Of a DNA stretch of 64,000 bases, positions 1-64,000 are shown piece after piece (position 1 is the stretch's first letter; the number at the start of each line of letters is the position of its first letter). The stretch is from contig CAZSQU010000002.1 in assembly GCA_964608985.1 (NCBI GenBank), forward strand, positions 50,849 through 114,848, in the 5' to 3' direction. Made by a program: the position numbers and the translations under genes. This stretch comes from an uncultured Spirochaetales bacterium (GTDB lineage: Bacteria; Spirochaetota; GWE2-31-10; CAYYKD01). A model generated the notes under the pieces. That model worked only from the letters and a program-made list of their open reading frames with translations, was not told where the DNA came from and ran no database searches.

Positions 1-776
1 AATCCGGCGTAAGATCATTGCAGAGGCAGATTGCTACAATTGCAAGAAAAATCGCAAAAAGCATTGTTGTGGATTTTAATGATTTAAAAGAGATTGAAAT
101 AAATCGTAAGAATCTTGTGAAATATCTCGGAAAAAAAAAGAATTACGAAAAGATGTCGGAACGGGAGCTTGTCCCCGGCATTGCTCACGGTCTCGCATGG
201 TCAGAATACGGCGGGTCATTATTACCTATTGAGTCAGTATTATACGCAGGGACCGGCAAAATCAATCTCACCGGTAAACTCGGTGATGTAATGAAGGAAT
301 CCGCACAAACTGCGATGTCTTATATAAGATCGAGAGCAGATATGTTTTCGATAAAATATGAGGATTTTCATAAAAATTACGATGTTCATATACACTTTCC
401 TGAAGGTGCTACCCCAAAGGATGGACCATCAGGCGGAATAGCGATTACTTGCAGCATTCTATCCGCTTTAACAAAGGTTGTTTTTGATGCTGATGTTGCG
501 ATGACGGGAGAGGTTACATTAACCGGTACTGTCTTACCGATAGGCGGTCTTAAAGAAAAGGTTTTAGCGGCTATAAGACACAAAAAGAAAACCGTTATTA
601 TTCCTAAAGACAATGAAAAAGACATGGTTGATTTATCGAAACAGATTAGAGAGAAAATAAATTTTGTATTTGTTTCGAGGGTTGAAGAGGTTTTTTCTAT
701 TGCTTTTGATAATTCAATATACAGAGACTTTGGTCAGAACGGTGTAATAAGTGTGATATCCGCAGTAAATCAATGA
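1..776 (+). CDS. lon: Lon protease, C-terminal proteolytic (S16) domain; 5'-truncated by window edge
   Basis: Reading frame is open back to position 1 (SGVRSLQRQI... resembles the Lon GVRxLER motif). PKDGPSGGI matches the catalytic-serine motif of the Lon peptidase domain. The listed TTG at 18 is an internal codon, not a start. Confidence 0.85.
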   Translation, partial: SGVRSLQRQIATIARKIAKSIVVDFNDLKEIEINRKNLVKYLGKKKNYEKMSERELVPGIAHGLAWSEYGGSLLPIESVLYAGTGKINLTGKLGDVMKESAQTAMSYIRSRADMFSIKYEDFHKNYDVHIHFPEGATPKDGPSGGIAITCSILSALTKVVFDADVAMTGEVTLTGTVLPIGGLKEKVLAAIRHKKKTVIIPKDNEKDMVDLSKQIREKINFVFVSRVEEVFSIAFDNSIYRDFGQNGVISVISAVNQ

Positions 777-1738
777 TTAATAAACCAAATCTGATAATAA
801 TTGACAAATTTGAAGCAGAAATACCTAAATCAATAACACAAAAAGTCAACATTTTTTATAATCAACAGATTGATCGTGATGAATTATCACTGATTATCGG
901 CAATTATGATTATGCAGTTATCTCAACAAGAATCAGATTTGATAAGATGCTTTTGTTGAAAGCAAAAAAGCTCAAATGGATTATAAGACTTGGCGCAGGT
1001 GTTGATCATATTGATTTGAAACTTTGCAAGGAATTAGGAATAAGGGTTTGCAATACACCTAATTCAAATATTTCTACTGTAAATGAATATCTTTTTGGTC
1101 AACTTTTAAGAGTTTATAAAGATTATGAGTTGCATAATAGGATGGTTGTAGAGGGGCGTTTCAGAAACGGTATTAATTATTATAGTGATTTGAAGGGGAA
1201 AACGATAGCTGTTATCGGAGTAGGTAGAATTGGCGGTAGAGTTGCAGAGACGGCAAAAGTTTTTGATATGAAGGTTATCGGTGTTGATCCGTATCTGACT
1301 TATGAACAAAGAATGGTACGAAAGGTTGATCTTTGGACCAATCTTGACGAAGCAATAAAAATTGCTGATATTATTACTCTTCATGTGCCGTTAACTGATG
1401 AGACCAGATATTTTTTGAATAAGAGCCACTATTCGTCTATGAAGGATGGGGTTGTTCTTGCAAATCTTGCAAGGGGTGAATTAATCTCATTACATGAGCT
1501 TATTGAGTCAGGTTTTATAAATAAATTCAAAAAGATTATCATCGATGTATATGAAAAAGAACCATTTGTTCCGAACATTAATAAAGATTTACTTGAATTG
1601 TTTTATTTCTCTCCGCACGCTGCAAGTTATTCGATAGATTCATATATTGCAAGGGCAAATGAAGCAATTGATGAAATAGGTGATATTTTAGCAGGAATTA
1701 TCCCTCATGGAGAGATCGATCCTATTAAAGGGTATTAA
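773..1738 (+). CDS. D-isomer-specific 2-hydroxyacid dehydrogenase family protein (NAD-dependent)
   Basis: GKTIAVIGVGRIGGRV Rossmann GxGxxG. Length and layout typical of the PGDH/GDH-like family. ATG overlaps the lon stop (ATGA), suggesting co-transcription. Confidence 0.7.
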   Translation: MINKPNLIIIDKFEAEIPKSITQKVNIFYNQQIDRDELSLIIGNYDYAVISTRIRFDKMLLLKAKKLKWIIRLGAGVDHIDLKLCKELGIRVCNTPNSNISTVNEYLFGQLLRVYKDYELHNRMVVEGRFRNGINYYSDLKGKTIAVIGVGRIGGRVAETAKVFDMKVIGVDPYLTYEQRMVRKVDLWTNLDEAIKIADIITLHVPLTDETRYFLNKSHYSSMKDGVVLANLARGELISLHELIESGFINKFKKIIIDVYEKEPFVPNINKDLLELFYFSPHAASYSIDSYIARANEAIDEIGDILAGIIPHGEIDPIKGY

Positions 1739-1938
1739 ATGGGTAGAGCAATAAAAATAGCTTTGTTTACTGTGTTTTTTTTGTTACTCTTTACTTTTAT
1801 TTCATTAAAATGCAACCATTACAATGCAGTTAATCAAGATAACACCGGTGATTATATTGGAGAATACAGATAAACCTTTTTTCGGGTAACAACTATTAGC
1901 CGGTTTTGTTAAATAGGTTTTGTGTTTGGAGGTCAATC

Positions 1939-3594
1939 TTGTTCAGGCAAAAAATTTTAGTTTTAATACTTATATTTAATTCATTTCTTGTATATTGTGA
2001 AGTCTTAGATTGGAGTATTAATAATAACTTCCGAAATGAAATATATTTATCGGAAGGGGTTGAACTCAAGAATTCGAATGGCAGGGCTGTGTATTATGAG
2101 CCGGTATTTAACAACACTAATCCTGATGAGAATACAGATCTTTATCTATCCTTTGATACCGATGTTATGACAGATGATACAGGTAAGTATACAATTAGAA
2201 AAAAGGATTACAGATACAGCAGAACAACATCAGTAAAACAAAGTGCCGCTTTCTTTGTCAGTGAAACAAACACCCTTGAACTTGTCGGCAGAAATAACTA
2301 TCTTTTTGAAGCCGGCAGAAATATTGAATCTTTTAATATAAGTTTTTGGATATATCCTGCTACAATGACCAATAATGAGGTGATTCTAAGGATTGGGAGT
2401 CAATTTTTTAATCAGCAGACAGATATGATTGAGGATCAGTCTATTGTTTGCTATATTTTTAACGGTAGAATTGTGTGGAAATTTAACGGATTGTTTATCG
2501 GCTCCGACGGTACGCAAAAAAGCGTAACTGTTGAGGGGTATTCAAGGATTAATCTTAAGGAATGGAATAGTGTTGTTATGTCTTACAATGAATTTACCGG
2601 TTTAACTAAGTTAGTTGTAAACGGGGTTGAGGATGGAGTTGCTCTTGTAACAAGTGATGGTACAACACGCGGAAATGTATTGCCTTTAAGATATAATATT
2701 AGAAATCAATGCCGTATTGTTATTGGAGAATCATATATCGGTGGCATTGATGAGTTTTATATTAATAGGGGATTGACCGGGGAAAGACAAAATAATGCTA
2801 ATTCTAATAACCGGATTGTTAGTAGGGTATTTCAGCCATCGAGATATGGCGGCCGGATATCAAACCCTCAATACAGATATCAAAATAGAAATAACTCAGA
2901 TGTTTTTTTCTATATAAGGTGTTCTGATCAGCCTTTTGCGCCTGATAGTTACGGAACAACAAGATTGCCTGAGAGAATTCCGCTAATGGATTTCTTAAGA
3001 ATAACAGGCAGACTCTCCTCTGCCGAGCGCGAATTTATAGAATTGATGTATTTACGGGAAGATTATGATTATGTTTTGAATAGAGCTGTTCAGGAGAGAG
3101 ATAAGAACAATATTTTAGCAATTCTAATGAAATATGGTTTTTTCTGGAAAAATATTAATAATATTGCAAATTCACAAATCTCCGGAAAGTATTTTCAATG
3201 GCAGGCAGTTTTTATGCCCGGATCATCAAGTACTGTTTCTTCAACCTTTATGGGATTGACTTTAAATTTTACCCCATATAATCCCCCTTCAAAACCTCAG
3301 AATCTTGAAGTAGCCTTTATCGATGGAAAAATCTATTTGAAGTGGACCTTGAATTCTGAACAAGATCTTAAAGGGTATATGATATATTATGGTAATGCAA
3401 GCGGAGAGTACTTCGGTTCAAACGCTTCTGAAGGTGGAAGCCCGATAAGAATCGGTAAAGTGAACAACTATATAATTACAGGCATTAATGACCGTAGAAT
3501 TTATTATTTTAGAATAACGGCTTATAATGATGATAATGCTGAGTCTGAGAGTGAATTTTCAGATGAGGTTTTTGTAAGACCATATAATAACTGA
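1939..3594 (+). CDS. secreted protein with ConA/LamG-like lectin region and C-terminal fibronectin type III-like domain
   Basis: TTG start at 1939 preferred over the listed 1906: GGAGG lies 6 nt upstream and the product then begins with a signal/TM segment (FRQKILVLILIFNSFLVYC). C-terminal ~90 aa has FN3 hallmarks (PxxPxNL...W...Y.I.Y...Y.F.V.A.N..G.S..S). Middle region has LamG-like features, called with low certainty. Confidence 0.45.
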   Translation: MFRQKILVLILIFNSFLVYCEVLDWSINNNFRNEIYLSEGVELKNSNGRAVYYEPVFNNTNPDENTDLYLSFDTDVMTDDTGKYTIRKKDYRYSRTTSVKQSAAFFVSETNTLELVGRNNYLFEAGRNIESFNISFWIYPATMTNNEVILRIGSQFFNQQTDMIEDQSIVCYIFNGRIVWKFNGLFIGSDGTQKSVTVEGYSRINLKEWNSVVMSYNEFTGLTKLVVNGVEDGVALVTSDGTTRGNVLPLRYNIRNQCRIVIGESYIGGIDEFYINRGLTGERQNNANSNNRIVSRVFQPSRYGGRISNPQYRYQNRNNSDVFFYIRCSDQPFAPDSYGTTRLPERIPLMDFLRITGRLSSAEREFIELMYLREDYDYVLNRAVQERDKNNILAILMKYGFFWKNINNIANSQISGKYFQWQAVFMPGSSSTVSSTFMGLTLNFTPYNPPSKPQNLEVAFIDGKIYLKWTLNSEQDLKGYMIYYGNASGEYFGSNASEGGSPIRIGKVNNYIITGINDRRIYYFRITAYNDDNAESESEFSDEVFVRPYNN

Positions 3595-3604
3595 TGGAGC
3601 TGTA

Positions 3605-6600
3605 ATGCAAGTTAAGAGCGATGAGTTGTTAAAAAGGGCTCAGTATTCTATCAGATTAAAGGATTATGATGCTGCAGTCAAATATCTTACAGCTACTATA
3701 AGAAGTGATCCTGAGTACAAAAAAAATGCCGACCTGTTTTTAATGCTCGGTGATATTTTTAAGGATCAAAAGAGATATAAAAAATCCCTTGAGTATTACT
3801 CATTTGTATTAAAAATCAACAAAAAAAGTGTAGATGCTTTTTTAAATATCGGTAAAATATATTTATTAACCGGTGAAAATAAGAAAGGAATTGAGTTTTT
3901 AGAAAGATCATTCGAGATTGACCCAAAAAGATCTGATATAGCTATAACTCTCGCAAAAGCATACAATGATAAGAATGATCTTCAAACTGCAAAAGAATAT
4001 CTATACAAAGCGATTAAAATAAATCCGAAAGATATTGAAGCGTATAATTTTCTCGGATCAATATATTTAGATGAGGGGCAGCTTGATCTTGCTGAAGATA
4101 TTTTTAAAAAAGGTTTAAAATTTGACTCCAACAATCCTGATATTCACTATTCACTTGGCGTCATTCAGGATAAAAAAAACGATTTGGCCGGAGCTTATGA
4201 GGAATATAAAAGGGCGACCCATTATAGACCAACCGATACAGAAGCATTAAATAATCTTGGAGTTATCTGTGAGAAACTTGGAGATTATCCCGGAGCAAGA
4301 ATTTCATATCTTAAGGCATTAAGCGTTAATCCTAACAACACAAAAGTTTTAAATAATTTGGGGCTTGTATATGAATATGAGGGACGGAAAGAAGACGCAT
4401 ATACAACATATTCAAAAACACTAAAGATTGATCAGGACAACGAGAATAGTCTGAGAAGAATAGCTGATATCAGTTATAATTCAGGTGATTATAAAGATGC
4501 AATTAAGCATTATGGTAAATTAATAAGTAATGGTATAAGGGACAAAGAAATACTGCTTAGTGCCGCCGGTTCTATATCGGAAATTGGTAATAACGAACAA
4601 TTAAAAACGGTTTTGGGGTATTTGACAGAGACACATGGGGACGATGCGGTGATTTTAAAAAGGGCATCCGAGTTGTACCTTAAAAACGGTTTGAATGCAG
4701 ACAGTGAATCTATTTATAATGTACTATCTGAAAGAATTGGCGAGTCCGCTGAATTATTGTTTTTGAAATCAAAGATATTGTATAGAGGGTTCAACTACAA
4801 CGGAGCTCTAAAGATAATCAGAAAAATAGATAGAGTTGAAAAATCAGATGATATGTTCATTCTTGAGACGGCAATACTATTGCGTTTAAATGAGTTTGCC
4901 GAGGCATTAAAAATTATTCAACATATTAAAATAAACAAACAAAATGAATATATTGTTAAAAGACTTTATGTAAGTATTTATAACGGCCTTAATATGGTAG
5001 AAGATGCCGGCAGAGTTCTGAAAGAGATAAAGGAAAGTGATCAGAAAAATAATGATTATGATATGCTCAATATGAATGATAATGAAGATGAATTTTATAA
5101 TCATGTTGAAAATCTTTATTTTAATCATTTAGAACAGAAAGAACAAATTGCACGGGCTGAAGAAAAAAGAAAGCAAGAACAAGACCTGAAAGATCAAATA
5201 GAGAAACGAAGGGCAAGAGTTAAGTTATATAGTGAGCCGCCCTTGGTGAATATCGGAGATACAAAATTTGAAAGGTTTGTTGAAGAAGATGATGAGGCAG
5301 TTGATCTTGATAAACTTGAAAAAGAGGTAATTCTTGCAAGGGAAAGAGAGCTGATGAAGGATGATATACCTGAATCAAGTCTTTTAAATCTTGTTGAAGA
5401 TGAGAAACAGGATAATCGCAATAATAATCAAGCTGTATCGGATCCTGTTAATGATTTTTTATCATCTTTAATGAATTCAGATAAACTCAAGGAAATGATC
5501 GATGAAGAAAAGAACAAGGGTAAACCGGCGGATAATTCCAATGATGATCAAAATGGAACTGCGGATAAATCTCAAGACTCTTTAGATAACAATAATCCTG
5601 ATAATATTAGTGTAACCGAAGGGGACGATGAAAGTAATGCTGATTCATCATCGACTAATGAAGAAAAACCTGAGGATGAATTAGAAAATGAAAATATTAA
5701 GGCATCTGATATTGAGGTAGAGGGCGGCATAGAGGGAGACATTGAAGGCGATATTGAGGGAAAATCTGAAGACGGATCAATTAAAATAACAGAAGAGGAT
5801 GAAGATGTTTCTTATGATGATGAGGATGAGATTATCGATAATATTAAAGATGATCTTGATAATATAGATGCAGGTATTAATACAGAGAAACTCGATGATT
5901 ATGACCCGGATATCAGTGATATGGATGATAATTTTGATCCGGATGGTTTTGATGTCGATAATGATTTTAGTGGAATTGATGAGGATGTATTGCGTGATCT
6001 TGGCGGCGAAGATTCTTTGGATGATTTTCTTGCAAATGATGATTATCTGAATGAAGAGGATGAAAATTTACTTGATAAAGTAATAGATGACCTAAATAGT
6101 ATTCAAGATGACTCAATTATGGATGGATCTCTATTTGAAACAGACAATATTGATATGCCGGGGATACCTGTTACAGATAACTATGATAATATGCTGGATA
6201 GCGGAATGCCATCGATAGATGACATGCCTTCACTGTGTTCGGATACAGATTTTAGTGATTATGAGCAGGATGGTGAACTCTCAGGAAATGATCTTGATAT
6301 TGATAAACCGGATAACTTCGATGAACCTATTGATGTTGAGCCGGAATCAAATAACAGTGATATTAAAATTGTTGAGGAAGAAGAAGACCTTGATTATGAT
6401 CCGTATGTTGATTATCCAGATAATCTATCAGAAAAAAACGATGTTAAAATAGATGAGGGAGCAGAAGGTGAGAAAATTGATTATCTTGAAAGTGTTGATA
6501 TAGAAAATAATGATGACTATTCTGAAATAGATTTTGTTTCGGTAGATGAGGAGCTTGAGGAGCTTTTTGAAAGCGGGTTTTCTCCGGATAGTATTCCTGT

Positions 6601-6949
6601 CAATAGTTTAGAAAGCGATTTTGATAATGATTATGATTACAATGCTGATATTGAAGATATTGATTTTGATGAATCGGCAGATATTGATATGATTGATCTC
6701 GAGGATTTTGAGCAAGATTTAGAATTTGATGAGGATAGTTTTAATATTGATATTGATAGAATACTTGAGAATGCGGATAGTATCGAAGAGGAACAAATCC
6801 TAAAGGATTTAGAAAAATTTTTAAGCGGCGGAATTAGTGAGGATGAAAATGATGATATTTATGAAATTAATAATAATCCGGATATAAATATCATTGAAGA
6901 TTTACAGAGCGAATCTGTCGGGGTATTATTTGATTTTCCTGAGATTTAA
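3605..6949 (+). CDS. TPR-repeat protein with central coiled coil and ~550-aa poly-acidic (Asp/Glu-rich) low-complexity C-terminal tail
   Basis: N-terminal ~480 aa shows repeated 34-aa TPR pattern (A..Y...G..Y...G....A...Y..AL..NP). Residues ~500-540 are a K/E/R-rich coiled coil. From ~nt 5230 onward the sequence is dominated by D/E/N/I, including an IEGDIEGDIEG codon repeat at ~5715-5765. TGGAG RBS precedes the ATG. Confidence 0.6.
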   Translation: MQVKSDELLKRAQYSIRLKDYDAAVKYLTATIRSDPEYKKNADLFLMLGDIFKDQKRYKKSLEYYSFVLKINKKSVDAFLNIGKIYLLTGENKKGIEFLERSFEIDPKRSDIAITLAKAYNDKNDLQTAKEYLYKAIKINPKDIEAYNFLGSIYLDEGQLDLAEDIFKKGLKFDSNNPDIHYSLGVIQDKKNDLAGAYEEYKRATHYRPTDTEALNNLGVICEKLGDYPGARISYLKALSVNPNNTKVLNNLGLVYEYEGRKEDAYTTYSKTLKIDQDNENSLRRIADISYNSGDYKDAIKHYGKLISNGIRDKEILLSAAGSISEIGNNEQLKTVLGYLTETHGDDAVILKRASELYLKNGLNADSESIYNVLSERIGESAELLFLKSKILYRGFNYNGALKIIRKIDRVEKSDDMFILETAILLRLNEFAEALKIIQHIKINKQNEYIVKRLYVSIYNGLNMVEDAGRVLKEIKESDQKNNDYDMLNMNDNEDEFYNHVENLYFNHLEQKEQIARAEEKRKQEQDLKDQIEKRRARVKLYSEPPLVNIGDTKFERFVEEDDEAVDLDKLEKEVILARERELMKDDIPESSLLNLVEDEKQDNRNNNQAVSDPVNDFLSSLMNSDKLKEMIDEEKNKGKPADNSNDDQNGTADKSQDSLDNNNPDNISVTEGDDESNADSSSTNEEKPEDELENENIKASDIEVEGGIEGDIEGDIEGKSEDGSIKITEEDEDVSYDDEDEIIDNIKDDLDNIDAGINTEKLDDYDPDISDMDDNFDPDGFDVDNDFSGIDEDVLRDLGGEDSLDDFLANDDYLNEEDENLLDKVIDDLNSIQDDSIMDGSLFETDNIDMPGIPVTDNYDNMLDSGMPSIDDMPSLCSDTDFSDYEQDGELSGNDLDIDKPDNFDEPIDVEPESNNSDIKIVEEEEDLDYDPYVDYPDNLSEKNDVKIDEGAEGEKIDYLESVDIENNDDYSEIDFVSVDEELEELFESGFSPDSIPVNSLESDFDNDYDYNADIEDIDFDESADIDMIDLEDFEQDLEFDEDSFNIDIDRILENADSIEEEQILKDLEKFLSGGISEDENDDIYEINNNPDINIIEDLQSESVGVLFDFPEI

Positions 6950-7086
6950 TATTATATATATGGATAAAAATTATTTTTTGTGTTATAATATTTTTTCGAT
7001 AAATTTTTCTGTATATATAATAGAAACTTAATAATCTTTAATTGGACGGTTTGTTGTGATACAGAGGTGTTTTAGGGTCTTTAAAT

Positions 7087-7416
7087 ATGATTACGCGTGG
7101 TAATAAAAAAAAGAAGGTTTTTGATTCATCAACAAGGGTAAAACTCATAAGAAAAGGGAATGAGTTATTTAGCGGGGGTGATATTGAAACGGCAGAAAAA
7201 ATATTTGCTGCAACAGATTATAAAGACGGTTTGGTAAGACTTGGGGATTATTATTTTGAGAAAGATATTTTTAAAAGTGCAGAAGCTTATTATATGTCGG
7301 AGAACAAAAAGAAGATAGATGAATTTTGTGAGTTATCTGCTTCGATTATAAGAAAATGGCTGTCAGAAGATAAGAAAGTTAACGAAGAAGAAGTTTTTGA
7401 TAAACTTTTAAAATAA
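7087..7416 (+). CDS. small TPR-like hypothetical protein
   Basis: 109-aa ORF with one or two TPR-like helices (A..Y...G..Y). Weak RBS. Confidence 0.35.
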   Translation: MITRGNKKKKVFDSSTRVKLIRKGNELFSGGDIETAEKIFAATDYKDGLVRLGDYYFEKDIFKSAEAYYMSENKKKIDEFCELSASIIRKWLSEDKKVNEEEVFDKLLK

Positions 7417-7457
7417 TATAAATATATTAGAACATAAATAAAATTAAGGATTAAAAA

Positions 7458-8549
7458 ATGTTAGAGAAGATGCACAATGAAGAAAATTCAGAAAAATTGA
7501 ATAAAATTTCACATGACGGATATGAATTTTTAAAACATAATGATATCAGCCGTGCAAAGGAAAAATTTGAAGAATTACTTGAGCAGGAGGCTGAAAACCA
7601 ATATGGGCTTGTAGGTATGGGTGATGTATATAGAAAAGAGGGTAATTTTCAGAAGGCGGTTGAATATTACAAAAAATGTCTTGATTTTCATCATGAAAAT
7701 AAATATGCCATAATAGGTTTAGCCGATACTTACAGGGACCTTAAGATGTTTAAGCAATCGATACAATTGTGGGAGCATTTCCTTGCATTATACGATTCGG
7801 ATGTAACAATCTTAACAAGACTTGCTGATGCGTACAGAAAACTTGGCGATTTTGATAATGCAAAGAAGTTTTTTTTGAAGGTATTCGATCTTGAACCGGA
7901 CAATACTTATGCTTTAACAGGGATAGGCTACCTCTATTTCGACTATAAAAAATTTGATACAGCTCTTCAGTATTGGGTTAAGATGCTTCATATCGAGCCG
8001 AATAATCTCAGGGTATTAACAGCTGTCGGTAATTGTTACAGAAAGAAGAAACATTATGCAGAAGGCATTGATTATTTCGAGCGAGCATTAAGTCTTGCGC
8101 CGGATAATTTTTATGCATATTATGGTTTGGCAGATTGTTATAGAGGGGTTCAAAGATACAAGGAGAGTTGTGATGTTTGGCGAAAACTATTGGTTCTTTC
8201 TCCGAATAATAAGGTAATTATGACAAGACTTGCCGATTCATTAAGAAATGTAGGTGATTTTGATGAGGCACAACATTACTACGAAGACGCTTTAGATCTT
8301 GATTTTGATTATTATGCAATACTTGGTTTAGGATTAATCCATAAAGAACGAAAAGAATATTCAGCCGCAATAGACAGATTGATGACCCTTTACAATATGG
8401 ATAAAGCAAATGCGAGAATAGCTGTAGAGATCGCAGAGTGTCTGGTGGAAAACGGTCAAAGATCAGATGCCCTTAAATTTCTAAGAGGGTGCGGGAAAGA
8501 ATTAAGCCGAAATAATATGATTAATGAGTACATAGATAAGATTAAATAG
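7458..8549 (+). CDS. tetratricopeptide repeat protein
   Basis: About 9 consecutive TPR units (W..L.......A...Y..LG....A...F..AL.L.P.N). AAGGA RBS. Translationally coupled to rlmN. Confidence 0.6.
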   Translation: MLEKMHNEENSEKLNKISHDGYEFLKHNDISRAKEKFEELLEQEAENQYGLVGMGDVYRKEGNFQKAVEYYKKCLDFHHENKYAIIGLADTYRDLKMFKQSIQLWEHFLALYDSDVTILTRLADAYRKLGDFDNAKKFFLKVFDLEPDNTYALTGIGYLYFDYKKFDTALQYWVKMLHIEPNNLRVLTAVGNCYRKKKHYAEGIDYFERALSLAPDNFYAYYGLADCYRGVQRYKESCDVWRKLLVLSPNNKVIMTRLADSLRNVGDFDEAQHYYEDALDLDFDYYAILGLGLIHKERKEYSAAIDRLMTLYNMDKANARIAVEIAECLVENGQRSDALKFLRGCGKELSRNNMINEYIDKIK

Positions 8550-8550
8550 T

Positions 8551-9600
8551 TTGAAAAAATATCTTTTTGATCTCGATTATAATTCTCTTTGTGAACTAAA
8601 ACATTTTGACAGTAAGTTTAGAATAAAACAGATAGTTGATTTTGTTTTTAAAAAACTTGAATTCGATATAAATAAAATGACTTCACTTCCGATTGATTTG
8701 AGAAAAAAAATTGATGATTTGTTTTTTATTAATAATCTCACCGTGGAAAAAAAATATATATCTGAAGATGGAACGATAAAATATCTGTTTAGACTTGAAG
8801 ACGGGAATTTTGTAGAATCTGTAAGTCTTAGTGATATTAATAATCGTAAGACTTTTTGTATATCAACACAAGTCGGATGTAGAATGGGATGTACATTTTG
8901 TAAAACCGGCAAAATAGGTTTTATAAGGGATATGACTCCGGACGAGATCGTATCGCAAGTTATTCTACTTCATAAGTATTCAATATCTGATCAAGATGAT
9001 AAAAGCAGATTTAATATTGTTTTAATGGGGATGGGTGAGCCGTTAGATAATATATCCAATCTTAAGAAGGGATTGTCGATTATTACCGGCAAAGAGTTTT
9101 TTGGCCTATCTCAGGACAGAATAACACTGTCAACCTGCGGGGTTGTAGATAGGATAGATGATTTTTTTGATGAGTTTCCGGGGGTCAATCTTGCAGTTTC
9201 ACTTAACTCAAATATAAATGATAAACGAAAACAAACAATGCCCATAACAAATAAACACAGCATTGAACAAATCGTTAAAGCTGTAAAAAATTATACTCAG
9301 AAATATAAGAAGCGGGTAACCCTCGAATATGTTTTAATAAAATCATTTAATAACGGTGAAGATGAATTGGCGGGCTTTGTTAAAAATTTCAAGGGATTAG
9401 ATGTGCTAATTAATCTTATCCCTTTAAATCATTCTGATGATAAATCAGCTCCGCCATCAAATAATGAGATAATGGAATTTAAAACTAAGCTTGAAAAGTC
9501 AGGATTTACGGTAACAAGAAGGTATAGAAGGGGCAGTGACATCAATGCTGATTGCGGGCAACTCTATGGAAGTTATAAATCCGGTCAGATCTGCCTATGA
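8551..9600 (+). CDS. rlmN: 23S rRNA (adenine2503-C2)-methyltransferase RlmN (radical SAM)
   Basis: CISTQVGCRMGCTFCKTG (CxxxCxxC radical-SAM cluster motif in RlmN context), MGMGEPLDN motif, ~350 aa. TTG start 2 nt after the upstream stop. Confidence 0.8.
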   Translation: MKKYLFDLDYNSLCELKHFDSKFRIKQIVDFVFKKLEFDINKMTSLPIDLRKKIDDLFFINNLTVEKKYISEDGTIKYLFRLEDGNFVESVSLSDINNRKTFCISTQVGCRMGCTFCKTGKIGFIRDMTPDEIVSQVILLHKYSISDQDDKSRFNIVLMGMGEPLDNISNLKKGLSIITGKEFFGLSQDRITLSTCGVVDRIDDFFDEFPGVNLAVSLNSNINDKRKQTMPITNKHSIEQIVKAVKNYTQKYKKRVTLEYVLIKSFNNGEDELAGFVKNFKGLDVLINLIPLNHSDDKSAPPSNNEIMEFKTKLEKSGFTVTRRYRRGSDINADCGQLYGSYKSGQICL

Positions 9601-10481
9601 ATCCACGCTTATATTTTTTTGCTTTGGCTTGTGTGTGTATAATATCAATAATATTGTCTTCCGCTTACTACATTGACTGCTATATTTTAGGGAAAAATTT
9701 TATACTTGATTATGATGAGATTGAAAATTTTGAAGATTTTCTTAATAAAACAGAAAATTTAAATTTTATCAGTGATAAACCTGAATATTTGATAAGGTCA
9801 GATTTATATAACTTTAGATATGATCATGCATTCTATTTATCATCAATTATCTTTTATAATCAAACATATTCCAAGTTGATAGATTATCAATTTGCTAATG
9901 AGTATGTCCGGCAAACTGCAGTAGATATTTTTAATAACAAAATATATTTAAATCGGTATTGTTCATATGTTGATGATGTAAGATTATTATCTTTTAAAAA
10001 GATAAGTGAGGAATATGACAAGCTTGCCGGTATTTTATATGATCAAAATACTACAGACACCCATTTTTTAAATGAGAGAAAAAGATTTGTAGAATTGAGT
10101 CTAATTAAATTAGAGAAAAACGATTATAATAATAATCTTGATTTATTTAATAATAAAGAATTATTGTTTGAAGACTTTGAGAATATTGCAAAAGAACATT
10201 CCATTGATCATCAAACTTCAAATAACGGAGGATTTATTGACAAAGGAATTGAGGAAGAAAAACTTGTACAATATTTTAATTTAGAGAGTAATTATAGATT
10301 CCATAAGGATAGAATCTATAAATTTGAGATAAATGAAAACATATATATATTGAAAATATCAAAAGTATTTAATCGTAATTTAACATATGGGGTAGATTAT
10401 TCATTATATTCCATATTTAATCAATATAAAGATGATATTCAATCTATTTATGAAGATTATACTATTATGATTATTGATTAG
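9597..10481 (+). CDS. hypothetical membrane-anchored protein
   Basis: N-terminal TM helix (LYFFALACVCIISIILSSAYY) followed by a hydrophilic N/Y/D-rich domain. No recognisable motif. Start overlaps rlmN stop. Confidence 0.4.
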   Translation: MNPRLYFFALACVCIISIILSSAYYIDCYILGKNFILDYDEIENFEDFLNKTENLNFISDKPEYLIRSDLYNFRYDHAFYLSSIIFYNQTYSKLIDYQFANEYVRQTAVDIFNNKIYLNRYCSYVDDVRLLSFKKISEEYDKLAGILYDQNTTDTHFLNERKRFVELSLIKLEKNDYNNNLDLFNNKELLFEDFENIAKEHSIDHQTSNNGGFIDKGIEEEKLVQYFNLESNYRFHKDRIYKFEINENIYILKISKVFNRNLTYGVDYSLYSIFNQYKDDIQSIYEDYTIMIID

Positions 10482-10689
10482 ATCCATACAAACATTCAAT
10501 GAAAAGCATTCAGGAATTAAATTCTATTATTCTTGAAAATAAAATCAGCCGGAATTCGCTATCACTGATTAAAATTCAGATTAATTAGTTCAATTTACAT
10601 AATTGATTCATGTCAAAAAAGAATTAATAATATAAAAGTAGCGTTTGAAAATCAATAAAACAGCTTATTAACAAAAAATAAAAAAAAGA

Positions 10690-10718
10690 TTGACACCCTA
10701 TATATAGTGTTATATATT
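10690..10718 (+). promoter_or_regulatory. sigma70-type promoter of nrdR (TTGACA - 17 nt - TATATT) with an NrdR-box-like palindrome ACACCCTATATATAGTGT occupying the spacer
   Basis: TTGACA at 10690-10695, TATATT at 10713-10718. The spacer contains ACAC...CTATATATAG...GTGT at 10693-10710, which matches the 16-bp NrdR-box consensus (as recalled, acaCwAtATaTwGtgt) at 15/16 positions. Confidence 0.5.
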
Positions 10719-10764
10719 GCTATTAAGCGTAATAATAGTTATAGGTAGTTGGGGTAAACATAAA

Positions 10765-11265
10765 TTGAAATGTCCTGTTTGTGCGAATTTTGAGGACAAG
10801 GTTCTTGAAACCAGACAGGTTGCAGATGGAACAAGTGTCAGAAGAAGAAGAAGATGTCTCTCTTGCGGTTACAGATTTACATCATACGAAGTTATCGAAG
10901 AGAAACAATTAATGATTGTAAAAAATGACGGAAGAAGAGAACCTTTCAGCATTGAAAAAATTTCATATGGTATAAAAAAAGCAACGGAAAAAAGAAAAAT
11001 ATCTTTGTCTGTTGTAGAGAATTTAATTTCAGATATCGAAGAAGAAGCAATATTTAAAAGCGGTGAAACTCATGAGCTCAGGTCAAAGGATCTTGGGGAG
11101 ATTGTTATGGAAAAACTTTCTGAGATTGATGAGGTTGCTTATATAAGGTTTGCATCTGTTTATAAGAAATTCAATGATCTGGATGAGTTTATTATTGAGA
11201 TCAAAAAGATAAAAAAAAGTTTGGGGAGGGGCAATGTCAAACAAAAGTCTGGCAAACTGGAATGA
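10765..11265 (+). CDS. nrdR: transcriptional repressor NrdR (zinc ribbon + ATP-cone)
   Basis: (M)KCPVCA...CLSCGYRFTSYE zinc ribbon followed by an ATP-cone (VIKRDG-like, KNDGRREPF). TTG at 10765 preferred over the listed 10717, which lies inside the promoter -10. GGGGT RBS 9 nt upstream. Confidence 0.85.
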   Translation: MKCPVCANFEDKVLETRQVADGTSVRRRRRCLSCGYRFTSYEVIEEKQLMIVKNDGRREPFSIEKISYGIKKATEKRKISLSVVENLISDIEEEAIFKSGETHELRSKDLGEIVMEKLSEIDEVAYIRFASVYKKFNDLDEFIIEIKKIKKSLGRGNVKQKSGKLE

Positions 11266-13330
11266 CTTTTTACGAGGTGAAAAAAGTGAAGAACGGTTTG
11301 TGGTAAATAAGGTTGTTAAAAGAGACGGTCAACTTGAGATATATAACAGAAATAAGATATACGATGCGATTAACGCATGTCTTTTGCACATCAATAAAGA
11401 TGACTCTATTCTTGCTGAGAGATTGACTGAAGCAACAGAAAAATCATTATCTAACTTTATGTCAAAAAGGCATCCGAATTCAGTTCCTGCGATAGAAGAG
11501 ATACAGGACATTGTTGAAAGGGTGTTAATGGAGCAAGGGGAGTTTGAGGCGGCAAAAGCTTATATTCTTTATAGATCTAAACATGATGCGGTAAGGGATT
11601 CCAAGAAACTGATGCTTGACATAGATAAAACTATGGACGGCTATTTGAATCAATCGGACTGGCGGGTAAATGAGAACGCAAATGTTAATTTTAGTCTTGG
11701 CGGTTTAATATTACATAATTCCGGTACTATAACAGCAAATTACTGGCTCAAAAATATTTATACACCTGAGATTGCTGAAGCTCATATAAATGCTGATTAT
11801 CATCTTCATGATCTTAGTATGTTCAGCGGATATTGTGCCGGCTGGTCATTAAGGCAGCTTATCAATGAAGGATTGGGCGGTGTAAAGGGTAAAATAAGTT
11901 CTAAGCCTTCGAAGCATTTATATACGCTTATTTTTCAGATAGTAAATTTCCTTGGGATTATGCAGAATGAATGGGCGGGTGCACAGGCATTTTCAAGTTT
12001 TGATACTTATTTAGCTCCGTTTGTAAGAGCAGATAATCTTTCTTATCATGAAACAAAACAGGCAATTCAAAGTTTTGTTTTTGGGGTAAATACACCTTCA
12101 AGGTGGGGCAGTCAAGCCCCGTTTACTAATATTACACTTGATTGGGTTGTGCCGGATGATATGAAGAACAAAAAAGCTGTTGTAGGCGGGGTAGAACTTG
12201 ATACAACCTATGGTGATTATCAGAAAGAAATGGATATGATAAATAAAGCATTTATTGAAATAATGATTACAGGAGATGCTAATGGAAGAGGTTTTCAGTA
12301 TCCGATTCCTACTTATAATATAACATCAGAATTTGATTGGGAATCCGATAATGCCAAACTGCTTTTTGAGATGACAGCAAAATATGGCACACCTTATTTC
12401 CAGAATTTTATTAATAGTGATCTTAATCCGTCAGATGTAAGGTCAATGTGTTGCCGATTACAGCTTGATAAGCGTGAATTACGAAAGAAAGGCGGCGGTT
12501 TATTCGGTGCTGATGAGTTGACAGGATCGATTGGGGTTGTTACGATAAATCTTCCAAGGATAGGATTTCTTGCGAAAAGTAAACAGGAGTTTTTTCAGCG
12601 ACTTGTTCATGTTATGGATTTGGCCGCAGAGTCACTTAAAATTAAAAGAAAGGTTATCACAAAGCTAATGGATGGTGGCTTATTTCCATATTCAAAAAGG
12701 TTTCTAGGGCATTTTAATAACCATTTTTCGACAATAGGTATAAATGGCATGAATGAATGTTTGATTAACTTTATGGGAAAGAGCATTGTTGATGTTGAAG
12801 GAAAGGAATTTGCTGTTGAGATACTTGATTTTATGAGAAAAAGGATTGCGGATTATCAGGAAGAATCTGGAGACCTATTTAATCTTGAGGCAACTCCTGC
12901 TGAAAGTACAAGCTATCGGCTTGCTAAGCATGACAAAGATAGATATAAGGATATTTATACATCAGGCGAGAATGATCCGTATTACACAAATTCTTCGCAG
13001 TTACCGGTTGATTATACTGCGGATATATTTGAGGCACTTGATCATCAATCAGACCTACAATCAAGATATACAGGCGGTACGGTTTTTCATGGTTTTATCG
13101 GTGAGGCGATTGAAGATTGGAGATCGTGTCGTAATCTGGTTAAGGCAATTGCTTATAATTATAGGATACCTTATTTTACAATATCACCGACATTCTCTGT
13201 CTGTCCGGTTCATGGTTATATTTCAGGTGAACATTTTAATTGCCCGAAGTGTGCCGATGAGGAGAGAAGGGAATTAATTGGTAGAATAAATGAGTTGGAG
13301 AATAAACGAAGAAGGCTTACGGCTGTTTAA
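11234..13330 (+). CDS. nrdD: anaerobic ribonucleoside-triphosphate reductase catalytic subunit NrdD (class III RNR); ORF ends after the zinc ribbon and lacks the glycyl-radical motif
   Basis: N-terminal ATP-cone (VVKRDGQLEIYNRNKI), large class III RNR barrel, C-terminal CPVHG...CPKC zinc ribbon. No RxCGY-type motif before the stop at 13328-13330. GGGGAGGGG RBS. Overlaps nrdR by 32 nt. Confidence 0.85.
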   Translation: MSNKSLANWNDFLRGEKSEERFVVNKVVKRDGQLEIYNRNKIYDAINACLLHINKDDSILAERLTEATEKSLSNFMSKRHPNSVPAIEEIQDIVERVLMEQGEFEAAKAYILYRSKHDAVRDSKKLMLDIDKTMDGYLNQSDWRVNENANVNFSLGGLILHNSGTITANYWLKNIYTPEIAEAHINADYHLHDLSMFSGYCAGWSLRQLINEGLGGVKGKISSKPSKHLYTLIFQIVNFLGIMQNEWAGAQAFSSFDTYLAPFVRADNLSYHETKQAIQSFVFGVNTPSRWGSQAPFTNITLDWVVPDDMKNKKAVVGGVELDTTYGDYQKEMDMINKAFIEIMITGDANGRGFQYPIPTYNITSEFDWESDNAKLLFEMTAKYGTPYFQNFINSDLNPSDVRSMCCRLQLDKRELRKKGGGLFGADELTGSIGVVTINLPRIGFLAKSKQEFFQRLVHVMDLAAESLKIKRKVITKLMDGGLFPYSKRFLGHFNNHFSTIGINGMNECLINFMGKSIVDVEGKEFAVEILDFMRKRIADYQEESGDLFNLEATPAESTSYRLAKHDKDRYKDIYTSGENDPYYTNSSQLPVDYTADIFEALDHQSDLQSRYTGGTVFHGFIGEAIEDWRSCRNLVKAIAYNYRIPYFTISPTFSVCPVHGYISGEHFNCPKCADEERRELIGRINELENKRRRLTAV

Positions 13331-13358
13331 ATTTTATTTATTTTTTAGGGGGGGGGAA

Positions 13359-13877
13359 ATGGAAAGAGTAATGGAGATTGATTCGCAATTGGAAGAACTG
13401 AGAACACAGCTCGCAAATGTAAAAGGGCGTGATACAGAGGTTTACACTAGGATTGTCGGTTACCACAGAGCTGTTGCAAATTGGAATAAAGGAAAAAGAG
13501 AGGAGTATTTTCATAGGAAAGTATTTAAGTATGATAATGTCGGTATTGATAATAAAATCAATTCGGCGACAATTTCAGTACAAAATGATAATAAAATCCC
13601 AGATGTTGAAAATTGTGATTTATCAATAACAAAAGAACAAGTTGCTTATTATAAGTTTTTTTATAGTAAGTATTGTCATAATTGTCAACCGGTTAAAAAT
13701 GCGATAAAGAATACTGCGATACCGGGTGAAGAGGTAGATGTAGGTATAGATTTTGGTTTTGATATGTCAAAGAAATATAATGTTATTAAGACGCCTACGG
13801 TTGTTTTATTAGATAAAAATGAGAATGTGCTTAATGTAATACACACTGTTGAAGAAATTCAAAAAATATTAGTGTGA
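13359..13877 (+). CDS. stand-alone glycyl-radical domain (NrdD C-terminal-like, TRIVGY...WNKGKREEYFHRKV) fused to an NrdH/thioredoxin-like CxxC redoxin domain
   Basis: ATG at 13359 follows a nine-G run (13348-13356) acting as a Shine-Dalgarno sequence. The listed start 13290 lies in an AT-rich, non-protein-like stretch overlapping the nrdD end. VYTRIVGYHRAVANWNKGKREEYFHRKV aligns, by recall, with the C-terminus of E. coli/T4 NrdD (RRTCGYLG...FNAGKQEEVKRRVKH). C-terminal YSKYCHNCQPVKNAIKN...KTPTVVLL has the thioredoxin-fold CxxC and cis-Pro loop and resembles NrdH (CVQC...LPVV). Confidence 0.6.
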   Translation: MERVMEIDSQLEELRTQLANVKGRDTEVYTRIVGYHRAVANWNKGKREEYFHRKVFKYDNVGIDNKINSATISVQNDNKIPDVENCDLSITKEQVAYYKFFYSKYCHNCQPVKNAIKNTAIPGEEVDVGIDFGFDMSKKYNVIKTPTVVLLDKNENVLNVIHTVEEIQKILV

Positions 13878-14560
13878 CAGACATATTTCTCGGCATACAT
13901 AAAACGACACTTATAGATTATCCAGCAGAGGTTGCAACTATTCTTTTTACAGGTGGTTGCAATTTTTTGTGTCCTTATTGTCATAATCCTGAGTTGGTAA
14001 ATATCGGAGATAACCCCAACTGGATCAATATGGATTATATATTTGAACATATAAAGAAAAGGAAAAATCTGTTGGGTGGTGTTGTTATATCCGGCGGTGA
14101 ACCATTAATTCATACAGGTATAATAGATATTATCTCAAGAATAAAGAGCATTGGGTTAAAAGTAAAGATCGATACAAACGGTTCTATGCCGGAAACATTA
14201 AAGATGCTCGATGTTGATTATATTGCTATGGATATAAAGACTGTTTTGTCCGGATACGGAAAATTTTGTACCGTTCTTAAGGATATTGAAACAAGAATAA
14301 ATGATTCGATCAAGTATATTATAAATTCCGGTATAGATCATGAATTCAGAACAACTGTTGTTCCCGGCATTATTGGTGAAAAAGAGATAACTAATATATC
14401 GGCAATGTTAAAAGGTGCTAAGAGAGTATATTTAAACAGATTTAAACCTTCTAAAACCCTTGATCCGGCATATATGGATGTTAAGCCGTATAGTGAAGAA
14501 GAGCTTGACCATTTTAGAAGAATTATATTTGATAACGGTATTCCATGCAAGGTCAGATAA
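13874..14560 (+). CDS. nrdG: anaerobic ribonucleotide reductase activating protein NrdG (radical SAM)
   Basis: GGCNFLCPYCHNPE (CxxxCxxC), ~230 aa, position immediately after nrdD. GTG start overlaps the upstream stop (GTGA). Confidence 0.8.
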   Translation: MTDIFLGIHKTTLIDYPAEVATILFTGGCNFLCPYCHNPELVNIGDNPNWINMDYIFEHIKKRKNLLGGVVISGGEPLIHTGIIDIISRIKSIGLKVKIDTNGSMPETLKMLDVDYIAMDIKTVLSGYGKFCTVLKDIETRINDSIKYIINSGIDHEFRTTVVPGIIGEKEITNISAMLKGAKRVYLNRFKPSKTLDPAYMDVKPYSEEELDHFRRIIFDNGIPCKVR

Positions 14561-14577
14561 CTTATTAAGGAAATTAA

Positions 14578-15879
14578 ATGTATAAATTCTATATAGAGAC
14601 ACTTGGATGTAATAAAAATCAAGTTGATTCAGAGAAAATGGCCGGTGTTTTAATTAATCACGGATTAAACATTACAGACGATTCTGCGGATGCTGATATT
14701 GTAATAATTAATACATGCGCCTTTATTAATGATGCAAAAGAGGAAGCTATTGAAACAATATTTCAGGCAGTTACTAATAAAACGGAGAATCAAAAGATTT
14801 TTGTAACCGGCTGTTTTGCTCAAAGATACCACGGTTCGATATTAGATGAGATACCGGAAGTTGACGGAGTTATGGGTGTTGGCGATATTTCATTAATAAT
14901 AGATTTGGTTGAGCAAAAATCTAATATATTACTTCCCGATTATTCAGAAGATAAAATATATGATCGCGTTATCTCAAATTATCCGGGGTGGGTATATATT
15001 AAAATAAGTGACGGATGTTCCAATAATTGTTCGTATTGCACAATTCCGTTGATTCGCGGACCTTTAAGGTCTAGATCTATTGAATCAATAATCGAAGAAG
15101 TGTTAAGACTAAAGACACTTCATATAAAAGAATATATTTTAATTTCTCAAGATACCGCAAACTACGGATTTGATGTTTTTGGCAGAATAAAACTTCCTGA
15201 GCTTATAAATAGAATTTCTGAGAATATTGACGAAGATGCTAAAATAAGGGTGCTGTACATGCATCCTGACCATATAGACAAAACTCTGCTTGATGAGTTA
15301 AAAAATAATAATAAATTTATACCATACTTTGATATTCCTTTTCAATCAGGTTCAGATAGGATTTTAAAAAAAATGGGAAGAAGAAACTCAAGTTCTGATA
15401 ATCTTGCACTGGTACGCCAAATCAGACAGAAATTTCCTGAGAATACAATTAGATCAACTTTTATTTGCGGGTTTCCAGGTGAGGATGAACAAGATCATCT
15501 TGCAACACTGAATTTTATTAAATCAGCAGATATTGATTGGTTAGGTGGTTTTAAGTACTCAAAAGAAGAAAATACCGTTGCTTATAACTATAAGCCCTTT
15601 GTTAGTGAAAGAATTAAACAAAGAAGGCTTGATCAAATAATTAAACTATCAGAAGAGATGACAACTGTTCGTCTTCAAAGGTTTCTTGGTACAATACAAA
15701 AAGTATTAATTGAGGAGCGGGTGGCAGAAGATAACCTATATATTGGAAGAATATGGACACAAGCACCGGAGGTTGACGGTTTAACTGTTGTGGAAGGAGA
15801 TAATCTGCCAATTGGCGGTATTATTACTGCTGAGATTAGAAATGTTAATGGTAATGATTATTTCGCGGTGGCTTTATGA
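14578..15879 (+). CDS. rimO: ribosomal protein S12 methylthiotransferase RimO (MiaB-family radical SAM MTTase with TRAM domain)
   Basis: N-terminal LGCNKNQVDSE and TCAF (MTTase N-domain cysteines), SDGCSNNCSYCTIP radical-SAM motif, ISQDTANYG, C-terminal TQAPEVDG TRAM region. ~433 aa fits RimO. Confidence 0.7.
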   Translation: MYKFYIETLGCNKNQVDSEKMAGVLINHGLNITDDSADADIVIINTCAFINDAKEEAIETIFQAVTNKTENQKIFVTGCFAQRYHGSILDEIPEVDGVMGVGDISLIIDLVEQKSNILLPDYSEDKIYDRVISNYPGWVYIKISDGCSNNCSYCTIPLIRGPLRSRSIESIIEEVLRLKTLHIKEYILISQDTANYGFDVFGRIKLPELINRISENIDEDAKIRVLYMHPDHIDKTLLDELKNNNKFIPYFDIPFQSGSDRILKKMGRRNSSSDNLALVRQIRQKFPENTIRSTFICGFPGEDEQDHLATLNFIKSADIDWLGGFKYSKEENTVAYNYKPFVSERIKQRRLDQIIKLSEEMTTVRLQRFLGTIQKVLIEERVAEDNLYIGRIWTQAPEVDGLTVVEGDNLPIGGIITAEIRNVNGNDYFAVAL

Positions 15880-17936
15880 GTTCATATCTGAATAATCTAA
15901 ACGACGCACAGAAAGAAGCAGTCCTCTCTGAATCAAGATATCAACTCATAATAGCAGGCGCAGGATCAGGCAAAACAACAGTTCTAACAACTAAGATTAT
16001 TCATATGATTAAAACAGGGCAGTATTCTCCCAATGAGATACTTGCTGTAACTTTTACAAATAAAGCTGCTATGGAGATGCGAGAGCGTATCGATAGTATC
16101 ATTGGCTCAGAATCTAATATAATGGTTAAAACCTTCCATTCATTCGGAACATATCTATTAAGAAAATATCCTGAAAATACCGGCAGAACAAGTTCATTTC
16201 AGATTTATGACGCAGATGATTCATATAAAGTTGTTGCAAAATCATTAGAGATACTTGAAAATAATAAGAATCTTGCAAAACAGTATTGTAATCTAATTCA
16301 ACAATTCAAAATGTCTTTGGATAATCCTGATTCAATAATGGCCGATGATGTTGATTTCTTTATTAAATTGAATAAGAGTTATAATGATCAACTTAGACGA
16401 TATAATGCATTTGATTTTGAGGACCTTATTGTAAAACCAATAAGTATTATGAAAAATAACCCTGATATAACCGATCAGATTAATCGAAGATTTAAGTTTA
16501 TCCTTGTTGATGAATATCAGGATTCAAATTACTCACAGTTTATGCTTATTAAAATACTTGCTTCCGGCGGTGCGTCTTTAACGGTTGTAGGTGATGAAGA
16601 TCAGTCAATATATAGTTTTAGAGGTGCTGAGGTTACAAATATTCTTAATTTCGAAAAACATTTTCCCGGGACACAAAGGATAACTCTAGAATTGAATTAT
16701 AGATCTACACCGGAGATAATCGATTTGGCCAATAGAGTAATTAATTGTAATAAAATGAGACTCGGTAAAACGCTTTATACTGTGAATAACTGCGGTGAGC
16801 TTCCGGTGTGTTTTGTTGCAGAAGATGAAGAAGATGAAGTAAAAAAGGTTATATCATATATAAATGAAAAATCACATGAATTAGGTGAAACAGCAGTTTT
16901 ATACAGAACTAACAATCAATCGCGTATTTTTGAGCAGGTTTTCAATAGATATAATATACCATATCAATTGATAGGATCAATTAGGTTTTTTGAACGGGAA
17001 GAGATTAAAGATGCACTTGCATTGCTAAGGTGGTTTGTTAATCCTTTTGATCTTATTTCTTTTGAAAGAATAATTTCAAAGCCTTCAAAAGGTATAGGCA
17101 CTAAAACACTTGATAAGATATATAAGATAGCAGATAAAGAAAATTTTAATATTTTATCTGCTCTTAAATTCTACAATAATAGTAAATATAATGATCAGTT
17201 AAACGATTTTATTATGGCTTATGAGATTCTTAATAATTATGAATTTAATTCTTTAGATCAGATACTTACTCATTTGGTAAAGAACACAGGGCTTCTAAAT
17301 TATTTTATAAACAAAGATAATAAAGATGGTACAGATAAAGCCGGAAATATCCTTGAACTTGTTTCATCAGCTAAAGATCGTGGTTGCGATCATGAGTCAA
17401 TAATTAACTATCTTGAAGAGGTTTCTTTGACAGGAAGCGGAGATGTTGAGACAGATACTTCAAGAATAAAGATATTAACTATTCACAACGCAAAAGGTCT
17501 TGAATTCGATACTGTGTTCGTTACAGGTATGGAGGATGGGGTTTTCCCTAATACTACATTAGTAGAAACAACTGAAGAAATTGAAGAAGAACGGCGTCTT
17601 TTTTATGTTAGTTTAACTAGAGCAAGGAAGAACTTATATATATCATATGCCAAAAGTAGAAATATCTATGGAAGAAAATCATTTCAAACTCCTTCTCAAT
17701 TATTGTATCCGATATTTGATTATGAAAAAATATTGCCAAATAATAGAATAAATGATAAAAGCGATTTTAATCTGGGAAATATAGTAATTCATAATGATTA
17801 TGGAAGAGGTAAAGTGATAGATCAATTTATTAATGGCGATAAGAGATTAATAAAAGTGGATTTTTATGATTACGGAGAATTTACCTTTATAGAAAAATAT
17901 TCCAAATTAAGAATTATAGGAGACAATAATGATTGA
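15876..17936 (+). CDS. pcrA: ATP-dependent DNA helicase, UvrD/PcrA/Rep family
   Basis: Walker A AGAGSGKTTVL, helicase motifs (TFTNKAA, VDEYQD, LELNYRST, GLEFD...VTGMEDG, LFYVSLTRAR). Start overlaps rimO stop. Confidence 0.8.
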   Translation: MSSYLNNLNDAQKEAVLSESRYQLIIAGAGSGKTTVLTTKIIHMIKTGQYSPNEILAVTFTNKAAMEMRERIDSIIGSESNIMVKTFHSFGTYLLRKYPENTGRTSSFQIYDADDSYKVVAKSLEILENNKNLAKQYCNLIQQFKMSLDNPDSIMADDVDFFIKLNKSYNDQLRRYNAFDFEDLIVKPISIMKNNPDITDQINRRFKFILVDEYQDSNYSQFMLIKILASGGASLTVVGDEDQSIYSFRGAEVTNILNFEKHFPGTQRITLELNYRSTPEIIDLANRVINCNKMRLGKTLYTVNNCGELPVCFVAEDEEDEVKKVISYINEKSHELGETAVLYRTNNQSRIFEQVFNRYNIPYQLIGSIRFFEREEIKDALALLRWFVNPFDLISFERIISKPSKGIGTKTLDKIYKIADKENFNILSALKFYNNSKYNDQLNDFIMAYEILNNYEFNSLDQILTHLVKNTGLLNYFINKDNKDGTDKAGNILELVSSAKDRGCDHESIINYLEEVSLTGSGDVETDTSRIKILTIHNAKGLEFDTVFVTGMEDGVFPNTTLVETTEEIEEERRLFYVSLTRARKNLYISYAKSRNIYGRKSFQTPSQLLYPIFDYEKILPNNRINDKSDFNLGNIVIHNDYGRGKVIDQFINGDKRLIKVDFYDYGEFTFIEKYSKLRIIGDNND

Positions 17937-18225
17937 TGAGGCAACAATCGATAAATTACTTGATATGTCAAGAATAGACATAAGACCTGACACAAGAAAT
18001 AAATTTATTAAACAAATAAAGGATATTGTTTTATTTGTAGATCAGATTGGAAAGGTTGATACATCTTTAATTGAGAATAGAGAGTCGGTGTTTGATACTG
18101 CAGATAGGTTTAGAGATGATAAGATCGTACATTTCTTTTCACAATCAGATCTAAGAAAATATACAAATAATCTTATCGATGGTTACTATGCTGTACCAAA
18201 GATTATTAATAAAGACGATCAATAA
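17929..18225 (+). CDS. gatC: Asp-tRNA(Asn)/Glu-tRNA(Gln) amidotransferase subunit C (GatC)-like
   Basis: 98 aa. VDTSLIE...RFRDD...IDGYYAVPKII resembles the GatC pattern (VDT..VEP...REDE...DGY..VP.I). Overlaps the helicase stop. Confidence 0.55.
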   Translation: MIDEATIDKLLDMSRIDIRPDTRNKFIKQIKDIVLFVDQIGKVDTSLIENRESVFDTADRFRDDKIVHFFSQSDLRKYTNNLIDGYYAVPKIINKDDQ

Positions 18226-18259
18226 CAAAAAAATATTTAGAAAAAAAATAATATAGATA

Positions 18260-18288
18260 TTGACAAATCAATAAAAAAAGATTATTTA
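18260..18288 (+). promoter_or_regulatory. putative sigma70 promoter for tRNA-Phe (TTGACA - 17 nt - TATTTA)
   Basis: Consensus -35, acceptable -10, ~24 nt upstream of the mature tRNA 5' end. Confidence 0.35.
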
Positions 18289-18311
18289 TTTATTGTAACT
18301 TTTAGTTATTT

Positions 18312-18384
18312 GCCCTTGTAGCTCAGTCGGTAGAGCAAAGGACTGAAAATCCTTGTGTCAGCGGTTCAATTCCGCTTGGGGGCA
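18312..18384 (+). tRNA. tRNA-Phe (anticodon GAA)
   Basis: Cloverleaf readable: D-arm GCTCAGTCGGTAGAGC, anticodon loop CTGAAAA in a GGACT/ATCCT stem, T-arm AGCGG-TTCAATT-CCGCT. Discriminator A, CCA not encoded. The acceptor stem has three G-U pairs as read. Confidence 0.85.
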
Positions 18385-18388
18385 AATA

Positions 18389-18416
18389 AAACCACCTTAT
18401 ATGGTGGTTTTTTTAT
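18389..18416 (+). terminator. rho-independent terminator after tRNA-Phe
   Basis: CCACC-ttatat-GGTGG hairpin followed by TTTTTTT. Confidence 0.6.
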
Positions 18417-18508
18417 TTCCGGTCAAGCAATCCAATTCGAAAAAAAATCGTTTTGTTCCGAAAAAAACAACTGAAATCAGTTTAATAAATTATGCTACAA
18501 TTACGATC

Positions 18509-19172
18509 AATTAGGGGGCGTTATTATGAAAAGATTTCTTATTACTATTTTTATGGCTGTTACGATTTTTAGTTATTCCAACACAACCTCAACTCCAAAC
18601 TATGAAGAAGCAAAGAACTTTGCATACGCGAGTTTAGGTTGTCACATCGGAGGGAGTGTATTGGAGAGTGTTGGAGCAGTGCCGATTTCAATTTTTACTC
18701 TCGGTGGTTTAGGAAATTGGATGTTTGCACCACCATTTATTATTTTTCCTGTATGTTTTTTTAGCGGTTTGATCTTAAACAAGATATTAGCAGGTGTATT
18801 TAGTATATATTCGAATTATCTGATATATGGAAACACCTTTCCTACAATCAATTCAGCAATTTTATATGGATTGAGCTGGATCCCGACATTACTTCTAACC
18901 ATACCGGGGTATTTTGGCGGCTTAATTAGCAGCATGCCTCATCTTGACATAGTCTTCGGAATACTGATTGGCTTGGGTACTCTTTTGTCAATCGCGGCAC
19001 AAGCGGGCAGTACTTCAATACCATTGTATGTTTTAAAGCTGTAACAGGGGCGTTATTATGAAAATATTTATTATTACTATTTTTATGGCTGTTACGATTT
19101 TTAGTTATTCCTACACAACCTCAACTCAAAACTACACAGAGGCAAAGAACTTTGCGTATGCCGGGCTTGGTT
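18509..19172 (+). repeat. tandem direct repeat: ~130-bp near-identical 5' gene segments (RBS plus first ~40 codons) at ~18509-18640 and ~19041-19172
   Basis: GGGGCGTTATTATGAAAA(G/T)ATTT...ATTACTATTTTTATGGCTGTTACGATTTTTAGTTATTCC...GCAAAGAACTTTGC is shared with only scattered substitutions. Confidence 0.6.
18526..19044 (+). CDS. hypothetical small multi-pass membrane protein (paralog A)
   Basis: 172 aa, signal/TM N-terminus MKRFLITIFMAVTIFSYS, several hydrophobic helices, GGGCG RBS. No known motif. Confidence 0.5.
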   Translation: MKRFLITIFMAVTIFSYSNTTSTPNYEEAKNFAYASLGCHIGGSVLESVGAVPISIFTLGGLGNWMFAPPFIIFPVCFFSGLILNKILAGVFSIYSNYLIYGNTFPTINSAILYGLSWIPTLLLTIPGYFGGLISSMPHLDIVFGILIGLGTLLSIAAQAGSTSIPLYVLKL

Positions 19173-19306
19173 GTATGATCACCGGAAGTGTGTTGTATGG
19201 ATTAATGGTTCCTATAGTATCTATAGGAACAATATGTGGTCTTAGTATTTATCAATTCAGTCCGGTATTTATATGGATACCAATTGTGATACAAATGGTT
19301 TTTTAA
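19058..19306 (+). CDS. hypothetical small membrane protein (paralog B, shorter copy of the upstream gene)
   Basis: 82 aa. First ~40 residues and the RBS are nearly identical to paralog A (MKIFIITIFMAVTIFSYSYTTSTQNYTEAKNFAYAGLGC). Confidence 0.45.
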   Translation: MKIFIITIFMAVTIFSYSYTTSTQNYTEAKNFAYAGLGCMITGSVLYGLMVPIVSIGTICGLSIYQFSPVFIWIPIVIQMVF

Positions 19307-19471
19307 ATCATTAATGAAATTTTCACATTGCCTCCGCTCGGTGTAAAATAAATATTCGGCTTCAGGAGTTTCAAAATCAATATCAGTTACGATAAACCGA
19401 ATATTTCCGTCGTGATGATTTCGCTCTATTTTTGCATACCGTCATAGTTGAGTATCCTTATAAATCCTCCG

Positions 19472-19651
19472 TTAACCCGCGTTATGCACGATAATCGTAT
19501 CGAAGCGAAGTAGATTGTTGATTAGCTTAGAGTTATGAAGATTTGAGACTCGCAGCATAGTAACACTATGTGAGAATCGAAAATCGAGTAACTCGTAGAT
19601 AATCAGCAAGATACAAGCTGCAGTAGAATTCTCGTGCATAATGCGGGTTAA
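19472..19651. repeat. 180-bp non-coding element bounded by 20-bp terminal inverted repeats (TTAACCCGCGTTATGCACGA / TCGTGCATAATGCGGGTTAA); MITE-like or structured-RNA candidate
   Basis: Arms at 19472-19491 and 19632-19651 are reverse complements with a single G/A difference, which is a G-U wobble if transcribed. The interior has further imperfect pairing (GTAGATTGTTGATTAGC vs GATAATCAGCAAGATAC) and small hairpins (CATAGT-aac-ACTATG, CGAG-taa-CTCG). No ORF. Confidence 0.6.
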
Positions 19652-19683
19652 TATATAAACGAAAATTTATTAAGTAGTGATTA

Positions 19684-19715
19684 CAAAAAAAGCTGCCTAT
19701 TAGGCAGCTTTTTTT
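19684..19715. terminator. bidirectional rho-independent terminator between convergent + strand genes and iadA
   Basis: AAAAAAA-AGCTGCCT-att-AGGCAGCT-TTTTTTT: perfect 8-bp stem flanked by A- and T-tracts. Confidence 0.7.
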
Positions 19716-19730
19716 AATTATAAATAAAAA

Positions 19731-20924
19731 TTAATCTTCAGGGCTTTTATTAAAATGTTCGTAGAGACCTTTTACAACAACTATGCCTTCTTTTACCATT
19801 ATTTCCCCTCCGGCAATAACAGTATCGATTTCCATATCTCTTTTAGTCATTATAACAAGATCGGCATCTTTACCAACTCTTACTCTTCCTTTATAGTGAA
19901 GTTTTAGTATGTCTGCAGGATTAGAAGTTATCACTCTTAATGCTTTCTCAAGTTCAAGTTTTTCCTGAAGAACAGCGTCTCTAAGTTCAATAAATATTGA
20001 TTTTGGCAAACCATAAGCCATTTTTATCAAATTTCCATGTTCGTCAAAATCCGGTAATGATCCGCAAGCATCCGAAGTCATCGTAATATTTTGAAGAGGA
20101 ACGCCTGATTTCAACAATTCTACGATAGCTTTAGCCGGTTTAATTTCATATTGAGGGAAATACGGATAAGAACTTGCAGTAATATCAATGAATCCTTTTT
20201 TTCCATATTCTTTTGCATCTTCAAATATATAATCATTTCTATTACAATGTGTAGGTAGGAATTGAGTAAGTTTAAGTTCGGTTGAGTTAGCAACTTCATA
20301 CAATATTTTAAAAGGGTTTCTTGCGTCTCCCATATGAAGATTAACAATGCCTGCTTTTCCGCCAAGCATTCCGCCTACTCTTGCGTGTTCACCAATTCTT
20401 GCAAGTTCTCTTACTGATGGGCAAGAAGATCTATGATCAGAAATCGCTACTTCGCCAACACCTATTATCTCATCAATCATAGCTATATCTTTTCCAACAT
20501 CACCAAGTATTGTTGGGGTTGGAACTTGATAAGATCCTGTATAGATCCAAGCAGACACACCAAGCTGTCTTAAACCTTTAGCTTTCATTAGAACACCTTC
20601 GATTGTTCTTGTAAAGCCATCAGTACCCAAGCAACCGATTACGGTTGTTATACCGCCTTCCAGCATCTGGCTAAGTTCCATGCCCGGTGTTCTCGATGAA
20701 GGACCACCTTCTCCACCCGCACCGGCAATATGAACATGTCCGTCTATAAAACCGGGTACTATAATTTTATCTTTTGCGTCTATCACCTGAATATCGACAA
20801 AATGTTCAGGGAGTTCAATTTTATCTGCAATCATAGCAATTCTATCGACTGCAAGCAGGATATCTTTTTTTCCGAGATAAGTTGGGGCATAAACTTCCCC
20901 GTTCTTAATTAGCTTCAAATACAT
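19731..20924 (-). CDS. iadA: isoaspartyl dipeptidase / beta-aspartyl peptidase (IadA, amidohydrolase superfamily)
   Basis: VPGFIDGHVHIAGAGGEGGPSSRTPG matches the IadA metal-binding region (GFID.HVH..GGGGE.GP..RTPE). ~397 aa. Confidence 0.8.
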   Translation of the reverse strand: MYLKLIKNGEVYAPTYLGKKDILLAVDRIAMIADKIELPEHFVDIQVIDAKDKIIVPGFIDGHVHIAGAGGEGGPSSRTPGMELSQMLEGGITTVIGCLGTDGFTRTIEGVLMKAKGLRQLGVSAWIYTGSYQVPTPTILGDVGKDIAMIDEIIGVGEVAISDHRSSCPSVRELARIGEHARVGGMLGGKAGIVNLHMGDARNPFKILYEVANSTELKLTQFLPTHCNRNDYIFEDAKEYGKKGFIDITASSYPYFPQYEIKPAKAIVELLKSGVPLQNITMTSDACGSLPDFDEHGNLIKMAYGLPKSIFIELRDAVLQEKLELEKALRVITSNPADILKLHYKGRVRVGKDADLVIMTKRDMEIDTVIAGGEIMVKEGIVVVKGLYEHFNKSPED

Positions 20925-21181
20925 CAGCCGCTCCTATTATTTAGTCTGTATATAAGACTATAAAATGTAGATATAGCAATCATACACAAAAAAAATAAAA
21001 TTGCAAAGAAAATTATATAAAAAATGTATGATAAGGGTGTGATTTTATTTTTTTGAGTAATTTTAACATTCTATTGTTTATATTTTTATTATCGTTTTTT
21101 TGAAGAAAATTGAATAGCTATTATTCAGGTTTACCCAAAATCTAAAATTGCACCCGTTAGTGATGGTTAATAGTTTTAGTC

Positions 21182-21210
21182 TTGACTTTTATAAAAAAAG
21201 AATTTATAAC
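21182..21210 (+). promoter_or_regulatory. putative sigma70 promoter of oraS/oraE (TTGACT - 17 nt - TATAAC)
   Basis: Located ~60 nt upstream of the GTG start at 21273, which has a GGAGG RBS. Confidence 0.4.
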
Positions 21211-21272
21211 TTTAAATTAATATCTGGAATAAACTGTTATACGGTTTAAACAATAATTTATGGAGGATTATA

Positions 21273-21635
21273 GTGAAAAGGGATGATGACTTCGAAAAAA
21301 GAAGAAAAGATTTAGCAAAACTCACAGAAGATCAATTGAAAGACAAATTCTGGGAACTTGCTGAAAAAATTGTCAATCCTATGATTGACCTGGCTAAGAC
21401 TCATACTACTCCTGCAGTAGAAAGATCGGTTCTTTTGAGAATGGGTTTCTCATCATTGGAGGCGAAAGATATTGTAAGCAATACAATGGATAGAGGCCTT
21501 ATGGGTAAGGGTGCAGGAAATGTTATTTATAGAGTTGCTAAGGAACTTGGTCGTGATTATCGTGAAGTTGGTAAAGAACTTGCGCAGGGGAAACACTGGG
21601 ATAAAGCAGTTCAAATTTTCAAGGGGGCTAAATAA
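21273..21635 (+). CDS. oraS: D-ornithine 4,5-aminomutase small subunit OraS
   Basis: 120 aa, the size expected for OraS (~121 aa). Immediately followed by, and overlapping, a ~730-aa B12/PLP mutase subunit gene. GGAGG RBS. Confidence 0.7.
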   Translation: MKRDDDFEKRRKDLAKLTEDQLKDKFWELAEKIVNPMIDLAKTHTTPAVERSVLLRMGFSSLEAKDIVSNTMDRGLMGKGAGNVIYRVAKELGRDYREVGKELAQGKHWDKAVQIFKGAK

Positions 21636-23827
21636 TGAAGTTAACACCTAACGAAAAAATTAATATTGATGAGATTTTAAAAGATTTAGATAAGTATAGA
21701 CCAAGAAGAAGAGGATGGACTTGGAGAAAGCCTGAAGAAAACCTAAAACAAGGTCCATTTGTTTTTAGAGAAATGTCAACACCTCTAAAAAATAGTTACG
21801 GTCTTCCATCCAGTAAGTATTTTGGGGATATTGATCCACAACCAAGAGCAAACATTACTACTGAGATTGCATCGGGAAGATTTGAAGATGATATCAGAAG
21901 AATGAGAATGGTTGCGTGGCATGGTGCTGATCATGTTATGGTAATAAGAACAGCCGGACAGTCACATTATGACGGACTTATTGAGGGAACTTCACAAGGT
22001 ATAGGTGGCATTCCTGTTACCAGAAAGCAAGTAAGAGCTCAAAGAAAAGCTATGGATCTTATTGAGGATGAAGTTGGCAGACCTATCAACTATCACTCAT
22101 ATGTGTCCGGTGCTGCCGGTCCGGATATCGCTGTAATGTTTGCAGAAGAAGGTGTAAACGGTTGCCATCAAGACCCTCAATACAATGTTCTTTATAGAAA
22201 TATTAATATGATTAGATCATTTGTTGATGCAGGTGAATCAAAAGCAATTATTGCATGGGCTGATATGGCTCAAATTGATGGTGCGCACAACGCTAATGCC
22301 ACTGCAAGACAAGCATGGAAAGTTATGCCTGAACTTATAGTTCAGCACGGCATTAATGCTATGTTCTCAAAAAAAGTTGGTATTAAACCTTCAAATATTT
22401 GTCTTTCTACTGTTCCTCCGACTGCTCCTCCGGCTCCTTCTATGAGACTTGATCTACCTTATGCTGTTGCACTTAGAGAATTGTTCCCTGAGTACAGAAT
22501 GAGAGCTCAACAGAATACAAAGTACATTGAAGCTGATATTCGTGAAGCAACAGTAACTCATACTTTGAATATGTTGATTTCAGAAATGACAAGAGCTGAT
22601 ATTCAATCAACTATTACTCCGGATGAAGGTAGAAATGTACCTTGGCATTATAATAATATTGCCGGTCTTCATACAGCTAAGCAAGCTTTTGCAGGTATGG
22701 ATGGACTTAAGGATATGCTTGAGATAAAGAGAGACGGTGAACTTGGAAAAAGAGTAAGAGAATTAAAAGAAAAAGCTGTACTTTATATGCAAGAAATACT
22801 TGATGAAGGCGGATATTTTGAGGCAGTTGAGAAAGGTTTCTTTGTAGATTCTGCTGAATACCCTGAGAGACATTCTGATGGTATTGCCAGAAAGAAAGAT
22901 GGTGGTATTGGCGCAGGGACAGTATATCCGAGAGATCCTGATTATTTTGCTCCAGTTACTGCCCACTTTGGTAATAATAAGCTGCCGGCAGGTGTTAAAA
23001 ATCCATCAGACGCTATTAGCGGATGTACATTTGAAAAACCGGAAAAGATTGTATTTATCGATGAGCTTGATCCAAATGATAATGTTAATGTCAGACTTTC
23101 TGAGAATAGAAAATATTTTTCAAAACAACATCTTAAACCGGAAGTTCAATGGGCCGGTGACGGTATAATACTTATTACTCTTATGCTTCCTTGTGATATC
23201 GATACAGCTGCAGTTGCTGCTATTGAAATTGGTAAAAAAATGGGACTTGAAGAAGTTGAAGTAATCAATAAGATGGTTATCCAAGAAGCTGAAGGCACAC
23301 TCATTGAAATGAAAGGTTCAGTTGCGTTCGAAATTGATGCGACAAAACTAAAGATTCCTCCAAGACCTGAGATTATGTCAGACGATGAGATAAGAGCAGA
23401 TATTGAGAAATCACCGATGACTATTGTTGCAGGAACTATTGGACAGGATGAGCATTCTGTAGGTTTGAGAGAGATAATAGATATTAAGCATGGTGGTATT
23501 GAGAAATATGGTATAATGCCAATATATTTAGGAACCTCGGTAGCTCCGGAAAAGATAGTAGATGCAGCTATTGAATCTAAAGCCGGTGCAATTCTATTAA
23601 GTACAATTATAAGCCATGATAATACACACTACAAGAATATGAAGAAAGTTCATGAACTTTGTGTGGAAAAAGGTATAAGAGACAAAATTATACTTATTGC
23701 CGGTGGAACACAGGTAATTGATGATATGGCAATAAAAGCAGGAGTTGATAAAGGTTTTGGTAGAGGAACTAAAGGTCAACATGTAGCTACATTTTTAGTT
23801 AAGAAAAGAAGACAGATGAAAAAATAA
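21635..23827 (+). CDS. oraE: D-ornithine 4,5-aminomutase large subunit OraE (PLP-binding TIM barrel + adenosylcobalamin-binding Rossmann domain)
   Basis: 730 aa. C-terminal B12-binding signature GQDEHSVG (DxHxxG) and GG.Q...D pattern (IAGGTQVIDDM). The 120-aa + 730-aa pair fits OraS/OraE rather than KamD/KamE (~520 + ~260 aa). Confidence 0.75.
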   Translation: MKLTPNEKINIDEILKDLDKYRPRRRGWTWRKPEENLKQGPFVFREMSTPLKNSYGLPSSKYFGDIDPQPRANITTEIASGRFEDDIRRMRMVAWHGADHVMVIRTAGQSHYDGLIEGTSQGIGGIPVTRKQVRAQRKAMDLIEDEVGRPINYHSYVSGAAGPDIAVMFAEEGVNGCHQDPQYNVLYRNINMIRSFVDAGESKAIIAWADMAQIDGAHNANATARQAWKVMPELIVQHGINAMFSKKVGIKPSNICLSTVPPTAPPAPSMRLDLPYAVALRELFPEYRMRAQQNTKYIEADIREATVTHTLNMLISEMTRADIQSTITPDEGRNVPWHYNNIAGLHTAKQAFAGMDGLKDMLEIKRDGELGKRVRELKEKAVLYMQEILDEGGYFEAVEKGFFVDSAEYPERHSDGIARKKDGGIGAGTVYPRDPDYFAPVTAHFGNNKLPAGVKNPSDAISGCTFEKPEKIVFIDELDPNDNVNVRLSENRKYFSKQHLKPEVQWAGDGIILITLMLPCDIDTAAVAAIEIGKKMGLEEVEVINKMVIQEAEGTLIEMKGSVAFEIDATKLKIPPRPEIMSDDEIRADIEKSPMTIVAGTIGQDEHSVGLREIIDIKHGGIEKYGIMPIYLGTSVAPEKIVDAAIESKAGAILLSTIISHDNTHYKNMKKVHELCVEKGIRDKIILIAGGTQVIDDMAIKAGVDKGFGRGTKGQHVATFLVKKRRQMKK

Positions 23828-23849
23828 TTGCTTATGTCTTAAGAATTCC

Positions 23850-23880
23850 AAAAACGGCGGTTAATCTGCCGTTTTTTTTT
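23850..23880 (+). terminator. rho-independent terminator after oraE
   Basis: AACGGCGG-ttaatct-GCCGTT hairpin followed by TTTTTTTTT. Confidence 0.6.
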
Positions 23881-23889
23881 AAATTTAAT

Positions 23890-23926
23890 AAAAAAAAGAT
23901 TCGGTTTTTATGCCGAATCTTTTTTA
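23890..23926 (-). terminator. rho-independent terminator after the giant surface-protein gene (A/T tracts on both sides; could act bidirectionally)
   Basis: AAGATTCGG-tttttatg-CCGAATCTT 9-bp stem flanked by A- and T-runs. Confidence 0.6.
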
Positions 23927-23941
23927 AATAATATGATTTTT

Positions 23942-26900
23942 TTAAAATAATGAGTTTCTTAATCCCAAGCCAAATTGCATTACAACTCCTGCATTTACCT
24001 CAGCCGGTACAAAGAATAATGCATGTTCAAAGTAAAGTGCAAATTTTCTTAGTATTCCGAATCGTTCAACTTTGAAGTAGTCAATCTGATACATAAAACC
24101 TGCAAGTAGTTTTCCATCAACGGCAGCATTATAATTAGCAATATCTGCAATTTCTCTTTGTGAAGCTCCAAATCCGCTGAACCACAGGAATGAAGCACCT
24201 ATAGAAACACTTATTGAGAAATTTTTTGCATCTTCACCGTAGAAGAATTCAAAAGGTATATCAAGAATTCTTGCATGAAGCTTTCCACCTACAACAAATC
24301 CCATAAATCTTGGATTATAACCTTCTTCAGGGTACGGGTAATAACCTGTATTTCTTATAGGGTCATCTTTAGCTATACCTGTACCCGGGTAAAGTGTTGG
24401 ATCTGTTACTGCACCAGGCATAAGGTCTTGCATATTATCCCTTGATGGTCTCCATCCAAACATCCCCTCCAAACGAACTATGTCATCAAAGAAACTCATA
24501 CCTAAACCACCTGATACGAGCATTCCACTTCCTCCAAGAAAGTCGAAATCATATTGACTCCATAGATATAATCCTTGAATAAATTGAGGTATCTTGCCAA
24601 GGTCTTTATCGAACTGTCTAAGAGCAATTTTAACCTCTTCTACTGAACCGTTATCATTTGATGACCCTCTTACCTCAACCGATCTGAAAACTCGTTCACT
24701 GTCAACAGGTGTATCAATAACTATTTCCGGCCGTTCTCTATCTATGTATATTTTAAAGAACTTAATTGTTTCAATGCCTGATGCTGTACGAGCTTTCATT
24801 TGAAGCATATGAACTCCATCTGAAAGATTTTGAGTTTGTACTCTAACTCTCCAAATATTATTAAATACGGTTGCAGTTTCAAATGTACTTCCGTTATCGA
24901 GACTTAAAAGGAGTTCTACCACCCTGTTATCATAGCGATAGCGATTTAATTCAACTATAAGTTCCCCTTTGCTTACTTCAATATCTTCAACAGCAGGTAT
25001 TAATTCAGGTGTTCTTCTGTATCTATTTTGAAACTCAATGTGTTTTCTTTCCTGAATAATTCTCTTTACAACAAATTCAATATCTTTCTCAAAAAACTCT
25101 GCAGTACCCTCCATCCAAGGTCTATGTTCCATTGCTCTCCCATTTAAGTGTGTAGTAACATTTACTATAGGACCGCATCTGTCATAAGAAAAAGTACGGA
25201 ACTCCTGTGCTGACAACTGTTCATTTCCTGCTATTGGATTTGTCAATGCCCTAACGGTTATTCTTTGGTCACCTATAGGTAGTTCAACAGCCGGAATACT
25301 AACAGACCAGTTAGTTGTTCCTATTGCCTTGTATTCTTTTCCTGCTATATTAACTATGACCGATTCTATACCTGCTGAATGGCGTGATGTACCAAAGAAT
25401 TCTATCATATCACCGGTTAGCCTTTGATTTGGCTGTGGTTGGTCAATTTCAAGAACCGGGAGATCTGCTCTCGGGTTAATTTTAAAGTTAATTGAGCTTT
25501 CTGAAACATTTCCCGCTAAATCTGTAACTCTTGCTACAAGATTATATCTTTTGTCGATATCTGCGTCATTCCATCGTGTAGTATCAATTTTGTATGACCA
25601 GGCTTCAAGTGAATCAATAGGCATTGAAACATATCCATTCGCATCTGCACCCGGAAGTGGAGCAATTACCCACACCTCAACATCTTGATTGTTTATTCTC
25701 TTTATCGTTGGGGTTACAAGAAGAATTTCAACAGATTTTAATCCGATATTGTCCCGGCTTCTACCAACGATGTTGATCTCTTTCCCAACTTCAGATCCAT
25801 CTCTCGGGTAAAGGACCTCTATCTCAGGTGCAGTGTTATCTATATTAAACAGTGAGAATGAAAAAGATTCTGAACCGGCGTTGTCTTTTGCTCTGATAAA
25901 TACCCTTAATTCACCATCAGGTAATGTTGCAGAATTAAAACGATAATTCCAGCTTTCTGAACCATTTGCGTCAAAATATGACCATCCGTTATTTATACTT
26001 ATTTGTACTTTTTGAATTTCATTGGGGTCTGACGAATTACCAATAATTACTGTCTCACCTTTAAGATATTGGTTAGTCTCAGGGCTTCTTACATGTATTG
26101 TCGGATTTTCAAGGTCAATATGGAAATCAGTTGATTTTATATCACTTGCTGTACCATATATATCAAAAGCTTGTACTTCAAGAATATATTTACCGGACAT
26201 TTCACCATTTGTCTGAATCCTTTCATTCCAGTTCATTCCTTGTGTAACTTCGATTCTTTTCCATTCGCCGTTTATACCATTAGATTTGTTTAATCTGTAT
26301 TGAACATAATTAATTCCGTCTGCATCCGTTGCAAGACCGCCAAGTTCAACTACATTAGTAAATCTTTGACCGGATAATGACGGGCTGTTAATATAAACCT
26401 GCGGTATATCTGACATCGGGTCTATTGTAATTGCTTTCTGTATTATAGTTTTATTACCGGCTGCATCTATTGCAAAAATCTCAATATTATGATTAATTAA
26501 TTCTGTGGATCTTAGATTAATCCCTTGAAGATCTCTTAAATTATATATAAAATTGTATGGTCGTTTTCCGTTAGCTACAACCTGCTGTCCATTAAACATA
26601 TATACTATTTCAGAAATACTGTTCGTGTCAACTGCACTTCCTTTTATATTAACACTGCCGGTAACCTTTTCTTCTTCTGTATTTTCATTGGAAGCTGTGT
26701 TAAATTGAAATACAGTTCTATCAGCTGTAATCTCAGGTACGGTTTTATCGATTATATAACTGTAAGGTATATATGAGATTTTACCAGAACTGTCTGTAGC
26801 TATTAAAACAATTCTTTTGAAACCGTCTTCAAGAGAAGCGACTGAAACTGGTATTTTAAATATTTTATCATTAGGATTAACTGTTATGCTGTTATCAGTT

Positions 26901-29900
26901 ATAAATTGACTTAACTGCTGATTTTGTGTTCTTTTCAGTGCATCTATCATAGGAACCTGATACCTTTGAATGGAGGTTGAAGGTTCTAGTGCTACCGGTG
27001 TTTTAGTAAGAATGCCCGCTTTAATAAGCAATGTCGAAGAATTAAACAATTGATCCGAGGTTAACTGTGCAAGATTAAGGTTGTTGTTTCTATCTTTTAT
27101 ATAGATTCTAAATAACTCATCTTTTTCCGCTTGGTTAAGATTTGGTGCATAATTCTGTTCAAAATCGCTCATAGTAATCGTTGCAGGTATATTCTTTAGA
27201 TCAACGAACTGAAGTTCAATTGTATCTGAGTCATCAAAAACAGACCCGTATATTGTGAAGTCATTATTTAAAGATATATTAGCAGGTGGCCATATAACCT
27301 TTGATACTGGAATCTGATAATCATTATTAACGGTAGCTGTAAGGATCGAAGTTGGTTGATTAAGCGTAATATCAATAATTGAAGAATTGAAACTTCCGCT
27401 GCCTATTGCGATTCTATTTTCTTGTGTAATATTAACAAAATAAATTCCATTGGAATTTTCTGTCTTAATAAAAGGTATTGTTTTATTGTTTATTTTAAAA
27501 CCGTATGTGCTGTTATAATTATCAGAAAGAAACAAGAAACATGCTTGACTATTCTGATCGATATTGAATGTTGAGCCGCTAAATAAGATCGGGTTAGGAC
27601 TATAAACTGTATTGTCATTCTTTACAACATTAAAAGTAAGGGTATATTCAGGTTCAGGACTATTAACAAAATTTACCCTGAATGTTGATCTGACCGGATT
27701 GCCAGCCATATCAATTGCATCTATTACTATGTTGTAATCAATATTTTTGTTATCGCTTGTTTTAGTCTTTAATGTGAAAACCGCTTCCATATCTTCAATA
27801 ACAGTATTAACAGTCTCAGCTTCTGCAGAATTTGGTGTTATAGTAAGTTTTATTTCTTTCATTAAGAGATTTTCTTCTATTGTAACTATTTCATTCTGTA
27901 TCATACCTGTTCTTGGTTGTATAACCGGAGCTGTTATTCTTGGCGGAGTTTTGTCGATAACAATCGGAACTGAAATTGATGAGGTTTTTCCTGCAGAATC
28001 TACTGCATTTAATTTTATAACTATAATACCGTCATTGACATTGATTCTTGATTGAACAAAATCAATTTTTATATTATCGCAAGTATATCTCAGACTGTCT
28101 GTTGTTCTGAATCGCAATTGGGTATCTCTGATTATTTCTGTACCACTAATATCTGAAATACTGTAGGATGCTGATCTTAACTCACCGGCTTTATTTATGT
28201 TAACAGGCAGATCTATTGATTTTCCAAATGATTTTCCTGCCCATACAGCGATAGTCTGCATATCAAATACCGGATATTGTGTGTCTATGTAGAAAATTGT
28301 TTTGACCGGATTTCCTTTAGTGTCATTAATATCAACCGGTACAAGTTCAGCTGTATATTTTCCATCAGGAAATATGGTTTTGTCTCTCAGATCTACCATA
28401 GCCGAAAAGTTATATTTCGAAGGAATTGTATATGTATAAACAGGTTGATTAGCAGCATTAAATATTGTAAGCAGTGTTTCTTTCGAACCATTATTATCAA
28501 CTATTGTCCCGAATACCGGAAGTACGCCGGAAACAATCTTATTATTTGAAAAGCTATTAAGAGTAAGTACCGGTTTATCAATATTTTGATCAATATTCAA
28601 TCTAATGGTTTTGGTTATGATATTTCCTGAAATATCAAATGCGCTTGCTTCCAGGTTATAACTTCCTGATCTGAGCCTTCTTGTGTCAATAGTAAAAGTC
28701 CAGAAAGGGAAACTTTCGGTTGATTCGATTGTAACAAGAGCAGGATCTATCCCTTTTATTTCAAATTTAACATCAGTAAGATCAACATTGTCCCGTGCCA
28801 TTACAAACGAACTGAAAATCCCGGATTCTGTCGCTCCATCCACCGGAAAAATAATTTCTAATTCGGGAGGTTGATGGTCTATAGTTACTGAAATTGGAAA
28901 ATACCCTTGTGATCCGGCAATATCAGTAGCTCTAACCCATATTGTCTGTTTGCCGTCAACCATAACATCAGAACTAAAAGAATATTTAAATGCAGTTTCT
29001 ACTTTTTCTCTATAAGTGAAGTTTTCGATTGTATTGAAAGTAAGACGGTTGTCTATTGAATATTCTATTAATCGTATTTTGTTACTATCACTTGCAGTTC
29101 CCTCAAGAAGAATATTTCCTGATATAATATCACCGGATTTTAATGAACTTACTGTTATTGATGGGGATCGTCTGTCAAGTATAAATGGTATCTCAGTATA
29201 ATCTTTAGTTAAACCATAAACATTTTTCCATTGGCTTCCTAATCCGTTATTATCATAAGCCCTGAGTTTTATCATGTGGTTTCCATCGTTCATATTTGTT
29301 GTAGTAAGATTATAACTCCAGAAATTTGTTCCGCTGCAGATAAATTTTTCTTCTTCTCCGGATTCATTAATAATTATAACTTCAACTCTGTCAATAGCAT
29401 CATTATCTAAAGCTGTTCCAACAATTTCAAGATTACCTGTTACCCTTGCATTAGGAAGCGGATTAATAACTGTTAGTGTCGGTATATCTGATTTCGGATC
29501 GATATTAATATTAACAGCTGTTTCAAAACTTGTATTTCTCATGTTATCAATTGCTGTTAATGCAATATGCCAAGGACCGGTTTTGCCTGCCAGATCAAAT
29601 TGATGATTCCAGTTAAGTGTGCCTTCTACGGTTATCCTGTCATCTTGAAGATTCTTCAGATCATTTTCTTTGGATTGCATTAAAATTCTTTTTTCAATTA
29701 TATTTTGTCTGATTTCAACCCTTCTTAATAGAAGCGCGGATCTTTCAGCTCTGACGGTTGCCATTTCTTCTTCAGGTAAGGGATTTCTTGGCCCTGCAAA
29801 AAGCAATCTGTCGGTTGTAACAGTTATCTCTTTTTCGGTGTTAGAAAGTTCTCTCTCAAATGCTCTTATCTGATTTGTGATGTCTCTTATCTCATTTCTG

Positions 29901-30067
29901 ATGACCTGTTCCGGCGTTAATTCTCTTTGTGTGAAAAGTTGTGCAGGTGTTGTTTCAGTAGTATCATCAGTTAGTTCTGTTACAGAACTGACATTTGAAT
30001 CCTGAGCGTAGAAAAGATTTGCTGAAATTAATAACATCAACAAAAACAAAGTAATTTTTTTAAACAT
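23942..30067 (-). CDS. giant (~2041 aa) secreted cell-surface protein: signal peptide, N-terminal coiled coil, more than 12 tandem Ig-like domains with recurring A.D.AGN motif, distinct ~300-aa C-terminal domain ending in Phe
   Basis: ATG at 30067 (MFKKITLFLLMLLISANLFYAQD) preferred over the listed 30100: GGAG RBS 5 nt upstream and a clean signal peptide. Repeating ~100-aa units contain VRATDIAGS / LEASAFDISGN / LNAVDSAGK / IDAIDMAGNP / IFAIDAAGNK / VQAFDIYGT / IRAKDNAGSES / VARVTDLAGNVS, typical of bacterial Ig-like domains. The C-terminal region is G/F/Y-rich and ends ...FGLGLRNSLF. Confidence 0.6.
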   Translation of the reverse strand: MFKKITLFLLMLLISANLFYAQDSNVSSVTELTDDTTETTPAQLFTQRELTPEQVIRNEIRDITNQIRAFERELSNTEKEITVTTDRLLFAGPRNPLPEEEMATVRAERSALLLRRVEIRQNIIEKRILMQSKENDLKNLQDDRITVEGTLNWNHQFDLAGKTGPWHIALTAIDNMRNTSFETAVNINIDPKSDIPTLTVINPLPNARVTGNLEIVGTALDNDAIDRVEVIIINESGEEEKFICSGTNFWSYNLTTTNMNDGNHMIKLRAYDNNGLGSQWKNVYGLTKDYTEIPFILDRRSPSITVSSLKSGDIISGNILLEGTASDSNKIRLIEYSIDNRLTFNTIENFTYREKVETAFKYSFSSDVMVDGKQTIWVRATDIAGSQGYFPISVTIDHQPPELEIIFPVDGATESGIFSSFVMARDNVDLTDVKFEIKGIDPALVTIESTESFPFWTFTIDTRRLRSGSYNLEASAFDISGNIITKTIRLNIDQNIDKPVLTLNSFSNNKIVSGVLPVFGTIVDNNGSKETLLTIFNAANQPVYTYTIPSKYNFSAMVDLRDKTIFPDGKYTAELVPVDINDTKGNPVKTIFYIDTQYPVFDMQTIAVWAGKSFGKSIDLPVNINKAGELRSASYSISDISGTEIIRDTQLRFRTTDSLRYTCDNIKIDFVQSRINVNDGIIVIKLNAVDSAGKTSSISVPIVIDKTPPRITAPVIQPRTGMIQNEIVTIEENLLMKEIKLTITPNSAEAETVNTVIEDMEAVFTLKTKTSDNKNIDYNIVIDAIDMAGNPVRSTFRVNFVNSPEPEYTLTFNVVKNDNTVYSPNPILFSGSTFNIDQNSQACFLFLSDNYNSTYGFKINNKTIPFIKTENSNGIYFVNITQENRIAIGSGSFNSSIIDITLNQPTSILTATVNNDYQIPVSKVIWPPANISLNNDFTIYGSVFDDSDTIELQFVDLKNIPATITMSDFEQNYAPNLNQAEKDELFRIYIKDRNNNLNLAQLTSDQLFNSSTLLIKAGILTKTPVALEPSTSIQRYQVPMIDALKRTQNQQLSQFITDNSITVNPNDKIFKIPVSVASLEDGFKRIVLIATDSSGKISYIPYSYIIDKTVPEITADRTVFQFNTASNENTEEEKVTGSVNIKGSAVDTNSISEIVYMFNGQQVVANGKRPYNFIYNLRDLQGINLRSTELINHNIEIFAIDAAGNKTIIQKAITIDPMSDIPQVYINSPSLSGQRFTNVVELGGLATDADGINYVQYRLNKSNGINGEWKRIEVTQGMNWNERIQTNGEMSGKYILEVQAFDIYGTASDIKSTDFHIDLENPTIHVRSPETNQYLKGETVIIGNSSDPNEIQKVQISINNGWSYFDANGSESWNYRFNSATLPDGELRVFIRAKDNAGSESFSFSLFNIDNTAPEIEVLYPRDGSEVGKEINIVGRSRDNIGLKSVEILLVTPTIKRINNQDVEVWVIAPLPGADANGYVSMPIDSLEAWSYKIDTTRWNDADIDKRYNLVARVTDLAGNVSESSINFKINPRADLPVLEIDQPQPNQRLTGDMIEFFGTSRHSAGIESVIVNIAGKEYKAIGTTNWSVSIPAVELPIGDQRITVRALTNPIAGNEQLSAQEFRTFSYDRCGPIVNVTTHLNGRAMEHRPWMEGTAEFFEKDIEFVVKRIIQERKHIEFQNRYRRTPELIPAVEDIEVSKGELIVELNRYRYDNRVVELLLSLDNGSTFETATVFNNIWRVRVQTQNLSDGVHMLQMKARTASGIETIKFFKIYIDRERPEIVIDTPVDSERVFRSVEVRGSSNDNGSVEEVKIALRQFDKDLGKIPQFIQGLYLWSQYDFDFLGGSGMLVSGGLGMSFFDDIVRLEGMFGWRPSRDNMQDLMPGAVTDPTLYPGTGIAKDDPIRNTGYYPYPEEGYNPRFMGFVVGGKLHARILDIPFEFFYGEDAKNFSISVSIGASFLWFSGFGASQREIADIANYNAAVDGKLLAGFMYQIDYFKVERFGILRKFALYFEHALFFVPAEVNAGVVMQFGLGLRNSLF

Positions 30068-30091
30068 AAAATCTCCTGAAAAAATCAAAAT

Positions 30092-30120
30092 ATTAAACAA
30101 TCATAAATTATTGTCGTCAA
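30092..30120 (-). promoter_or_regulatory. putative sigma70 promoter of the giant surface-protein gene (TTGACG - 17 nt - TTTAAT on the minus strand)
   Basis: Reverse complement of 30092-30120 gives TTGACGacaataatttatgattgTTTAAT, ~25 nt upstream of the ATG at 30067. Confidence 0.35.
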
Positions 30121-30151
30121 TACAAGTAAAAAAAACAATCAAAAAAATATT

Positions 30152-30180
30152 TAGTGTTATTTTTTATTAAAATAACACTA
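30152..30180 (-). terminator. rho-independent terminator after the SelB-wing gene (12-bp perfect hairpin)
   Basis: TAGTGTTATTTT-ttat-TAAAATAACACTA is a perfect inverted repeat. On the minus strand it is followed by a T-rich run. This separates the giant gene from the upstream transcript. Confidence 0.55.
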
Positions 30181-30187
30181 AGGCCGG

Positions 30188-30787
30188 TTATAGATTTACA
30201 ATATTTATAAATTCTCGCGTGCCGTTGGGATCAATTCTTCTTGTATATCCCATTCTATCAAAATACTCTACCAACAAAACTGTACTTTCATGTTTAAGTC
30301 CGGTTTTATTCTTGAGTGTGTTAATTGTAATTATATTATCATTTTTCAAAAAATTCAAATAATTTTCAAAAAGATATTTATTTATATAACAATCTTTTTT
30401 AATTTTTAGTATATATTTATCATATTGGAGTTTAACCAGCAGATTATTCAATCCGTATTCATCTAAGCTAATGATTGCCCTTTTAATGGGTACCAAATTT
30501 ATCTTTTTTAACAGGAGAAAATTTTTATTTAAAAATTTTATACATTTGTTTTCAAGCTTATTGTAAGTAGTTTTGTAGTTTTTGGGTAAATAAAATCCAC
30601 GGTAGAATTCAATATCACCGGAATCAACAAGGTTTTCAAGTTTTTTTATTGTGAATTTTATATCTTTTTTAAACTTGATGTGAATTTTTTTGTGGATATC
30701 TTCATCGATAAGTCCAAATGAGTGTAATCCATTAATCTTATTGATTGTATAAATAATACTTTCTTCTATACTGTTCAAAAAAACCAT
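30188..30787 (-). CDS. stand-alone protein made of SelB C-terminal-type winged-helix domains (no GTPase domain)
   Basis: C-terminal TGLKHESTVLLVEYFDRMGYTRRI resembles the SelB WH4 SECIS-binding helix pattern (..R..AI.LLEYLDR.G.TRR). An upstream segment IKRAIISLDEYGLNNLLVKL looks like a second WH unit. Only 199 aa. Confidence 0.4.
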   Translation of the reverse strand: MVFLNSIEESIIYTINKINGLHSFGLIDEDIHKKIHIKFKKDIKFTIKKLENLVDSGDIEFYRGFYLPKNYKTTYNKLENKCIKFLNKNFLLLKKINLVPIKRAIISLDEYGLNNLLVKLQYDKYILKIKKDCYINKYLFENYLNFLKNDNIITINTLKNKTGLKHESTVLLVEYFDRMGYTRRIDPNGTREFINIVNL

Positions 30788-30869
30788 CCGATAGTTTAGT
30801 ATATCTATATAGTATTAAATTTAATGATGTTTATCAATAGAATTAAAAACTTTTTTACGGAGTGAAGAA

Positions 30870-32558
30870 ATGGCATTAAATAAAGAATATTTTAATGAAG
30901 TAATAAATAAGCTTGAAAACTGTGATAGTTTTTTTAAAATAAGTTATATTAACGGTTTTGCATATCTTACTGTATATCCTTCCGTAGGTACCGGTAAAAA
31001 GATATTTGTAGATGATATAACAAAAAGGCTAAATCTTTTACGGGTTAAAAAGGTTAGCCCGCTATTAATTTCTGAAATAATTGAGAAATCTTCGGGTAAA
31101 CCGGTTAAAATTGTAGAATGGCCGGAAGGTAATATTTATCAGCATGAAATAAAAATTATTCTTTCCGATGATCTGATGAGCGGATCTTTATTAATTAAGA
31201 AATCAAAAGGTTGTGAATCACAATTAACCGAGGATGACATTTATGCAGCACTTGCCGATAAAAAAATTATATCAGGTGTAAATGATGAGATAATTAAAGA
31301 GATTATAAAAAACAATAAACTTGATGAAGAGATTGTTGTTGCAAAGGGGCTTTTTCCGGTTAATGGAAGACCTTTACAGATTAAACTATTTTTTAAAACA
31401 GAAAGAGGTAAACCGTTTTTAACTGATAATTTTGATAGAATTAATTTGAAAGAACTGGATTTTATTCAAAATGTGCAGAAAGGTCAGGTGATTGGCGAGA
31501 TTGTTGAAGGTGTCAAAGGGGCTGATGGTTATAATATTATTGGAACGGTATTAAAATCTCAAACAATAAAATCTCAAAATCTTTTATGCGGCAGTAATAC
31601 TATTATGGAAAATGGTAAAATATTATCTTTGATTAATGGGCATGCATCGGTCATTAGCGGAAAGATAACAGTAACTCCGTTGATTGAGCTTGACAATGTT
31701 GATTATTCTACCGGCAATATTTATTTTGATGGAGCTGTATTAATTAAAGGTACGATATTTGATGGATTTATTGTTCAGGCAACCGGTGATATCGAGGTTG
31801 GTAATTTTATCGGTAAGGTTGAGATTAGGTCAGGCGGGAATATTATTCTAAAATCCGGTATAAATGGAAATAATTGTTCGTTAATTGCAGCGGCTAATGA
31901 TATCTTTGCAAAATATATCGAAAATAGTTTAATTGAATCGGGCGGATCATTATACATTGAAGAATTATTTCTTCATTCAAGTGCGGCAGTAAAAGGCAAT
32001 GTGATAATGAAGGGTAAAAGAGCCGAAATAATAGGTGGTACGATTATTGCAGGCGGTTCACTTTGGTGCAAAAAGATCGGTTCGGTAAATGGGGTTAGAA
32101 CGATAGTAGTTGCAGGAATTGATCCGGATGATTACAAGGAACTGCAAAAAATGGAAAAAGAGTTGGGAGAACTTCAGTTGACTCAAAAAGATATTGTAAA
32201 TAAATTAAAATATCTTGAAACTCACAAGGATATTGAAGGATTTACGCCGGAAGAGATTGAAAAAGTTAAAATAAAGCTTTCAATAAATATTAAAAAGAAT
32301 AATTTAACTATTGGCGGTTTATCCGGGGATATTCAAACAGCAAGAAAGAACCTCTTCCCTGAGAACTCAATCGTTGTAATTGAATCTACAATTTATCCCG
32401 GTTCCGTTATTATGTTTGGAAATGAAGAGGTTAGAATTCAGAATGTACCGGTTAATAAAACTATATATAAATACCATTCTAAAACATTAAAAGAATATGG
32501 TTTTAATTATCGGGAATTGCCCGTTATACCGAAGTTAAGTTCGGAAACCACAGATTAG
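30870..32558 (+). CDS. DUF342 / FapA (flagellar assembly protein A)-like protein
   Basis: ~560 aa. Central beta-helix-like repeats (GNIYFDGAVLIKGTIFDGFIVQATGDIEVGNFIGKVEIRSGGNIILKSGINGN), C-terminal coiled coil (KELQKMEKELGELQLTQKDIVNKLKYLE) and a terminal beta segment, as in DUF342 proteins. Confidence 0.5.
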   Translation: MALNKEYFNEVINKLENCDSFFKISYINGFAYLTVYPSVGTGKKIFVDDITKRLNLLRVKKVSPLLISEIIEKSSGKPVKIVEWPEGNIYQHEIKIILSDDLMSGSLLIKKSKGCESQLTEDDIYAALADKKIISGVNDEIIKEIIKNNKLDEEIVVAKGLFPVNGRPLQIKLFFKTERGKPFLTDNFDRINLKELDFIQNVQKGQVIGEIVEGVKGADGYNIIGTVLKSQTIKSQNLLCGSNTIMENGKILSLINGHASVISGKITVTPLIELDNVDYSTGNIYFDGAVLIKGTIFDGFIVQATGDIEVGNFIGKVEIRSGGNIILKSGINGNNCSLIAAANDIFAKYIENSLIESGGSLYIEELFLHSSAAVKGNVIMKGKRAEIIGGTIIAGGSLWCKKIGSVNGVRTIVVAGIDPDDYKELQKMEKELGELQLTQKDIVNKLKYLETHKDIEGFTPEEIEKVKIKLSINIKKNNLTIGGLSGDIQTARKNLFPENSIVVIESTIYPGSVIMFGNEEVRIQNVPVNKTIYKYHSKTLKEYGFNYRELPVIPKLSSETTD

Positions 32559-33728
32559 ACTTTGATCAAATGAATCTTTTATATCTGCATCGCTTGAGGT
32601 TATTATTGAGCCGTATTTGAAACCGGTTTTTGATAATGCATCAAGCCATCCTTTTTTCGATAGCAGTGGTGAATGTTTAATCCTGATATCTGTATCTTCT
32701 GCAAGCCACCATCCGTCTAAAAGGCCGAATGTCAGGGTTGCAAAATCTTGAAGAGTTGTCAGTTCATTTAACAAAAGTATTCCGTTTGTATTAAGAAGTT
32801 TATATATGTTGTTTAATGAAGGAATGATTGATGATGTCGCGTGTATTACATTTGATGCAAGTATTATGTCAAAGTAGCCGGTTTCAAAGCCCTGTTTTTC
32901 AGGGGGATTAGATATATCAAGAACCTTGAATTTTACAAAGTCCCGACCGTTACCGTATTTTTTTTGTCCGTATCTGACAAACCCTTTTGATATATCGGTG
33001 TAGTAATATTCCGTAGATTTTTCGGACATGCTTATTTTGTCAAGAAGAATTTCACTTGTACCGCCGGTACCTGCTCCAATTTCCAGAATTTTTATTTGAT
33101 GATTCTGAGGTTCATCGGAGATAATTTTATTTATTGTGAAGAGTATTGCTTCGTTAAAATAATCTGCCATTTTATTATTTTTAAAGATAAATTCAACATT
33201 TTCCATAGAAAATGCAGGAAATATCACATCTACAGCTTTTATTTTACCTGAAAGTATCTCGATAAGCTTTGATGAGACAAGATTTATTAAGGCGATGTGT
33301 CTTGACATATCTTGATTCTTATTTGTTATCTGAGTTTTGATTAATTCTTTCTTATTTTTGAAATCTTCAGCTCTTTGAAAACTCTCTTGTTTTATAATAA
33401 TATCTTCACCTGATATCAGCAAGTATGATGATCTTTGAAGTATATCAAGAAAAGCATCAAATAATTTTTCATAGACCGGTATGATTGATAGTTCTGCTCT
33501 AAGTTTATCGATTGATAATCTCAATGTCTCTTTTTTAAAGATACCACCCTCAAATAAAGTAAGAAAAAGATTGTTTCTGCCGTATTCTTCGACAGACGCG
33601 AATTCGATCCCCCCTTGTTTAACGGTTTTTTCCTTATTTGAAAGATAATTTTTAATAAATATAATCAAAGACTCACAGTTGTTATCCATTTTTAATTTCC
33701 TTACTTTTATTTGTTTCTTCAATTTCAT
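32535..33728 (-). CDS. class I SAM-dependent methyltransferase (Methyltransf_12 / PKS C-MT-like, LLDGWW motif)
   Basis: ILEIGAGTGGTS motif I, DIILASNVIHAT, LNTNGILLL, FGLLDGWWL. N-terminal ~200-aa non-catalytic region. The first-Met start overlaps the upstream acyltransferase gene by 47 nt, and an alternative start at MDNNCE would reduce the overlap. Confidence 0.6.
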   Translation of the reverse strand: MKLKKQIKVRKLKMDNNCESLIIFIKNYLSNKEKTVKQGGIEFASVEEYGRNNLFLTLFEGGIFKKETLRLSIDKLRAELSIIPVYEKLFDAFLDILQRSSYLLISGEDIIIKQESFQRAEDFKNKKELIKTQITNKNQDMSRHIALINLVSSKLIEILSGKIKAVDVIFPAFSMENVEFIFKNNKMADYFNEAILFTINKIISDEPQNHQIKILEIGAGTGGTSEILLDKISMSEKSTEYYYTDISKGFVRYGQKKYGNGRDFVKFKVLDISNPPEKQGFETGYFDIILASNVIHATSSIIPSLNNIYKLLNTNGILLLNELTTLQDFATLTFGLLDGWWLAEDTDIRIKHSPLLSKKGWLDALSKTGFKYGSIITSSDADIKDSFDQSLICGFRT

Positions 33729-34437
33729 CGTAGAGTTTTTCTATCGATAACTTAAGATGTACCAATGCATCTTTTTCGTTTTCAAAGCTGCTCGGATTAA
33801 ACGGTGTGCCGAATTTAATATAAGCATTTTTATTTACAAGTTTTTTTTCGAACACAAAATGTCCGGTTATACCGTAAATTGCAACAGGGACAATATCTGC
33901 GCCTGATTGCTTAGCTACTTTTATAACCCCTTTTTTTAAAGGACCGACTTTGTATTCATAATAATGGCGGCCTTCAGGAAAGATTACCAGAGAATACTTG
34001 TAAACAGATATCTCCCTTATACATTTTTCAATGGAGTTTTTTTTAGAAATAAGCTGTGTAAAATCCCTGTCAATAGGTATAAGCCCCATTTTCCATGCTA
34101 TAAATCTGAAAAAAGGGTTGTTGTTTCTGTTTGCCATATCCATTAGGACAGTGAATGGCTTTCTCAAGAACAGACCTAATATAATGCTGTCGGCATAACA
34201 TTTATGGACGGGCGCGAATATCATTGGTTTTTCTATTTTAAATAGACTGTCATCGGAAAGATTAATAGCTTTTATCTTTGCCGCCCATAGATATCCTTTG
34301 TTAAAAATGGGGTAATACAGCCTGTATAGCCATCTTCTCGGCATAAAAAGTGTCGGCGTGTAAAAAACAAGCACAAAGATACCAAAAATAATATATCTAA
34401 ATATGAATTCTCTGTTAATCTTAGGTTTTGGGTCCAT
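33682..34437 (-). CDS. lysophospholipid (1-acyl-sn-glycerol-3-phosphate) acyltransferase family protein (PlsC-like)
   Basis: N-terminal TM helix. VHKCYADS (H..x4D acyltransferase motif I) and FPEGRHY (motif III, FPEGTR-like). Confidence 0.6.
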   Translation of the reverse strand: MDPKPKINREFIFRYIIFGIFVLVFYTPTLFMPRRWLYRLYYPIFNKGYLWAAKIKAINLSDDSLFKIEKPMIFAPVHKCYADSIILGLFLRKPFTVLMDMANRNNNPFFRFIAWKMGLIPIDRDFTQLISKKNSIEKCIREISVYKYSLVIFPEGRHYYEYKVGPLKKGVIKVAKQSGADIVPVAIYGITGHFVFEKKLVNKNAYIKFGTPFNPSSFENEKDALVHLKLSIEKLYDEIEETNKSKEIKNG

Positions 34438-34451
34438 AAAAGGCCGATCCG

Positions 34452-34742
34452 TTAAATAAATATTTTTTGTTTTGTTTCGTCAGGGTTTTTTCTGTACTGA
34501 ACAATAATATTCCCGATAATTGTCACTACAATAGAATTTGTTAATGATGCAATTCTATCAGCGATCTCACTTTTTGATTCTTTAAACTGAATCATTTTTA
34601 TTTTTATCAACTCATGTGCTTCAAGTTCATTATTAATACAGCTCACAAGTTCTTCGGTAAGTCCGTTTTTACCGAGATACACTGTTGCAGATATTGTCTG
34701 TGATAGTGATCTCAGTTTGGTTCGTTGTTGTTTAGTAATCAT
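34452..34742 (-). CDS. yhbY: ribosome assembly RNA-binding protein YhbY (CRM domain)
   Basis: ITKQQRTKLRSLSQTISATVYLGKNGLTEELVSCINNELEAHELIKIK matches the YhbY/CRS1 pattern (LT.KQ...LR..AH.L.P.V.IGK.GLTE.V...I..AL..HELIKVK). Confidence 0.75.
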   Translation of the reverse strand: MITKQQRTKLRSLSQTISATVYLGKNGLTEELVSCINNELEAHELIKIKMIQFKESKSEIADRIASLTNSIVVTIIGNIIVQYRKNPDETKQKIFI

Positions 34743-34755
34743 ATTCCGCCTATTT

Positions 34756-36582
34756 TTATTCCCAACCGAATGTCGCCGGTGGTTTATTGGTTATATCATA
34801 AAAAAGAGCGTCAACAAAATCGAGTTTGTAAACCTCTTCGATGATGTCCTGCAAAATTGCTTTGTCAAGTCTTGCAAAACTTGCTGTCATAACATCTTCA
34901 GATACGACCGGTCTTAATACAATTGAACATTTATCTGATGAAGATGCATACGGTAAAGAGATTGACAGGTGTTGAAAAATTTTATTATACCATCCGGTTT
35001 TCCTCAATATATTAATAACTATCGAATCCACTTCTCTTAACATATCAAGTCTCTCTTTGTTACAATAAGACTTAATAAGTTTAAGCGGTGATTTTACAAA
35101 AAGCTCAAGAACCGTTCGATTAACATCCTTTATATTATTTGTTAAATATGATGAAACAGAATTTAGTATTTCCCAGTCAGGTAAATTTTCTTTAATGTTA
35201 TCAACAGCAATTACTATCGGGAAAGAGTATGTTCTAAAATCACCCTGAACCCCTACGGATTTAACGGGAAGCGGATATGAAAGGATACTGGTCCCTTTAA
35301 AAAATTTCTGAGGCGCCAGCTCGTCAAGTCTTTCTCTGATTGAATGAATTTTCGCTTCTTCATTAAATTCACCATTAGAACAGAGAACATTAATTGACAG
35401 GCCAGGTCCCGGAAACGGATGACGGTAAACCAGTTCATCTGCCAATCCAAGCTGTTTGCCGATAACGCGGACTTCGTCTTTGTATAGATCTTTAAGCGGT
35501 TCAATTACTAAACCGCGGTCAATCAATCGTTGGATTTCATCAACACGATTGTGATGTGTTTTTATTACATGTGAATTTTTTGTGCCGCCGGATTCTATAA
35601 TATCCGGATAAAGTGTTCCTTGAGCAAGCAGCCATTGATCGGGGGCAAGGTTAAGTTTAGTTAAAACCCGCTCTCTTACCCTTAAGAAAGCATCACCAAC
35701 CGCTTTTCTTTTTTCTTGGGGATCAATTAATCCTTTTAAAGCTTCTAAAAAGAAATCGGAAGCATCTTCAATAATAAAATTATCATATTCAGCATCTTTA
35801 TATCTTTTTTCTATACGGTCTGTTTCATTTTTTCGCATAAATCCGTTATTTATATATAAGCCGAGAACTTTTTCCTTGCCGAGGGCTTCATTCAAAAGAG
35901 CAAATGCAACCGATGAATCAACTCCCCCCGATAAAAAAAGAAGAACATTTTTATTGCCGGCTTCTTTGATAATGTTGTTTTTTAACATATCAAGAACCAT
36001 ATCATTTTTCCAGTTTTTTGGCATATTACAATATCTTGCAAAATTATCAAAAATCTTATCCCCGATAGGGGTGTCTTTGACTTCTGCATGAAATTGGAAA
36101 CCGAATCTCATAAGGTCATTTGATTGGTAAGATGCAATCTTGCAGTCTTTTGTTGTACCGGTTATAGAATAATCCTCCGGCAGTGAAACAACCTCATCGG
36201 AATGGCTCATCCATACCTGTGTAGGAAATTTAATATTTTGTGTTAATTCCGAGTCAGGCAGTGCATTATATTCAGCAAATCCGAATTCTCCTATTTTTGC
36301 TTTCTCGACCTTTCCTCCGTTGATATAAGCTAAAAGCTGGTGGCCGTAGCATAGTCCCAATATCGGTATGTTTAATGAAACAATATCTTCATTAAAATCC
36401 GGCTTTTCTTTACCATAAACCGAAGCTGGTCCTCCTGAGAATATAATACCTTTTGCGTCTTCAAAAGAATTTGTTTTAGCGGTAGGAAGTTCTATCTCAG
36501 AATAATACCCGAGTGCTCTGAATCTTTTTGCGATAAGGTGTGCATATTGTCCGCCAAAATCTAAAACGACCAGTCTATCCAT
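34756..36582 (-). CDS. guaA: GMP synthase [glutamine-hydrolyzing] (long form)
   Basis: Class I glutamine amidotransferase (GLCYGHQLL), PP-loop SGGVDSSV, C-terminal KPPATFGWE. Start moved to MDRLVVLDFGGQY at 36582, which abuts the mazG stop. The listed 36714 start would overlap mazG by 130 nt. Confidence 0.85.
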   Translation of the reverse strand: MDRLVVLDFGGQYAHLIAKRFRALGYYSEIELPTAKTNSFEDAKGIIFSGGPASVYGKEKPDFNEDIVSLNIPILGLCYGHQLLAYINGGKVEKAKIGEFGFAEYNALPDSELTQNIKFPTQVWMSHSDEVVSLPEDYSITGTTKDCKIASYQSNDLMRFGFQFHAEVKDTPIGDKIFDNFARYCNMPKNWKNDMVLDMLKNNIIKEAGNKNVLLFLSGGVDSSVAFALLNEALGKEKVLGLYINNGFMRKNETDRIEKRYKDAEYDNFIIEDASDFFLEALKGLIDPQEKRKAVGDAFLRVRERVLTKLNLAPDQWLLAQGTLYPDIIESGGTKNSHVIKTHHNRVDEIQRLIDRGLVIEPLKDLYKDEVRVIGKQLGLADELVYRHPFPGPGLSINVLCSNGEFNEEAKIHSIRERLDELAPQKFFKGTSILSYPLPVKSVGVQGDFRTYSFPIVIAVDNIKENLPDWEILNSVSSYLTNNIKDVNRTVLELFVKSPLKLIKSYCNKERLDMLREVDSIVINILRKTGWYNKIFQHLSISLPYASSSDKCSIVLRPVVSEDVMTASFARLDKAILQDIIEEVYKLDFVDALFYDITNKPPATFGWE

Positions 36583-36583
36583 T

Positions 36584-37372
36584 TTATTCCATCCTGTCAC
36601 TTTCGGTTGTCTTTGATTTTTCCCATATTTCGTCAAGTTCGTCAAGTGATAAATCTTCGAAATTAAGCCCGTTTTTTTCAAGTTGATCTTCAATAAATCT
36701 GAATCTTCGCTCAAATTTTGTATTGGTTCTAGTCAGTGCTGCGTCTGATCTGATATCAAAAAATCTTGCAAGATTCACACAAGAAAAGATCAGATCACCG
36801 ACTTCAGATTCTATTAATTCATTATTTCCGCTCTGAATTGCTTTTTTAAGTTCATCTGTTTCTTCTTCAATTTTATCGAGCGGGCCTTTATAATCCTTCC
36901 ATTCAAACCCTGCTTTAGATGCTGCCTTCTGCAATTTATATGCACGAAGCAGCGGAGGAAAATTTATCGGAACCTTATCCAAGTGCGATTTATGAAGCTT
37001 ATAGTTTTTTTCTTTAGACTTTACTTCATTCCACAATGTAACAACCTCGTTAGGTGTATCTGCCGTGGAGTCACTAAAAACATGGGGGTGTCGTGAGATC
37101 ATTTTTTTATTGATATCTTTAACTACATCTTCTATCGTAAAAAGGCCGGATTCGGATGCAATTTGTGAATGTAATACAATCTGTAATAAAAGGTCGCCAA
37201 GTTCTTCTTTAAGGTCTTTTGAGTCCTCACGAATGATAGAATCTGCAACTTCAAAAACCTCTTCAAGAAGGTATGGAAGCAATGACTGTGTAGTTTGCTC
37301 TCTATCCCAAGGGCAACCTTCAGGTGAGCGTAGTTTTGCTATGGTATCAACAAAATCAGAAAAATTCTTCAT
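36584..37372 (-). CDS. mazG: nucleoside triphosphate pyrophosphohydrolase MazG
   Basis: RSPEGCPWDREQT...EE.FE..D.I tandem MazG EExxE motifs. ~260 aa. Confidence 0.8.
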   Translation of the reverse strand: MKNFSDFVDTIAKLRSPEGCPWDREQTTQSLLPYLLEEVFEVADSIIREDSKDLKEELGDLLLQIVLHSQIASESGLFTIEDVVKDINKKMISRHPHVFSDSTADTPNEVVTLWNEVKSKEKNYKLHKSHLDKVPINFPPLLRAYKLQKAASKAGFEWKDYKGPLDKIEEETDELKKAIQSGNNELIESEVGDLIFSCVNLARFFDIRSDAALTRTNTKFERRFRFIEDQLEKNGLNFEDLSLDELDEIWEKSKTTESDRME

Positions 37373-37391
37373 ATTATTTCCATAAGGATAT

Positions 37392-37422
37392 TAAAAAAGC
37401 GATCTGCAAAGATCGCTTTTTT
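37392..37422 (-). terminator. rho-independent terminator immediately 3' of tRNA-Val
   Basis: AAGCGATCT-gca-AGATCGCTT 9-bp stem with flanking A/T runs. Lies only 20 nt from the mazG start codon. Confidence 0.6.
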
Positions 37423-37495
37423 TGGAAAGTACAGGGATCGAACCTGTGACATTCTGCTTGTAAGGCAGACGCTCTCCCAGCTGAGCTAACTCTCC
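37423..37495 (-). tRNA. tRNA-Val (anticodon UAC)
   Basis: Minus-strand reading GGAGAGTTAGCTCAGCTGGGAGAGCGTCTGCCTTACAAGCAGAATGTCACAGGTTCGATCCCTGTACTTTCCA. Anticodon loop CTTACAA, T-loop GGTTCGATCC, discriminator A, CCA not encoded. Confidence 0.85.
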
Positions 37496-37507
37496 GAAGT
37501 TGTTCAA

Positions 37508-37536
37508 GTTATATCATGTTTATTCCGATAAGTCAA
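37508..37536 (-). promoter_or_regulatory. sigma70 promoter of tRNA-Val (minus strand TTGACT - 17 nt - TATAAC)
   Basis: Reverse complement gives TTGACTtatcggaataaacatgaTATAAC ending 12 nt before the tRNA 5' end. Confidence 0.5.
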
Positions 37537-37642
37537 TATATTTTTTTTTATCTTTTTGTAATAGTTATTTTGTTAAAAAGAGTATATAATGGTTTAAGCA
37601 TCAGTTGTTTTTGATTACGAGATCTAATAAGGGAGATTTACT

Positions 37643-38797
37643 ATGAAAAGAATATCGGCAATATTTTTTATGAGTTTTGCAGTGTTTTTATATAGTGCCA
37701 ATGTCAATGTAGATGAGTTAAGTATTATTGCTGACGGGGCATACAGTAACTCAAGCGGTTTGTTTGAAATGAATACTTTTATGAAATTTACAACCTCATT
37801 TGACGGAGGTTTTAAATTCGCCGCAAATGCCGCTTTCGAAGCAAATATCAGAGAAGTTGAAAGAAACTACCTTATTAATGATAATATCTATGACAAAGTT
37901 TTTTTAATATTTAAACACGCTGAAGTGACCGCAAATAATCTTGCTGAGGAACATCTTAATCTTTCTTTCTGGACCGGTGTACACGGATATCTAGGTGCAG
38001 GTAATATTTACCGCGGTTATTTATATTATCCGGAAAATCAAAGTGATGATTTCGCGGGTTTTTACAGACTTAGAGGTACCGGTATAAGTGCTGAAATGAA
38101 ATTTTGGCGCGATCAATTCAGATCGAAATTTCATTTTTATCAAAATACAAATTTCATCTCAGCAAATAACCAACTTGCTTTTCATTACTTTTCATTTGAT
38201 AATGAAACCGGTTTATACATGAATTTCAGTGATCAGTTTTCTGAAAACATATTAATTAATCTTGTGTTTTTTGGCGGTATAACTTTTCCTGTGGACAGCA
38301 GTGTTAGAGGAAAAGTCGGTATGTCATTTAAGGTAGGTAATGAACACCTTGATTTTTTTGTGTCAGTCGGAATGCCTAAATTGGACATAAATATAGCATC
38401 AACTACTTTTGACAGTCTATATTTGGTTGCAGAATTAAATTTTAGGATAGGTTATACTCAGAATACTCTTACATTCTTAACAAGGCCAACATATTTTAAT
38501 GAGGCTGAAACAGGTGCGGTTAATGATTTTGATATAAATTATAAGTTTCGTGTAGTAGTACCGGATTTCTGGTTAAGGGGTGGCTTTAATCTGAACTTTA
38601 AATTTTCTCAGACTGACCCCCAAGATTTTTGGAGACTCTATTTGACACCTTATATTGATATGGAGTTTTCAGGTGTTGTTTATACTGTCAGTATGCATTA
38701 TGATTTTTCTCGGATATATGCTGCTAATCTTACAGGTAATCCGATGCTTAGTTTAGAAGGTCTTGGTGTCGTTATCGGTGTATCATCTAAATTTTAA
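37643..38797 (+). CDS. hypothetical outer-membrane beta-barrel protein
   Basis: Signal peptide MKRISAIFFMSFAVFLYSANV. Alternating amphipathic beta-strand pattern. C-terminal ...VIGVSSKF has the alternating-hydrophobic plus terminal-Phe OMP beta-signal. Confidence 0.5.
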   Translation: MKRISAIFFMSFAVFLYSANVNVDELSIIADGAYSNSSGLFEMNTFMKFTTSFDGGFKFAANAAFEANIREVERNYLINDNIYDKVFLIFKHAEVTANNLAEEHLNLSFWTGVHGYLGAGNIYRGYLYYPENQSDDFAGFYRLRGTGISAEMKFWRDQFRSKFHFYQNTNFISANNQLAFHYFSFDNETGLYMNFSDQFSENILINLVFFGGITFPVDSSVRGKVGMSFKVGNEHLDFFVSVGMPKLDINIASTTFDSLYLVAELNFRIGYTQNTLTFLTRPTYFNEAETGAVNDFDINYKFRVVVPDFWLRGGFNLNFKFSQTDPQDFWRLYLTPYIDMEFSGVVYTVSMHYDFSRIYAANLTGNPMLSLEGLGVVIGVSSKF

Positions 38798-38837
38798 TAT
38801 TAAGTTAGTATTTTAACATAATAAAGGGATATTTTTA

Positions 38838-38866
38838 TTGACTTTTTTTCTTTAATAATATATAAT
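38838..38866 (+). promoter_or_regulatory. sigma70 promoter of rpmB (TTGACT - 17 nt - TATAAT)
   Basis: Near-consensus hexamers with 17-nt spacing ~35 nt upstream of the rpmB ATG. GGAGG RBS. Confidence 0.5.
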
Positions 38867-38903
38867 CTCTTAAATTGTTTTATAGTATCATTCGGAGGAC
38901 ACA

Positions 38904-39131
38904 ATGGGCAGGAACTGTGATTTATGTGATAGAGGCACACAGGTTGGTAATAATGTACCGAGAAAAGGTCTTTATAAAAGAAAAGGCGGTACCGGATCTA
39001 AAATAGGTGTTAAAACAAAAAGAACATTTAAGGTTAATATACATACAAAAAGGATTAAGATCGGATCCGGATATAGAAGACTTAATGTTTGTACAAGATG
39101 TTTAAAAACGCTGGATAAAGTTGTCGCATAA
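38904..39131 (+). CDS. rpmB: 50S ribosomal protein L28
   Basis: MGRNCDLCDRGTQVGNNVPRKG matches the L28 N-terminal pattern (M..C..CGK....GNNVSH). 75 aa, basic. Confidence 0.8.
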   Translation: MGRNCDLCDRGTQVGNNVPRKGLYKRKGGTGSKIGVKTKRTFKVNIHTKRIKIGSGYRRLNVCTRCLKTLDKVVA

Positions 39132-39136
39132 ACTAT

Positions 39137-39165
39137 AAACTCCCTTTTAGGGAGTATTTTTTTTA
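39137..39165 (+). terminator. rho-independent terminator after rpmB
   Basis: AAACTCCC-tttta-GGGAGT hairpin followed by ATTTTTTTT. Confidence 0.65.
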
Positions 39166-39203
39166 GTATATATGACCTTAAATAATTTAAACAGGGAATT
39201 ATT

Positions 39204-39755
39204 TTGGAAGATTTAATAAAAGAACTGCTTATAAAACTTGGTGAGAATCCTGAAAGGGAAGGGTTAGTAAAAACTCCTAATCGAGTAAGTGAGGCTTATA
39301 AATTCTTAACAGGCGGTTACTTGGGTGACCTTAAACAGATAGTTAATGATGCTGTTTATGAAAGTGAAAATAATGAGATGATTATTGTGAAGGATATAGA
39401 ATTTTATTCTTTATGCGAACATCATCTATTGCCTTTTTACGGCAAATGTCAGATTGCATATATTCCGAGTAATAAAATTATAGGATTAAGTAAACTTGCA
39501 AGAATAACTGATCATTTTTCCCGCCGTCTTCAGATTCAGGAACGACTTACAACTCAGATATGTGAAGCTATTGAAGAACTTCTTTCTCCGGTTGGGGTTG
39601 GGGTTGTAATGCAGGCAAAACACTTGTGTATGATGATGAGGGGTGTCCAAAAACAAAACAGCTATGCTGTAACAAGTGCTTTGAGGGGGATTTTTAAATC
39701 CGACAGCAAAACAAGAAATGAATTTTTAAATCTTGTGGAAACAAACCCATTTTAG
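39204..39755 (+). CDS. folE: GTP cyclohydrolase I
   Basis: [20 protein letters not shown] and [11 protein letters not shown] motifs characteristic of FolE. TTG start with AGGGA RBS. Confidence 0.85.
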
Positions 39756-39803
39756 GGGACCTCGAAATATCAGTTGAAATTTAATATCAATTTTTGGTGT
39801 ATT

Positions 39804-40172
39804 TTATAGTGATTTAATAAGATTATTTTGATTGTTATTTATATGTGTTTGAGAGTTACTGTTGTGTTCCATCTGAAAAAGTAACCTTAGAGATAATAAA
39901 GCGTGTCTGTTATTTGCATCTGTTTTTATTGCTTCAATCCAAAAATTTTTGGCATCGTTAGTGTTGCCGAGTTTCCATAGGACTGAACCTGTCATGTCAA
40001 ATATTGTAGATAAAAGATTTCCAGATGATATTTTTATCTCATTTAGTGAACTGTCAAGGTAGAATACGGCGGCACTAAAATTTTTCTTTTTATAAAGCTT
40101 TTCAACATTTTCAATCAGATCCATGGTATTCAAGAAGTCCTGATCGATAACTGCAAAACCTTTTACATCCAT
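39804..40172 (-). CDS. small hypothetical protein with a TPR-like helical hairpin
   Basis: 122 aa. ...LWKLGNTNDAKNFWIEAIKTDANNRHALLSL resembles one TPR unit. No other motif. Confidence 0.3.
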   Translation of the reverse strand: MDVKGFAVIDQDFLNTMDLIENVEKLYKKKNFSAAVFYLDSSLNEIKISSGNLLSTIFDMTGSVLWKLGNTNDAKNFWIEAIKTDANNRHALLSLRLLFQMEHNSNSQTHINNNQNNLIKSL

Positions 40173-40353
40173 TTTAATTTACCACCTATTTTCAAAACTC
40201 AAAATAATTATATCTCATAATAATTTTTTTTTCAACATTACTTTAAATTAAATAAAATATTATATATAAGTCAAGTAGAATTCTTCTGTATTTCTGTTTA
40301 AAAATAACATTTTGATGATTTTTGTAATAATTTTAAAATTAAAAAGTTTTGGC

Positions 40354-40382
40354 TTGCAAATAGAGAGTCACTATCGTATAAT
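40354..40382 (+). promoter_or_regulatory. putative sigma70 promoter of glgB (TTGCAA - 17 nt - TATAAT)
   Basis: Hexamers at 40354-40359 and 40377-40382, ~65 nt upstream of the glgB ATG. Confidence 0.45.
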
Positions 40383-40445
40383 CTAAATCGGGTTAAATTT
40401 CTATAATTTTCAAAAAAATAAGTTAAGTAATAATCGGAGTACATT

Positions 40446-42644
40446 ATGAAGCACAAACTTTCACAAGAAGATATCAACCGTATAGTATATTCATATCATT
40501 GGGACCCATTCAGTGTTCTTGGTATCCATTATTTTGATGAAAGCGGCAAGAAATGCTCAGTTATCAGGACATTTCACCCTGATGCAAATAAAGCATTTGT
40601 TTTAAGCGGCTCTAATGAACTTAAAATGAATAAAATACATGATTCAGGGCTTTTTGAAGTAGAAATAAATGACAAAGTTGATAATAATTATAAAATAAAA
40701 TATTTTAATTTTAATGATGATAGTTGGGTAATAGATGATCCTTACAAATATCCGCCTGTAATAACTGACTTCGATATGCATCTTTTTAATGAGGGAAATA
40801 ACTACAGAATTTATGAAAAACTTGGTGCCCACTTGATGGAGATTGATGGTGTTAGAGGTGTTTTATTCGCTGTATGGGCACCTAACGCTGTGAGGGTGTC
40901 TGTTGTCGGAGATTTTAACAGCTGGGATGGAAGACGGTGTCAGATGCGTGTAAGGGGTTCAAGCGGTATTTGGGAGATATTTATTCCCGGACTTGAGGAG
41001 TATAACTGTTATAAATATGAGATAAAATCAAAAGATGACAGAATTATTGTTAAGGCGGATCCTTACGGCTTCTTGTCGGAGTTGAGGCCAAAAACAGCAA
41101 GTGTGGTTTACGATATAGATAAATATAAATGGAGAGACAGTGTTTATATGTCTGCAAGAGATGCAGGAAAACACCGAGGAGAGCCTGTTTCAATCTATGA
41201 GGTTCATCTTGCCAGTTGGAAAAGAAAGAACGGATGGGAGTACCTTACATACAGAGAGCTTGCAGATGATTTGGTTGAGTATGTAAAAGAGATGGGATTT
41301 ACTCATATTGAGCTGTTACCCGTTTCAGAATATCCTTTTGACGGTAGTTGGGGATATCAGGTAAGCGGATATTATGCGGTAACATCAAGGTTTGGCACGC
41401 CTGAGGATTTTGCATACTTTGTTGATTGTTGCCATCTAAACAATATAGGTGTAATAATTGATTGGGTTCCGGCTCATTTTCCAAAGGATGATTTTGCTTT
41501 AAGAGAATTTGACGGTACCGCACTTTATGAACATTCTGATCCGAGACTCGGCGAGCATAAGGATTGGGGAACACTGATTTTTAATTACGGTAGAAATGAG
41601 GTTCGGAATTTCTTGATATCAAATGCGCTATTTTGGTTTAATAAATATCATATTGACGGTTTGAGGGTAGATGCGGTTGCTTCAATGTTGTATCTTGACT
41701 ATTCCAGAAAAGACGGGGAGTGGCTGCCCAATGTTTACGGCGGTAATGAAAATCTTGACGCAATCTATTTCATAAGAAGATTAAATGAAGAGGTATATAA
41801 AAATTTCCCGGGGGTTATGATGATTGCCGAAGAATCAACAGCATTCGGAGGAGTCTCTCATCCGACCTATTTGGGAGGGCTTGGATTTGAATATAAGTGG
41901 AATATGGGGTGGATGAATGATTTCTTAAGATATGTATCAAAAGATCCTATACATAAGAAATATCACCATAATGAGCTTACATTTTCAATGATATATGCTT
42001 TTACAGAGAATTTTATATTGGTTTTATCACATGATGAGGTTGTTCATGGCAAAGGATCGTTGATTAATAAGATGCCCGGTGATGATTGGCAGAAATTTGC
42101 GAATCTCAGGGCATCATTAGGTTTTATGTTTGGTCATCCCGGAAAAAAACTTCTTTTTATGGGATCTGAGATTGGGCAGTGGTCTGAATGGGATTTTCAA
42201 AAGAGTTTGGATTGGCACCTTCTTGAATTTGATTTACATACAAAACTCCGTGATTTTGTTAAGGAATTGAATAATGTTTACAAATCATACCCGGCTTTGC
42301 ATAGAGTTGATTTTAATTCTGCCGGCTTTGAATGGGTGAATTGCAACGATTGGGAACAGTCTGTTTTGAGTTTTATCAGAAAGACGGAGACTAATTCGGG
42401 AACAGTTCTTGTTGTGTTAAATTTTACACCTGTAGTTAGAAATGATTATAGAGTAGGTGTGCCTGAAGCCGGGTTTTACCGGGAAATTATGAACTCAGAT
42501 GCAGTGTGTTTTGGCGGCTCGGGTCAGGGTAATCTCGGAGGAGTAAACTCTGATCAGATATGGTGGGACGGAAGGGAGAATTCAATCAGAGTAGTTATTC
42601 CTCCACTATCTTGCTTAATGTTTGTATTAGAAAGGGATAAATAA
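40446..42644 (+). CDS. glgB: 1,4-alpha-glucan branching enzyme GlgB
   Basis: CBM48 N-domain (WAPNAVRVSVVGDFNSWDG) and GH13 catalytic motifs (GLRVDAVASM, EESTAF, HDEVVHGK). ~730 aa. Confidence 0.9.
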   Translation: MKHKLSQEDINRIVYSYHWDPFSVLGIHYFDESGKKCSVIRTFHPDANKAFVLSGSNELKMNKIHDSGLFEVEINDKVDNNYKIKYFNFNDDSWVIDDPYKYPPVITDFDMHLFNEGNNYRIYEKLGAHLMEIDGVRGVLFAVWAPNAVRVSVVGDFNSWDGRRCQMRVRGSSGIWEIFIPGLEEYNCYKYEIKSKDDRIIVKADPYGFLSELRPKTASVVYDIDKYKWRDSVYMSARDAGKHRGEPVSIYEVHLASWKRKNGWEYLTYRELADDLVEYVKEMGFTHIELLPVSEYPFDGSWGYQVSGYYAVTSRFGTPEDFAYFVDCCHLNNIGVIIDWVPAHFPKDDFALREFDGTALYEHSDPRLGEHKDWGTLIFNYGRNEVRNFLISNALFWFNKYHIDGLRVDAVASMLYLDYSRKDGEWLPNVYGGNENLDAIYFIRRLNEEVYKNFPGVMMIAEESTAFGGVSHPTYLGGLGFEYKWNMGWMNDFLRYVSKDPIHKKYHHNELTFSMIYAFTENFILVLSHDEVVHGKGSLINKMPGDDWQKFANLRASLGFMFGHPGKKLLFMGSEIGQWSEWDFQKSLDWHLLEFDLHTKLRDFVKELNNVYKSYPALHRVDFNSAGFEWVNCNDWEQSVLSFIRKTETNSGTVLVVLNFTPVVRNDYRVGVPEAGFYREIMNSDAVCFGGSGQGNLGGVNSDQIWWDGRENSIRVVIPPLSCLMFVLERDK

Positions 42645-42760
42645 TAATAGCATTTTTATGGTTGCCATTTTTTATTAAATAAGTTAAATTACTGGGGCTT
42701 TTGCAGAAATTAAGATTTTGCAAAAATTTCTATAATAATTTGTAATACAGGTGAGGTGTC

Positions 42761-44605
42761 ATGAGACTATTAAAAATATTACCGTTGATGTTGATGTTGA
42801 TGAGTGTTTCAGTTTTTTATGCTCAGGATAATACGGTTGATCTGCAGAGTACAATTCAAATAGCACAGCTTAGGGAAGAGATAAGCACTATCAGAAGTGA
42901 AGTTGAGCAGTTAAAAGCAAAAAGCACTCTTTTTGATTTTACGATAGGCGGGAGTGCTAAGGTTATCTGGGGATTGAACCTTTGGGCAAGAGGTGGTGAT
43001 TTAGATACCGTTCCTGCGATCAATACTCTGACTCCTGTCACACATGGTTTTGATTTTGTTAATACTCTATTGTTTAATATGACACTTGGTAAGGACATTA
43101 TTGCAAGAAGCGGTGAAAAGAGCTATAACGGTACACAGATAGATATTGAGCTCAAAATTAATTCGATGGGTATCTCAGATATGAGACCGGACGGCAGCTG
43201 GTATGTTGTTGACGGATTTGATGACCAAGGAAATCCTGTTAAGATATATCTTCCAAAGTTTGAATCAGGGGCTTCTAATGTTTATTTTGGAAATTTTCAA
43301 TTAGTTCTTGATAAGGCAAGGGTTAGTAATATTTTTGATATGGGCATTTTTATTAATTACAGTGATGTTATGGAAGTACACAAATACTATGGTGTTAACA
43401 GTATGGTAGAGGTGTTAAAGCTAAATCATGATTATTTTAATCACGGTTTTGCCAATGGCGGTTCTTTATATTATGCTTTTGATGATTATGATTATGATCC
43501 GATTGCCGAAGAATCCGAGGCAGTTGATATATGGTCAAAAAGTGTATTGTATTTGGATCCGGCTGATCCTATCAGAAGCAGAGCTAATCAAAGACCGCAC
43601 GGTGTATCATTCGGATACGATAGTGCTAATATGTTAAGTAATTATTTCAGGTTCTATATTGAGGGCGGAATAAGTTCAAAAGATGCTTTTGATCCGAAGT
43701 TCTTTTCAGATCTTTATTTAGATTATGGATTTTTTGTAAGAACTGATCTTTTGATTAAAGACAATAAAGCGTTTACATTTCATCCTAAAATCGCTCTTGC
43801 ATTTGCATTTCAGTCAGATTCGGTTGAGGATCTCGATATAAATGCCGGCAAGGTTTTTTCATCATCAATATCAATCCCTTTAACATATCAATTTAATCAA
43901 AAAGATCACATAAATGTAGAATTTGACTGGAGTATAAATTATCACATAGACAGATCGGCTGTTACCACTATGATTGCTTTTTATCCGGAATTAACTCTGT
44001 TCAATCAGTCATTTTTTGTAAAGATTCCTTTTATGTACTCATTTAAGAATGGTACTGACGGAATAATCAGGGTTGGACATGAGGATGTAAAATGGATAGA
44101 TCAAACATACGATAACCATTATTTTAATCTTGAATTCATTATTGGATTTGATTCTCAAAAATTGTTCGGAGATATGTTCAGGTACAAATTTACAAACAAG
44201 ATGTTTTATACACATCTAAAATCTGATACAAGAAACATTAATTTTGCCAATCAGGTGCCTCCGGGTGAGCATTATTTTTATGAAATAATTGAGAACATGT
44301 TTTCATTTTATGAACTTGGCGATTCAACTTGGTCTATTAAAGAATTGAGTTTGTATTTGAACTTTGGTCTTGGATATACAAATAATGCAAGGATTATAAG
44401 GGATGGTTTCAGCATAGATCAGTATTTGAGATGGGGTGAGAATCTTGCATTATGTGTAGAAACAGGTTTATCGATTGTATTGATGGATAATCTTTCGTTT
44501 GGTTTTTCTGCCGAGTCACCCAAAATACTTGTAACTGCGATAAATCCGATTGGGGAACAAGCTTCGTTTGGTTTATTTAAGATATGGAGTGAGATTAAGT
44601 TTTAG
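42761..44605 (+). CDS. hypothetical outer-membrane beta-barrel protein
   Basis: Signal peptide MRLLKILPLMLMLMSVSVFYAQD (same FYAQD cleavage context as the giant surface protein). N-terminal coiled-coil segment. C-terminal ...FGLFKIWSEIKF beta-signal ending in Phe. Confidence 0.5.
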   Translation: MRLLKILPLMLMLMSVSVFYAQDNTVDLQSTIQIAQLREEISTIRSEVEQLKAKSTLFDFTIGGSAKVIWGLNLWARGGDLDTVPAINTLTPVTHGFDFVNTLLFNMTLGKDIIARSGEKSYNGTQIDIELKINSMGISDMRPDGSWYVVDGFDDQGNPVKIYLPKFESGASNVYFGNFQLVLDKARVSNIFDMGIFINYSDVMEVHKYYGVNSMVEVLKLNHDYFNHGFANGGSLYYAFDDYDYDPIAEESEAVDIWSKSVLYLDPADPIRSRANQRPHGVSFGYDSANMLSNYFRFYIEGGISSKDAFDPKFFSDLYLDYGFFVRTDLLIKDNKAFTFHPKIALAFAFQSDSVEDLDINAGKVFSSSISIPLTYQFNQKDHINVEFDWSINYHIDRSAVTTMIAFYPELTLFNQSFFVKIPFMYSFKNGTDGIIRVGHEDVKWIDQTYDNHYFNLEFIIGFDSQKLFGDMFRYKFTNKMFYTHLKSDTRNINFANQVPPGEHYFYEIIENMFSFYELGDSTWSIKELSLYLNFGLGYTNNARIIRDGFSIDQYLRWGENLALCVETGLSIVLMDNLSFGFSAESPKILVTAINPIGEQASFGLFKIWSEIKF

Positions 44606-44624
44606 CAATAATTACGGGGTGTCT

Positions 44625-45314
44625 ATGGATGCGGATAATTTTTCGATAAAGTATATTTTTGAATTTGATTCTAATGATAGTCTTGAGTTTGCTGTAAACA
44701 TTAATAGAAAAACTCTGATCTCTGTGGCTCCAACTGAGAGTAAGGAGTCCAAATGGACATTACTCGATTTTAATAAATGTGAACATTGCCCATTTACTCA
44801 GGATAAGGTTAAGAATTGTCCGATAGCTTTTAATATCTCAGGGGTTGCTGAGAATTTTGCAAAAAGACTTTCAACCGAAGAGATTAATGTAAGGGTTATA
44901 ACTGAAGAAAGGGAGTATTATAAAAGAGAAACTGTTCAACACGGATTAAGGTCAATACTTGGTATCTATACAGCAACAAGCGGTTGCCCGCACATGGATA
45001 TTTTAAAACCGATGGCAAGATTTCATCTGCCTTTTGCTACAGTAGAAGAAACGATGTACAGATATGTTACAAGTTATCTTCTGAGTCAGTATTTTGAGTA
45101 CAATAAAGGGAATAAGCCTGATTTTGATCTTGACGGACTTTTAGAAAAAAGTGATAATGTTGATAAGGTAAGTTACGGAATATCTACCCGTATTGAAGAG
45201 ATTACAGTCGGTGATGCGAACAATAATGCCATAGTGATCTTAAATGCTATCGGGCTTATGTTAAAGATAGAGATTGATAATAAATTAGATTCGCTTAGAT
45301 ATCTATTTAAATAG
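44625..45314 (+). CDS. hypothetical cytoplasmic protein with CxxC-containing motifs (CEHCP...NCP, SGCPHMD)
   Basis: ATG at 44625 with ACGGGG RBS preferred over the listed 44550, which overlaps the upstream OMP gene. No recognisable family. Confidence 0.4.
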   Translation: MDADNFSIKYIFEFDSNDSLEFAVNINRKTLISVAPTESKESKWTLLDFNKCEHCPFTQDKVKNCPIAFNISGVAENFAKRLSTEEINVRVITEEREYYKRETVQHGLRSILGIYTATSGCPHMDILKPMARFHLPFATVEETMYRYVTSYLLSQYFEYNKGNKPDFDLDGLLEKSDNVDKVSYGISTRIEEITVGDANNNAIVILNAIGLMLKIEIDNKLDSLRYLFK

Positions 45315-45331
45315 AGAATAAGAGGTTTATA

Positions 45332-46774
45332 ATGTTTATTGATGTTATTGTAGCTGAGGTTGGCAGTACTACGACAGTTGTTAACGGATTTAATGGGATA
45401 GATACTGATAATCCGCAATTTATCGGACAGGGGCAGGCCCCTACAAGTGTAGGAATAGGTGATGTAACAATTGGTTTAAGTGCGGCAATAGAGGATTTAC
45501 AAAAAAATTTAAATATCAGTGAACTTAAATATGGTAAAATGCTCGGTGCATCAAGTGCTGCCGGCGGATTAAAGATGACTGTCCATGGACTTGTTTATGA
45601 TATGACAGCTAAAGCCGCAAAAGAAGCTGCGCTTGGAGCAGGAGCAATAGTTCACAATGTAACGGCGGGGCGACTCAGACGAACCGATCTTGAAAAAATT
45701 AAAAACATAAAACCAAATATAATATTGATAGCCGGTGGGCTTGATTATGGTGAGAGGGAGACTGCTTTAGATAATGCAGAAATGATTCTTTCTCTAAATC
45801 TTGATATTCCTGTTATTTATGCCGGTAATTGTGAAAATAAAGAGGAAATTAAGCTCATATTTGAGAATTACAAAGGTAAATTGTATATTGCAGATAATGT
45901 TTATCCAAAGATAGATATATTAAATGTTGAGCCGACAAGAAAGATTATTCAAGATGTTTTTGAAGAGCATATTGTACATGCTCCGGGTATGTCAAAAGTT
46001 AAAGAGATGATTAACGGAACAATAATACCTGTTCCGGGTGCAGTTATGGAAGCCGCAAAAATACTTCGTGAAGAGATAGGCGATTTGATTGTGCTTGATG
46101 TCGGTGGAGCAACCACAGATCTTCATTCTGTAACTGAGGATTCCGAAGAGATTGCAAGGATATTGATAAATCCTGAACCTATTGCAAAGAGAACCGTTGA
46201 AGGTGATCTCGGCATGTTTGTAAATATGAGGAATGTTCTTGAAAGGATTGGTAAGGAAAAGATTGAGCAGGAATTGGGGTTTAGCATAGATACGATTCTT
46301 GAGAATTTTAAACCTATCCCGCAGAGTGAAAACGAGATAAAATTTGTTGAAAAATTGTGTCTTGAGGCAGTTCTGACAGCCGTTGAAAGACATGCAGGTG
46401 CAAGACGGTTTATGTATGGAACATCAGGAAGAAAAACTTATGCAGAAGGTAAGGATTTGACTCAGGTTGAATACATAATTGGGACAGGCGGGGCATTAAC
46501 TCGATTACCGGGTGGAAGAGATATAATGTCTAAAATTGCAAAGAATTCAAAAGAGATTGGGCTCTATCCGAGTGAACAAGCAAAAATATTGATAGATAAA
46601 TGGTATATAATGTCATCACTCGGTGTACTTGCAAAGGAACATCCCGAATCAGCTTTGATACTACTAAAAAGAAGTTTGGATGTAGAAGGAATAAAAAAAA
46701 TAAAGAAAAAGATAATTAAAGCTGATAGTAAGGAAGAAGCAGAGATTGTTGAGTCATGTACGCTAAAAGGTTAA
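45332..46774 (+). CDS. GlmL(MutL)/EutA-like duplicated ASKHA-fold ATPase; putative B12-enzyme reactivase/chaperone
   Basis: Two actin-like phosphate motifs (VIVAEVGSTTT near the N-terminus and VLDVGGATTDL in the second half). ~480 aa, as in glutamate-mutase GlmL/MutL and EutA proteins. Confidence 0.5.
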   Translation: MFIDVIVAEVGSTTTVVNGFNGIDTDNPQFIGQGQAPTSVGIGDVTIGLSAAIEDLQKNLNISELKYGKMLGASSAAGGLKMTVHGLVYDMTAKAAKEAALGAGAIVHNVTAGRLRRTDLEKIKNIKPNIILIAGGLDYGERETALDNAEMILSLNLDIPVIYAGNCENKEEIKLIFENYKGKLYIADNVYPKIDILNVEPTRKIIQDVFEEHIVHAPGMSKVKEMINGTIIPVPGAVMEAAKILREEIGDLIVLDVGGATTDLHSVTEDSEEIARILINPEPIAKRTVEGDLGMFVNMRNVLERIGKEKIEQELGFSIDTILENFKPIPQSENEIKFVEKLCLEAVLTAVERHAGARRFMYGTSGRKTYAEGKDLTQVEYIIGTGGALTRLPGGRDIMSKIAKNSKEIGLYPSEQAKILIDKWYIMSSLGVLAKEHPESALILLKRSLDVEGIKKIKKKIIKADSKEEAEIVESCTLKG

Positions 46775-46783
46775 TTTATTTAA

Positions 46784-47479
46784 CTATTGGGTCAGTTCGC
46801 AGAACACACATTTAACTTCATTGTTATTAAGAAGGATTCTTCCTGTTTTCTCGCTAGATATTGTTATATCAATCTCGTTCAAATCTTCAATTATAAACTG
46901 TGTTCCCGGGATTATTCCGTCAGAGATAAGTTTGTTTCTCAAGTTTTTTTCACCGGTAATAATCGATATGCTTATTTTTTCGGATTTTTTAAAGTTAATT
47001 ATGTTATCAATATAGCGATTTGATCGGATGTTTGTTTTATCATTGCTTTTAAGATATATGTCGAGTTGGGTGATAAAATCATCTTCCGGTTTAAACCTTT
47101 GGCCTAAGAATTCAAGAAATTTAAGTAATCTTTCTGATGAAAGATTACTTATGTAGTGTTCTATGTTACAAGCATCTGTTTTTGCAATATCTTCAGGTAC
47201 CTGAAGAATTTTTGTAAAAAAATCAAGTATAGTAATGTGTTTGTAATATACCTCACGGGCCTTGTTTATTCCTTTATCGGTAATAAAAACCGCTTTGTAT
47301 CTTTCATGAATCAGATAACCTTTTTCGGCAAGCTTTTCTACCATCGAAAAGACAGTTGATTTTTTTATGTTAAGATTGGCGGCAATATCTGTTATTCTTA
47401 CACCGTTTTCGCTGTTTTTGGAGAGAAGAAATATCTCTTCGAGATAGTCCTCTTCTCTTTTACCTTTATGGACATCCAT
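46784..47479 (-). CDS. DtxR/MntR-family metal-dependent transcriptional regulator with C-terminal FeoA-like (SH3) domain
   Basis: REEDYLEEIFLL...VRITDIAANLNIKKSTVFSMVEKLAEKGYL wHTH, a metal-binding/dimerisation helix region, and a C-terminal FeoA-like segment (ITGEKNLRNKLISDGIIPGTQFII). Confidence 0.75.
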   Translation of the reverse strand: MDVHKGKREEDYLEEIFLLSKNSENGVRITDIAANLNIKKSTVFSMVEKLAEKGYLIHERYKAVFITDKGINKAREVYYKHITILDFFTKILQVPEDIAKTDACNIEHYISNLSSERLLKFLEFLGQRFKPEDDFITQLDIYLKSNDKTNIRSNRYIDNIINFKKSEKISISIITGEKNLRNKLISDGIIPGTQFIIEDLNEIDITISSEKTGRILLNNNEVKCVFCELTQ

Positions 47480-47494
47480 TATAACTCCGTTTGA

Positions 47495-48463
47495 TTACCT
47501 TGGAACCATATTCATTGATTCGTAGTTATAAATCAGCCATCTTTCACCTTTTTTATGAAGAAAATATGTATAAAAAACCTGTTGTGTAAAATCAAGATGC
47601 TTAAAATAAACGATAACATCTACTTGCCCGCGACCTTCAAGCGGAGAGTACTCTGCTCTTGCTATCTTGTAATGGTGCGGTAAAAAGCTAATGTCATCAA
47701 CGGTACTTTGCTGAAGATAATTCTTATATTCTCTAATTAATTCCTGTTTTACCTCGGAATCACTTCTTATATATCTGTCTCTGAATATATAATTGGATTT
47801 AATTAATTCTTCAATATCAAGGTATAAAAAGAACTTATTCCATTCATTATTAATTCTTGCATCAAGTGTAAACTGCACAACATCCGGAGGCGATCTTCTT
47901 TCTGCAAGAAGATCGGTAGTTTCTTGTGTTACAGTAGTATTTGTAACAACAAAATCTTCTTGAAAACCTCTTGGGCGTATATTTAAAGGTATCTCAGTTG
48001 AACGGATCCCTTCTGTCGGTGTTCCTTGAACATCCCTTTTTAAAAAAGGATAATAAATTGCACTAAGATAAAACTGTCCGGTAGTATTAAGATCGTAGAA
48101 ATCGTTTAGTTTAACTGTTACAGTATAGCCTTCGTTGGGACCAAGCCTTAGTTCTGTATTAAATATCGGTTGCACTCTATGAAAAGAAATGATATATTCC
48201 GGCCTGTATCCGATACGCTGGTTGTTTAATGTGATCAGGTTAAGATCAAAGCTGTACTTACGGTCCTGAGAGATAAGAGTAATAATCTGATTTGTTGTAA
48301 TATTTTTGATGTTGATATCAACAAATATATCATCATTCTTGTAGTAGATTCTCGGATTAGTATGTGAGATTGTTACAGATAAACCGTTAACCTGCTGTTG
48401 GGTAGCATTAATTCCGATTAAAGACGAAATTGTTAAAATAAATAGTAATATTATCTTTTTCAT
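47495..48463 (-). CDS. hypothetical secreted protein
   Basis: Signal peptide MKKIILLFILTISSLIGINA. No known motif. Precedes the DtxR-family gene in the same orientation with a 15-nt gap. Confidence 0.4.
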   Translation of the reverse strand: MKKIILLFILTISSLIGINATQQQVNGLSVTISHTNPRIYYKNDDIFVDINIKNITTNQIITLISQDRKYSFDLNLITLNNQRIGYRPEYIISFHRVQPIFNTELRLGPNEGYTVTVKLNDFYDLNTTGQFYLSAIYYPFLKRDVQGTPTEGIRSTEIPLNIRPRGFQEDFVVTNTTVTQETTDLLAERRSPPDVVQFTLDARINNEWNKFFLYLDIEELIKSNYIFRDRYIRSDSEVKQELIREYKNYLQQSTVDDISFLPHHYKIARAEYSPLEGRGQVDVIVYFKHLDFTQQVFYTYFLHKKGERWLIYNYESMNMVPR

Positions 48464-48506
48464 AGGTCAATTATCGGATTAAATTTTTGTAAGGTTAAGA
48501 GTAAAA

Positions 48507-51500
48507 ATGAGTTTTAGGAATACAATTTTAAAAATAATTTCAGAGAAACCTGGTTTTAGAGCAGTTATTGATAGTTTTTCTAACAGTAATTCAATCAATA
48601 TCAGAGGATTGAACGGTAGTGCTGTTTCTGTTTTTACTGATGTATTAAGCGCGGAATCTGATAAGTCAATACTATTAATAACGGCAAGCGACAATGATGC
48701 AAAAGGATTTCATTCTGATCTCGTAAGTCTCGGAGTAGAATATGCTTTCTATTATCCTTCAATTAATATTATGCCATATAACCGATCTGTTGTAAATGAA
48801 GAGGTAGAATCTTCAAGAATTGATGTAATTAAAAGATTAGTCAACGGTGAAAAGATAATTGTTTGTACTTCATTACAGGCAAGTGTCGGGCAGATAACTC
48901 CAATTCATGCAATTGCACCATTTTATCTCGATATATCTGAAGGGATTAAAATTGATGTAGAAAAATTAAAGGGTGATCTTAACAGGGCAGGTTATAGAAG
49001 AACACAATCTGTTAATGACCCCGGTGAATTTTCTATGAGGGGCGGAATAATCGACATTTATTATTCTCCCCATAAAAGACCGGTTAGGATAGATTTATTT
49101 GATGATATAGTGGAAACAATTAAACATTTTGATCCCGATACACAAAAAAGCAGTGAATCAATAAAATCAATATTTATTCCGCCATACAAAGAAATTCTAT
49201 ATGGCGAAACTGAGATTAAACGGGCTTCGGTTTTGATAGATAAGATCGGCGGGAGTGTTGAAAACAGAACTGCGATTCTTGAAAAGATAAAAAATTTCAG
49301 CAGATTTGACGGAGAGTACTTCTTAATATCATTATTCTATGAAAAATATTCAATAACAGACTATTTCCTCGATCAAATAATTATTATTAATGATTCTGTT
49401 ATGTGCGGCAAGAGATACAAAACGATAATCAGCGAATATGAAGAAAACTATCATCTCCCTTTTAATCGTGATATTCCACGGTTTACAAAAGAAGATATAC
49501 TTTTTGACTATGATTTATTAAACGATAATGCAGCTTCTTTAATTAATGTAGAAAGCTTTAATTCAAGTGATGAAATTGTAATAGATTTCGGATTTAAAGG
49601 GATACCGGTTTATCTAGGCAATCTTGAGCTTTTCAGAAAGGATTTGGAAAAATATCTTGATGACGGATATAAAATAGTATTGTTCGGCGGGAATAAAGTA
49701 CAGCAAGAGAGACTTATATCACTTTTTTCGGGGTTTAATCCGATCGATGACCGCTTTGAATTTGTTAAGAATGGTTTTAGTGTTTATTCTACACCATTGT
49801 CTTACGGTTTTATCTCAGATGAAGACAAACTGTTTTTTCTAAATGATTATGAGCTTTTCGGTAAAAGAAAGATTAGTCAACATTATTACTCAAGAAGAAC
49901 CGAGCAGATCGATAGTTTTATTGATATTAATCCGGGCGATTATGTTGTACATATACATCATGGAATAGGGCTTTATCAAGGCATCGAAAGAATGAAGAGT
50001 CTCGGTGTCGAAAAAGATTATATCAGGGTTTTGTATGCTGATAACGAGAAACTTTTTATACCTGTTGAGCAGCTGAATTTTATTCAGAAATACATATCGA
50101 GCGGCATATCTGAACCGAAACTTGACAAACTCGGCGGTAAAGGATGGAACAGTACCAGAGTTAAGGTACAGAAATCTATTGAGGAACTTGCCCGCGAGTT
50201 AGTTAAGATATATGCTTATCGACTTAATCAAAAAGGCTTTGCTTTTGCACCGGACACACCTTGGCAGAGAGAGTTTGAGGCGGCTTTTCCTTATGACGAA
50301 ACAGAAGATCAGCTTTTATCCATTGAAGAGGTAAAAAGGGATATGGAGAGTGATCGCCCGATGGACCGGCTTATTTGCGGTGATGTAGGTTTTGGTAAGA
50401 CGGAGGTTGCCATTCGGGCGGCATTTAAGGCGGTGATGTCAGGTAAACAAGTCGCAATTCTTGTGCCGACTACTATCCTTGCCGAGCAGCATTATGAAAA
50501 TATGGAAGAACGGATGAAGAATTATCCGGTAAAAATTGAGATGCTTTCGAGGTTTAGAAGTGAACAGGAACAGACCCAAATTATTGGGAAGCTTGCACTG
50601 GGTGAGGTCGATATAATTGTTGGAACTCACAGACTTCTATCTAATGATATTAAGTATAAGAACCTTGGATTGTTGATTATTGATGAAGAGCATAAATTCG
50701 GTGTAAAACATAAAGAAAAAATAAAGAAATTCAGAATATCTGTTGATTCTTTATCTATGACGGCAACCCCCATTCCAAGAACCCTGCATATGTCACTTGC
50801 AAAGATTAGGGACATGTCTGTGATAAATACTCCTCCAAAAGATAGGCAACCTGTTGAGACCTTTGTCAGTGAATACAATGAAGAGATCATAATTGATGCT
50901 GTTGAACGAGAATTAAAAAGGGATGGGCAGGTTTTTTTCTTGTATAACAGGGTACAAACGATCTATACAATGAGGAATCATCTCCAGAAAATTCTACCAA
51001 AGGCAAGGATAGAGGTGGCTCATGGACAGATGGAGGAGAATGAGCTTGAGGATGTTATTCATAACTTTATTAATCATAAGTTTGATATACTTCTTACAAC
51101 AACTATTATTGAATCGGGGATAGATATCCCCAGGGCAAATACGATTATTATTGATAGGGCTGATAAGTTCGGATTAGCTTCTCTCTACCAGTTACGGGGG
51201 CGTGTTGGAAGATCAGATAAACAAGGTTATGCTTATCTGTTTTATAGTGAGGATATAGCATTAACTGAGGTTGCTATGAAAAGATTACGGGTAATCTCGG
51301 AGTACACCGATCTCGGCAGCGGGTTTAAGGTTGCTATGAAGGACCTTGAGATTCGAGGTGCCGGTAATCTTTTCGGACCGGAACAGAGCGGAAATATACT
51401 TGCTGTCGGTTTTCATTTATACTGTAAACTATTACAGCAGGCAGTAAATGAGATAGCTAAAGCTGAAGGGGAATCCGATATTATAGAGAGTAATGAGGTT

Positions 51501-51953
51501 TATATTGACATGAAATATAACGGTTTTATTCCCGATGATTATATTCCCGATCAGAAGACAAAAATAGAGTTCTATAAAAAGATCGCCGGAGTTATTCACA
51601 ATGATGAAATAGGTGAGATTAAAAGACTATTGGAAGATAGATACGGCAAAATACCGTCAGAGGTGTTGACTCTATTTTATCTTTCGGAGATTCGTGTTAT
51701 TTGTAAAAAGCTAAAAGTAACGGATGTTATTGAGAGGAATGGAGTTGTAGAGGTTAAATTTGGCGAAATAAAGCAGTTTGATGTTATAAAATTTATGAAT
51801 TTTATTAATAAACGGGCTAAATATGTCAGTATTAAACCGGACAAACCCGAATCTTTGTTCGTTAAAACCGGTGAAGGCGAAAATCTAAAAGATAAAGGTG
51901 AATTATTAACCGGTATGCTTCTTGAGTTTGACAAATCTATTTGTGAAAAATAA
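48507..51953 (+). CDS. mfd: transcription-repair coupling factor Mfd
   Basis: UvrB-homology N-region, RNAP-interacting domain, superfamily-2 translocase motifs (GDVGFGKTEVA, DEEH, LSMTATPIPRT, QLRGRVGRS), TRCF C-terminal domain. 1148 aa. Confidence 0.9.
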   Translation: MSFRNTILKIISEKPGFRAVIDSFSNSNSINIRGLNGSAVSVFTDVLSAESDKSILLITASDNDAKGFHSDLVSLGVEYAFYYPSINIMPYNRSVVNEEVESSRIDVIKRLVNGEKIIVCTSLQASVGQITPIHAIAPFYLDISEGIKIDVEKLKGDLNRAGYRRTQSVNDPGEFSMRGGIIDIYYSPHKRPVRIDLFDDIVETIKHFDPDTQKSSESIKSIFIPPYKEILYGETEIKRASVLIDKIGGSVENRTAILEKIKNFSRFDGEYFLISLFYEKYSITDYFLDQIIIINDSVMCGKRYKTIISEYEENYHLPFNRDIPRFTKEDILFDYDLLNDNAASLINVESFNSSDEIVIDFGFKGIPVYLGNLELFRKDLEKYLDDGYKIVLFGGNKVQQERLISLFSGFNPIDDRFEFVKNGFSVYSTPLSYGFISDEDKLFFLNDYELFGKRKISQHYYSRRTEQIDSFIDINPGDYVVHIHHGIGLYQGIERMKSLGVEKDYIRVLYADNEKLFIPVEQLNFIQKYISSGISEPKLDKLGGKGWNSTRVKVQKSIEELARELVKIYAYRLNQKGFAFAPDTPWQREFEAAFPYDETEDQLLSIEEVKRDMESDRPMDRLICGDVGFGKTEVAIRAAFKAVMSGKQVAILVPTTILAEQHYENMEERMKNYPVKIEMLSRFRSEQEQTQIIGKLALGEVDIIVGTHRLLSNDIKYKNLGLLIIDEEHKFGVKHKEKIKKFRISVDSLSMTATPIPRTLHMSLAKIRDMSVINTPPKDRQPVETFVSEYNEEIIIDAVERELKRDGQVFFLYNRVQTIYTMRNHLQKILPKARIEVAHGQMEENELEDVIHNFINHKFDILLTTTIIESGIDIPRANTIIIDRADKFGLASLYQLRGRVGRSDKQGYAYLFYSEDIALTEVAMKRLRVISEYTDLGSGFKVAMKDLEIRGAGNLFGPEQSGNILAVGFHLYCKLLQQAVNEIAKAEGESDIIESNEVYIDMKYNGFIPDDYIPDQKTKIEFYKKIAGVIHNDEIGEIKRLLEDRYGKIPSEVLTLFYLSEIRVICKKLKVTDVIERNGVVEVKFGEIKQFDVIKFMNFINKRAKYVSIKPDKPESLFVKTGEGENLKDKGELLTGMLLEFDKSICEK

Positions 51954-51997
51954 GTCTTCTTTAAAAATTTCTAATAATCAGTTTTTTAGAATTCATC

Positions 51998-52045
51998 TTG
52001 ACAATTGAGCATTTGTTCATTATAATGTATTGAGCATATGTTCAA
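51998..52045 (+). promoter_or_regulatory. sigma70 promoter (TTGACA - 17 nt - TATAAT) carrying two copies of a 16-bp near-palindromic operator TTGAGCAT(T/A)TGTTCA(A)
   Basis: Consensus -35 at 51998-52003 and -10 at 52021-52026. Operator copy 1 (52005-52019) fills the spacer. Copy 2 (52030-52045) sits at the predicted transcription start. The 16-mer TTGAGCATATGTTCAA is 14/16 self-complementary. Confidence 0.55.
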
Positions 52046-52070
52046 AATTGTATTTATTTAGGATTGAATT

Positions 52071-52523
52071 TTGTCTCGTAATAAAAAATGCAGAAGATTA
52101 TCTGAGATACCTATTGCAAAAGGGTATAGACCTTTTGGTGTGTCAATGTTTACGCTAGAGCCTGTAATTATTGTTCTTGAGGAATACGAGGCATTTAAAC
52201 TTGCAGATTATATCGGATTATCACACGAAGAGGCAGCAGTAAGAATGGATGTTTCAAGACCTACATTTACCCGAATCTATGAGAGTGTAAGAAAAAAACT
52301 TGCTATTGCCCTTGCTGAAGGAAAAAGTTTTATAATTGAGGGCGGAAATGTTGAGTTGGATTTTGACAGGTATAAGTGTAATGAGTGTGACAATATTTTT
52401 ATTATCGATAAGAACAGCAGTTCGAAAGAAGTTGTATGTTTAAAATGCGGTTCAGTAAATGTTATCAGTTTAAATGAATGTTTTACTGTAGGTTGTGCCG
52501 CTTGCTGCAGGTGTAAGGATTAA
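52071..52523 (+). CDS. DUF134/UPF0251-family predicted DNA-binding protein with C-terminal Cys-rich zinc-ribbon extension
   Basis: N-terminus MSRNKKCRRLS...G.RPFG...LEEYEAFKLADYIGLSHEEAAVRMDVSRPTFTRIYESVRKKLAIALAEGKSFIIEGG follows the DUF134 pattern (sigma-70 region-4-like HTH). C-terminal CNECD...CLKCGS...CFTVGCAACCRC cysteine cluster. TTG start. Confidence 0.6.
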   Translation: MSRNKKCRRLSEIPIAKGYRPFGVSMFTLEPVIIVLEEYEAFKLADYIGLSHEEAAVRMDVSRPTFTRIYESVRKKLAIALAEGKSFIIEGGNVELDFDRYKCNECDNIFIIDKNSSSKEVVCLKCGSVNVISLNECFTVGCAACCRCKD

Positions 52524-52555
52524 TTTAAAAAAAGATATTTAATGGAAAAACACAA

Positions 52556-53473
52556 ATGAAAACATATATTGATTGTATTCCTTGTTTCTATAGACAGATA
52601 ATTGATACAGCAAGGATCGCCGGTGCAGACGACAAATTAATTAAAAAAATAATTGATAAATCCGGAGTTTTTATCAAGCAAAATGGTTTGAACTTCTCAC
52701 CTCCTGAAATAATAGGTGAAATATATCAGATAATAAAAAATAAAACCGGTGATAATGATCCATATAATATTATTAAAGATCAGAGTAATAAATCCGCAAT
52801 GGCAGTATATGACTTTTGCAAGTCTAAGATTGAACTATCAAGTGATAGGTTATTATCAGCTGTTGAGATGGCTATTGCGGGGAATATTATTGACTTTGGT
52901 ATAAAAGGATCAATTGATATAGAAAAAGAGATTTTAAATATATTAAAAGAAGAAAGCAAGCTTATAAAGAATCATCGAACAGATTATTTTGCGTATGAAG
53001 AATTTAATAATAAAGTAACCGGTTCTAGTAGAATTATATACCTGGGGGATAATGCCGGCGAAATTGTTTTTGATAAGATGCTTATTGAAGAGATATTAAG
53101 GGTAAATCCGGCAGTAAATATCGTCTATATGGTAAGAGAAATTCCGATTATAAACGATGTTCTTATGAGTGATGCAAAATTCTGCGGGTTAGATACTTTA
53201 ACCGATATCGTATCATCCGGATCAAGAGTACCGGGAACAGTCTATAAAAAGTGCCCAAAATCAGTAAAAAAGTTATTTAAAAAATCTGATTTTATAATAA
53301 GCAAAGGTCAGGGGAATTTTGAATCATTTGTTTATGAACAAAAAGATGTTTTTTATCTTTTTATGGCAAAATGTTCAATAGTAGCAAAAGAAGTTGGATG
53401 CAATGTCGGTAATATAAATTTGTATTATAAAAAAAAAGGGGTGAAAAATGAAGATAGCAATACCTACAAGTGA
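52556..53473 (+). CDS. DUF89-family protein (damage-control phosphatase, ARMT1-like)
   Basis: Hallmark N-terminus MKTYIDCIPCFYRQ (MK...C.PC..RQ) and GDNAGEIVFD metal-binding segment typical of DUF89. Confidence 0.65.
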   Translation: MKTYIDCIPCFYRQIIDTARIAGADDKLIKKIIDKSGVFIKQNGLNFSPPEIIGEIYQIIKNKTGDNDPYNIIKDQSNKSAMAVYDFCKSKIELSSDRLLSAVEMAIAGNIIDFGIKGSIDIEKEILNILKEESKLIKNHRTDYFAYEEFNNKVTGSSRIIYLGDNAGEIVFDKMLIEEILRVNPAVNIVYMVREIPIINDVLMSDAKFCGLDTLTDIVSSGSRVPGTVYKKCPKSVKKLFKKSDFIISKGQGNFESFVYEQKDVFYLFMAKCSIVAKEVGCNVGNINLYYKKKGVKNEDSNTYK

Positions 53474-53783
53474 TAAGGTTAATATCAATGACCATTTTGG
53501 CCGTGCAGATTATTTTGCAATCTATGATGACAGCGGTGTTGAACCGGTTTATTACTATGATAATAGAGAAAATGCTAATTCTGCTCAAGGAGCAGGAATA
53601 CAAGCGGCGACCGGTGTAGTCAATGAGAAGGTAGAGGTTGTATTATCCCCCAGCTTGGGGCCAAAAGCAACAGATGTTTTAAAATCTGCCGGAGTTAAGT
53701 CTTATCTCATTGTTGAAAAAGGTATACCTTTAATAGAAGTACTCAAAAGTTACAAAGATGGCAAACTAAAATCGATCTATTGA
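53448..53783 (+). CDS. NifX/NifB/NafY-like dinitrogenase FeMo-cofactor-binding-domain protein (Nitro_FeMo-Co family)
   Basis: MKIAIPTSDKVNINDHFGRADYFAIYD is the canonical start of this ~110-aa domain family. GGGGTG RBS. Overlaps the DUF89 gene end by 26 nt. Confidence 0.65.
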   Translation: MKIAIPTSDKVNINDHFGRADYFAIYDDSGVEPVYYYDNRENANSAQGAGIQAATGVVNEKVEVVLSPSLGPKATDVLKSAGVKSYLIVEKGIPLIEVLKSYKDGKLKSIY

Positions 53784-53808
53784 TTGTCTTAGAATAAATG
53801 GAGTTAAT

Positions 53809-54612
53809 ATGCAAATTGTTACTCTCATAGAAAATATGGTTTATGATCAAGGGCTGACTGCCGAACACGGTTTGTCGCTATATTTAGAATCCGGCAATAA
53901 AAAAATTGTTTTTGATACCGGTCAGACCGGTAATTTTGTTAATAATGCAGTCAGACTCGGTGTAGATATAAGCACTGTTACTGACCTTGTAATTAGTCAT
54001 GGTCATTATGATCATACCGGCGGGATATTAAACTTTATTAAGAATAATAATCATGCAAAGATACATATTAAAAGACAGGCTTTCATAAAAAAGTATCGTA
54101 CTAATAAAACCGATTCAATCGGAATCCCGTTTGATCCGGATTTTATCAGTGAAAGAATTAATTTTATTGATAAAAAAACTGAGATATCGTCAGGCGTTTT
54201 TATAATGCCCGAAATTATTATATATGAACCGGAAGATCTGCATTATGACGGTATGTTTATTAAAAATGCTGATCAATTCATACCGGATAAGTTTGATGAT
54301 GAATTGTTTCTTGCAGTGGTTAATGAAGAAAAGTTAACAATTGTATCCGGTTGCTCACATAACGGAATAATTAATATCTGCGAAACTGCGGCAAATCAAT
54401 TAAATCTAAAGTTTAATACAATATTAGGCGGATTTCATCTAATGAATAGTAATGAAGCCCATATTCGTTTACTTTCAGAGTATTTCAAAAAAATCAATCC
54501 GGAGAAGATCGGGGTCTGCCATTGCACCGGAATAGATAAGTTTGCTATATTAAAGAATATTTTAGGTAAAAAGGTTTTTTATAACTATACAGGAAAAAAA
54601 ATAATAATTTAA
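53809..54612 (+). CDS. MBL-fold metallo-hydrolase
   Basis: VISHGHYDHTGG (HxHxDH zinc motif) and downstream His/Asp ligands (GCSHNG, FHLMN). Confidence 0.7.
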   Translation: MQIVTLIENMVYDQGLTAEHGLSLYLESGNKKIVFDTGQTGNFVNNAVRLGVDISTVTDLVISHGHYDHTGGILNFIKNNNHAKIHIKRQAFIKKYRTNKTDSIGIPFDPDFISERINFIDKKTEISSGVFIMPEIIIYEPEDLHYDGMFIKNADQFIPDKFDDELFLAVVNEEKLTIVSGCSHNGIINICETAANQLNLKFNTILGGFHLMNSNEAHIRLLSEYFKKINPEKIGVCHCTGIDKFAILKNILGKKVFYNYTGKKIII

Positions 54613-54625
54613 TAAAGGGGTATTT

Positions 54626-55846
54626 ATGCACAATCAAAATCAAGATGAAGAATTACAGAACATGATGAGGGAGCAAAATCTTAACCGGATAAAGAACAAG
54701 ATAGTTGTTATAAGCGGTAAGGGTGGGGTCGGTAAGAGTACTGTTAGTGTTAACCTTGCTTACGCATTGGCTCTTGAAGGAAATAGTGTCGGACTTATGG
54801 ATGTTGATATTCACGGCCCGTCTGTTGCCAAGATGACAGGTATTGAGGGCAAAAGGCTTGTTGCCGGTAATAATGGAAGAGCAATACCGATTGAGGCGGT
54901 TAATAACCTTCATGTTATATCAATTGCTTCTATGTTAGAACACCCCGATGACCCTGTAGTTTGGCGTGGACCGGCTAAGATGGGGGTCATCAAACAATTT
55001 CTTGAGGAGATTGAATGGCCGGAGTTAGACTACCTTATTGTTGATTGTCCTCCGGGTACAGGCGATGAGCCATTGAGCGTAATTCAGCTTATAGGGAATG
55101 TTACCGGAGCGGTTATTGTTTCAACTCCACAGGATGTTGCATTTCTTGATGCAAGAAAGTCGATTTCGTTTGCTAATATGCTTAAAGTTCCTGTTTTAGG
55201 TATAATTGAGAATATGGCCGGATTTACTTGTCCCCATTGTAAAGGAAAGGTAGATATTTTTAAATCAGGTGGGGCTGTTAAAGCGGCAAAGGACTTTAAT
55301 GTTGAGGTTCTTGGGGCTATACCGATTGAGACAGCTATCGTTGAGTCAGGCGATTCGGGTAAGCCATTTGTTTATTTCTTCAGTAAAACAGAAGCCGGTA
55401 AGGAATTCTTGTCAATAGTAGATAAAATTACAGAAAAAATTCAAACTCAAAATAAGGCGTCTTCTGAATCTAAAAAAAATAAAACCGAAAAAATAGCTAT
55501 TCCTGTTGATGGAGATATCTTGGCAGAACATTTCGGGCATGCGCCAAAGTTTGTAATATATGATATTGACGGTAAAAAAATATTATCAAGTAGTGAACAT
55601 ACACCTCCGCCCCATGAGCCGGGTGTGATACCAAAGTGGCTTGATAGTTTAAATGTAACAAAGATTATCACCGGCGGTATAGGTCAGGGAGCTGTAAACT
55701 TCTTTAATCAGTTCAAAATTGAGGTTTTTTCCGGAGCGCCTGTAATACAGCACAACGAATTGATTTTAAAATACCTGAATAATGAACTGTCAACCGGCGG
55801 GGCTAAGTGTGATCACTCGGGAGAACACAGCTGCGGAGGTCATTAA
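54626..55846 (+). CDS. Mrp/NBP35/ApbC-family Fe-S cluster carrier ATPase fused to a C-terminal NifX-like (Nitro_FeMo-Co) domain
   Basis: Deviant Walker A ISGKGGVGKST, CPHC cluster-binding motif (GFTCPHCKG), then KIAIPVDGDILAEHFGHAPKFVIYD repeating the NifX-like signature. Confidence 0.75.
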   Translation: MHNQNQDEELQNMMREQNLNRIKNKIVVISGKGGVGKSTVSVNLAYALALEGNSVGLMDVDIHGPSVAKMTGIEGKRLVAGNNGRAIPIEAVNNLHVISIASMLEHPDDPVVWRGPAKMGVIKQFLEEIEWPELDYLIVDCPPGTGDEPLSVIQLIGNVTGAVIVSTPQDVAFLDARKSISFANMLKVPVLGIIENMAGFTCPHCKGKVDIFKSGGAVKAAKDFNVEVLGAIPIETAIVESGDSGKPFVYFFSKTEAGKEFLSIVDKITEKIQTQNKASSESKKNKTEKIAIPVDGDILAEHFGHAPKFVIYDIDGKKILSSSEHTPPPHEPGVIPKWLDSLNVTKIITGGIGQGAVNFFNQFKIEVFSGAPVIQHNELILKYLNNELSTGGAKCDHSGEHSCGGH

Positions 55847-55870
55847 TAGTCCGGTATTCAAGTTTCAATC

Positions 55871-55907
55871 AAGCCGCAATAGTAAATTCTAATGCGGCTT
55901 TTTTTAT
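55871..55907 (+). terminator. rho-independent terminator after the Mrp/NBP35 gene
   Basis: AAGCCGCA-(13-nt loop)-TGCGGCTT followed by TTTTTTT. Confidence 0.6.
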
Positions 55908-56024
55908 TTTTTTTCTCTTATTTATCTTGATTATTATTTATAAATTATTATATTTGATTAGTAAAATATTATATAGTAGTCAATATTTTGTTATTAGATT
56001 GAAATAATTGAATCGGGGGTTATT

Positions 56025-58490
56025 ATGGGCAAATACCTAATTGTGGGTGGAGTAGCAGGTGGGGCAACAACAGCGGCTCGTCTTAGAAGGATTGATGAAA
56101 AATCGGAAATAATAATGTTTGAGCGCGGAGATTATATATCTTATGCGAATTGCGGGCTTCCATATTATGTTGGGGGGACAATAAAAGAAAGAGATTCTTT
56201 ATTTGTTATGACACCGGAGAAATTTTATGCCCGTCTTGCGGTTGATGTAAGGATTAAAAGTGAGGTAACGGCAATTGACAGAAAGAATAAAGAGGTTACA
56301 GTAAAAGATCTAAAAACCGGAAAAGAATACAAGGAGAGATATGACAAGCTTGTTTTATCCCCCGGTGCAGAACCCGTAAGACCCCCGATACCGGGTATAG
56401 AGAGTAATTTAATATTTACCATGAGAAGTGTGCCGGATACAGATGCGATTAAGAACTTTGTTGACACTAATAAACCCCAAAGAGCAGTTATAATTGGAGC
56501 TGGTTTCATTGGAATCGAAATGGCAGAGAACCTTCATCATAGAGGAATCAAGGTTACAATTATTGAAGCACTTGATCAGATGATGGGGGTTCTTGATTAT
56601 GAGATGGCTTCCGAGATACATCAACATCTAAAGATAAAAGGGGTTGAATTTTATCTCGGAGACGGCGTGAAGAATTTCAATCAACTGCCTAAAGGTCTTA
56701 CTGTTGTACTTAACAGCGGTAAAACAATTTCAAGCGATATGGTAATACTTTCAATTGGCGTTAGACCGGAAACTAAACTTGCAAAAGAAGCGGGTATAGA
56801 TTGTAACGAAAGGGGTTTTATCCATGTAGATAAGTATATGCAGACTAATGATCCGGATATTTATGCATTAGGTGATGCTGTCTGTTTCACAAGTCCGATT
56901 ACCGGTAAGATTGTTAACACTTTACTTGCGGGACCGGCAAATAAACAGGGGCGTATTCTTGCTGATAATATTGTTTTCGGCAATAAGAGGGAGTATAAAG
57001 GGGCAATAGCTACGGCTGTTGCGAAGGTATTTGATCTTACTGTTGCTTCAACCGGCATGCCCGAGAAAATTATTCAAAAAGAAAACATCCCGTATTTAAC
57101 AAATATAATACACGCCGGAAGTCATGCCGGTTACTATCCCGGTGCACTGCCAATGAGTTTAAAGCTTGTTTTCTCGCCGGTTGACGGAAGAATTTACGGT
57201 GCTCAAGCAGTTGGTTATGAAGGTGTAGATAAGCGGATTGATGTTATAGCCGCTATAATCGGAAAAAACGGAACTATTTATGATCTACAGGAGGTTGAAC
57301 ACTGTTATGCGCCGCCATTCTCCAGTGCAAAAGATCCGGTCAATCAGGCAGGGTTTGCCGCTGAGAATATTCTAAGGGGGCTTGTTAAGGTAATTACCTG
57401 GAAAGAGTTATTTGAGTCGGATAGGTCTAAACTGCTGTTGCTTGATGTAAGAACACCAGATGAAGTGGAGATAAACAGGGTAAATGGTGCTTTAACTATT
57501 CCGGTTGATGATATCCGTGCAAGGTTAAAAGAGATTCCAAAAGATAAAAAAATTGTTGTTTTTTGTGCAGTGGGGTTAAGAGGGTACTTTGCGTGTAGAA
57601 TTCTTATGCAGTCAGGTTATACTGATGTTTATAATCTTTCGGGTGGTTATAAGATATACGAGCTTGCAACAGGAAAACAGTCAAATGAGGATGTGTTTAC
57701 CCACGATGAATATGATATTGAAGGTGTTGTTTATGAAAACAGGGAGAAAATTGATATGAGTAAAACAGTTGAAGTAGATGCTTGCGGACTTCAATGTCCC
57801 GGTCCAATATTAAGATTGAAACAAGAAGTTGATAAGTTAAGGGTAGGCGAGATTCTTGAAATAAAAGCAAGTGATCCCGGGTTTATGAAAGATAGTCAAT
57901 CGTGGTGTAATGTGACAGGAAATAAACTCATTTCTATCAATAGTGATAAAGGTGTTATTACTGCTGTTATTCAAAAAGGTGAGTCTTTACCGTCTTGTAA
58001 GGTGTCAGATAACGGCGGCAGTGAAAACAAAACAATAATTGTTTTTAGTAATGATTTTGATAAAGTGCTTGCGGCTTTTGTAATAGCTAACGGTGCGGCG
58101 AGTATGGGTAAGAAAGTTACGATGTTTTTTACATTCTGGGGGCTTGTAGTTCTGAAGAAAAAAAAGAGCGGACGGGTAAAAAAAGATTTTATGGGCAAGA
58201 TGTTCGGTATGATGCTGCCGAAATATTCAAAGAAATTAACATTGTCAAAGATGAATATGGGCGGTATGGGGACAGTGATGATGAGGGGTAGAATGAAGGC
58301 AAAGCAGGTCGATTCACTTGAGACTATGATTAATCAAGCTTTGGAAAATGGTGTTAAATTTATAGCTTGCCAGATGTCTATGGATGTTATGGGGGTTAAA
58401 AAAGAGGAGTTGATGGATCAAGTTGAGATAGGCGGTGTGGCATCTTATCTTGAAGAAGCGGATAAGTCGAGTCATAATTTGTTTATATAG
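56025..58490 (+). CDS. multidomain CoA-disulfide reductase / persulfide reductase-like flavoprotein fused to rhodanese, TusA-like and DsrE/DsrF-like domains
   Basis: FAD/NAD(P) pyridine-nucleotide disulfide oxidoreductase with single active Cys (YANCGLPYY) and NAD site VIIGAGFIGIE. Rhodanese Cys loop FCAVGLRG. TusA CGLQCPGP. DsrE-like KTIIVFSNDFDKVLAAFVIANGAASMGKKVTMFFTFWGL. Confidence 0.75.
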   Translation: MGKYLIVGGVAGGATTAARLRRIDEKSEIIMFERGDYISYANCGLPYYVGGTIKERDSLFVMTPEKFYARLAVDVRIKSEVTAIDRKNKEVTVKDLKTGKEYKERYDKLVLSPGAEPVRPPIPGIESNLIFTMRSVPDTDAIKNFVDTNKPQRAVIIGAGFIGIEMAENLHHRGIKVTIIEALDQMMGVLDYEMASEIHQHLKIKGVEFYLGDGVKNFNQLPKGLTVVLNSGKTISSDMVILSIGVRPETKLAKEAGIDCNERGFIHVDKYMQTNDPDIYALGDAVCFTSPITGKIVNTLLAGPANKQGRILADNIVFGNKREYKGAIATAVAKVFDLTVASTGMPEKIIQKENIPYLTNIIHAGSHAGYYPGALPMSLKLVFSPVDGRIYGAQAVGYEGVDKRIDVIAAIIGKNGTIYDLQEVEHCYAPPFSSAKDPVNQAGFAAENILRGLVKVITWKELFESDRSKLLLLDVRTPDEVEINRVNGALTIPVDDIRARLKEIPKDKKIVVFCAVGLRGYFACRILMQSGYTDVYNLSGGYKIYELATGKQSNEDVFTHDEYDIEGVVYENREKIDMSKTVEVDACGLQCPGPILRLKQEVDKLRVGEILEIKASDPGFMKDSQSWCNVTGNKLISINSDKGVITAVIQKGESLPSCKVSDNGGSENKTIIVFSNDFDKVLAAFVIANGAASMGKKVTMFFTFWGLVVLKKKKSGRVKKDFMGKMFGMMLPKYSKKLTLSKMNMGGMGTVMMRGRMKAKQVDSLETMINQALENGVKFIACQMSMDVMGVKKEELMDQVEIGGVASYLEEADKSSHNLFI

Positions 58491-58494
58491 TTAA

Positions 58495-58523
58495 AATGCT
58501 GTCTTACAATGACAGCTTTTTTT
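58495..58523 (+). terminator. rho-independent terminator after the CoADR-fusion gene
   Basis: GCTGTC-ttacaat-GACAGC followed by TTTTTTT. Confidence 0.65.
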
Positions 58524-58639
58524 AGTTATTATTTATATTAATATTTTGATGAAAACATGCAATAAAATATTGACAAATTTTTATAATTTGTTAGGTTAAG
58601 TATTTGTGGATTTAAAATAAAAAAAATGGATTACTAAAT

Positions 58640-59602
58640 ATGAAAAAAACTATTGTTGTCATTTTGTGTTTTCTTCTTACCGGATGTTTAAGTCTTCAAT
58701 ATACAAGACATGTGTTTAATCATAAAACAATAATTCATATTGAACCATTCTCAGAGCTTTATATTCATACAGAAGATGAGACAGAGAAATTGTTTTCAAC
58801 ATACATTAATAATCGGATTAAGGAGCAATTACCTGCCTTCTTTCCTGATCGATTGATAAAACTGTCAGATTCTCCTGAAAATTGCACACAAAAGATTTTT
58901 ATTACATTAAATAGCTTTAACTGGTATGAGGAGACTGAACAATCAGAAACTAATATAACAAGTAAAGATAAAAATAATAATGATGTTATACAAACAATTA
59001 CAACAGAAAGAGATGTTTTATATATGTTTTATACTTATAAAATTGACTTTTCAGATGAAAATAATAATCAATTATCATTAGTTAATTCCGGATCCGTAAA
59101 TGTTGATCTTAGAAGAAGGCAGTGGGTTAAGTATGATAAATATGCTGATTTTGGAGATTTTGTATCAAATCTCTTAAGCAATGCTATAAATAATGTTGTA
59201 TATGCGGCTTTTGGTACATATAATGTAAATTTAAGTGATCAGCGGGATATTACAGGAGTTAAAGTACCATTATACAATGATATATTTAAAAATGTTTTAG
59301 GTAGTATTGCGGCGGTGTTGCCGGAGTATAAAGGGATTTTTTTGAACTTGTTTACCATAGATTATACAATCGATAATTATATAAGACAGAATATAAATGC
59401 TTCAAACAGAACAGATATTATCGATCATCTTCTGGATTTAGTTGAAATGAGGCCTGTTGATCAAAAGATAAAAATTTATTTTAATATCTCAAAACTTTAT
59501 AAAATAGATGGCAACGACGAGATGTCGGACAAATATTACAATATTGCAATGTCTTTTAATCCGGATAGAGCCATATTGAACGAGATAATATTCATTTTTT
59601 AA
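58640..59602 (+). CDS. hypothetical lipoprotein
   Basis: Signal peptide with lipobox LLTGC (MKKTIVVILCFLLTGCLS). N/D/Y-rich mature protein without known motifs. Confidence 0.45.
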   Translation: MKKTIVVILCFLLTGCLSLQYTRHVFNHKTIIHIEPFSELYIHTEDETEKLFSTYINNRIKEQLPAFFPDRLIKLSDSPENCTQKIFITLNSFNWYEETEQSETNITSKDKNNNDVIQTITTERDVLYMFYTYKIDFSDENNNQLSLVNSGSVNVDLRRRQWVKYDKYADFGDFVSNLLSNAINNVVYAAFGTYNVNLSDQRDITGVKVPLYNDIFKNVLGSIAAVLPEYKGIFLNLFTIDYTIDNYIRQNINASNRTDIIDHLLDLVEMRPVDQKIKIYFNISKLYKIDGNDEMSDKYYNIAMSFNPDRAILNEIIFIF

Positions 59603-59817
59603 AAAAGTAATTATAGTTATAAGAAGAAACAATATTTCTAAAAAAATGTGGTTTTTTTAAATTATATTAATATTTTAATTTTTCAGTAAACAGCAAAGTT
59701 AATATTCATATTCTTTTATTAAGAAATATTATTAATAAATAAATGAAATAACTTTGACTTTATTTTATTTTTTTGATAAAAATATAAATGTTTTAAAATT
59801 AAATTAAGGATTTTTAT

Positions 59818-60726
59818 ATGGCATATTTATTTGATCCTAACTTTGAACCTGGTTCTAAAGTTAAAGTAATAGCGGAGATCGGGTGCAATCATAAAGGCGA
59901 CATGTCAATAGCAAAAGAGATGATTAAAATAGCCAAGATATTTTGTGGTGCCAATTATGTCAAGTTTCAAAAAAGAACCAATAAAGAACTTATGACACCT
60001 GAAGAATATAATGCTCCGCATCCTAACCCTATTAATTCGTACGGTGATACTTACGGGGCTCACAGAGAATATTTGGAATTTACTCACGATCAACACAAAG
60101 AATTAATGGATTACTGCAAAGAAACAGGAATTGGTTACTCCACTTCAGTATGGGATTTGACTTCTGCAAAAGAAATAGTAAAACTAAACCCTGATTTTAT
60201 AAAAGTCCCGTCGGCATGCAATCTTCATAAACCGATGCTGACCGAATTACTTGAAAATTTCGGCGGGGATGTTCATATATCATTCGGCATGACAACACAT
60301 AAAGAAGAAGAAGAGATTGTTTCATTTTATACAAAAAAAAATGCAGGTAAAAGGCTTGTAATATACTCTTGTACATCCGGTTATCCTGTTCCTTTTGAGG
60401 ATATTTCTTTGCGAGAAATCGAAAGATTGGTAAAAAAATTTGGTAAAGATGTTAAGGAAATTGGTTTTTCTGGTCATCATAACGGAATAGCGGCTGATAT
60501 TGCTGCCTTAGCGCTAGGTGCGACTTGGTTTGAAAGACATTATACTTTAAACAGAACTTGGAAAGGAACAGACCATGCAGCATCTCTTGAACCGGACGGT
60601 CTTAGAAAGCTAGTTAGAGACCTACATAATGTAGAAAAAGCTCTTACCTATAAGTCTGAAGAGATTCTTGATATTGAAAAAGTACAAAGAAACAAACTAA
60701 AAAGAATGCCCGGAAAACATTTTTAA
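59818..60726 (+). CDS. NeuB-family nonulosonic acid (Neu5Ac/KDN-type) synthase, short form lacking the C-terminal SAF/antifreeze-like domain
   Basis: VIAEIGCNHKGDM...A...I..A....A..VKFQ (NeuB TIM-barrel signature), ~300 aa. Start codon of the next gene overlaps its stop. Confidence 0.65.
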   Translation: MAYLFDPNFEPGSKVKVIAEIGCNHKGDMSIAKEMIKIAKIFCGANYVKFQKRTNKELMTPEEYNAPHPNPINSYGDTYGAHREYLEFTHDQHKELMDYCKETGIGYSTSVWDLTSAKEIVKLNPDFIKVPSACNLHKPMLTELLENFGGDVHISFGMTTHKEEEEIVSFYTKKNAGKRLVIYSCTSGYPVPFEDISLREIERLVKKFGKDVKEIGFSGHHNGIAADIAALALGATWFERHYTLNRTWKGTDHAASLEPDGLRKLVRDLHNVEKALTYKSEEILDIEKVQRNKLKRMPGKHF

Positions 60727-61886
60727 TGACTTTAAAAAAAGTAATATTTTCAGCATTAATACCGATAAGATCCGGTTCAAAATCTATATCTGATAAGAAT
60801 ATTAAACTTTTTTGCGGTAAGCCTTTGTTTTATTGGTCGGCAAAAGCGGCTGTGGATAGCGGTATTTTTAATGGTGGTGTGTATGTAGCTGTTGATTGCC
60901 AAAGATACTATGATATAGTCAAAGATTCACTTTGTGATGTTACCCCAATTATGCGTCCTGATTATACTGCCACAGATACTGCAAGTTCAGAATCGGTTAT
61001 GGAATGGTTTGTTGATAATTACAAATGTGATGTTGTTTCTCTTATCCAAGCCACAACACCGACTGTTACCAAAGATGATTTTATAAATGCATACGCTCTC
61101 TTTAATGAAAAAAATGCGGATTCATTATTAACTGCTGTTAAGTTTATGAGATTTTTTTGGAGAGATAACTGTACTCCGTTTAACTACGATCCACAAAAAA
61201 GACCGCGTAGACAAGAAATGAAAGATCAATTTCTTGAAAACGGCAGTTTTTATTTTACCAAAAAAAACCTATTGAAACAAACAAGCTCAAGACTTGGTGG
61301 TAAAATAGTTATATATACTATGAATGAAAACACTATGATAGAGATTGATGAACCGTCTGATTGGGAAAAAGCTGAGAAAGAGTTTTTGAAACTAACAAAA
61401 AATAAAACAGACTTTAAAAACATTAGAGTTATTATAATTGATGTTGACGGAACATTAACCGATGGCGGAATGTATTATGGCTCAAACGGTGAATCCTTAA
61501 AAAAATTCAACACCAGAGACGGAGCAGCAATATCAGAGTTAATCAAAGCCGGATACAGAGTTTGCGTATGTACTGGTGAAAATTCCGATGCAGTAACATC
61601 GAGAATGATGAAATTGGGTATTACAGATTATCTGTTTGGCGTAAATAATAAAGTTAAAGAACTGAGTCAATGGTTGAAAAATAATTGTTTTGATTGGAGC
61701 CAAGTTTTATATGTAGGCGATGAATTGAATGATAAAGAGGCTATGTTAATATCAGCTTATTCTGTATGTCCGGCTGATGCACACCCGTCTATTTTAGATA
61801 TTGCAAGTTACATAACAAAATCAAAAGGCGGAGAGGGAGTTATAAGAGATTTGGTTCTATTGATGGAGGTTAATCAACAAATATGA
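60726..61886 (+). CDS. bifunctional CMP-nonulosonic acid synthetase (NeuA/KdsB-like cytidylyltransferase) fused to HAD-IIIA (KdsC/YrbI-type) sugar-9-phosphate phosphatase
   Basis: N-terminal ALIPIRSGSKSISDKN...AVDCQ cytidylyltransferase motifs. C-terminal IIDVDGTLTDGG (HAD motif I DxDGT), TGENSD, GDELNDKE (motif IV). Confidence 0.7.
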   Translation: MTLKKVIFSALIPIRSGSKSISDKNIKLFCGKPLFYWSAKAAVDSGIFNGGVYVAVDCQRYYDIVKDSLCDVTPIMRPDYTATDTASSESVMEWFVDNYKCDVVSLIQATTPTVTKDDFINAYALFNEKNADSLLTAVKFMRFFWRDNCTPFNYDPQKRPRRQEMKDQFLENGSFYFTKKNLLKQTSSRLGGKIVIYTMNENTMIEIDEPSDWEKAEKEFLKLTKNKTDFKNIRVIIIDVDGTLTDGGMYYGSNGESLKKFNTRDGAAISELIKAGYRVCVCTGENSDAVTSRMMKLGITDYLFGVNNKVKELSQWLKNNCFDWSQVLYVGDELNDKEAMLISAYSVCPADAHPSILDIASYITKSKGGEGVIRDLVLLMEVNQQI

Positions 61887-63040
61887 AAATCCTTCATGTT
61901 GCAAGTTTTAGCGGAAATGTCGGCGATAACTTAAATCACAACGGTTTAAGATACAAACTGTCATCAATATTACCGGAAAATACAACCTATGACGAACTTG
62001 AAATGCGTAGATTTTACTTAAAATACGATGGCAGTGATAAACTAAAATTTGATCATAATTTTGCAAAACTTGCCAATAAATACGATCTGGTTATTATCGG
62101 TGGCGGTAATTTTTTTGAAATATGGCTTGAAAATTCGTCAACCGGATGCACTATAGATATGCCTGAGTCAACTATTGATGCTATAAAAACAAAAGTGTTA
62201 TTCTTTGGTTTAGGATTTGACAGGTATAAAGGGTACAGTAATTCTACTGAGAGCAAATTTTTATCTTTTATTAAAAACTTAAACAAAAGACCGAATTTTT
62301 ATGTAACAGTCAGGAATGACGGGTCTATGGATCAGTTTGTCGATACATATGGACCAGATCATTCTCATTTAATTAAGAAAGTGCCTGATGGCGGTTTTTT
62401 CGCACAGATTGATGATGACAATAATTATTTGCATAGTGACAAAATAAATGTAATTTTATCATTAGCAATGGATATGGCTGATGTAAGATTCGGTAAAAAC
62501 AATTCAGACTTTTTATTAAATACTTTTGTTAAAAATATTGCTGACTATATAAAAAAGATGATTAAATTTAATAATAGTATTTGCATCGCATTAATACCGC
62601 ATATTTATAGCGATCTCAAAATTATTAATAGTGTGATCGATCTTATTCCCGACTTTATCAGACGAAATAATATCTTTGTTGGACCCTATGTAACCGGAAA
62701 AAAAGGTGAACAAAAAATATTTAGCTTATACAAGAAAGCTTGTCTTATTGCAGGGATGAGGTTTCATGCTAATGTCTGTGGAATAGGAATGAATATACCT
62801 ACAATTGGTATAAATTCTTATAAAAAAATCTTTGATTTATACAGAGAACTTGGCGTAAATGATCGTATCGTAGAAAGTACTGATTTAGATTTATCAGATA
62901 TCTTATTTAAAAAGTCTTGTGATTTAATTATTAATCCTGATAATGCAAAATATGAGAATCTGAGTATATTGAAAGATCTAAATAGTAATTTTGATAATTT
63001 TTTATCAGTTTTTAAGATTTTTCTTTGTAATGGGAAGTAA
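61883..63040 (+). CDS. putative polysaccharide pyruvyl transferase-family protein
   Basis: N-terminal ...FSGNVGDNLNHNGL resembles the NxGD..i motif of pyruvyl transferases (CsaB/WcaK-like). Otherwise unremarkable. Overlaps the upstream gene. Confidence 0.4.
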   Translation: MKILHVASFSGNVGDNLNHNGLRYKLSSILPENTTYDELEMRRFYLKYDGSDKLKFDHNFAKLANKYDLVIIGGGNFFEIWLENSSTGCTIDMPESTIDAIKTKVLFFGLGFDRYKGYSNSTESKFLSFIKNLNKRPNFYVTVRNDGSMDQFVDTYGPDHSHLIKKVPDGGFFAQIDDDNNYLHSDKINVILSLAMDMADVRFGKNNSDFLLNTFVKNIADYIKKMIKFNNSICIALIPHIYSDLKIINSVIDLIPDFIRRNNIFVGPYVTGKKGEQKIFSLYKKACLIAGMRFHANVCGIGMNIPTIGINSYKKIFDLYRELGVNDRIVESTDLDLSDILFKKSCDLIINPDNAKYENLSILKDLNSNFDNFLSVFKIFLCNGK

Positions 63041-63042
63041 TT

Positions 63043-63948
63043 ATGTTAAACAATTCATTCAAATGTAAACTATGTTATAGCAGTTTAGGTACCCTGATAT
63101 ATGACAAAGTTCGAGAAAGTGAAGATTATAAAATATATTGCTGTAATAAATGTAATCATTTACAAATATTCCCCCTCCCAGAAGAGAAGGATAATAAAGA
63201 ATTCTATAATACAAATTCTCAAGCCGCATGGGTAAGACCTGAGATTGATATTAATAAAATGAGACAAACTCTCAATACTGATACAAACAGACGGACAGAT
63301 TTTATAAAAAAAATTATTGATCCTTCTGATTCGATTGTTGAAATAGGAACCGGTTATGGTTTCTTTTTAGAATCAATGAAAAAAGAAGGTTACAAGATAG
63401 AAGGGATTGAGATTAGCAGAGATAGAAGAAAAATAGCTGAAGAATTAAATAAAATCAATATATTTGATATAGATCTTTGCAATATTAATACTATTCCAAA
63501 TATAATAAAAAACAGATTTAACTTAGCTGTTGCATTTCAGGTATTTGAACACATATTAGAACCGCTAAAATTTCTAAAAGGCATTTCATCTCTTTTAAAA
63601 CCTAAAGGTAAAATAATTATTGAAGTCCCAAATAGAAATGATCATATGATTGAAACATCCGATGAATATAAATCATTTTATTATCAGAAAGCTCATGTGT
63701 CATATTATAATTTTAATGACACTTATATTTTGTTGAAAGAAGCAGGGTTTAAGAATATAAACTCACATTTTATACAAAGATATAGTGTAGAAAATTGTAT
63801 GAATTGGGTTACAAACGGGAAACCACAAATAAATTCGCCTTCATTTTATTGTAATAACAAAAAAATTAAATGGTTAGATGATATATATAGAAGTGAGCTG
63901 ATTAAAAGAGGGACTACTGATACCTTAATTGTAGAGGGACAGATTTGA
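63043..63948 (+). CDS. class I SAM-dependent methyltransferase with N-terminal Cys4 zinc-ribbon
   Basis: CKLCYSS...CCNKCNH zinc ribbon, then VEIGTGYGFF (motif I), LAVAFQVFEHI, LKPKGKIIIEVP. Confidence 0.6.
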   Translation: MLNNSFKCKLCYSSLGTLIYDKVRESEDYKIYCCNKCNHLQIFPLPEEKDNKEFYNTNSQAAWVRPEIDINKMRQTLNTDTNRRTDFIKKIIDPSDSIVEIGTGYGFFLESMKKEGYKIEGIEISRDRRKIAEELNKINIFDIDLCNINTIPNIIKNRFNLAVAFQVFEHILEPLKFLKGISSLLKPKGKIIIEVPNRNDHMIETSDEYKSFYYQKAHVSYYNFNDTYILLKEAGFKNINSHFIQRYSVENCMNWVTNGKPQINSPSFYCNNKKIKWLDDIYRSELIKRGTTDTLIVEGQI

Positions 63949-64000
63949 AAATTATAAAGATGATACTCAAAATGCTAATAGTTATGATAAACAATTTTTT

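Follow-up and report, generated by a model that had tools for sequence, protein, structure and literature searches.

The question raised by this locus, which occupies positions 10,690 to 14,560 of a 64,000-nucleotide stretch of DNA from an uncultured Spirochaetales bacterium (the window), is where an anaerobic ribonucleotide reductase, the maker of DNA building blocks, carries its glycyl radical when its nrdD gene ends without one. The gene order is nrdR-nrdD-X-nrdG, all on the forward strand, X being a small gene between nrdD and nrdG. The answer preferred here, with moderate confidence, is that these genes specify a two-subunit class III enzyme, in which the product of X would give the radical loop in trans and its thioredoxin-like domain would re-reduce the active site.

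The operon is preceded by a putative promoter at 10690..10718 (TTGACA, 17 nt spacer, TATATT; 11/12 in a consensus scan), and direct reading of the sequence revealed an NrdR-box-like palindrome, ACACCCTATATATAGTGT, inside the promoter-like spacer, a candidate NrdR site. The transcriptional repressor gene nrdR (10765..11265; TIGR00244, E 1.1e-51) probably starts at TTG 10765 (MKCPVC...), behind a GGGG Shine-Dalgarno; the mechanical ORF begins at 10717, and the profile match at ORF residue 17. At the other end, the radical-SAM activase gene nrdG (13874..14560; TIGR02495 NrdG2 at 178 bits, above the cut-off of 131) directly follows X, as had been noted from the sequence, its GTG start sharing 4 nt (GTGA) with the X stop codon. 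No thioredoxin reductase gene is present in the nrdR-nrdD-X-nrdG operon.

The nrdD gene (11234..13330) encodes a core of 698 aa (79.6 kDa) with an ATP-cone (aa 26-118, 11309..11587; PF03477, E 4.7e-20), a class III barrel, and a zinc ribbon, CPVH...CPKC (C657, H660, C670, C673; 13199..13252), recognized from the sequence and by alignment with Thermotoga maritima NrdD. Pfam NRDD covers aa 147-685 but only profile positions 1-539/562, and the NCBIfam model NF006126 matches over positions 2-659/684, so that the final ~25 profile positions, the glycyl-radical loop, are absent. The alignment with T. maritima NrdD likewise stops at the zinc ribbon, and nrdD ends 25 aa beyond it. With neither the two profiles nor this alignment was a glycyl-radical motif found in nrdD, which bears out the claim of the sequence-only reading.

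The missing segment was located in the next gene. X (ATG 13359, 13359..13877; 172 aa, 19.9 kDa) is in the +1 frame relative to nrdD, from which it is separated by a 28 nt spacer (13331..13358) that contains no terminator; a G9 run (13348-13356), 2 nt 5' of the ATG, serves as its Shine-Dalgarno. The protein consists of a helix, a glycyl-radical loop, a linker and a thioredoxin-like domain. The loop (aa 25-56, DTEVYTRIVGYHRAVANWNKGKREEYFHRKVF; 13431..13526) matches Pfam NRDD positions 532-562/562 with 27.4 bits (E 1.8e-6), above the gathering cut-off of 26.2, as well as NF006126 positions 648-682/684, and the two gene products are therefore complementary on the Pfam profile, the core ending at 539/562 and X beginning at 532/562. 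These matches establish the gene anatomy and substantiate the earlier placing of the radical motif. The predicted radical glycine is G34 (codon 13458-13460). It lies within TEVYTRIVGY...NWNKGK, after which come a low-complexity linker, variable in length and sequence among homologues (aa 57-95, 13527..13643; pLDDT 48-71), and the thioredoxin-fold domain with its CxxC and cis-Pro. Across an alignment of 33 X homologues, V21, G23, T26-Y29, R31-Y35, R37, N41-N43, G45, K46, E49 and R53 are invariant, as are C106, C109 and P146 and, within these stretches, G34 itself.

A split of this kind could be produced by a sequencing or assembly indel, or by a programmed +1 frameshift, within 13290-13330, giving a single NrdD with a long linker. 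The X frame is indeed open from 13290, overlapping the end of nrdD, and a homopolymer, G9, is close by, but this run lies 3' of the nrdD stop codon, and three independent assemblies from different samples (JGI, ENA and Logan) are identical, G9 included, over covered stretches of 1.3-8.5 kb. The conservation of the split is also against it. A scan of genome contigs recovered a relative in at least 560 species-level genomes, and the GRD+Trx small protein is present in all of the best 80 of these. At ~70 loci, sequence upstream of X was available (~60 with a full-length core of ~700 aa, a few with the core cut by the contig end), and the cores at these loci all lack a C-terminal glycyl-radical motif. 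Relative to nrdD, X is found at frame offsets of 0, 1 or 2, with gaps of -8 to ~240 nt (provisional start codons account for a few values below this range), and a Shine-Dalgarno of the GGAGG or GGGGG type precedes it in most of the ~40 related loci listed; in two genomes (L009 and L047) X and nrdD are not linked at all. Moreover, the hypothetical read-through peptide (…NEEGLRLFKFYLFFRGGE…) is unlike anything in a natural single-chain relative, P0227. The frameshift explanation is thus almost certainly wrong, and the two-gene architecture is genuine.

The idea that nrdD is decaying or pseudogenised, its 3' end staying open by chance, draws on the truncation itself and on nothing further, and its probability is negligible: X homologues at 35-55% identity keep their catalytic motifs invariant, cores from many genomes share 72-87% identity, and the operon context with nrdR and nrdG is conserved, nrdG lying downstream of X in most of the ~70 loci. 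It was rejected on these grounds. Split loci occur in Spirochaetota, including cultured Treponema, in Margulisbacteria, and in others.

A stand-alone glycyl-radical module encoded beside an activase recalls GrcA/YfiD, and X might on this model only repair an oxygen-cleaved enzyme, rather than being a regular radical subunit. There is precedent for pyruvate formate-lyase (PFL) in GrcA/Y06I, and Andorfer et al. speculate on spare parts for other glycyl-radical enzymes. However, the core has no radical loop that could be damaged, leaving X as the only source of the radical, and X was matched by neither PF01228 nor GrcA models at E <= 0.1. The likeness to GrcA drawn in the sequence-only reading was consequently not upheld; whereas GrcA is a spare part for PFL, X, as the sole radical domain of its core, is an obligate subunit, and a role confined to repair is very unlikely. 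In another sense of the spare-part idea, X may be a replaceable, consumable subunit.

How X might be held on the core is suggested by two amphipathic helices, both with heptad conservation and both found in 67/67 split pairs. The first is the C-terminal helix of the core, ADEERRELIGRINELENKRRRLTAV (13253..13327), in which, counted from CxxC across 67 distinct split pairs, positions +11, +15 and +18 are LIVMF in 100% and +25 in 77%. The second is the N-terminal helix of X, MERVMEIDSQLEELRTQLANVKG (13359..13427), with LIVMF at -6, -16 and -20 in 100%, at -9 in 94%, at -23 in 87% and at -13 in 69%; AlphaFold2 predicted a helix at residues 2-20 (pLDDT 80-84). Of 13 single-chain NrdD-GRD-Trx relatives compared, 12 are without both helices, CPxCG running directly into EAEVYTRIVGY, a correlation of helices with the split that is established by these counts. 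The thirteenth, P0227, keeps both as one covalent helix-loop-helix, modelled at 675-694 (the core-tail equivalent) and 701-716 with pLDDT 78-88, and in a phage-like relative (L134) the core-tail helix recurs, alongside a 63-aa helix+GRD protein that lacks the Trx domain. Since P0227 joins the helices covalently and the other single-chain forms lack them, the probable function of the two helices is to dock X onto the core. Charge covariation between them exceeds that of shuffles, but the shuffles break the phylogeny, and the covarying pairs do not discriminate between a parallel and an antiparallel register. An AlphaFold2 model of a single-chain relative has a pLDDT of only 46-53 in the Gly loop, where the alignment is polluted by misaligned core tails, and is no demonstration of barrel insertion of the loop or of helix-helix packing.

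The C-terminal domain of X (aa 96-172, 13644..13874), with C106-H-N-C109 and the cis-proline P146, has a thioredoxin fold. AlphaFold2 gave a beta-alpha-beta-alpha-beta-beta-alpha arrangement for aa 97-171 (pLDDT ~89-94), Foldseek with this model retrieved thioredoxins at E ~1e-5 and probability 1.00, and PDB profile matches included PfPDO 1a8l, 3zij and 1fo5. For X of the window itself, matches of aa 100-171 to Thioredoxin_3, Thioredoxin_2, Thioredoxin_8 and Thioredoxin (E 5e-4 to 7e-3) fall under the gathering thresholds; among 33 family members, Thioredoxin_2 was matched in 25, Thioredoxin_3 in 20 and Glutaredoxin in 19. The domain had been read as a redoxin with an NrdH-like pattern. The fold stands, but NrdH models do not score against X and the WSGFRP motif is absent, so that what X has is a minimal Trx/Grx-like fold of a generic kind, without specific likeness to NrdH.

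The core carries both markers of the NrdD2 type. The finger loop, SMCCRL (12443..12460; M405, C406, C407, R408), contains the double-cysteine MCCR motif (defined in PMC9669993), aligned to T. maritima SCCR and providing the extra cysteine, and the segment NLEATPAE (12881..12904) places E552 at T. maritima E495, the residue proposed to donate the proton in thiol-dependent NrdD. A third segment, SGYCAGW (11825..11845; T. maritima MPYCFAY), holds C201, the equivalent of the conserved beta-A cysteine, described in the literature as a partner in the disulfide of thiol-dependent class III enzymes. The subtype suggested by the sequence-only reading is thus supported, and it fits a tethered thiol reductant, the role that X would presumably play. 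Thioredoxin is described as acting on the active-site disulfide of N. bacilliformis NrdD; a glutaredoxin gene adjoins phage nrdD; and in Grx::NrdB, where, as in X, a redoxin is fused to the radical-bearing polypeptide, the Grx domain is a working RNR reductant (PMC6187632).

A thiol reductant is not obligatory, however, as the finger loop keeps Met405 and Met-retaining MCCR enzymes may use either formate or thioredoxin (PMC9669993). It is possible, though less likely, that the split and the radical role stand while the Trx domain is not the turnover reductant, but a structural or protective cap, with formate reducing the substrate, or a factor in activation that, like thioredoxin with E. coli NrdD, maintains cysteines of the zinc ribbon or the radical domain in the reduced state. 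An activating role of thioredoxin for the class III enzyme of E. coli is documented (Padovani 2001, as cited in PMC4390871), and mini radical proteins without a Trx domain are evidently enough in other split NrdDs. On the other hand, the invariant CxxC and cis-Pro of X argue for redox activity, the extra cysteine and glutamate are both present, and all three redoxin fusions compared, namely split X, the single-chain forms and Grx::NrdB, have the redoxin on the radical-bearing polypeptide; for Grx::NrdB its reductant function has been demonstrated.

For the preferred two-subunit enzyme, with X as tethered reductant, we infer the steps of the cycle from gene anatomy and knowledge of the family. 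The 80-kDa core would provide allosteric control through its ATP-cone, catalysis in the barrel that houses the thiyl-radical finger loop (C406/C407), and the zinc ribbon, the glycyl-radical loop coming in trans from the 20-kDa X. X would dock by a two-helix, probably antiparallel coiled coil formed by the 25-aa core tail and its own N-terminal helix; NrdG would then take a hydrogen atom from G34, and the Gly loop, inserted in the barrel in the manner of single-chain NrdD, would generate the thiyl radical. Because the core is of the NrdD2 type, each turnover would leave an active-site disulfide between C201 and C406 or C407, which the thioredoxin-like domain (C106-x-x-C109), on its flexible linker of ~40 aa, would re-reduce, to be re-reduced afterwards by a cellular reductase.

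No description of the two-piece NrdD/X arrangement, and no curated family for it, was found in the literature and collections searched. It had been called unusual, but is instead present in hundreds of genomes, and the single-chain relatives share the same nrdR-nrdD-nrdG operon. Among the nearest NrdD cluster representatives, 72 of 150 are without a radical domain, and mini radical proteins of 40-65 aa are encoded by cells and phages. Beyond this lineage it is common for NrdD cores to lack the radical domain and to have a tiny radical protein as partner.

The product of nrdD (11234-13330, forward strand; 698 aa, here called the core) was complete as an NrdD except for the glycyl-radical loop (Gly loop), which was found on the neighbouring gene, X (13359-13877, forward strand; 172 aa). 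The core matched PF13597 at E 1e-178 in the Pfam profile search and scored 1092 bits against NCBIfam NF006126 (cut-off 548) and 481 bits against TIGR02487 (cut-off 326), with an ATP-cone model covering residues 26-118. The NrdD profiles ended early, at position 539 of 562 (Pfam) and 659 of 684 (NF006126), and the zinc ribbon (C657, H660, C670, C673) was followed by 25 residues and the stop codon, with no RxxGY after it, which bears out the sequence-only reading of an NrdD without its radical motif. Residues 178-684 aligned with T. maritima NrdD (E 3e-39), placing the finger loop SMCCRL (residues 404-409) on the SCCR loop of that enzyme. T. maritima NrdD (PDB 4COI/4U3E) and the NrdD2 of N. bacilliformis agree with the core in ATP-cone, barrel, double-cysteine finger loop, Glu and zinc ribbon, and canonical class III ribonucleotide reductases (RNRs) also share the Gly-loop sequence EVYxRIVGY...NWNKGK and an adjacent NrdG, the radical-SAM activase, whose gene was recognised here at 13874-14560 (forward strand) by TIGR02495 (178 bits, cut-off 131). 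The differences from canonical NrdD are that the Gly loop lies on a separate polypeptide, that heptad-patterned helices flank the break, and that a thioredoxin fold follows the loop. Its sequence makes the enzyme a class III RNR, and it would work like one; the exception is that the radical loop which defines the class in cis is no part of the catalytic chain. An intein-mediated or trans-spliced split was considered and rejected, as neither core nor X matched an intein or Hint domain in Pfam or NCBIfam, intein blocks were absent, the tail of the core has just 25 aa, and X starts directly with a helix.

X supplies the missing profile end: its Pfam match runs over positions 532-562 of 562 (E 1.8e-6, with a score that clears the gathering cut-off), its NF006126 match over 648-682 of 684, and it carries the Gly-loop sequence TEVYTRIVGYHRAVANWNKGKREEYFHRKVF; the radical motif is therefore on the next gene, as had been proposed. 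The thioredoxin fold that had been read into the C-terminal part of X was also recovered, in its last 75 residues. The AlphaFold2 model (pLDDT ~89-94) has the elements E97-102, H109-117, E123-127, H131-139, E147-151, E157-161 and H164-171, a beta-alpha-beta-alpha-beta-beta-alpha order, the CxxC lying at the N-terminal end of helix 1 and a cis-Pro preceding strand 3. Foldseek searches with this model returned thioredoxins (E ~1e-5, probability 1.00), and a profile of the X family matched PfPDO (P. furiosus PDO, E 6e-6), the 78-aa thioredoxin 3zij (E 1.4e-5) and M. jannaschii 1fo5 in the PDB. The window X itself stayed below the gathering scores of the Pfam thioredoxin models (best 20.5 vs 24.8), and Pfam thioredoxin and glutaredoxin models matched 19-25 of 33 X homologues at E ≤ 0.01 (best 8e-7). 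Invariant in 33 diverse X proteins were Gly-loop residues including the radical glycine, G34, as well as C106, C109 and the cis-proline P146, while the segment between loop and redoxin varied in length and sequence and was predicted to be disordered. The CxxC motif is CPNC in most X proteins and CHNC in that of the window. The likeness to NrdH that had been suggested was not sustained beyond a general level: both are small CxxC proteins of thioredoxin fold, tied to RNR and encoded in nrd operons, but NrdH belongs to class Ib and has CVQC and WSGFRP, whereas the X family has C(P/R/H)NC, no WSGFRP was seen on direct reading of X, and no NrdH model matched it at E ≤ 0.1. The domain is better described as generic thioredoxin-like. 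No curated family for X was found in Pfam or NCBIfam, and source annotations were inconsistent ('hypothetical protein', 'glutaredoxin-related protein', 'anaerobic ribonucleoside-triphosphate reductase', 'thiol reductase thioredoxin'). As a consequence for annotation, the cores would pass for complete NrdD proteins, and the fusion in X would escape surveys based on domains.

Gene order in the operon nrdR-nrdD-X-nrdG (10690-14560, forward strand) is compact. The best-scoring promoter-like site (TTGACA, 17 nt, TATATT) lies at 10690-10718, with a NrdR-box-like palindrome, ACACCCTATATATAGTGT, within its spacer (window 10690-10770), and the true start of nrdR is probably TTG 10765 (MKCPVC) rather than the mechanical ORF start at TTG 10717. 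Between nrdD and X, at 13331-13358, is a 28-nt spacer with a run of nine Gs, in which a scan of the window found no terminator-like site, and nrdG overlaps the stop codon of X by 4 nt. Upstream, between rlmN and nrdR, a 294-aa ORF (9597-10481, forward strand) had no Pfam match at E ≤ 1e-5, and the same was found for a 614-aa ORF at 42761-44605 (forward strand). Elsewhere in the window, a single 730-aa protein (21635-23827, forward strand) combines lysine/ornithine aminomutase TIM-barrel, OAM dimerisation and B12-binding domains, and a 2052-aa ORF of bacterial Ig-like domains (Big_7, Big_13, Big_3_3) on the reverse strand, 23942-30100, probably specifies a giant surface protein. An 821-aa protein (56025-58490, forward strand) with pyridine-nucleotide disulfide oxidoreductase, rhodanese, TusA and DsrE_2 domains looks like a CoA-disulfide/persulfide-reductase-like sulfur-trafficking fusion.

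The sequence-only reading had raised the alternative that a +1 frameshift, programmed or due to a sequencing error, separates the two parts of a single polypeptide. The locus was assembled independently from JGI, ENA and Logan samples (8.5, 5.6 and 1.3 kb covered) with zero mismatches, the G run included. Databases held 777 X homologues at E ≤ 1e-3, and the best 120 of these were all stand-alone proteins of 156-246 aa with 34-55% identity to X. The best 80 loci came mostly from Spirochaetota, including the cultured Treponema berlinense ATCC BAA-909 and Treponema sp. OMZ 840, with others from Margulisbacteria, Marinamargulisbacteria, Termititenax and one Melainabacteria-type MAG. Sequence upstream of X was present in about 70 loci, with a full-length core of about 700 aa in about 60 and a few more cut by the contig end, and in none of these did the core end in a C-terminal RxxGY. 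Across them the frame offset between nrdD and X was 0, 1 or 2 and the gap between the genes lay between -8 and about 240 nt (a handful of lower values stem from provisional start codons); nrdG lay downstream of X in most, and most of about 40 loci listed had a GGAGG- or GGGGG-type Shine-Dalgarno sequence before X. The G run in the window is the Shine-Dalgarno site of X. Two exceptions to the adjacency of the two genes were found, in a Spirochaetota MAG (locus L009, 3980-4492) and in Candidatus Caenarcanum bioreactoricola (locus L047, 3977-4516), where X is unlinked from both nrdD and nrdG and has unrelated neighbours, so that a frameshift, programmed or accidental, is no explanation. Identical assemblies, variable offsets and the ribosome-binding sites before X likewise exclude frameshifting and sequencing error, and phase variation at the G run was rejected because the three assemblies showed no length difference and relatives have an ordinary GGAGG there. 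A two-subunit architecture is close to certain. Nor is it the rarity it had seemed, since at least 560 genomes were found to have a relative when each species was represented by a single genome.

Both sides of the break carry a predicted amphipathic helix. In 67 distinct split pairs, the tail of the core beyond the zinc ribbon had one of LIVMF in 100% of cases at +11, +15 and +18 and in 77% at +25, and the N-terminus of X, before the Gly loop, had one of LIVMF at -6, -9, -13, -16, -20 and -23 in 69-100%; both follow a/d heptad patterns amid charged residues. In T. maritima NrdD only eight residues separate the CxxC from EYMRIVGY, and the helices (about 25 + 25 aa) are for this reason considered additions. 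In their simplest form, the two would pair as an antiparallel two-helix coiled coil that joins the subunits. Charge covariation between them exceeded that of shuffles, although phylogeny confounds this signal and it does not decide the orientation.

A search with the concatenated core and X sequences recovered 13 full-length, single-chain NrdD-Gly loop-thioredoxin proteins (827-886 aa, 59-63% identity over 96-99% of the query) from related Spirochaetota (P0232, P0275, P0290 and others). Their order of barrel, zinc ribbon, cis Gly loop, linker and CPNC thioredoxin-like domain is that of the window pair, and the two contexts examined (P0227 and P0290) were the same nrdR-nrdD-nrdG operon. No description of these proteins was found in the papers searched, and their database name is only 'ribonucleoside triphosphate reductase'. 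Twelve of the 13 have the short canonical junction CPxCGxEAEVYTRIVGY without helices, and one, P0227, has both, joined as a continuous helix-loop-helix, CPKCEEEKRSELQQKLEQLQAAPRNREVEQIDGEIAELKQQLSEVRGTPTEIYTRIVGY. AlphaFold2 placed these helices at 675-694 and 701-716 (pLDDT 78-88) in a model that was uninformative for the Gly loop; the alignment behind it, made with MAFFT, had the core tails placed on the Gly loop and the X helices dispersed, and in an alternative alignment without the short-junction forms X was misplaced altogether. The helices accompany every broken chain and are missing from nearly all continuous ones, which is at present the strongest argument that they keep the subunits together.

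A neighbour-joining tree of 72 cores and canonical outgroups placed 55 Spirochaete-type sequences in one clade (99% bootstrap), with three single-chain thioredoxin-type representatives basal to it (joint clade, 88%). Split and single-chain forms were intermixed among the 55, and monophyly was seen in 13% of replicates for single-chain forms and 1% for split forms. This suggests, tentatively, that the thioredoxin extension came first and the break later, and the nested single-chain forms are possibly re-fusions.

The subtype of the core bears on the role of the redoxin. Extra active-site Cys and Glu residues define the thiol-dependent NrdD2 (Wei et al. 2014, as cited in PMC4493059 and PMC9669993). 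The core has C406 and C407 (MCCR), a conserved beta-A cysteine (C201), and E552, the last in NLEATPAE and aligned with E495 in T. maritima NIEQVPAE by a pairwise HMMER alignment only; the proposed NrdD2-type assignment agrees with these residues. According to the literature on N. bacilliformis NrdD, one of the finger-loop cysteines and the beta-A cysteine form a disulfide that is reduced by thioredoxin. A further precedent is the Grx::NrdB of Facklamia ignava, which parallels X in fusing a redoxin to a radical-bearing RNR subunit, and whose Grx domain was found biochemically to be the reductant of the enzyme (Rozman Grinberg 2018, PMC6187632); it differs in being of class I, in its N-terminal fusion and in its GrxC-type Grx. 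The same paper lists a single grx::nrdD fusion, from Lachnospiraceae bacterium TWA4, where the redoxin is attached to a full-length NrdD and not to a detached radical domain. Given the NrdD2 markers, the N. bacilliformis disulfide and the Grx::NrdB precedent, the C-terminal domain of X is most likely a tethered reductant of the active-site disulfide. [quoted passage not shown] With the tethered reductant as the preferred role, coiled-coil docking, a radical on G34 of X and reduction by the attached domain make up a mechanism that, taken jointly, we hold to be moderately probable.

Detachment of the radical domain was also seen at a greater distance. The core was scored against 1.84 billion cluster representatives, and the best 150 (P0312-P0461, 42-68% identity) were sorted by regular expressions. 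Seventy-two of these nearest NrdD representatives end 4-48 aa past the zinc ribbon without a radical motif, and many carry inteins; 40 were canonical, seven had a Gly loop with a CPNC extension, and 31 fell outside the screen, several of them visibly canonical. A mini radical gene was present on the contig in three of five representatives examined that lack the loop. In a cellular MAG (L133), a 1175-aa core is followed after 90 nt by a 60-aa gene, MKEEKKRVKLVPCEVYSRVVGYFRPVQNWNPGKQQEFKERK...; in a phage-like contig (L134), an 821-aa core with a helical tail is overlapped by a 63-aa gene consisting of an N-terminal helix and Gly loop; and in L131 a 50-aa Gly-loop gene lies 2.4 kb upstream of the core. 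For the remaining two (L130, L132), gene calling gave no radical gene in the vicinity of the core. Judged from these matches, radical-domain detachment is common well beyond Spirochaetota, and the thioredoxin-like domain sets the Spirochaetota/Margulisbacteria version apart from the mini radical proteins.

About 22 of 40 IMG/VR hits (viral loci L088-L127) were stand-alone, NrdD-type Gly-loop ORFs of 41-100 aa, such as those in L106 (2989-3129), L090 (2992-3183), L098 (2854-3108), L108 and L117. The ORFs include examples with an X-like N-terminal helix and examples with a complete zinc ribbon, but none with a thioredoxin domain, and no NrdD core lay within 3 kb in seven contigs inspected. Such ORFs are candidates for radical 'cartridges' that phages encode for class III RNR. 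A search of GenBank phages with a mini radical peptide gave matches only at the C-termini of full-length phage NrdDs. As a separate observation on redoxin-NrdD linkage, Clostridium phage phiCTP1 (L128, 639-2617) has a 'putative glutaredoxin' gene directly before, and overlapping, a full-length nrdD.

To our knowledge, all glycyl-radical enzymes, including class III RNR, have been described with the radical glycine borne C-terminally by the catalytic chain itself, and the only known autonomous radical modules are GrcA/YfiD and T4 Y06I, which serve pyruvate formate-lyase. The split NrdD contradicts this textbook description. Whether other glycyl-radical enzymes have modules of this kind was expressly left as a question by Andorfer et al. 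(2021). No description of a detached class III radical domain was found in literature searches or in reviews of RNR and glycyl-radical enzymes from 2013-2026; subscription journals were mostly outside this search, and a prior description is possible. The literature does hold a split class II RNR, intron- or intein-split phage nrdD genes, and Grx fusions. The class II enzyme NrdJa/NrdJb of Pseudomonas aeruginosa and Thermus phage phiYS40 is a parallel in that a catalytic chain comes from two consecutive genes, the C-terminal piece carrying a zinc-finger/cysteine turnover module, but it differs in RNR class, break point and B12 dependence, and its small piece has no radical residue.

Closer in kind are GrcA/YfiD and T4 Y06I, which like X are small stand-alone glycyl-radical proteins with a cognate activase that complement a barrel without a functional radical domain (PMC8683613). 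They belong to the pyruvate formate-lyase branch (PF01228), however, and have neither a redoxin domain nor docking helices; PF01228 and GrcA models in Pfam and NCBIfam gave no match at E ≤ 0.1 to X or to any of 33 family members. The partner of GrcA normally has a radical domain of its own, whereas none was present in the approximately 60 loci with a full-length core. By these comparisons, X resembles GrcA/YfiD in logic and differs in family, and of the GrcA-like character suggested in the sequence-only reading, the principle of a stand-alone radical module was retained, while the family was not, and X, for a core without its own loop, is an obligate subunit and no spare part.

What advantage the split might bring can be proposed only tentatively, and with more doubt than confidence: the detached Gly loop would be a cheap, exchangeable cartridge for an oxygen-labile cofactor, and phages may supply minis to host or phage cores. 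After oxygen cleavage at G34, only the 20-kDa X would be replaced and re-activated by NrdG, and the 80-kDa core would be reused. In other lineages, the swapped part would be a mini protein of 40-65 aa, while the Spirochaetota cartridge would additionally bring a tethered reductant. If true, class III RNR would have the first 'spare-part by design' system beyond pyruvate formate-lyase, and a naturally two-piece enzyme would be at hand for study of the way a radical domain leaves and re-enters the barrel. As a widely conserved NrdD with its radical loop on another protein, the split enzyme offers a direct experimental handle on the exit of the domain to meet the activase and on its activation in the free state before docking. 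If the attached redoxin donates electrons to this thiol-dependent class III enzyme, it would also bear on how thioredoxin gains access to a buried active-site disulfide. The cultured Treponema make the system testable, and for anaerobes at oxic interfaces, such as Treponema and the Margulisbacteria of termite guts or marine habitats, it is a candidate economy of oxygen damage.

Follow-up and report, generated by a model that had tools for sequence, protein, structure and literature searches.

A 172-bp palindromic repeat downstream of a tRNA-Phe gene is very probably a non-autonomous IS1380-family MITE inserted at TTAA

The 64-kb stretch of DNA analysed here (the window) contains, between convergent genes, a gap of 424 nt (19307-19730) that is the largest non-coding interval between ORFs of at least 80 aa. 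A tRNA-Phe gene (18311-18385) lies upstream of it, as do two ORFs, at 18526-19044 (172 aa) and 19058-19306 (82 aa), that share a near-identical hydrophobic N-terminus. A tandem partial duplication (18515-18642 and 19047-19174, 89% nucleotide identity over 129 nt) spans the start and the signal-peptide-like N-terminus of both, and neither ORF gave a match in Pfam. The nine neighbouring ORFs that were scanned include an amidohydrolase, whose homologues are named beta-aspartyl peptidase, ornithine aminomutase, GatC, a UvrD/PcrA-type helicase, a MiaB-like enzyme, a protein with a SelB wing domain and two membrane proteins. Between the 82-aa ORF and the element described below there are 165 nt, which hold a 13-nt inverted repeat (AAATATTCGGCTT / AAACCGAATATTT) with a 31-nt loop at 19350-19406, and a promoter-like sequence, TTCACA-16-TAAAAT, is present at 19322-19349. 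On the other side of the element there is a bidirectional intrinsic terminator, at which (19685) homology with the iadA cassette of a sister MAG (L141) stops. An earlier note on this DNA had described the gap as the largest non-coding one, and had pointed to the nearby tRNA-Phe gene, to tandemly duplicated membrane-protein genes upstream and to a bidirectional terminator just past the element; these descriptions agree with what was found. The gap contains the following features:

19472-19475, no strand: left target-site duplication, TTAA, assigned from the comparison of a filled and an empty site and from flank statistics
19476-19491, + strand: left 16-bp terminal inverted repeat, CCCGCGTTATGCACGA, assigned from the family alignment, the family consensus matching an insertion sequence (IS) end in L128 at 16/16 positions
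19492-19631, + strand: AT-rich interior of 140 nt, an imperfect rod-like hairpin with its apex at about 19562-19564, assigned from the fold
19632-19647, - strand: right 16-bp terminal inverted repeat, TCGTGCATAATGCGGG, assigned from the pairing of the arms and the family alignment
19648-19651, no strand: right target-site duplication, TTAA, assigned from flank statistics and from the end of homology with L139 at 19652
19685-19715, no strand: bidirectional intrinsic terminator hairpin in host sequence outside the element, with perfect 15-nt arms and A7/T7 flanks

The arms that delimit the 180-nt segment, TTAACCCGCGTTATGCACGA at 19472-19491 and TCGTGCATAATGCGGGTTAA at 19632-19651, are complementary at 19/20 positions, while the number of chance pairs of 20-mers with at most three mismatches expected from 100 shuffles of the window was 0.00. 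The outer TTAA on either side is assigned to a target-site duplication and excluded from the inverted repeat, because a pair of filled and empty sites and the statistics of the flanking sequences, both described below, indicate this. As the TTAA lies outside the repeat, the element proper is 19476-19647, a 172-bp sequence with TTAA on either side and with 16-bp terminal repeats CCCGCRTTATGCACGA, which in the window are complementary at 15/16 positions. The left repeat differs from the family consensus CCCGCATTATGCACGA at one position only, with G for A at the 6th position (19481), a variant found in 5 of 46 aligned sequences, the window copy included. The ‘perfect’ 20-bp inverted repeats of the earlier note therefore stand as to arms and coordinates and fall as to perfection (19/20, the outer four nucleotides being the duplication and the repeat 16 bp), and its description of the single difference between the arms as G-U compatible holds for the + strand.

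The element is an imperfect palindrome over its whole length, which is why it forms a long hairpin. The + strand of the 180 nt folds at -81.3 kcal/mol, against -37.9 +/- 3.8 in shuffles (z = -11.3), and the - strand at -64.7 kcal/mol (z = -8.5), so that the + strand is the better folder by 16.6 kcal/mol. The minimum-energy fold is a single continuous imperfect rod with one apical hairpin, in which the biggest internal loop is 3x3 nt, rather than the previously proposed stem enclosing two small hairpins. An ORF of 55 codons does cross the element on the - strand (19639-19472), contrary to the earlier statement that none exists. This ORF is not conserved: only 21 of 73 family members have it intact, and length variants of 185/186 nt disrupt the frame. 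A coding role for its 55-aa product is rejected on that ground. The earlier report that there is no transposase held for the whole window, and tblastn found none of the IS1380 family in its 64 kb. With a length of 172 bp plus the duplication, and with no conserved coding capacity, the element falls well within the size of a miniature inverted-repeat element or MITE (under about 600 bp).

The earlier note had named a search for additional copies as a check on its reading, and such copies are widely dispersed. A scan of one genome per species (the GTDB species representatives) found the exact 20-mer end on 10 contigs, all belonging to the MAG Deltaproteobacteria bacterium CTSoil_058 (GC ~60%) and in no other species representative. 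The 19-mer end is present on at least 120 metagenome contigs, which have a GC content of 51-65% among those listed and come mostly from wetland and soil samples. At least 96 pairs of arms delimit elements, with a modal length of 185-186 bp and further classes of 197 and 208 bp, and rod-folding repeats of 186-208 bp bounded by the same end occur on the CTSoil_058 contigs and the metagenome contigs alike. Family copies are found in both orientations beside unrelated housekeeping genes, some of them directly on a stop codon. The 16-bp repeats are conserved across the family. Mean column identity is ~90% among copies of 185-187 bp, suggestive of a recent expansion. All of the GC-rich copies fold as rods, at -100 to -136 kcal/mol. 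The interior of the window copy is only ~52% identical to the GC-rich consensus and aligns with it above chance in the forward orientation only (alignment score 42 forward and 20 reverse, compared with 18.5 +/- 7.8 and a maximum of 41 in shuffles).

Several other forms were seen on these contigs. Very short derivatives of 54-81 bp consist of little beyond the two terminal repeats (L076 2800-2869, L117 2008-2072, L118 1245-1298, L132 2563-2643 and L135 728-782). Composites of 320-475 bp hold a second, unrelated repeat nested in MITE copies (L003 3267-3599, L006 from 7296 onward, L009, L010 and others); the inverted ends of this repeat resemble GAGGCAGGG(A/G)GGTCT.T..GGCAA and it looks like a second MITE family of the same high-GC hosts. 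Decay is exemplified by L030 (690-790) which, compared with L062 (1230-1500), lacks most of the element and ~35 nt of flank through a deletion between two GTCGC direct repeats, leaving a solo left end. A 1103-bp insertion in L007 (3003-4105), relative to L053 (2732-2735) in contigs that are otherwise 99.7% identical, has ends unrelated to those of the MITE. Searches by blastn with the element and with the GC-rich consensus found nothing relevant in plasmid and phage collections, a 16-mer scan of viral contigs gave five unpaired matches that were judged to be chance, and the repeat sequence was not found among the papers searched in full text. Between the arms in L103 there is no transposase, the ORFs there encoding an FAD oxidoreductase and other unrelated proteins, and the protein clusters beside arms comprise sensor kinases, ABC transporters, SerA and similar proteins with no transposases among them.

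Evidence that the repeat has moved came from two contigs of the same metagenome that are 91-94% identical. The empty site (L046) reads GGGCTAGTAGAAT and the filled site (L032) reads GGGCTAG[CCCGC...GTGGG]CTAGTAGAAT, so that the difference between them is exactly the element and a 4-bp duplication (CTAG). The flanks of at least 92 non-redundant elements are in agreement with this, with TTAA/TTAA in 37 and CTAG/CTAG in 8, the TTAA count being inflated by a search pattern that required TAA. Where the same non-palindromic 4-mer flanks both ends it is always in direct orientation (four cases, CTAA/CTAA twice, ATAA/ATAA and TTAT/TTAT) and never inverted. The target may be described as roughly YTAR, and mostly TTAA. 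A duplication of TA, as in the IS630 type, was also considered; TTAA alone cannot discriminate between the two, and the CTAG pair of filled and empty sites and the direct flanks favour 4 bp. An empty counterpart of the window's own insertion was not found, the sister MAG being without the whole of the 18216-21179 segment. A role for the proximity of the tRNA-Phe gene in the insertion is not demonstrated; the element targets TTAA/CTAG tetranucleotides.

Most unpaired arms proved to be truncated MITEs. The arm in L128 is an exception and belongs to an IS of 1683 bp (94-1776) that has CTAA flanking both ends. One end of this IS, CCCGCATTATGCACGA at 94-109, is identical to the MITE repeat at 16/16 positions and is the end distal to the transposase; the other reads TCGCGAATTATCCGGG (1761-1776). 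An open frame of 481 codons lies on the strand opposite to the 94-109 repeat, homologous transposases being ~458 aa, and its product exceeds the cut-offs both of PF13701 (E = 2e-126, 422 bits, cut-off 34.7) and of the IS1380 equivalog model NCBIfam NF033539 (369.7 bits, cut-off 180), which places it in the IS1380 family. Homologues of this transposase with 68-92% identity are numerous and most are on IS-sized contigs. Ten complete IS copies of ~1.68 kb were recovered in eight flanking contexts, with transposases 68-85% identical; their ends read CCCGGA(A/T)AAT... and TCG(T/C)G(C/A)ATAGTCCGGG or TCACGAATAATGCGGG, and they are flanked by 4-bp duplications, CTAG/CTAG at nine loci and TTAG/TTAG at one. 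At the same end as in L128 these related copies match the MITE repeat at 13-14/16 positions. In one case, at L158, an IS1380-family element (116-1806) adjoins an IS110-family transposase gene (1813-2789) in what is a cluster of ISs.

The IS1380 family as defined in ISfinder comprises elements of 1.55-2.0 kb with ends beginning CC and direct repeats of 4-5 bp, ISEcp1 being a further example. IS1247, another member, is 1672 bp long with 16/13 inverted repeats and a 5-bp direct repeat (PMC3281130). The partner ISs described here are alike in size (1683-1687 bp), in having a single DDE transposase each, in their CCC ends and in their 4-bp duplications; the ends are of the form CCCGC... and CCCGG..., and a duplication of 4 bp is common to 11 IS copies and the MITEs. 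The window element is unlike them in that it lacks a transposase gene, shares only the 16-bp end and has two ends of the transposase-distal type. Beyond the 16-bp repeat the halves of the MITE are weakly similar to the transposase-distal IS end only (z ~2.7), and because its interior resembles the IS end so weakly the MITE is not a simple internal-deletion derivative of the IS. The autonomous element with a 16/16 end is that of L128; no partner was found in the window's own organism, an IS1380-type transposase being absent by tblastn from the 64-kb window and from ~50 kb of other low-GC contigs of the community, mostly of the sister MAG. We infer that the MITE is mobilised in trans by a transposase of this family.

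The window copy and the GC-rich copies have different hosts. With 34% GC, and with Spirochaetota MAGs (at most 46% identity) as the best named relatives of its PcrA and Bacteroidales (~70% identity) as those of its iadA product, the host of the window copy is, to judge from its sequence, not a deltaproteobacterium. Contig Ga0207193_1000123 of JGI 3300020048 matches the window at 99.85% identity. In two independent ENA assemblies made with k = 141, contigs of the right flank (L136 and L137) start at 19511, exactly 141 nt from 19651, and a contig of the left flank (L140) stops at 19613, at a distance of 141-142 nt from the element's left end. A further contig, L139, contains the left flank and the element and beyond 19652 runs on into other genes (DUF6652, Cpn60 and SurE), and here the end of the element reads GGGCTAA where the window has GGGTTAA. 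Since contigs break one k-mer length inside each end, and since L139 provides a second flank, a second copy is likely; the assemblies point, within a single population, to at least two near-identical AT-rich copies, or to a copy at which a rearrangement took place, and the element may be currently active in this host. The window itself holds one copy, and a further copy was absent from it and from ~40 kb of other low-GC contigs.

In the sister MAG (GCA_964471825.1) the genes for MiaB, PcrA and GatC are followed, 45 nt on, by the ornithine aminomutase genes (L145 7601-7645), and 18216-21179 of the window is an extra 3 kb that contains the tRNA-Phe gene, the two membrane-protein ORFs, the MITE, the terminator and iadA. 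The sister has an iadA whose protein is 93% identical at another locus (L141 7989-9249). Divergence between the two is uneven, with 65.7% nucleotide identity (59% protein) in the PcrA region and 82% nucleotide identity in the aminomutase region. An aminotransferase beside the sister iadA is intact at 401 aa in the NCBI MAG (L141 9368-10573) and is split into 163 aa and 132 aa in a JGI contig from the same sample (L142 9368-10583), which is either a pseudogene or an assembly or frameshift difference.

These data make it very probable that 19476-19647 is a 172-bp non-autonomous MITE of the IS1380 family, inserted at a TTAA that was duplicated. The MITE-like mobile repeat that was one of the two readings of the earlier note is borne out by dispersed copies, by a target duplication with an empty site, by the match to an IS1380 end and, with more reserve, by the probable copies in the same organism. 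One further reading would add to this explanation and not replace it, namely that the MITE has acquired a host role in which its hairpin, in the 3' UTR, acts as an RNase III site, as a stabiliser of mRNA or as a barrier to convergent transcription. Comparable host-level RNA roles have been reported for Correia and ERIC elements. In the window the strand with the better fold is sense to the upstream genes, and the shared terminator comes after the element. Several copies in GC-rich hosts abut stop codons, and the TAA of TTAA itself supplies a stop. The insertion is not seen in the sister MAG, where however the whole segment is missing. When events are counted, changes that preserve pairing in the top strand exceed those of the opposite kind (67 vs 25); by distinct site-states the asymmetry is not significant (33 vs 22, p = 0.18). 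Selection for the RNA or single-strand fold is unproven, and on balance such a role seems unlikely; any effect of the element at the RNA level is putative.

The same fold might instead suggest that the segment is a stand-alone gene for a structured small RNA, whether 6S-like, retron-like or of some other regulatory kind, with the terminal stem as a functional RNA helix. The stability of the fold (z = -11.3) and the advantage of 16.6 kcal/mol of the + strand over the - strand are in its favour, as is the retention of the rod over an interior that is only ~52% identical. In 52 of the 54 GC-rich copies with an orientation motif it is again the homologous strand that folds better, but these descend from one master copy and hence are not independent observations. 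The asymmetry in G-U pairs is small (5 vs 3 in the window and 6 vs 2 in the consensus), and the excess of wobble-compatible changes is lost when distinct site-states are counted, as given above. Rfam at the gathering threshold found only two tRNAs in the whole window; at E <= 10 over 19300-19740 the element was unmatched and there were only chance terminator-like matches anchored on 19685-19715, and one GC-rich family copy likewise gave no match. No convincing sigma-70 promoter was found directly upstream of the element. Copies are found in both orientations beside unrelated genes; they show target duplications, and one empty site is known. A small-RNA gene is highly improbable. The specific suggestion of a 6S-like or retron-like layout is not supported since, apart from a length of ~180 nt and a long closing stem, the element shares neither a covariance-model match (even at E <= 10), nor a large central bubble, nor an adjacent reverse transcriptase (none among the nine neighbouring ORFs) with these RNAs, and is mobile and multi-copy.

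As a MITE, the element can be compared with the known bacterial families Correia, ERIC, RUP, Nezha and Chunjie. It is like these in its small size, lack of coding capacity, terminal repeats and target duplication, in its many, mostly intergenic copies and in the stable hairpin that it would form when transcribed. It is unlike them in its distinct repeat sequence, in a 4-bp TTAA/CTAG duplication, where Correia has been reported to duplicate TA, and in having a repeat that is tied to the IS1380 family. The closest of these is Chunjie of the deltaproteobacterium Geobacter uraniireducens, which has a length of 178-235 bp, terminal repeats of 21 bp and fold energies of ~-98 to -130 kcal/mol (PMC3184786). 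In size and fold energy this is very close to the GC-rich copies and raises the question of whether the window element is a member of Chunjie. Chunjie, however, has direct repeats of 9 bp at its flanks, such as ACGACCGGT (PMC3184786, PMC6042816), against 4 bp here, and the exact 20-mer end has been found in one MAG only among the GTDB species representatives. We consider common membership to be highly improbable.

A likeness of another kind is to the eukaryotic piggyBac elements, the ends of which read CCC...GGG. The MITE family resembles piggyBac in its TTAA target, its 4-bp duplication and its 5'-CCC...GGG-3' ends, and differs in being prokaryotic and in a relaxed target that takes in TTAA, CTAG, TTAG and CTAA. 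IS1380 transposases have served as the prokaryotic outgroup of piggyBac (PMC10813416), and piggyBac is known for its specificity for TTAA and for transposition through hairpin intermediates with seamless excision (PMC7351741).

The following mechanism may be proposed for the IS1380-family MITE. Its repeats CCCGCRTTATGCACGA carry one end sequence of an IS1380 clade characterised by a length of ~1.68 kb, a DDE transposase and 4-bp YTAR duplications. A transposase of the family, supplied from another place in the genome, or from a co-resident replicon, by a full-length copy, would bind the two 16-bp repeats, excise the element and integrate it at TTAA or CTAG by way of a 4-bp staggered cut. Once inserted, the element could be co-transcribed and would then fold as a very stable RNA rod, in the window as part of a + strand transcript, within the 3' region of the 82-aa membrane-protein gene, ahead of the terminator (19685-19715).

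That hosts of 34% and 60% GC share an identical end of 16 bp marks this end as the putative binding site of the transposase, and would indicate horizontal spread of the system across phyla. A bolder extension is that the IS1380 clade and its MITEs form a piggyBac-like TTAA/CTAG system that operates across phyla and in which the fold-back structure is either required for mobilisation or selected as RNA. We regard this as distinctly unlikely. If it were true, the phyla crossed would be those of a low-GC, possibly Spirochaetota-related lineage and of the high-GC Deltaproteobacteria, with the 16-bp end identical in both, and the hairpin would have been kept while the interior was rewritten from ~65% to ~34% GC, so that the fold-back would be no passive by-product. 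For annotation, the finding means that this conspicuous hairpin belongs to a piece of mobile DNA rather than to an RNA gene. In the organism of the window, the MITE explains breaks or mis-joins of metagenome assemblies at the position of the element. More widely, it belongs to what is apparently a very abundant and undescribed MITE family of wetland and soil Deltaproteobacteria, one that is linked to IS1380-type transposases with a preference for TTAA/CTAG, as in their eukaryotic relatives of the piggyBac type.

Follow-up and report, generated by a model that had tools for sequence, protein, structure and literature searches.

Paired palindromes on a consensus promoter point to DUF134 as a candidate repressor of ORP-like metallocluster genes in anaerobic bacteria

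Which protein acts on a promoter that carries the same palindrome twice, and which genes would it control? The question is raised by a DNA segment of an uncultured Spirochaetales bacterium (GCA_964608985.1, CAZSQU010000002.1:50849-114848; the whole 64-kb stretch analysed is termed the window), where the initial annotation had described two 16-bp near-palindromes superimposed on a consensus promoter 5' of a DUF134 gene. These elements are present at 51998-52045 (cTTGACAaTTGAGCATTTGTTCATTATAATgtaTTGAGCATATGTTCAAaa), and a promoter scan gave a score of 12/12 for the perfect TTGACA and TATAAT hexamers and their 17-nt spacer. The elements of this promoter region are listed below.

51998-52003, + strand: -35 hexamer TTGACA, half of the 12/12 match; conserved in the related loci L001, L002, L007 and L014
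52005-52020, + strand: putative operator site 1, TTGAGCATTTGTTCAT, with a 14-bp core at 52006-52019; occupies the 17-nt spacer
52021-52026, + strand: -10 hexamer TATAAT, from the promoter scan
52030-52045, + strand: putative operator site 2, TTGAGCATATGTTCAA, with a 14-bp core at 52031-52044; lies over the predicted start site
52061-52064, + strand: Shine-Dalgarno element AGGA, 6 nt 5' of the TTG start codon, read off the sequence

The TTGACA-17-TATAAT promoter is the sole 12/12 match within 51000-56500, and the arrangement TTGACA-N16-18-TATAAT occurs once in the whole 64 kb against an expectation of 0.11. A repeat finder returned one direct-repeat family, located at 52004-52019 and 52029-52044 and showing 94% identity over 16 nt. 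The two copies are separated by 25 bp from start to start, copy 2 is a palindrome with 14 of its 16 positions self-complementary, and the GAGC/GAAC-N4-GTTC core is found in both. Judging from the end of the -10 hexamer at 52026, transcription is expected to start near 52033, so that copy 2 would span about -4 to +12, over the predicted start, instead of the +4 to +20 originally assigned to it. No match to a sigma-54 promoter was found near 52000. We also searched the 64-kb window for further copies and found none with two or fewer mismatches; at up to three mismatches there are four matches in the whole window, a number that was reached by 12 of 100 shuffles and is not significant alone. The best three-mismatch match elsewhere in the window falls inside uvrD.

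The DUF134 gene is the first of a predicted five-gene operon (52071-55846), which is closed by an intrinsic terminator and is composed as follows.

52071-52523, + strand: DUF134 gene with a TTG start, encoding 150 aa; its Pfam PF02001 score of 72.3 bits exceeds the cut-off of 27
52556-53473, + strand: DUF89/ARMT1-like damage-control phosphatase gene; PF01937, E 1.5e-67
53448-53783, + strand: NifX/ORP-like (orange-protein-like) gene with a Nitro_FeMo-Co domain; PF02579, E 1.4e-15
53809-54612, + strand: metallo-beta-lactamase-fold (MBL) gene; PF00753; syntenic in L001 and L002
54626-55846, + strand: MrpORP gene, an Mrp/NBP35 P-loop ATPase with a C-terminal Nitro_FeMo-Co domain; NCBIfam equivalog NF041136 with 484 bits, above its cut-off of 450; Pfam ParA and Nitro_FeMo-Co
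55871-55916, + strand: intrinsic terminator, with a U run after a hairpin of -15.4 kcal/mol (z -6.1)

The upstream neighbour of this operon is mfd, which ends at 51953. Beyond the strong terminator, a gene encoding a CoA-disulfide-reductase/rhodanese/TusA/DsrE2 fusion is found at 56025-58490, and no operator was detected 5' of it. Proteins of the Orp3/Orp4 type—CbiA/ParA proteins with ferredoxin motifs—are absent from the window operon, and genes for such CbiA/ParA-ferredoxin (Orp3/4-like) proteins are present in the relatives L001, L005, L096 and many others. Additionally, the window contains a gene for a DtxR-type regulator at 46784-47479.

A comparison of orthologue promoters, which had been proposed beforehand, revealed that the -35/site/-10/site layout is conserved upstream of DUF134 orthologues. 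The DUF134 protein of the window has 325 homologues at E <=1e-5, and the synteny of DUF134 with NifX-like, MBL and Mrp genes is retained in the retrieved contigs of several of them. The -35 hexamer, site 1, the -10 hexamer and site 2 are all kept in the window, in L001 and L096 (76-77% identity), in L002 (60%), in L007 and in L014, whereas the DNA 5' of the -35 hexamer is unalignable among these promoters, row L041 of the alignment being disregarded. Sequence comparison thus indicates that the observation is not due to chance, since the layout is conserved in orthologues of 60-77% identity while the flanks diverge. The promoters of L001 (76% identity), L002 (60% identity) and L007 read cTTGACAaaTGAGCATTTGTTCATTATACTacatgTGAACATATGCTCAaa, aTTGACAaaTGAACATAAGTTCATTATAAAtgattATGAACTTATGTTCATaa and TTGACAaaTGAGCATATGTTCATTATGTTCATCCTGAACAT, respectively; in each of these three loci of about 10 kb, the pattern TGARC-N4-GYTCA is found only at the DUF134 promoter. 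The locus L096 belongs to an uncultured Spirochaetales MAG and represents the closest named relative (77% identity), and the presence of FlaA genes on the L002 contig identifies its source as a spirochaete. The orthologue promoters also changed our view of the operator sequence: the two copies are real, but TTGAGC...GTTCAA, as initially given, is a variant of ATGAAC-N4-GTTCAT, the left arm of both window copies carrying G for the consensus A at the fourth half-site base.

To describe the motif more broadly, we drew on a DUF134-alignment scan with one genome per GTDB species, comprising 80 loci (590 kb) that span Spirochaetales, Cloacimonadota, Bacteroidota and Verrucomicrobia (subdivision 3). 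Many of these loci are from Bacteroidota, including Prolixibacter, Draconibacterium, Rikenella, Alkaliflexus and others. In Prolixibacter denitrificans DSM 27267 and P. bellariivorans (loci L103 and L109), sites stand 5' of both DUF134 and DUF89. The core GA[AG]C-N4-G[TC]TC was counted 51 times in the 150-bp segments that precede DUF134, which add up to 11.8 kb, and 57 times in the other 578 kb—a 44-fold higher density in front of DUF134 (binomial p 1.3e-56), with the position of the motif peaking at -25 to -75 relative to the gene. Moreover, many of the remaining core matches lie directly 5' of neighbouring DUF5320, NifX-like, MBL, DUF89 and Mrp genes, and the motif therefore marks a regulon of more than one gene. 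The consensus of 71 sites is wwATGAAC-ATAT-GTTCATww, in which the flanking T/A and the central ATAT lie outside the search pattern and are hence unforced. In Bacteroidota, which have a promoter type of their own, site 1 separates the -33 box (TTTG) from the -7 box (TAnnTTTG) and site 2 follows immediately after the -7 box, with a spacing of 23 bp; the occluding layout has thus been retained on a different type of promoter. The motif is missing nearby in 24 of the 80 DUF134 loci. Among the motif-less loci is a paralogous subgroup of the Draconibacterium/Maribellus type, with no ORP-like genes beside it.

These foreign sites also provide an independent view of the window. A PWM derived from 71 sites of other genomes, with zero sites from the window, gave 21.4 bits for site 1 and 20.2 bits for site 2, and the next best of the approximately 128,000 window positions scored reached 9.6 bits. 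The recurrence of the 16-mer is accordingly of two kinds: there is no additional copy in the 64-kb window, but the motif recurs across other genomes, and it is only there—given the lack of any further site in the window—that a regulon can be defined. A related suggestion was that the sites serve a regulator of the whole downstream Fe-S/sulfur cluster. Neighbouring metallocluster promoters are marked by the motif; the CoA-disulfide-reductase/sulfur-carrier gene of the window is without an operator. Autoregulation of DUF134 and control of the whole cluster are compatible with each other, involving the same sites and one regulon, because the motif marks the promoters of neighbouring metallocluster genes.

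The opposite direction, from the motif to the genes downstream, was covered by a metagenome scan for promoter-embedded sites (pattern TTGACANNTGARCNNNNGTTCATTAT), which returned 86 loci; their class labels are Pfam-confirmed unless marked otherwise. The largest of the classes named here, with 33 loci, is headed by DUF5320, usually followed by NifX-like, CbiA/ParA-ferredoxin, Mrp, MBL or CooT-like genes. DUF134 comes first in 13 loci by the gene-calling rule, and a profile search found 17 promoters with DUF134 at most 750 bp downstream. A further 15 loci constitute a TetR plus methyltransferase-like class, where the methyltransferase label comes from sequence reading and stands outside the Pfam confirmation. 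In about six loci, including L012, L017, L066, L091 and L094, the site precedes lexA/dinB (LexA_DNA_bind and Peptidase_S24 confirmed), and the remaining loci consist of short contigs and miscellaneous genes. In 34 promoters, another palindrome lies 25-35 bp downstream; all of these promoters belong to the DUF134/DUF5320 ORP-like class or lie on truncated contigs, with no second site in any of the 15 TetR-class or six LexA-class promoters. Likewise, second sites at a distance of 23-27 bp from the first were seen at ORP-like promoters only. The double operator is therefore specific to ORP-like genes. The spacings observed between sites were 23, 25, 26, 27 and 33-35 bp, and this variation argues against claiming a fixed tetramer geometry. 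The bare GAAC-N4-GTTC core, in turn, is common to at least three regulator families, including LexA and TetR-family proteins in other metagenomic lineages, and since these proteins also use it, the binder is not identifiable from sequence alone.

Could the palindromes be something other than the operators of a dedicated regulator? That they involve no protein at all—being chance features of AT-rich promoter DNA or, in the case of copy 2, a 5'-terminal mRNA-stabilising hairpin—is barely credible. A transcript would indeed include copy 2, which could fold into a 6-bp hairpin, and the count of three-mismatch matches in the window was, as described above, within reach of shuffled sequences. However, copy 1 is untranscribed yet equally conserved, the 5'UTR folds no better than shuffles (z -0.47), the promoter region has no Rfam hit, the enrichment in front of DUF134 extends across phyla (p 1e-56) and the PWM sets both sites far apart from the rest of the window, so that the comparative data refute this reading for practical purposes. 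A reading of the palindromes as SOS boxes, recognised by LexA and of the Gram-positive Cheo type, is also very improbable; it would place the operon in a DNA-damage regulon. The core GAAC-N4-GTTC is identical to that of the Gram-positive LexA Cheo box (CGAACATATGTTCG), with an AT-rich centre in both; the gene upstream is mfd; and the same promoter-embedded site precedes lexA/dinB in the metagenome loci mentioned above. Sites of the LexA class, on the other hand, are single and mostly have a GTGAAC flank, whereas double sites occur only at ORP-like promoters, where the flanks are A/T-T...A-A/T instead of the C...G of the Cheo box and the pairs stand 5' of metallocluster genes. The controlled genes are metallocluster carriers and not repair genes, the motif tracks ORP-like genes across the 80 loci, and no site is found upstream of uvrD (15876-17936) in the window. 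In addition, Bacteroidota have both motif and layout 5' of DUF134/ORP-like genes, and the SOS repressors of this phylum recognise different sequences, namely GGA-N5-TCC or CTAA-N5-TTAG (PMC8565304). The LexA reading was taken seriously in view of the lexA/dinB promoters, and was rejected because of how the sites are arranged, which genes they precede and what is seen in Bacteroidota; lexA and recA themselves lie outside the 64-kb window. Taken together, we consider it very likely that a dedicated regulator uses these sites as functional operators.

With respect to the identity of that regulator, the product of the first gene is a natural candidate. The description of DUF134 as a sigma-70 region-4-like HTH protein agrees with the Foldseek comparison of the HTH with sigma region 4, and the protein matches PF02001. 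The window protein combines a sigma-70 region-4-like HTH with a zinc ribbon (CxxC...CxxC) and a tail of the form C-x4-C-x2-CC-x-C, whose cysteines are C137, C142, C145, C146 and C148; the AF2 model (pLDDT 81.6) has a three-helix HTH at residues 36-83, followed by the zinc ribbon. In the Foldseek analysis, the HTH could be superposed with an rmsd of 0.7-1.0 Å on region 4 of ECF sigma factors, the part that binds the -35 element, and the C-terminus matches Zn-ribbon proteins. Whole-chain fold matches to the MCM N-terminal domain were discarded, as their TM of about 0.2 is not meaningful; the separate domains alone match. Among 25 homologues, the recognition helix SRPTxTR (S62, R63, P64, T65, T67 and R68) and the four ribbon Cys residues are invariant, and a CF-x2-GC-x2-C-x2-C tail is found in most. 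An invariant recognition helix that parallels an invariant TGAAC half-site across phyla would be expected of a cognate pair. In other DUF134 subfamilies there is an additional zinc ribbon or a Nitro_FeMo-Co domain fused to the protein, and these natural fusions of DUF134, Zn ribbon and Nitro_FeMo-Co tie the regulator to a cluster-carrier domain.

Among the genes that surround the sites, no DNA-binding family other than DUF134 is found repeatedly in these clusters, and it is directly 5' of DUF134 that the motif reaches its peak in four phyla. On the basis of this co-occurrence, together with the lack of any other recurrent DNA-binding gene, DUF134 is probably the regulator of the sites. The main alternative is that the operators are genuine and ORP-like but are bound by a trans-acting redox or metal sensor of the CRP/FNR, Rrf2 or ArsR type, in which case DUF134 would be only one of the regulated genes or would bind DNA at some other target. 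We regard this as unlikely. In its favour, 13 of the 18 long DUF5320-first operator loci have no DUF134 within up to 14 kb. A DUF134 gene was identified within the fetched stretch in the other five of these loci (each at least 5 kb), and the regulator would hence act in trans at the DUF134-less ones, where it possibly belongs to another family. Small ORFs 5' of some DUF5320 promoters matched the DUF134 profile weakly and were dismissed, because they are Zn_ribbon_8/FmdB-like, match the zinc-ribbon part only and have no HTH. CRP/FNR-type proteins use a 5-4-5 palindrome geometry, which the sites share, and regulators of iron or metals are encoded near some of the clusters: the DtxR-type protein at 46784-47479 in the window, Fe_dep_repr/FeoA in L007, and Fur plus ArsR on the P0008 contig. 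However, these neighbours vary by locus and none recurs from one to the next, whereas DUF134 is consistently present. Furthermore, the half-site TGAAC with its 4-bp centre is, in a comparison of consensus sequences by eye, unlike the FNR (TTGAT-N4-ATCAA), Rex (TTGTGAA-N4-TTCACAA), Fur, DtxR and NrdR boxes. No other recurrent regulator was found in the 13 long operator loci without DUF134. An ArsR-like gene was seen in two of these loci and a PadR-like gene in one, both labelled by eye.

If DUF134 is the regulator, the arrangement of the sites suggests a simple mode of action, in which binding would repress transcription. One repressor dimer would be seated in the -35/-10 spacer and a second over the transcription start and, with both sites occupied, RNA polymerase would be unable to bind or open a promoter that is otherwise of consensus strength. 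The operon would accordingly be off by default and fully on once the repressor leaves. With the repressor being the product of the first gene, this arrangement would amount to negative autoregulation of DUF134-DUF89-NifX-like-MBL-MrpORP. The proposal of tight repression by a dimeric regulator, with autoregulation by DUF134 as a candidate, gains support from the conserved layout and the 44-fold enrichment, and the mechanism is probably a classical one—tandem operators occluding a strong promoter, combined with negative autoregulation. The same protein-operator pair could control an ORP-like regulon in anaerobes of several phyla, made up of DUF134, DUF5320, NifX-like, CbiA/ParA-ferredoxin, Mrp, MBL and DUF89 genes and, in some lineages, CoA-disulfide reductase. 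As to what might relieve repression, the Cys-rich C-terminus, or the fused NifX-like domain where there is one, may speculatively sense a redox, Fe-S or metallocluster signal that leads to release of the repressor. The analogy here is with Desulfovibrio vulgaris, whose orp operons are induced at low redox potential, and both the signal and its direction are guesses; a sensory role of the Cys-rich C-terminus is thus put forward only tentatively, as a speculation that we would not favour at present.

The D. vulgaris system offers the closest comparison in gene content. In D. vulgaris Hildenborough, two orp operons are transcribed from sigma-54 promoters that are activated by OrpR together with IHF, their expression being confined to low redox potential; OrpR is an enhancer-binding protein with redox sensing via a [4Fe-4S] PAS domain, described by its authors as restricted to deltaproteobacteria (PMC8359166, PMC3897727, PMC6345978). 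The window operon shares with these operons an MrpORP-type Mrp/NBP35 gene and an orange-protein-like gene with a Nitro_FeMo-Co domain, and both appear to be dedicated, tightly regulated and anaerobe-specific systems. The first gene of orp1 (DVU2107/orp7) presumably also encodes a DUF134 protein. In contrast to the orp operons, the window promoter is of the consensus sigma-70 type with two repressor-type operators and no sigma-54 promoter, and its control logic would be negative, probably exerted via DUF134, instead of positive. No EBP gene was found among the window ORFs scanned with Pfam, which represent part of the ORFs of the window. A slight leaning is justified, in our opinion, towards a broader interpretation, i.e., that DUF134 is a new family of metal-, Fe-S- or redox-responsive repressors, each composed of one sigma-70 region-4-like HTH, a zinc ribbon and either a Cys-rich tail or a NifX-like sensor, with ATGAAC-N4-GTTCAT as the operator, forming an ancestral cross-phylum ORP circuit that was overlaid or replaced by OrpR/sigma-54 in deltaproteobacteria.

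The layout also resembles that of LexA at lexA and of TetR-family repressors at their own genes, where palindromic sites of 14-16 bp cover the -35/-10 spacer and the start of a strong promoter. As with classical autorepressors, the gene of the candidate regulator is the first of its operon and has a weak TTG start codon. DUF134 (PF02001) differs from them in being a single sigma region-4-like HTH with a zinc ribbon and a Cys-rich tail, i.e., neither a winged-helix/S24 protein nor a TetR fold. In a similar manner, IscR, SufR and NsrR/RsrR (Rrf2 and related proteins) are Cys-rich repressors encoded with Fe-S or metallocluster genes and acting on promoter-overlapping operators; their fold and motif are different from those considered here, and the likeness is one of functional analogy only.

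As far as the searched literature goes, neither this family of regulators nor its operator nor the ORP-like regulon that spans phyla has been described: we found no functional study of DUF134 (UPF0251, COG1342, PF02001), of DUF5320 or of the motif, and no PDB entry related to DUF134 by sequence, and hence no characterised member of the family in either source. DUF134, a family that is widespread in anaerobic bacteria, would thereby gain a testable function together with a defined operator and a defined regulon. The proposed circuit would also supply a regulatory logic for the ORP/MrpORP metallocluster system outside deltaproteobacteria, the sole ORP control known so far being the sigma-54/OrpR redox switch of Desulfovibrio, whose authors did not address control elsewhere. 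By the same token, DUF5320, DUF89, MBL, NifX-like, CbiA-ferredoxin and Mrp genes, sometimes joined by a CoA-disulfide reductase-sulfur carrier gene, would represent one co-regulated unit, which should help to work out the role of the ORP system. The findings further call for caution in predicting SOS regulons, as the motif can be mis-scored as a LexA box. Finally, the DUF134 family extends beyond bacteria, with members in archaea as well.

DUF134 is the candidate repressor encoded first in the ORP-like operon. In the window, its gene begins with TTG (52071), as do the orthologues with 76% and 60% identity at loci L001 (6002) and L002 (6001), respectively; ATG is the start codon in more distant homologues. 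The retention of a weak TTG start among the orthologues fits a low-abundance regulator. We further found a natural fusion at locus L068 (330-1182, 283 aa), in which Pfam recognizes, besides the DUF134 helix-turn-helix, a zinc ribbon as well as a Nitro_FeMo-Co (NifX/orange-protein) domain—suggesting that the regulator senses or passes on the same cofactor that the carriers encoded in the operon bind. The DUF134 proteins of loci L154 (322 aa) and L158 (262 aa) are comparably long and carry an extra C-terminal domain.

The operon is followed directly, immediately 3' of its terminator, by one further gene:
56025-58490, plus strand, gene for an 821-aa protein in which CoA-disulfide reductase, rhodanese, TusA and DsrE2-like domains are fused
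No operator of its own was found for this gene in the window. In the Bacteroidota loci L128, L133, L148, L157 and L164, homologues of the fusion share the transcript of DUF134, with the double operator in front. The fusion protein probably works together with the ORP-like system.

The arrangement of the two operator sites varies among relatives. In several of them (L001/L096 and L041), site 2 reads as the reverse complement of site 1, exactly or nearly so, the TGAGC arm being mirrored, and the region from -35 to +15 as a whole then forms one larger dyad. Unlike these loci, the window holds both operator copies in direct orientation. At many promoters where a DUF5320 gene comes first, the spacer holds TGAAC-N4-GTTCA, and a differing second palindrome, TGGKC-ATAA-GMCCA, lies 3' of the -10 element (promoters of this type at L011, L021, L030, L031, L040, L049, L052, L061, L064, L065, L071, L083 and L087). 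Its binder may be a second regulator or a paralogue with altered specificity; upstream of several of these promoters lies a 70-aa Zn_ribbon_8/FmdB-like gene.

The promoter-embedded core is also used by an unrelated regulator class. At metagenome loci L020, L039, L044, L045, L047, L051, L053, L072, L076, L078-L080, L084 and L086, a TetR-family gene lies downstream of a single site, TTGACA-nn-TGAACAAATGTTCA-TTATAAT, followed in 10 loci, where the contig is long enough, by a gene that reads as methyltransferase-like from its sequence. Moreover, lexA and dinB genes lie downstream of TTGACAAGTGAAC-N4-GTTCATTATA at L012, L017, L066, L091 and L094. These elements, from uncultured lineages, are Cheo-type LexA boxes set in a consensus promoter's spacer, and automated SOS-regulon prediction could mistake them for the ORP operator.

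Elsewhere, the window encodes the following features:
10717-14560, plus strand, nrdR (ATP-cone and Zn ribbon), then nrdD (anaerobic ribonucleotide reductase) and a gene resembling a radical-SAM activase
21635-23827, lysine/ornithine aminomutase-like B12 protein
23942-30100, minus strand, ORF of 2052 aa, the largest gene of the window
44550-46774, plus strand, DUF6901 gene, then a 'MutL' (PF13941) glutamate-mutase-reactivase-like gene
46784-47479, minus strand, DtxR/MntR-family metal-dependent repressor
The repressor gene lies 4.5 kb 5' of the operator; the palindrome, compared by eye with the DtxR consensus, did not match that box type, and no conservation of the gene near orthologous operons was found. 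Taken together, the DUF6901/'MutL' pair and the aminomutase-like protein farther upstream suggest amino-acid fermentation.
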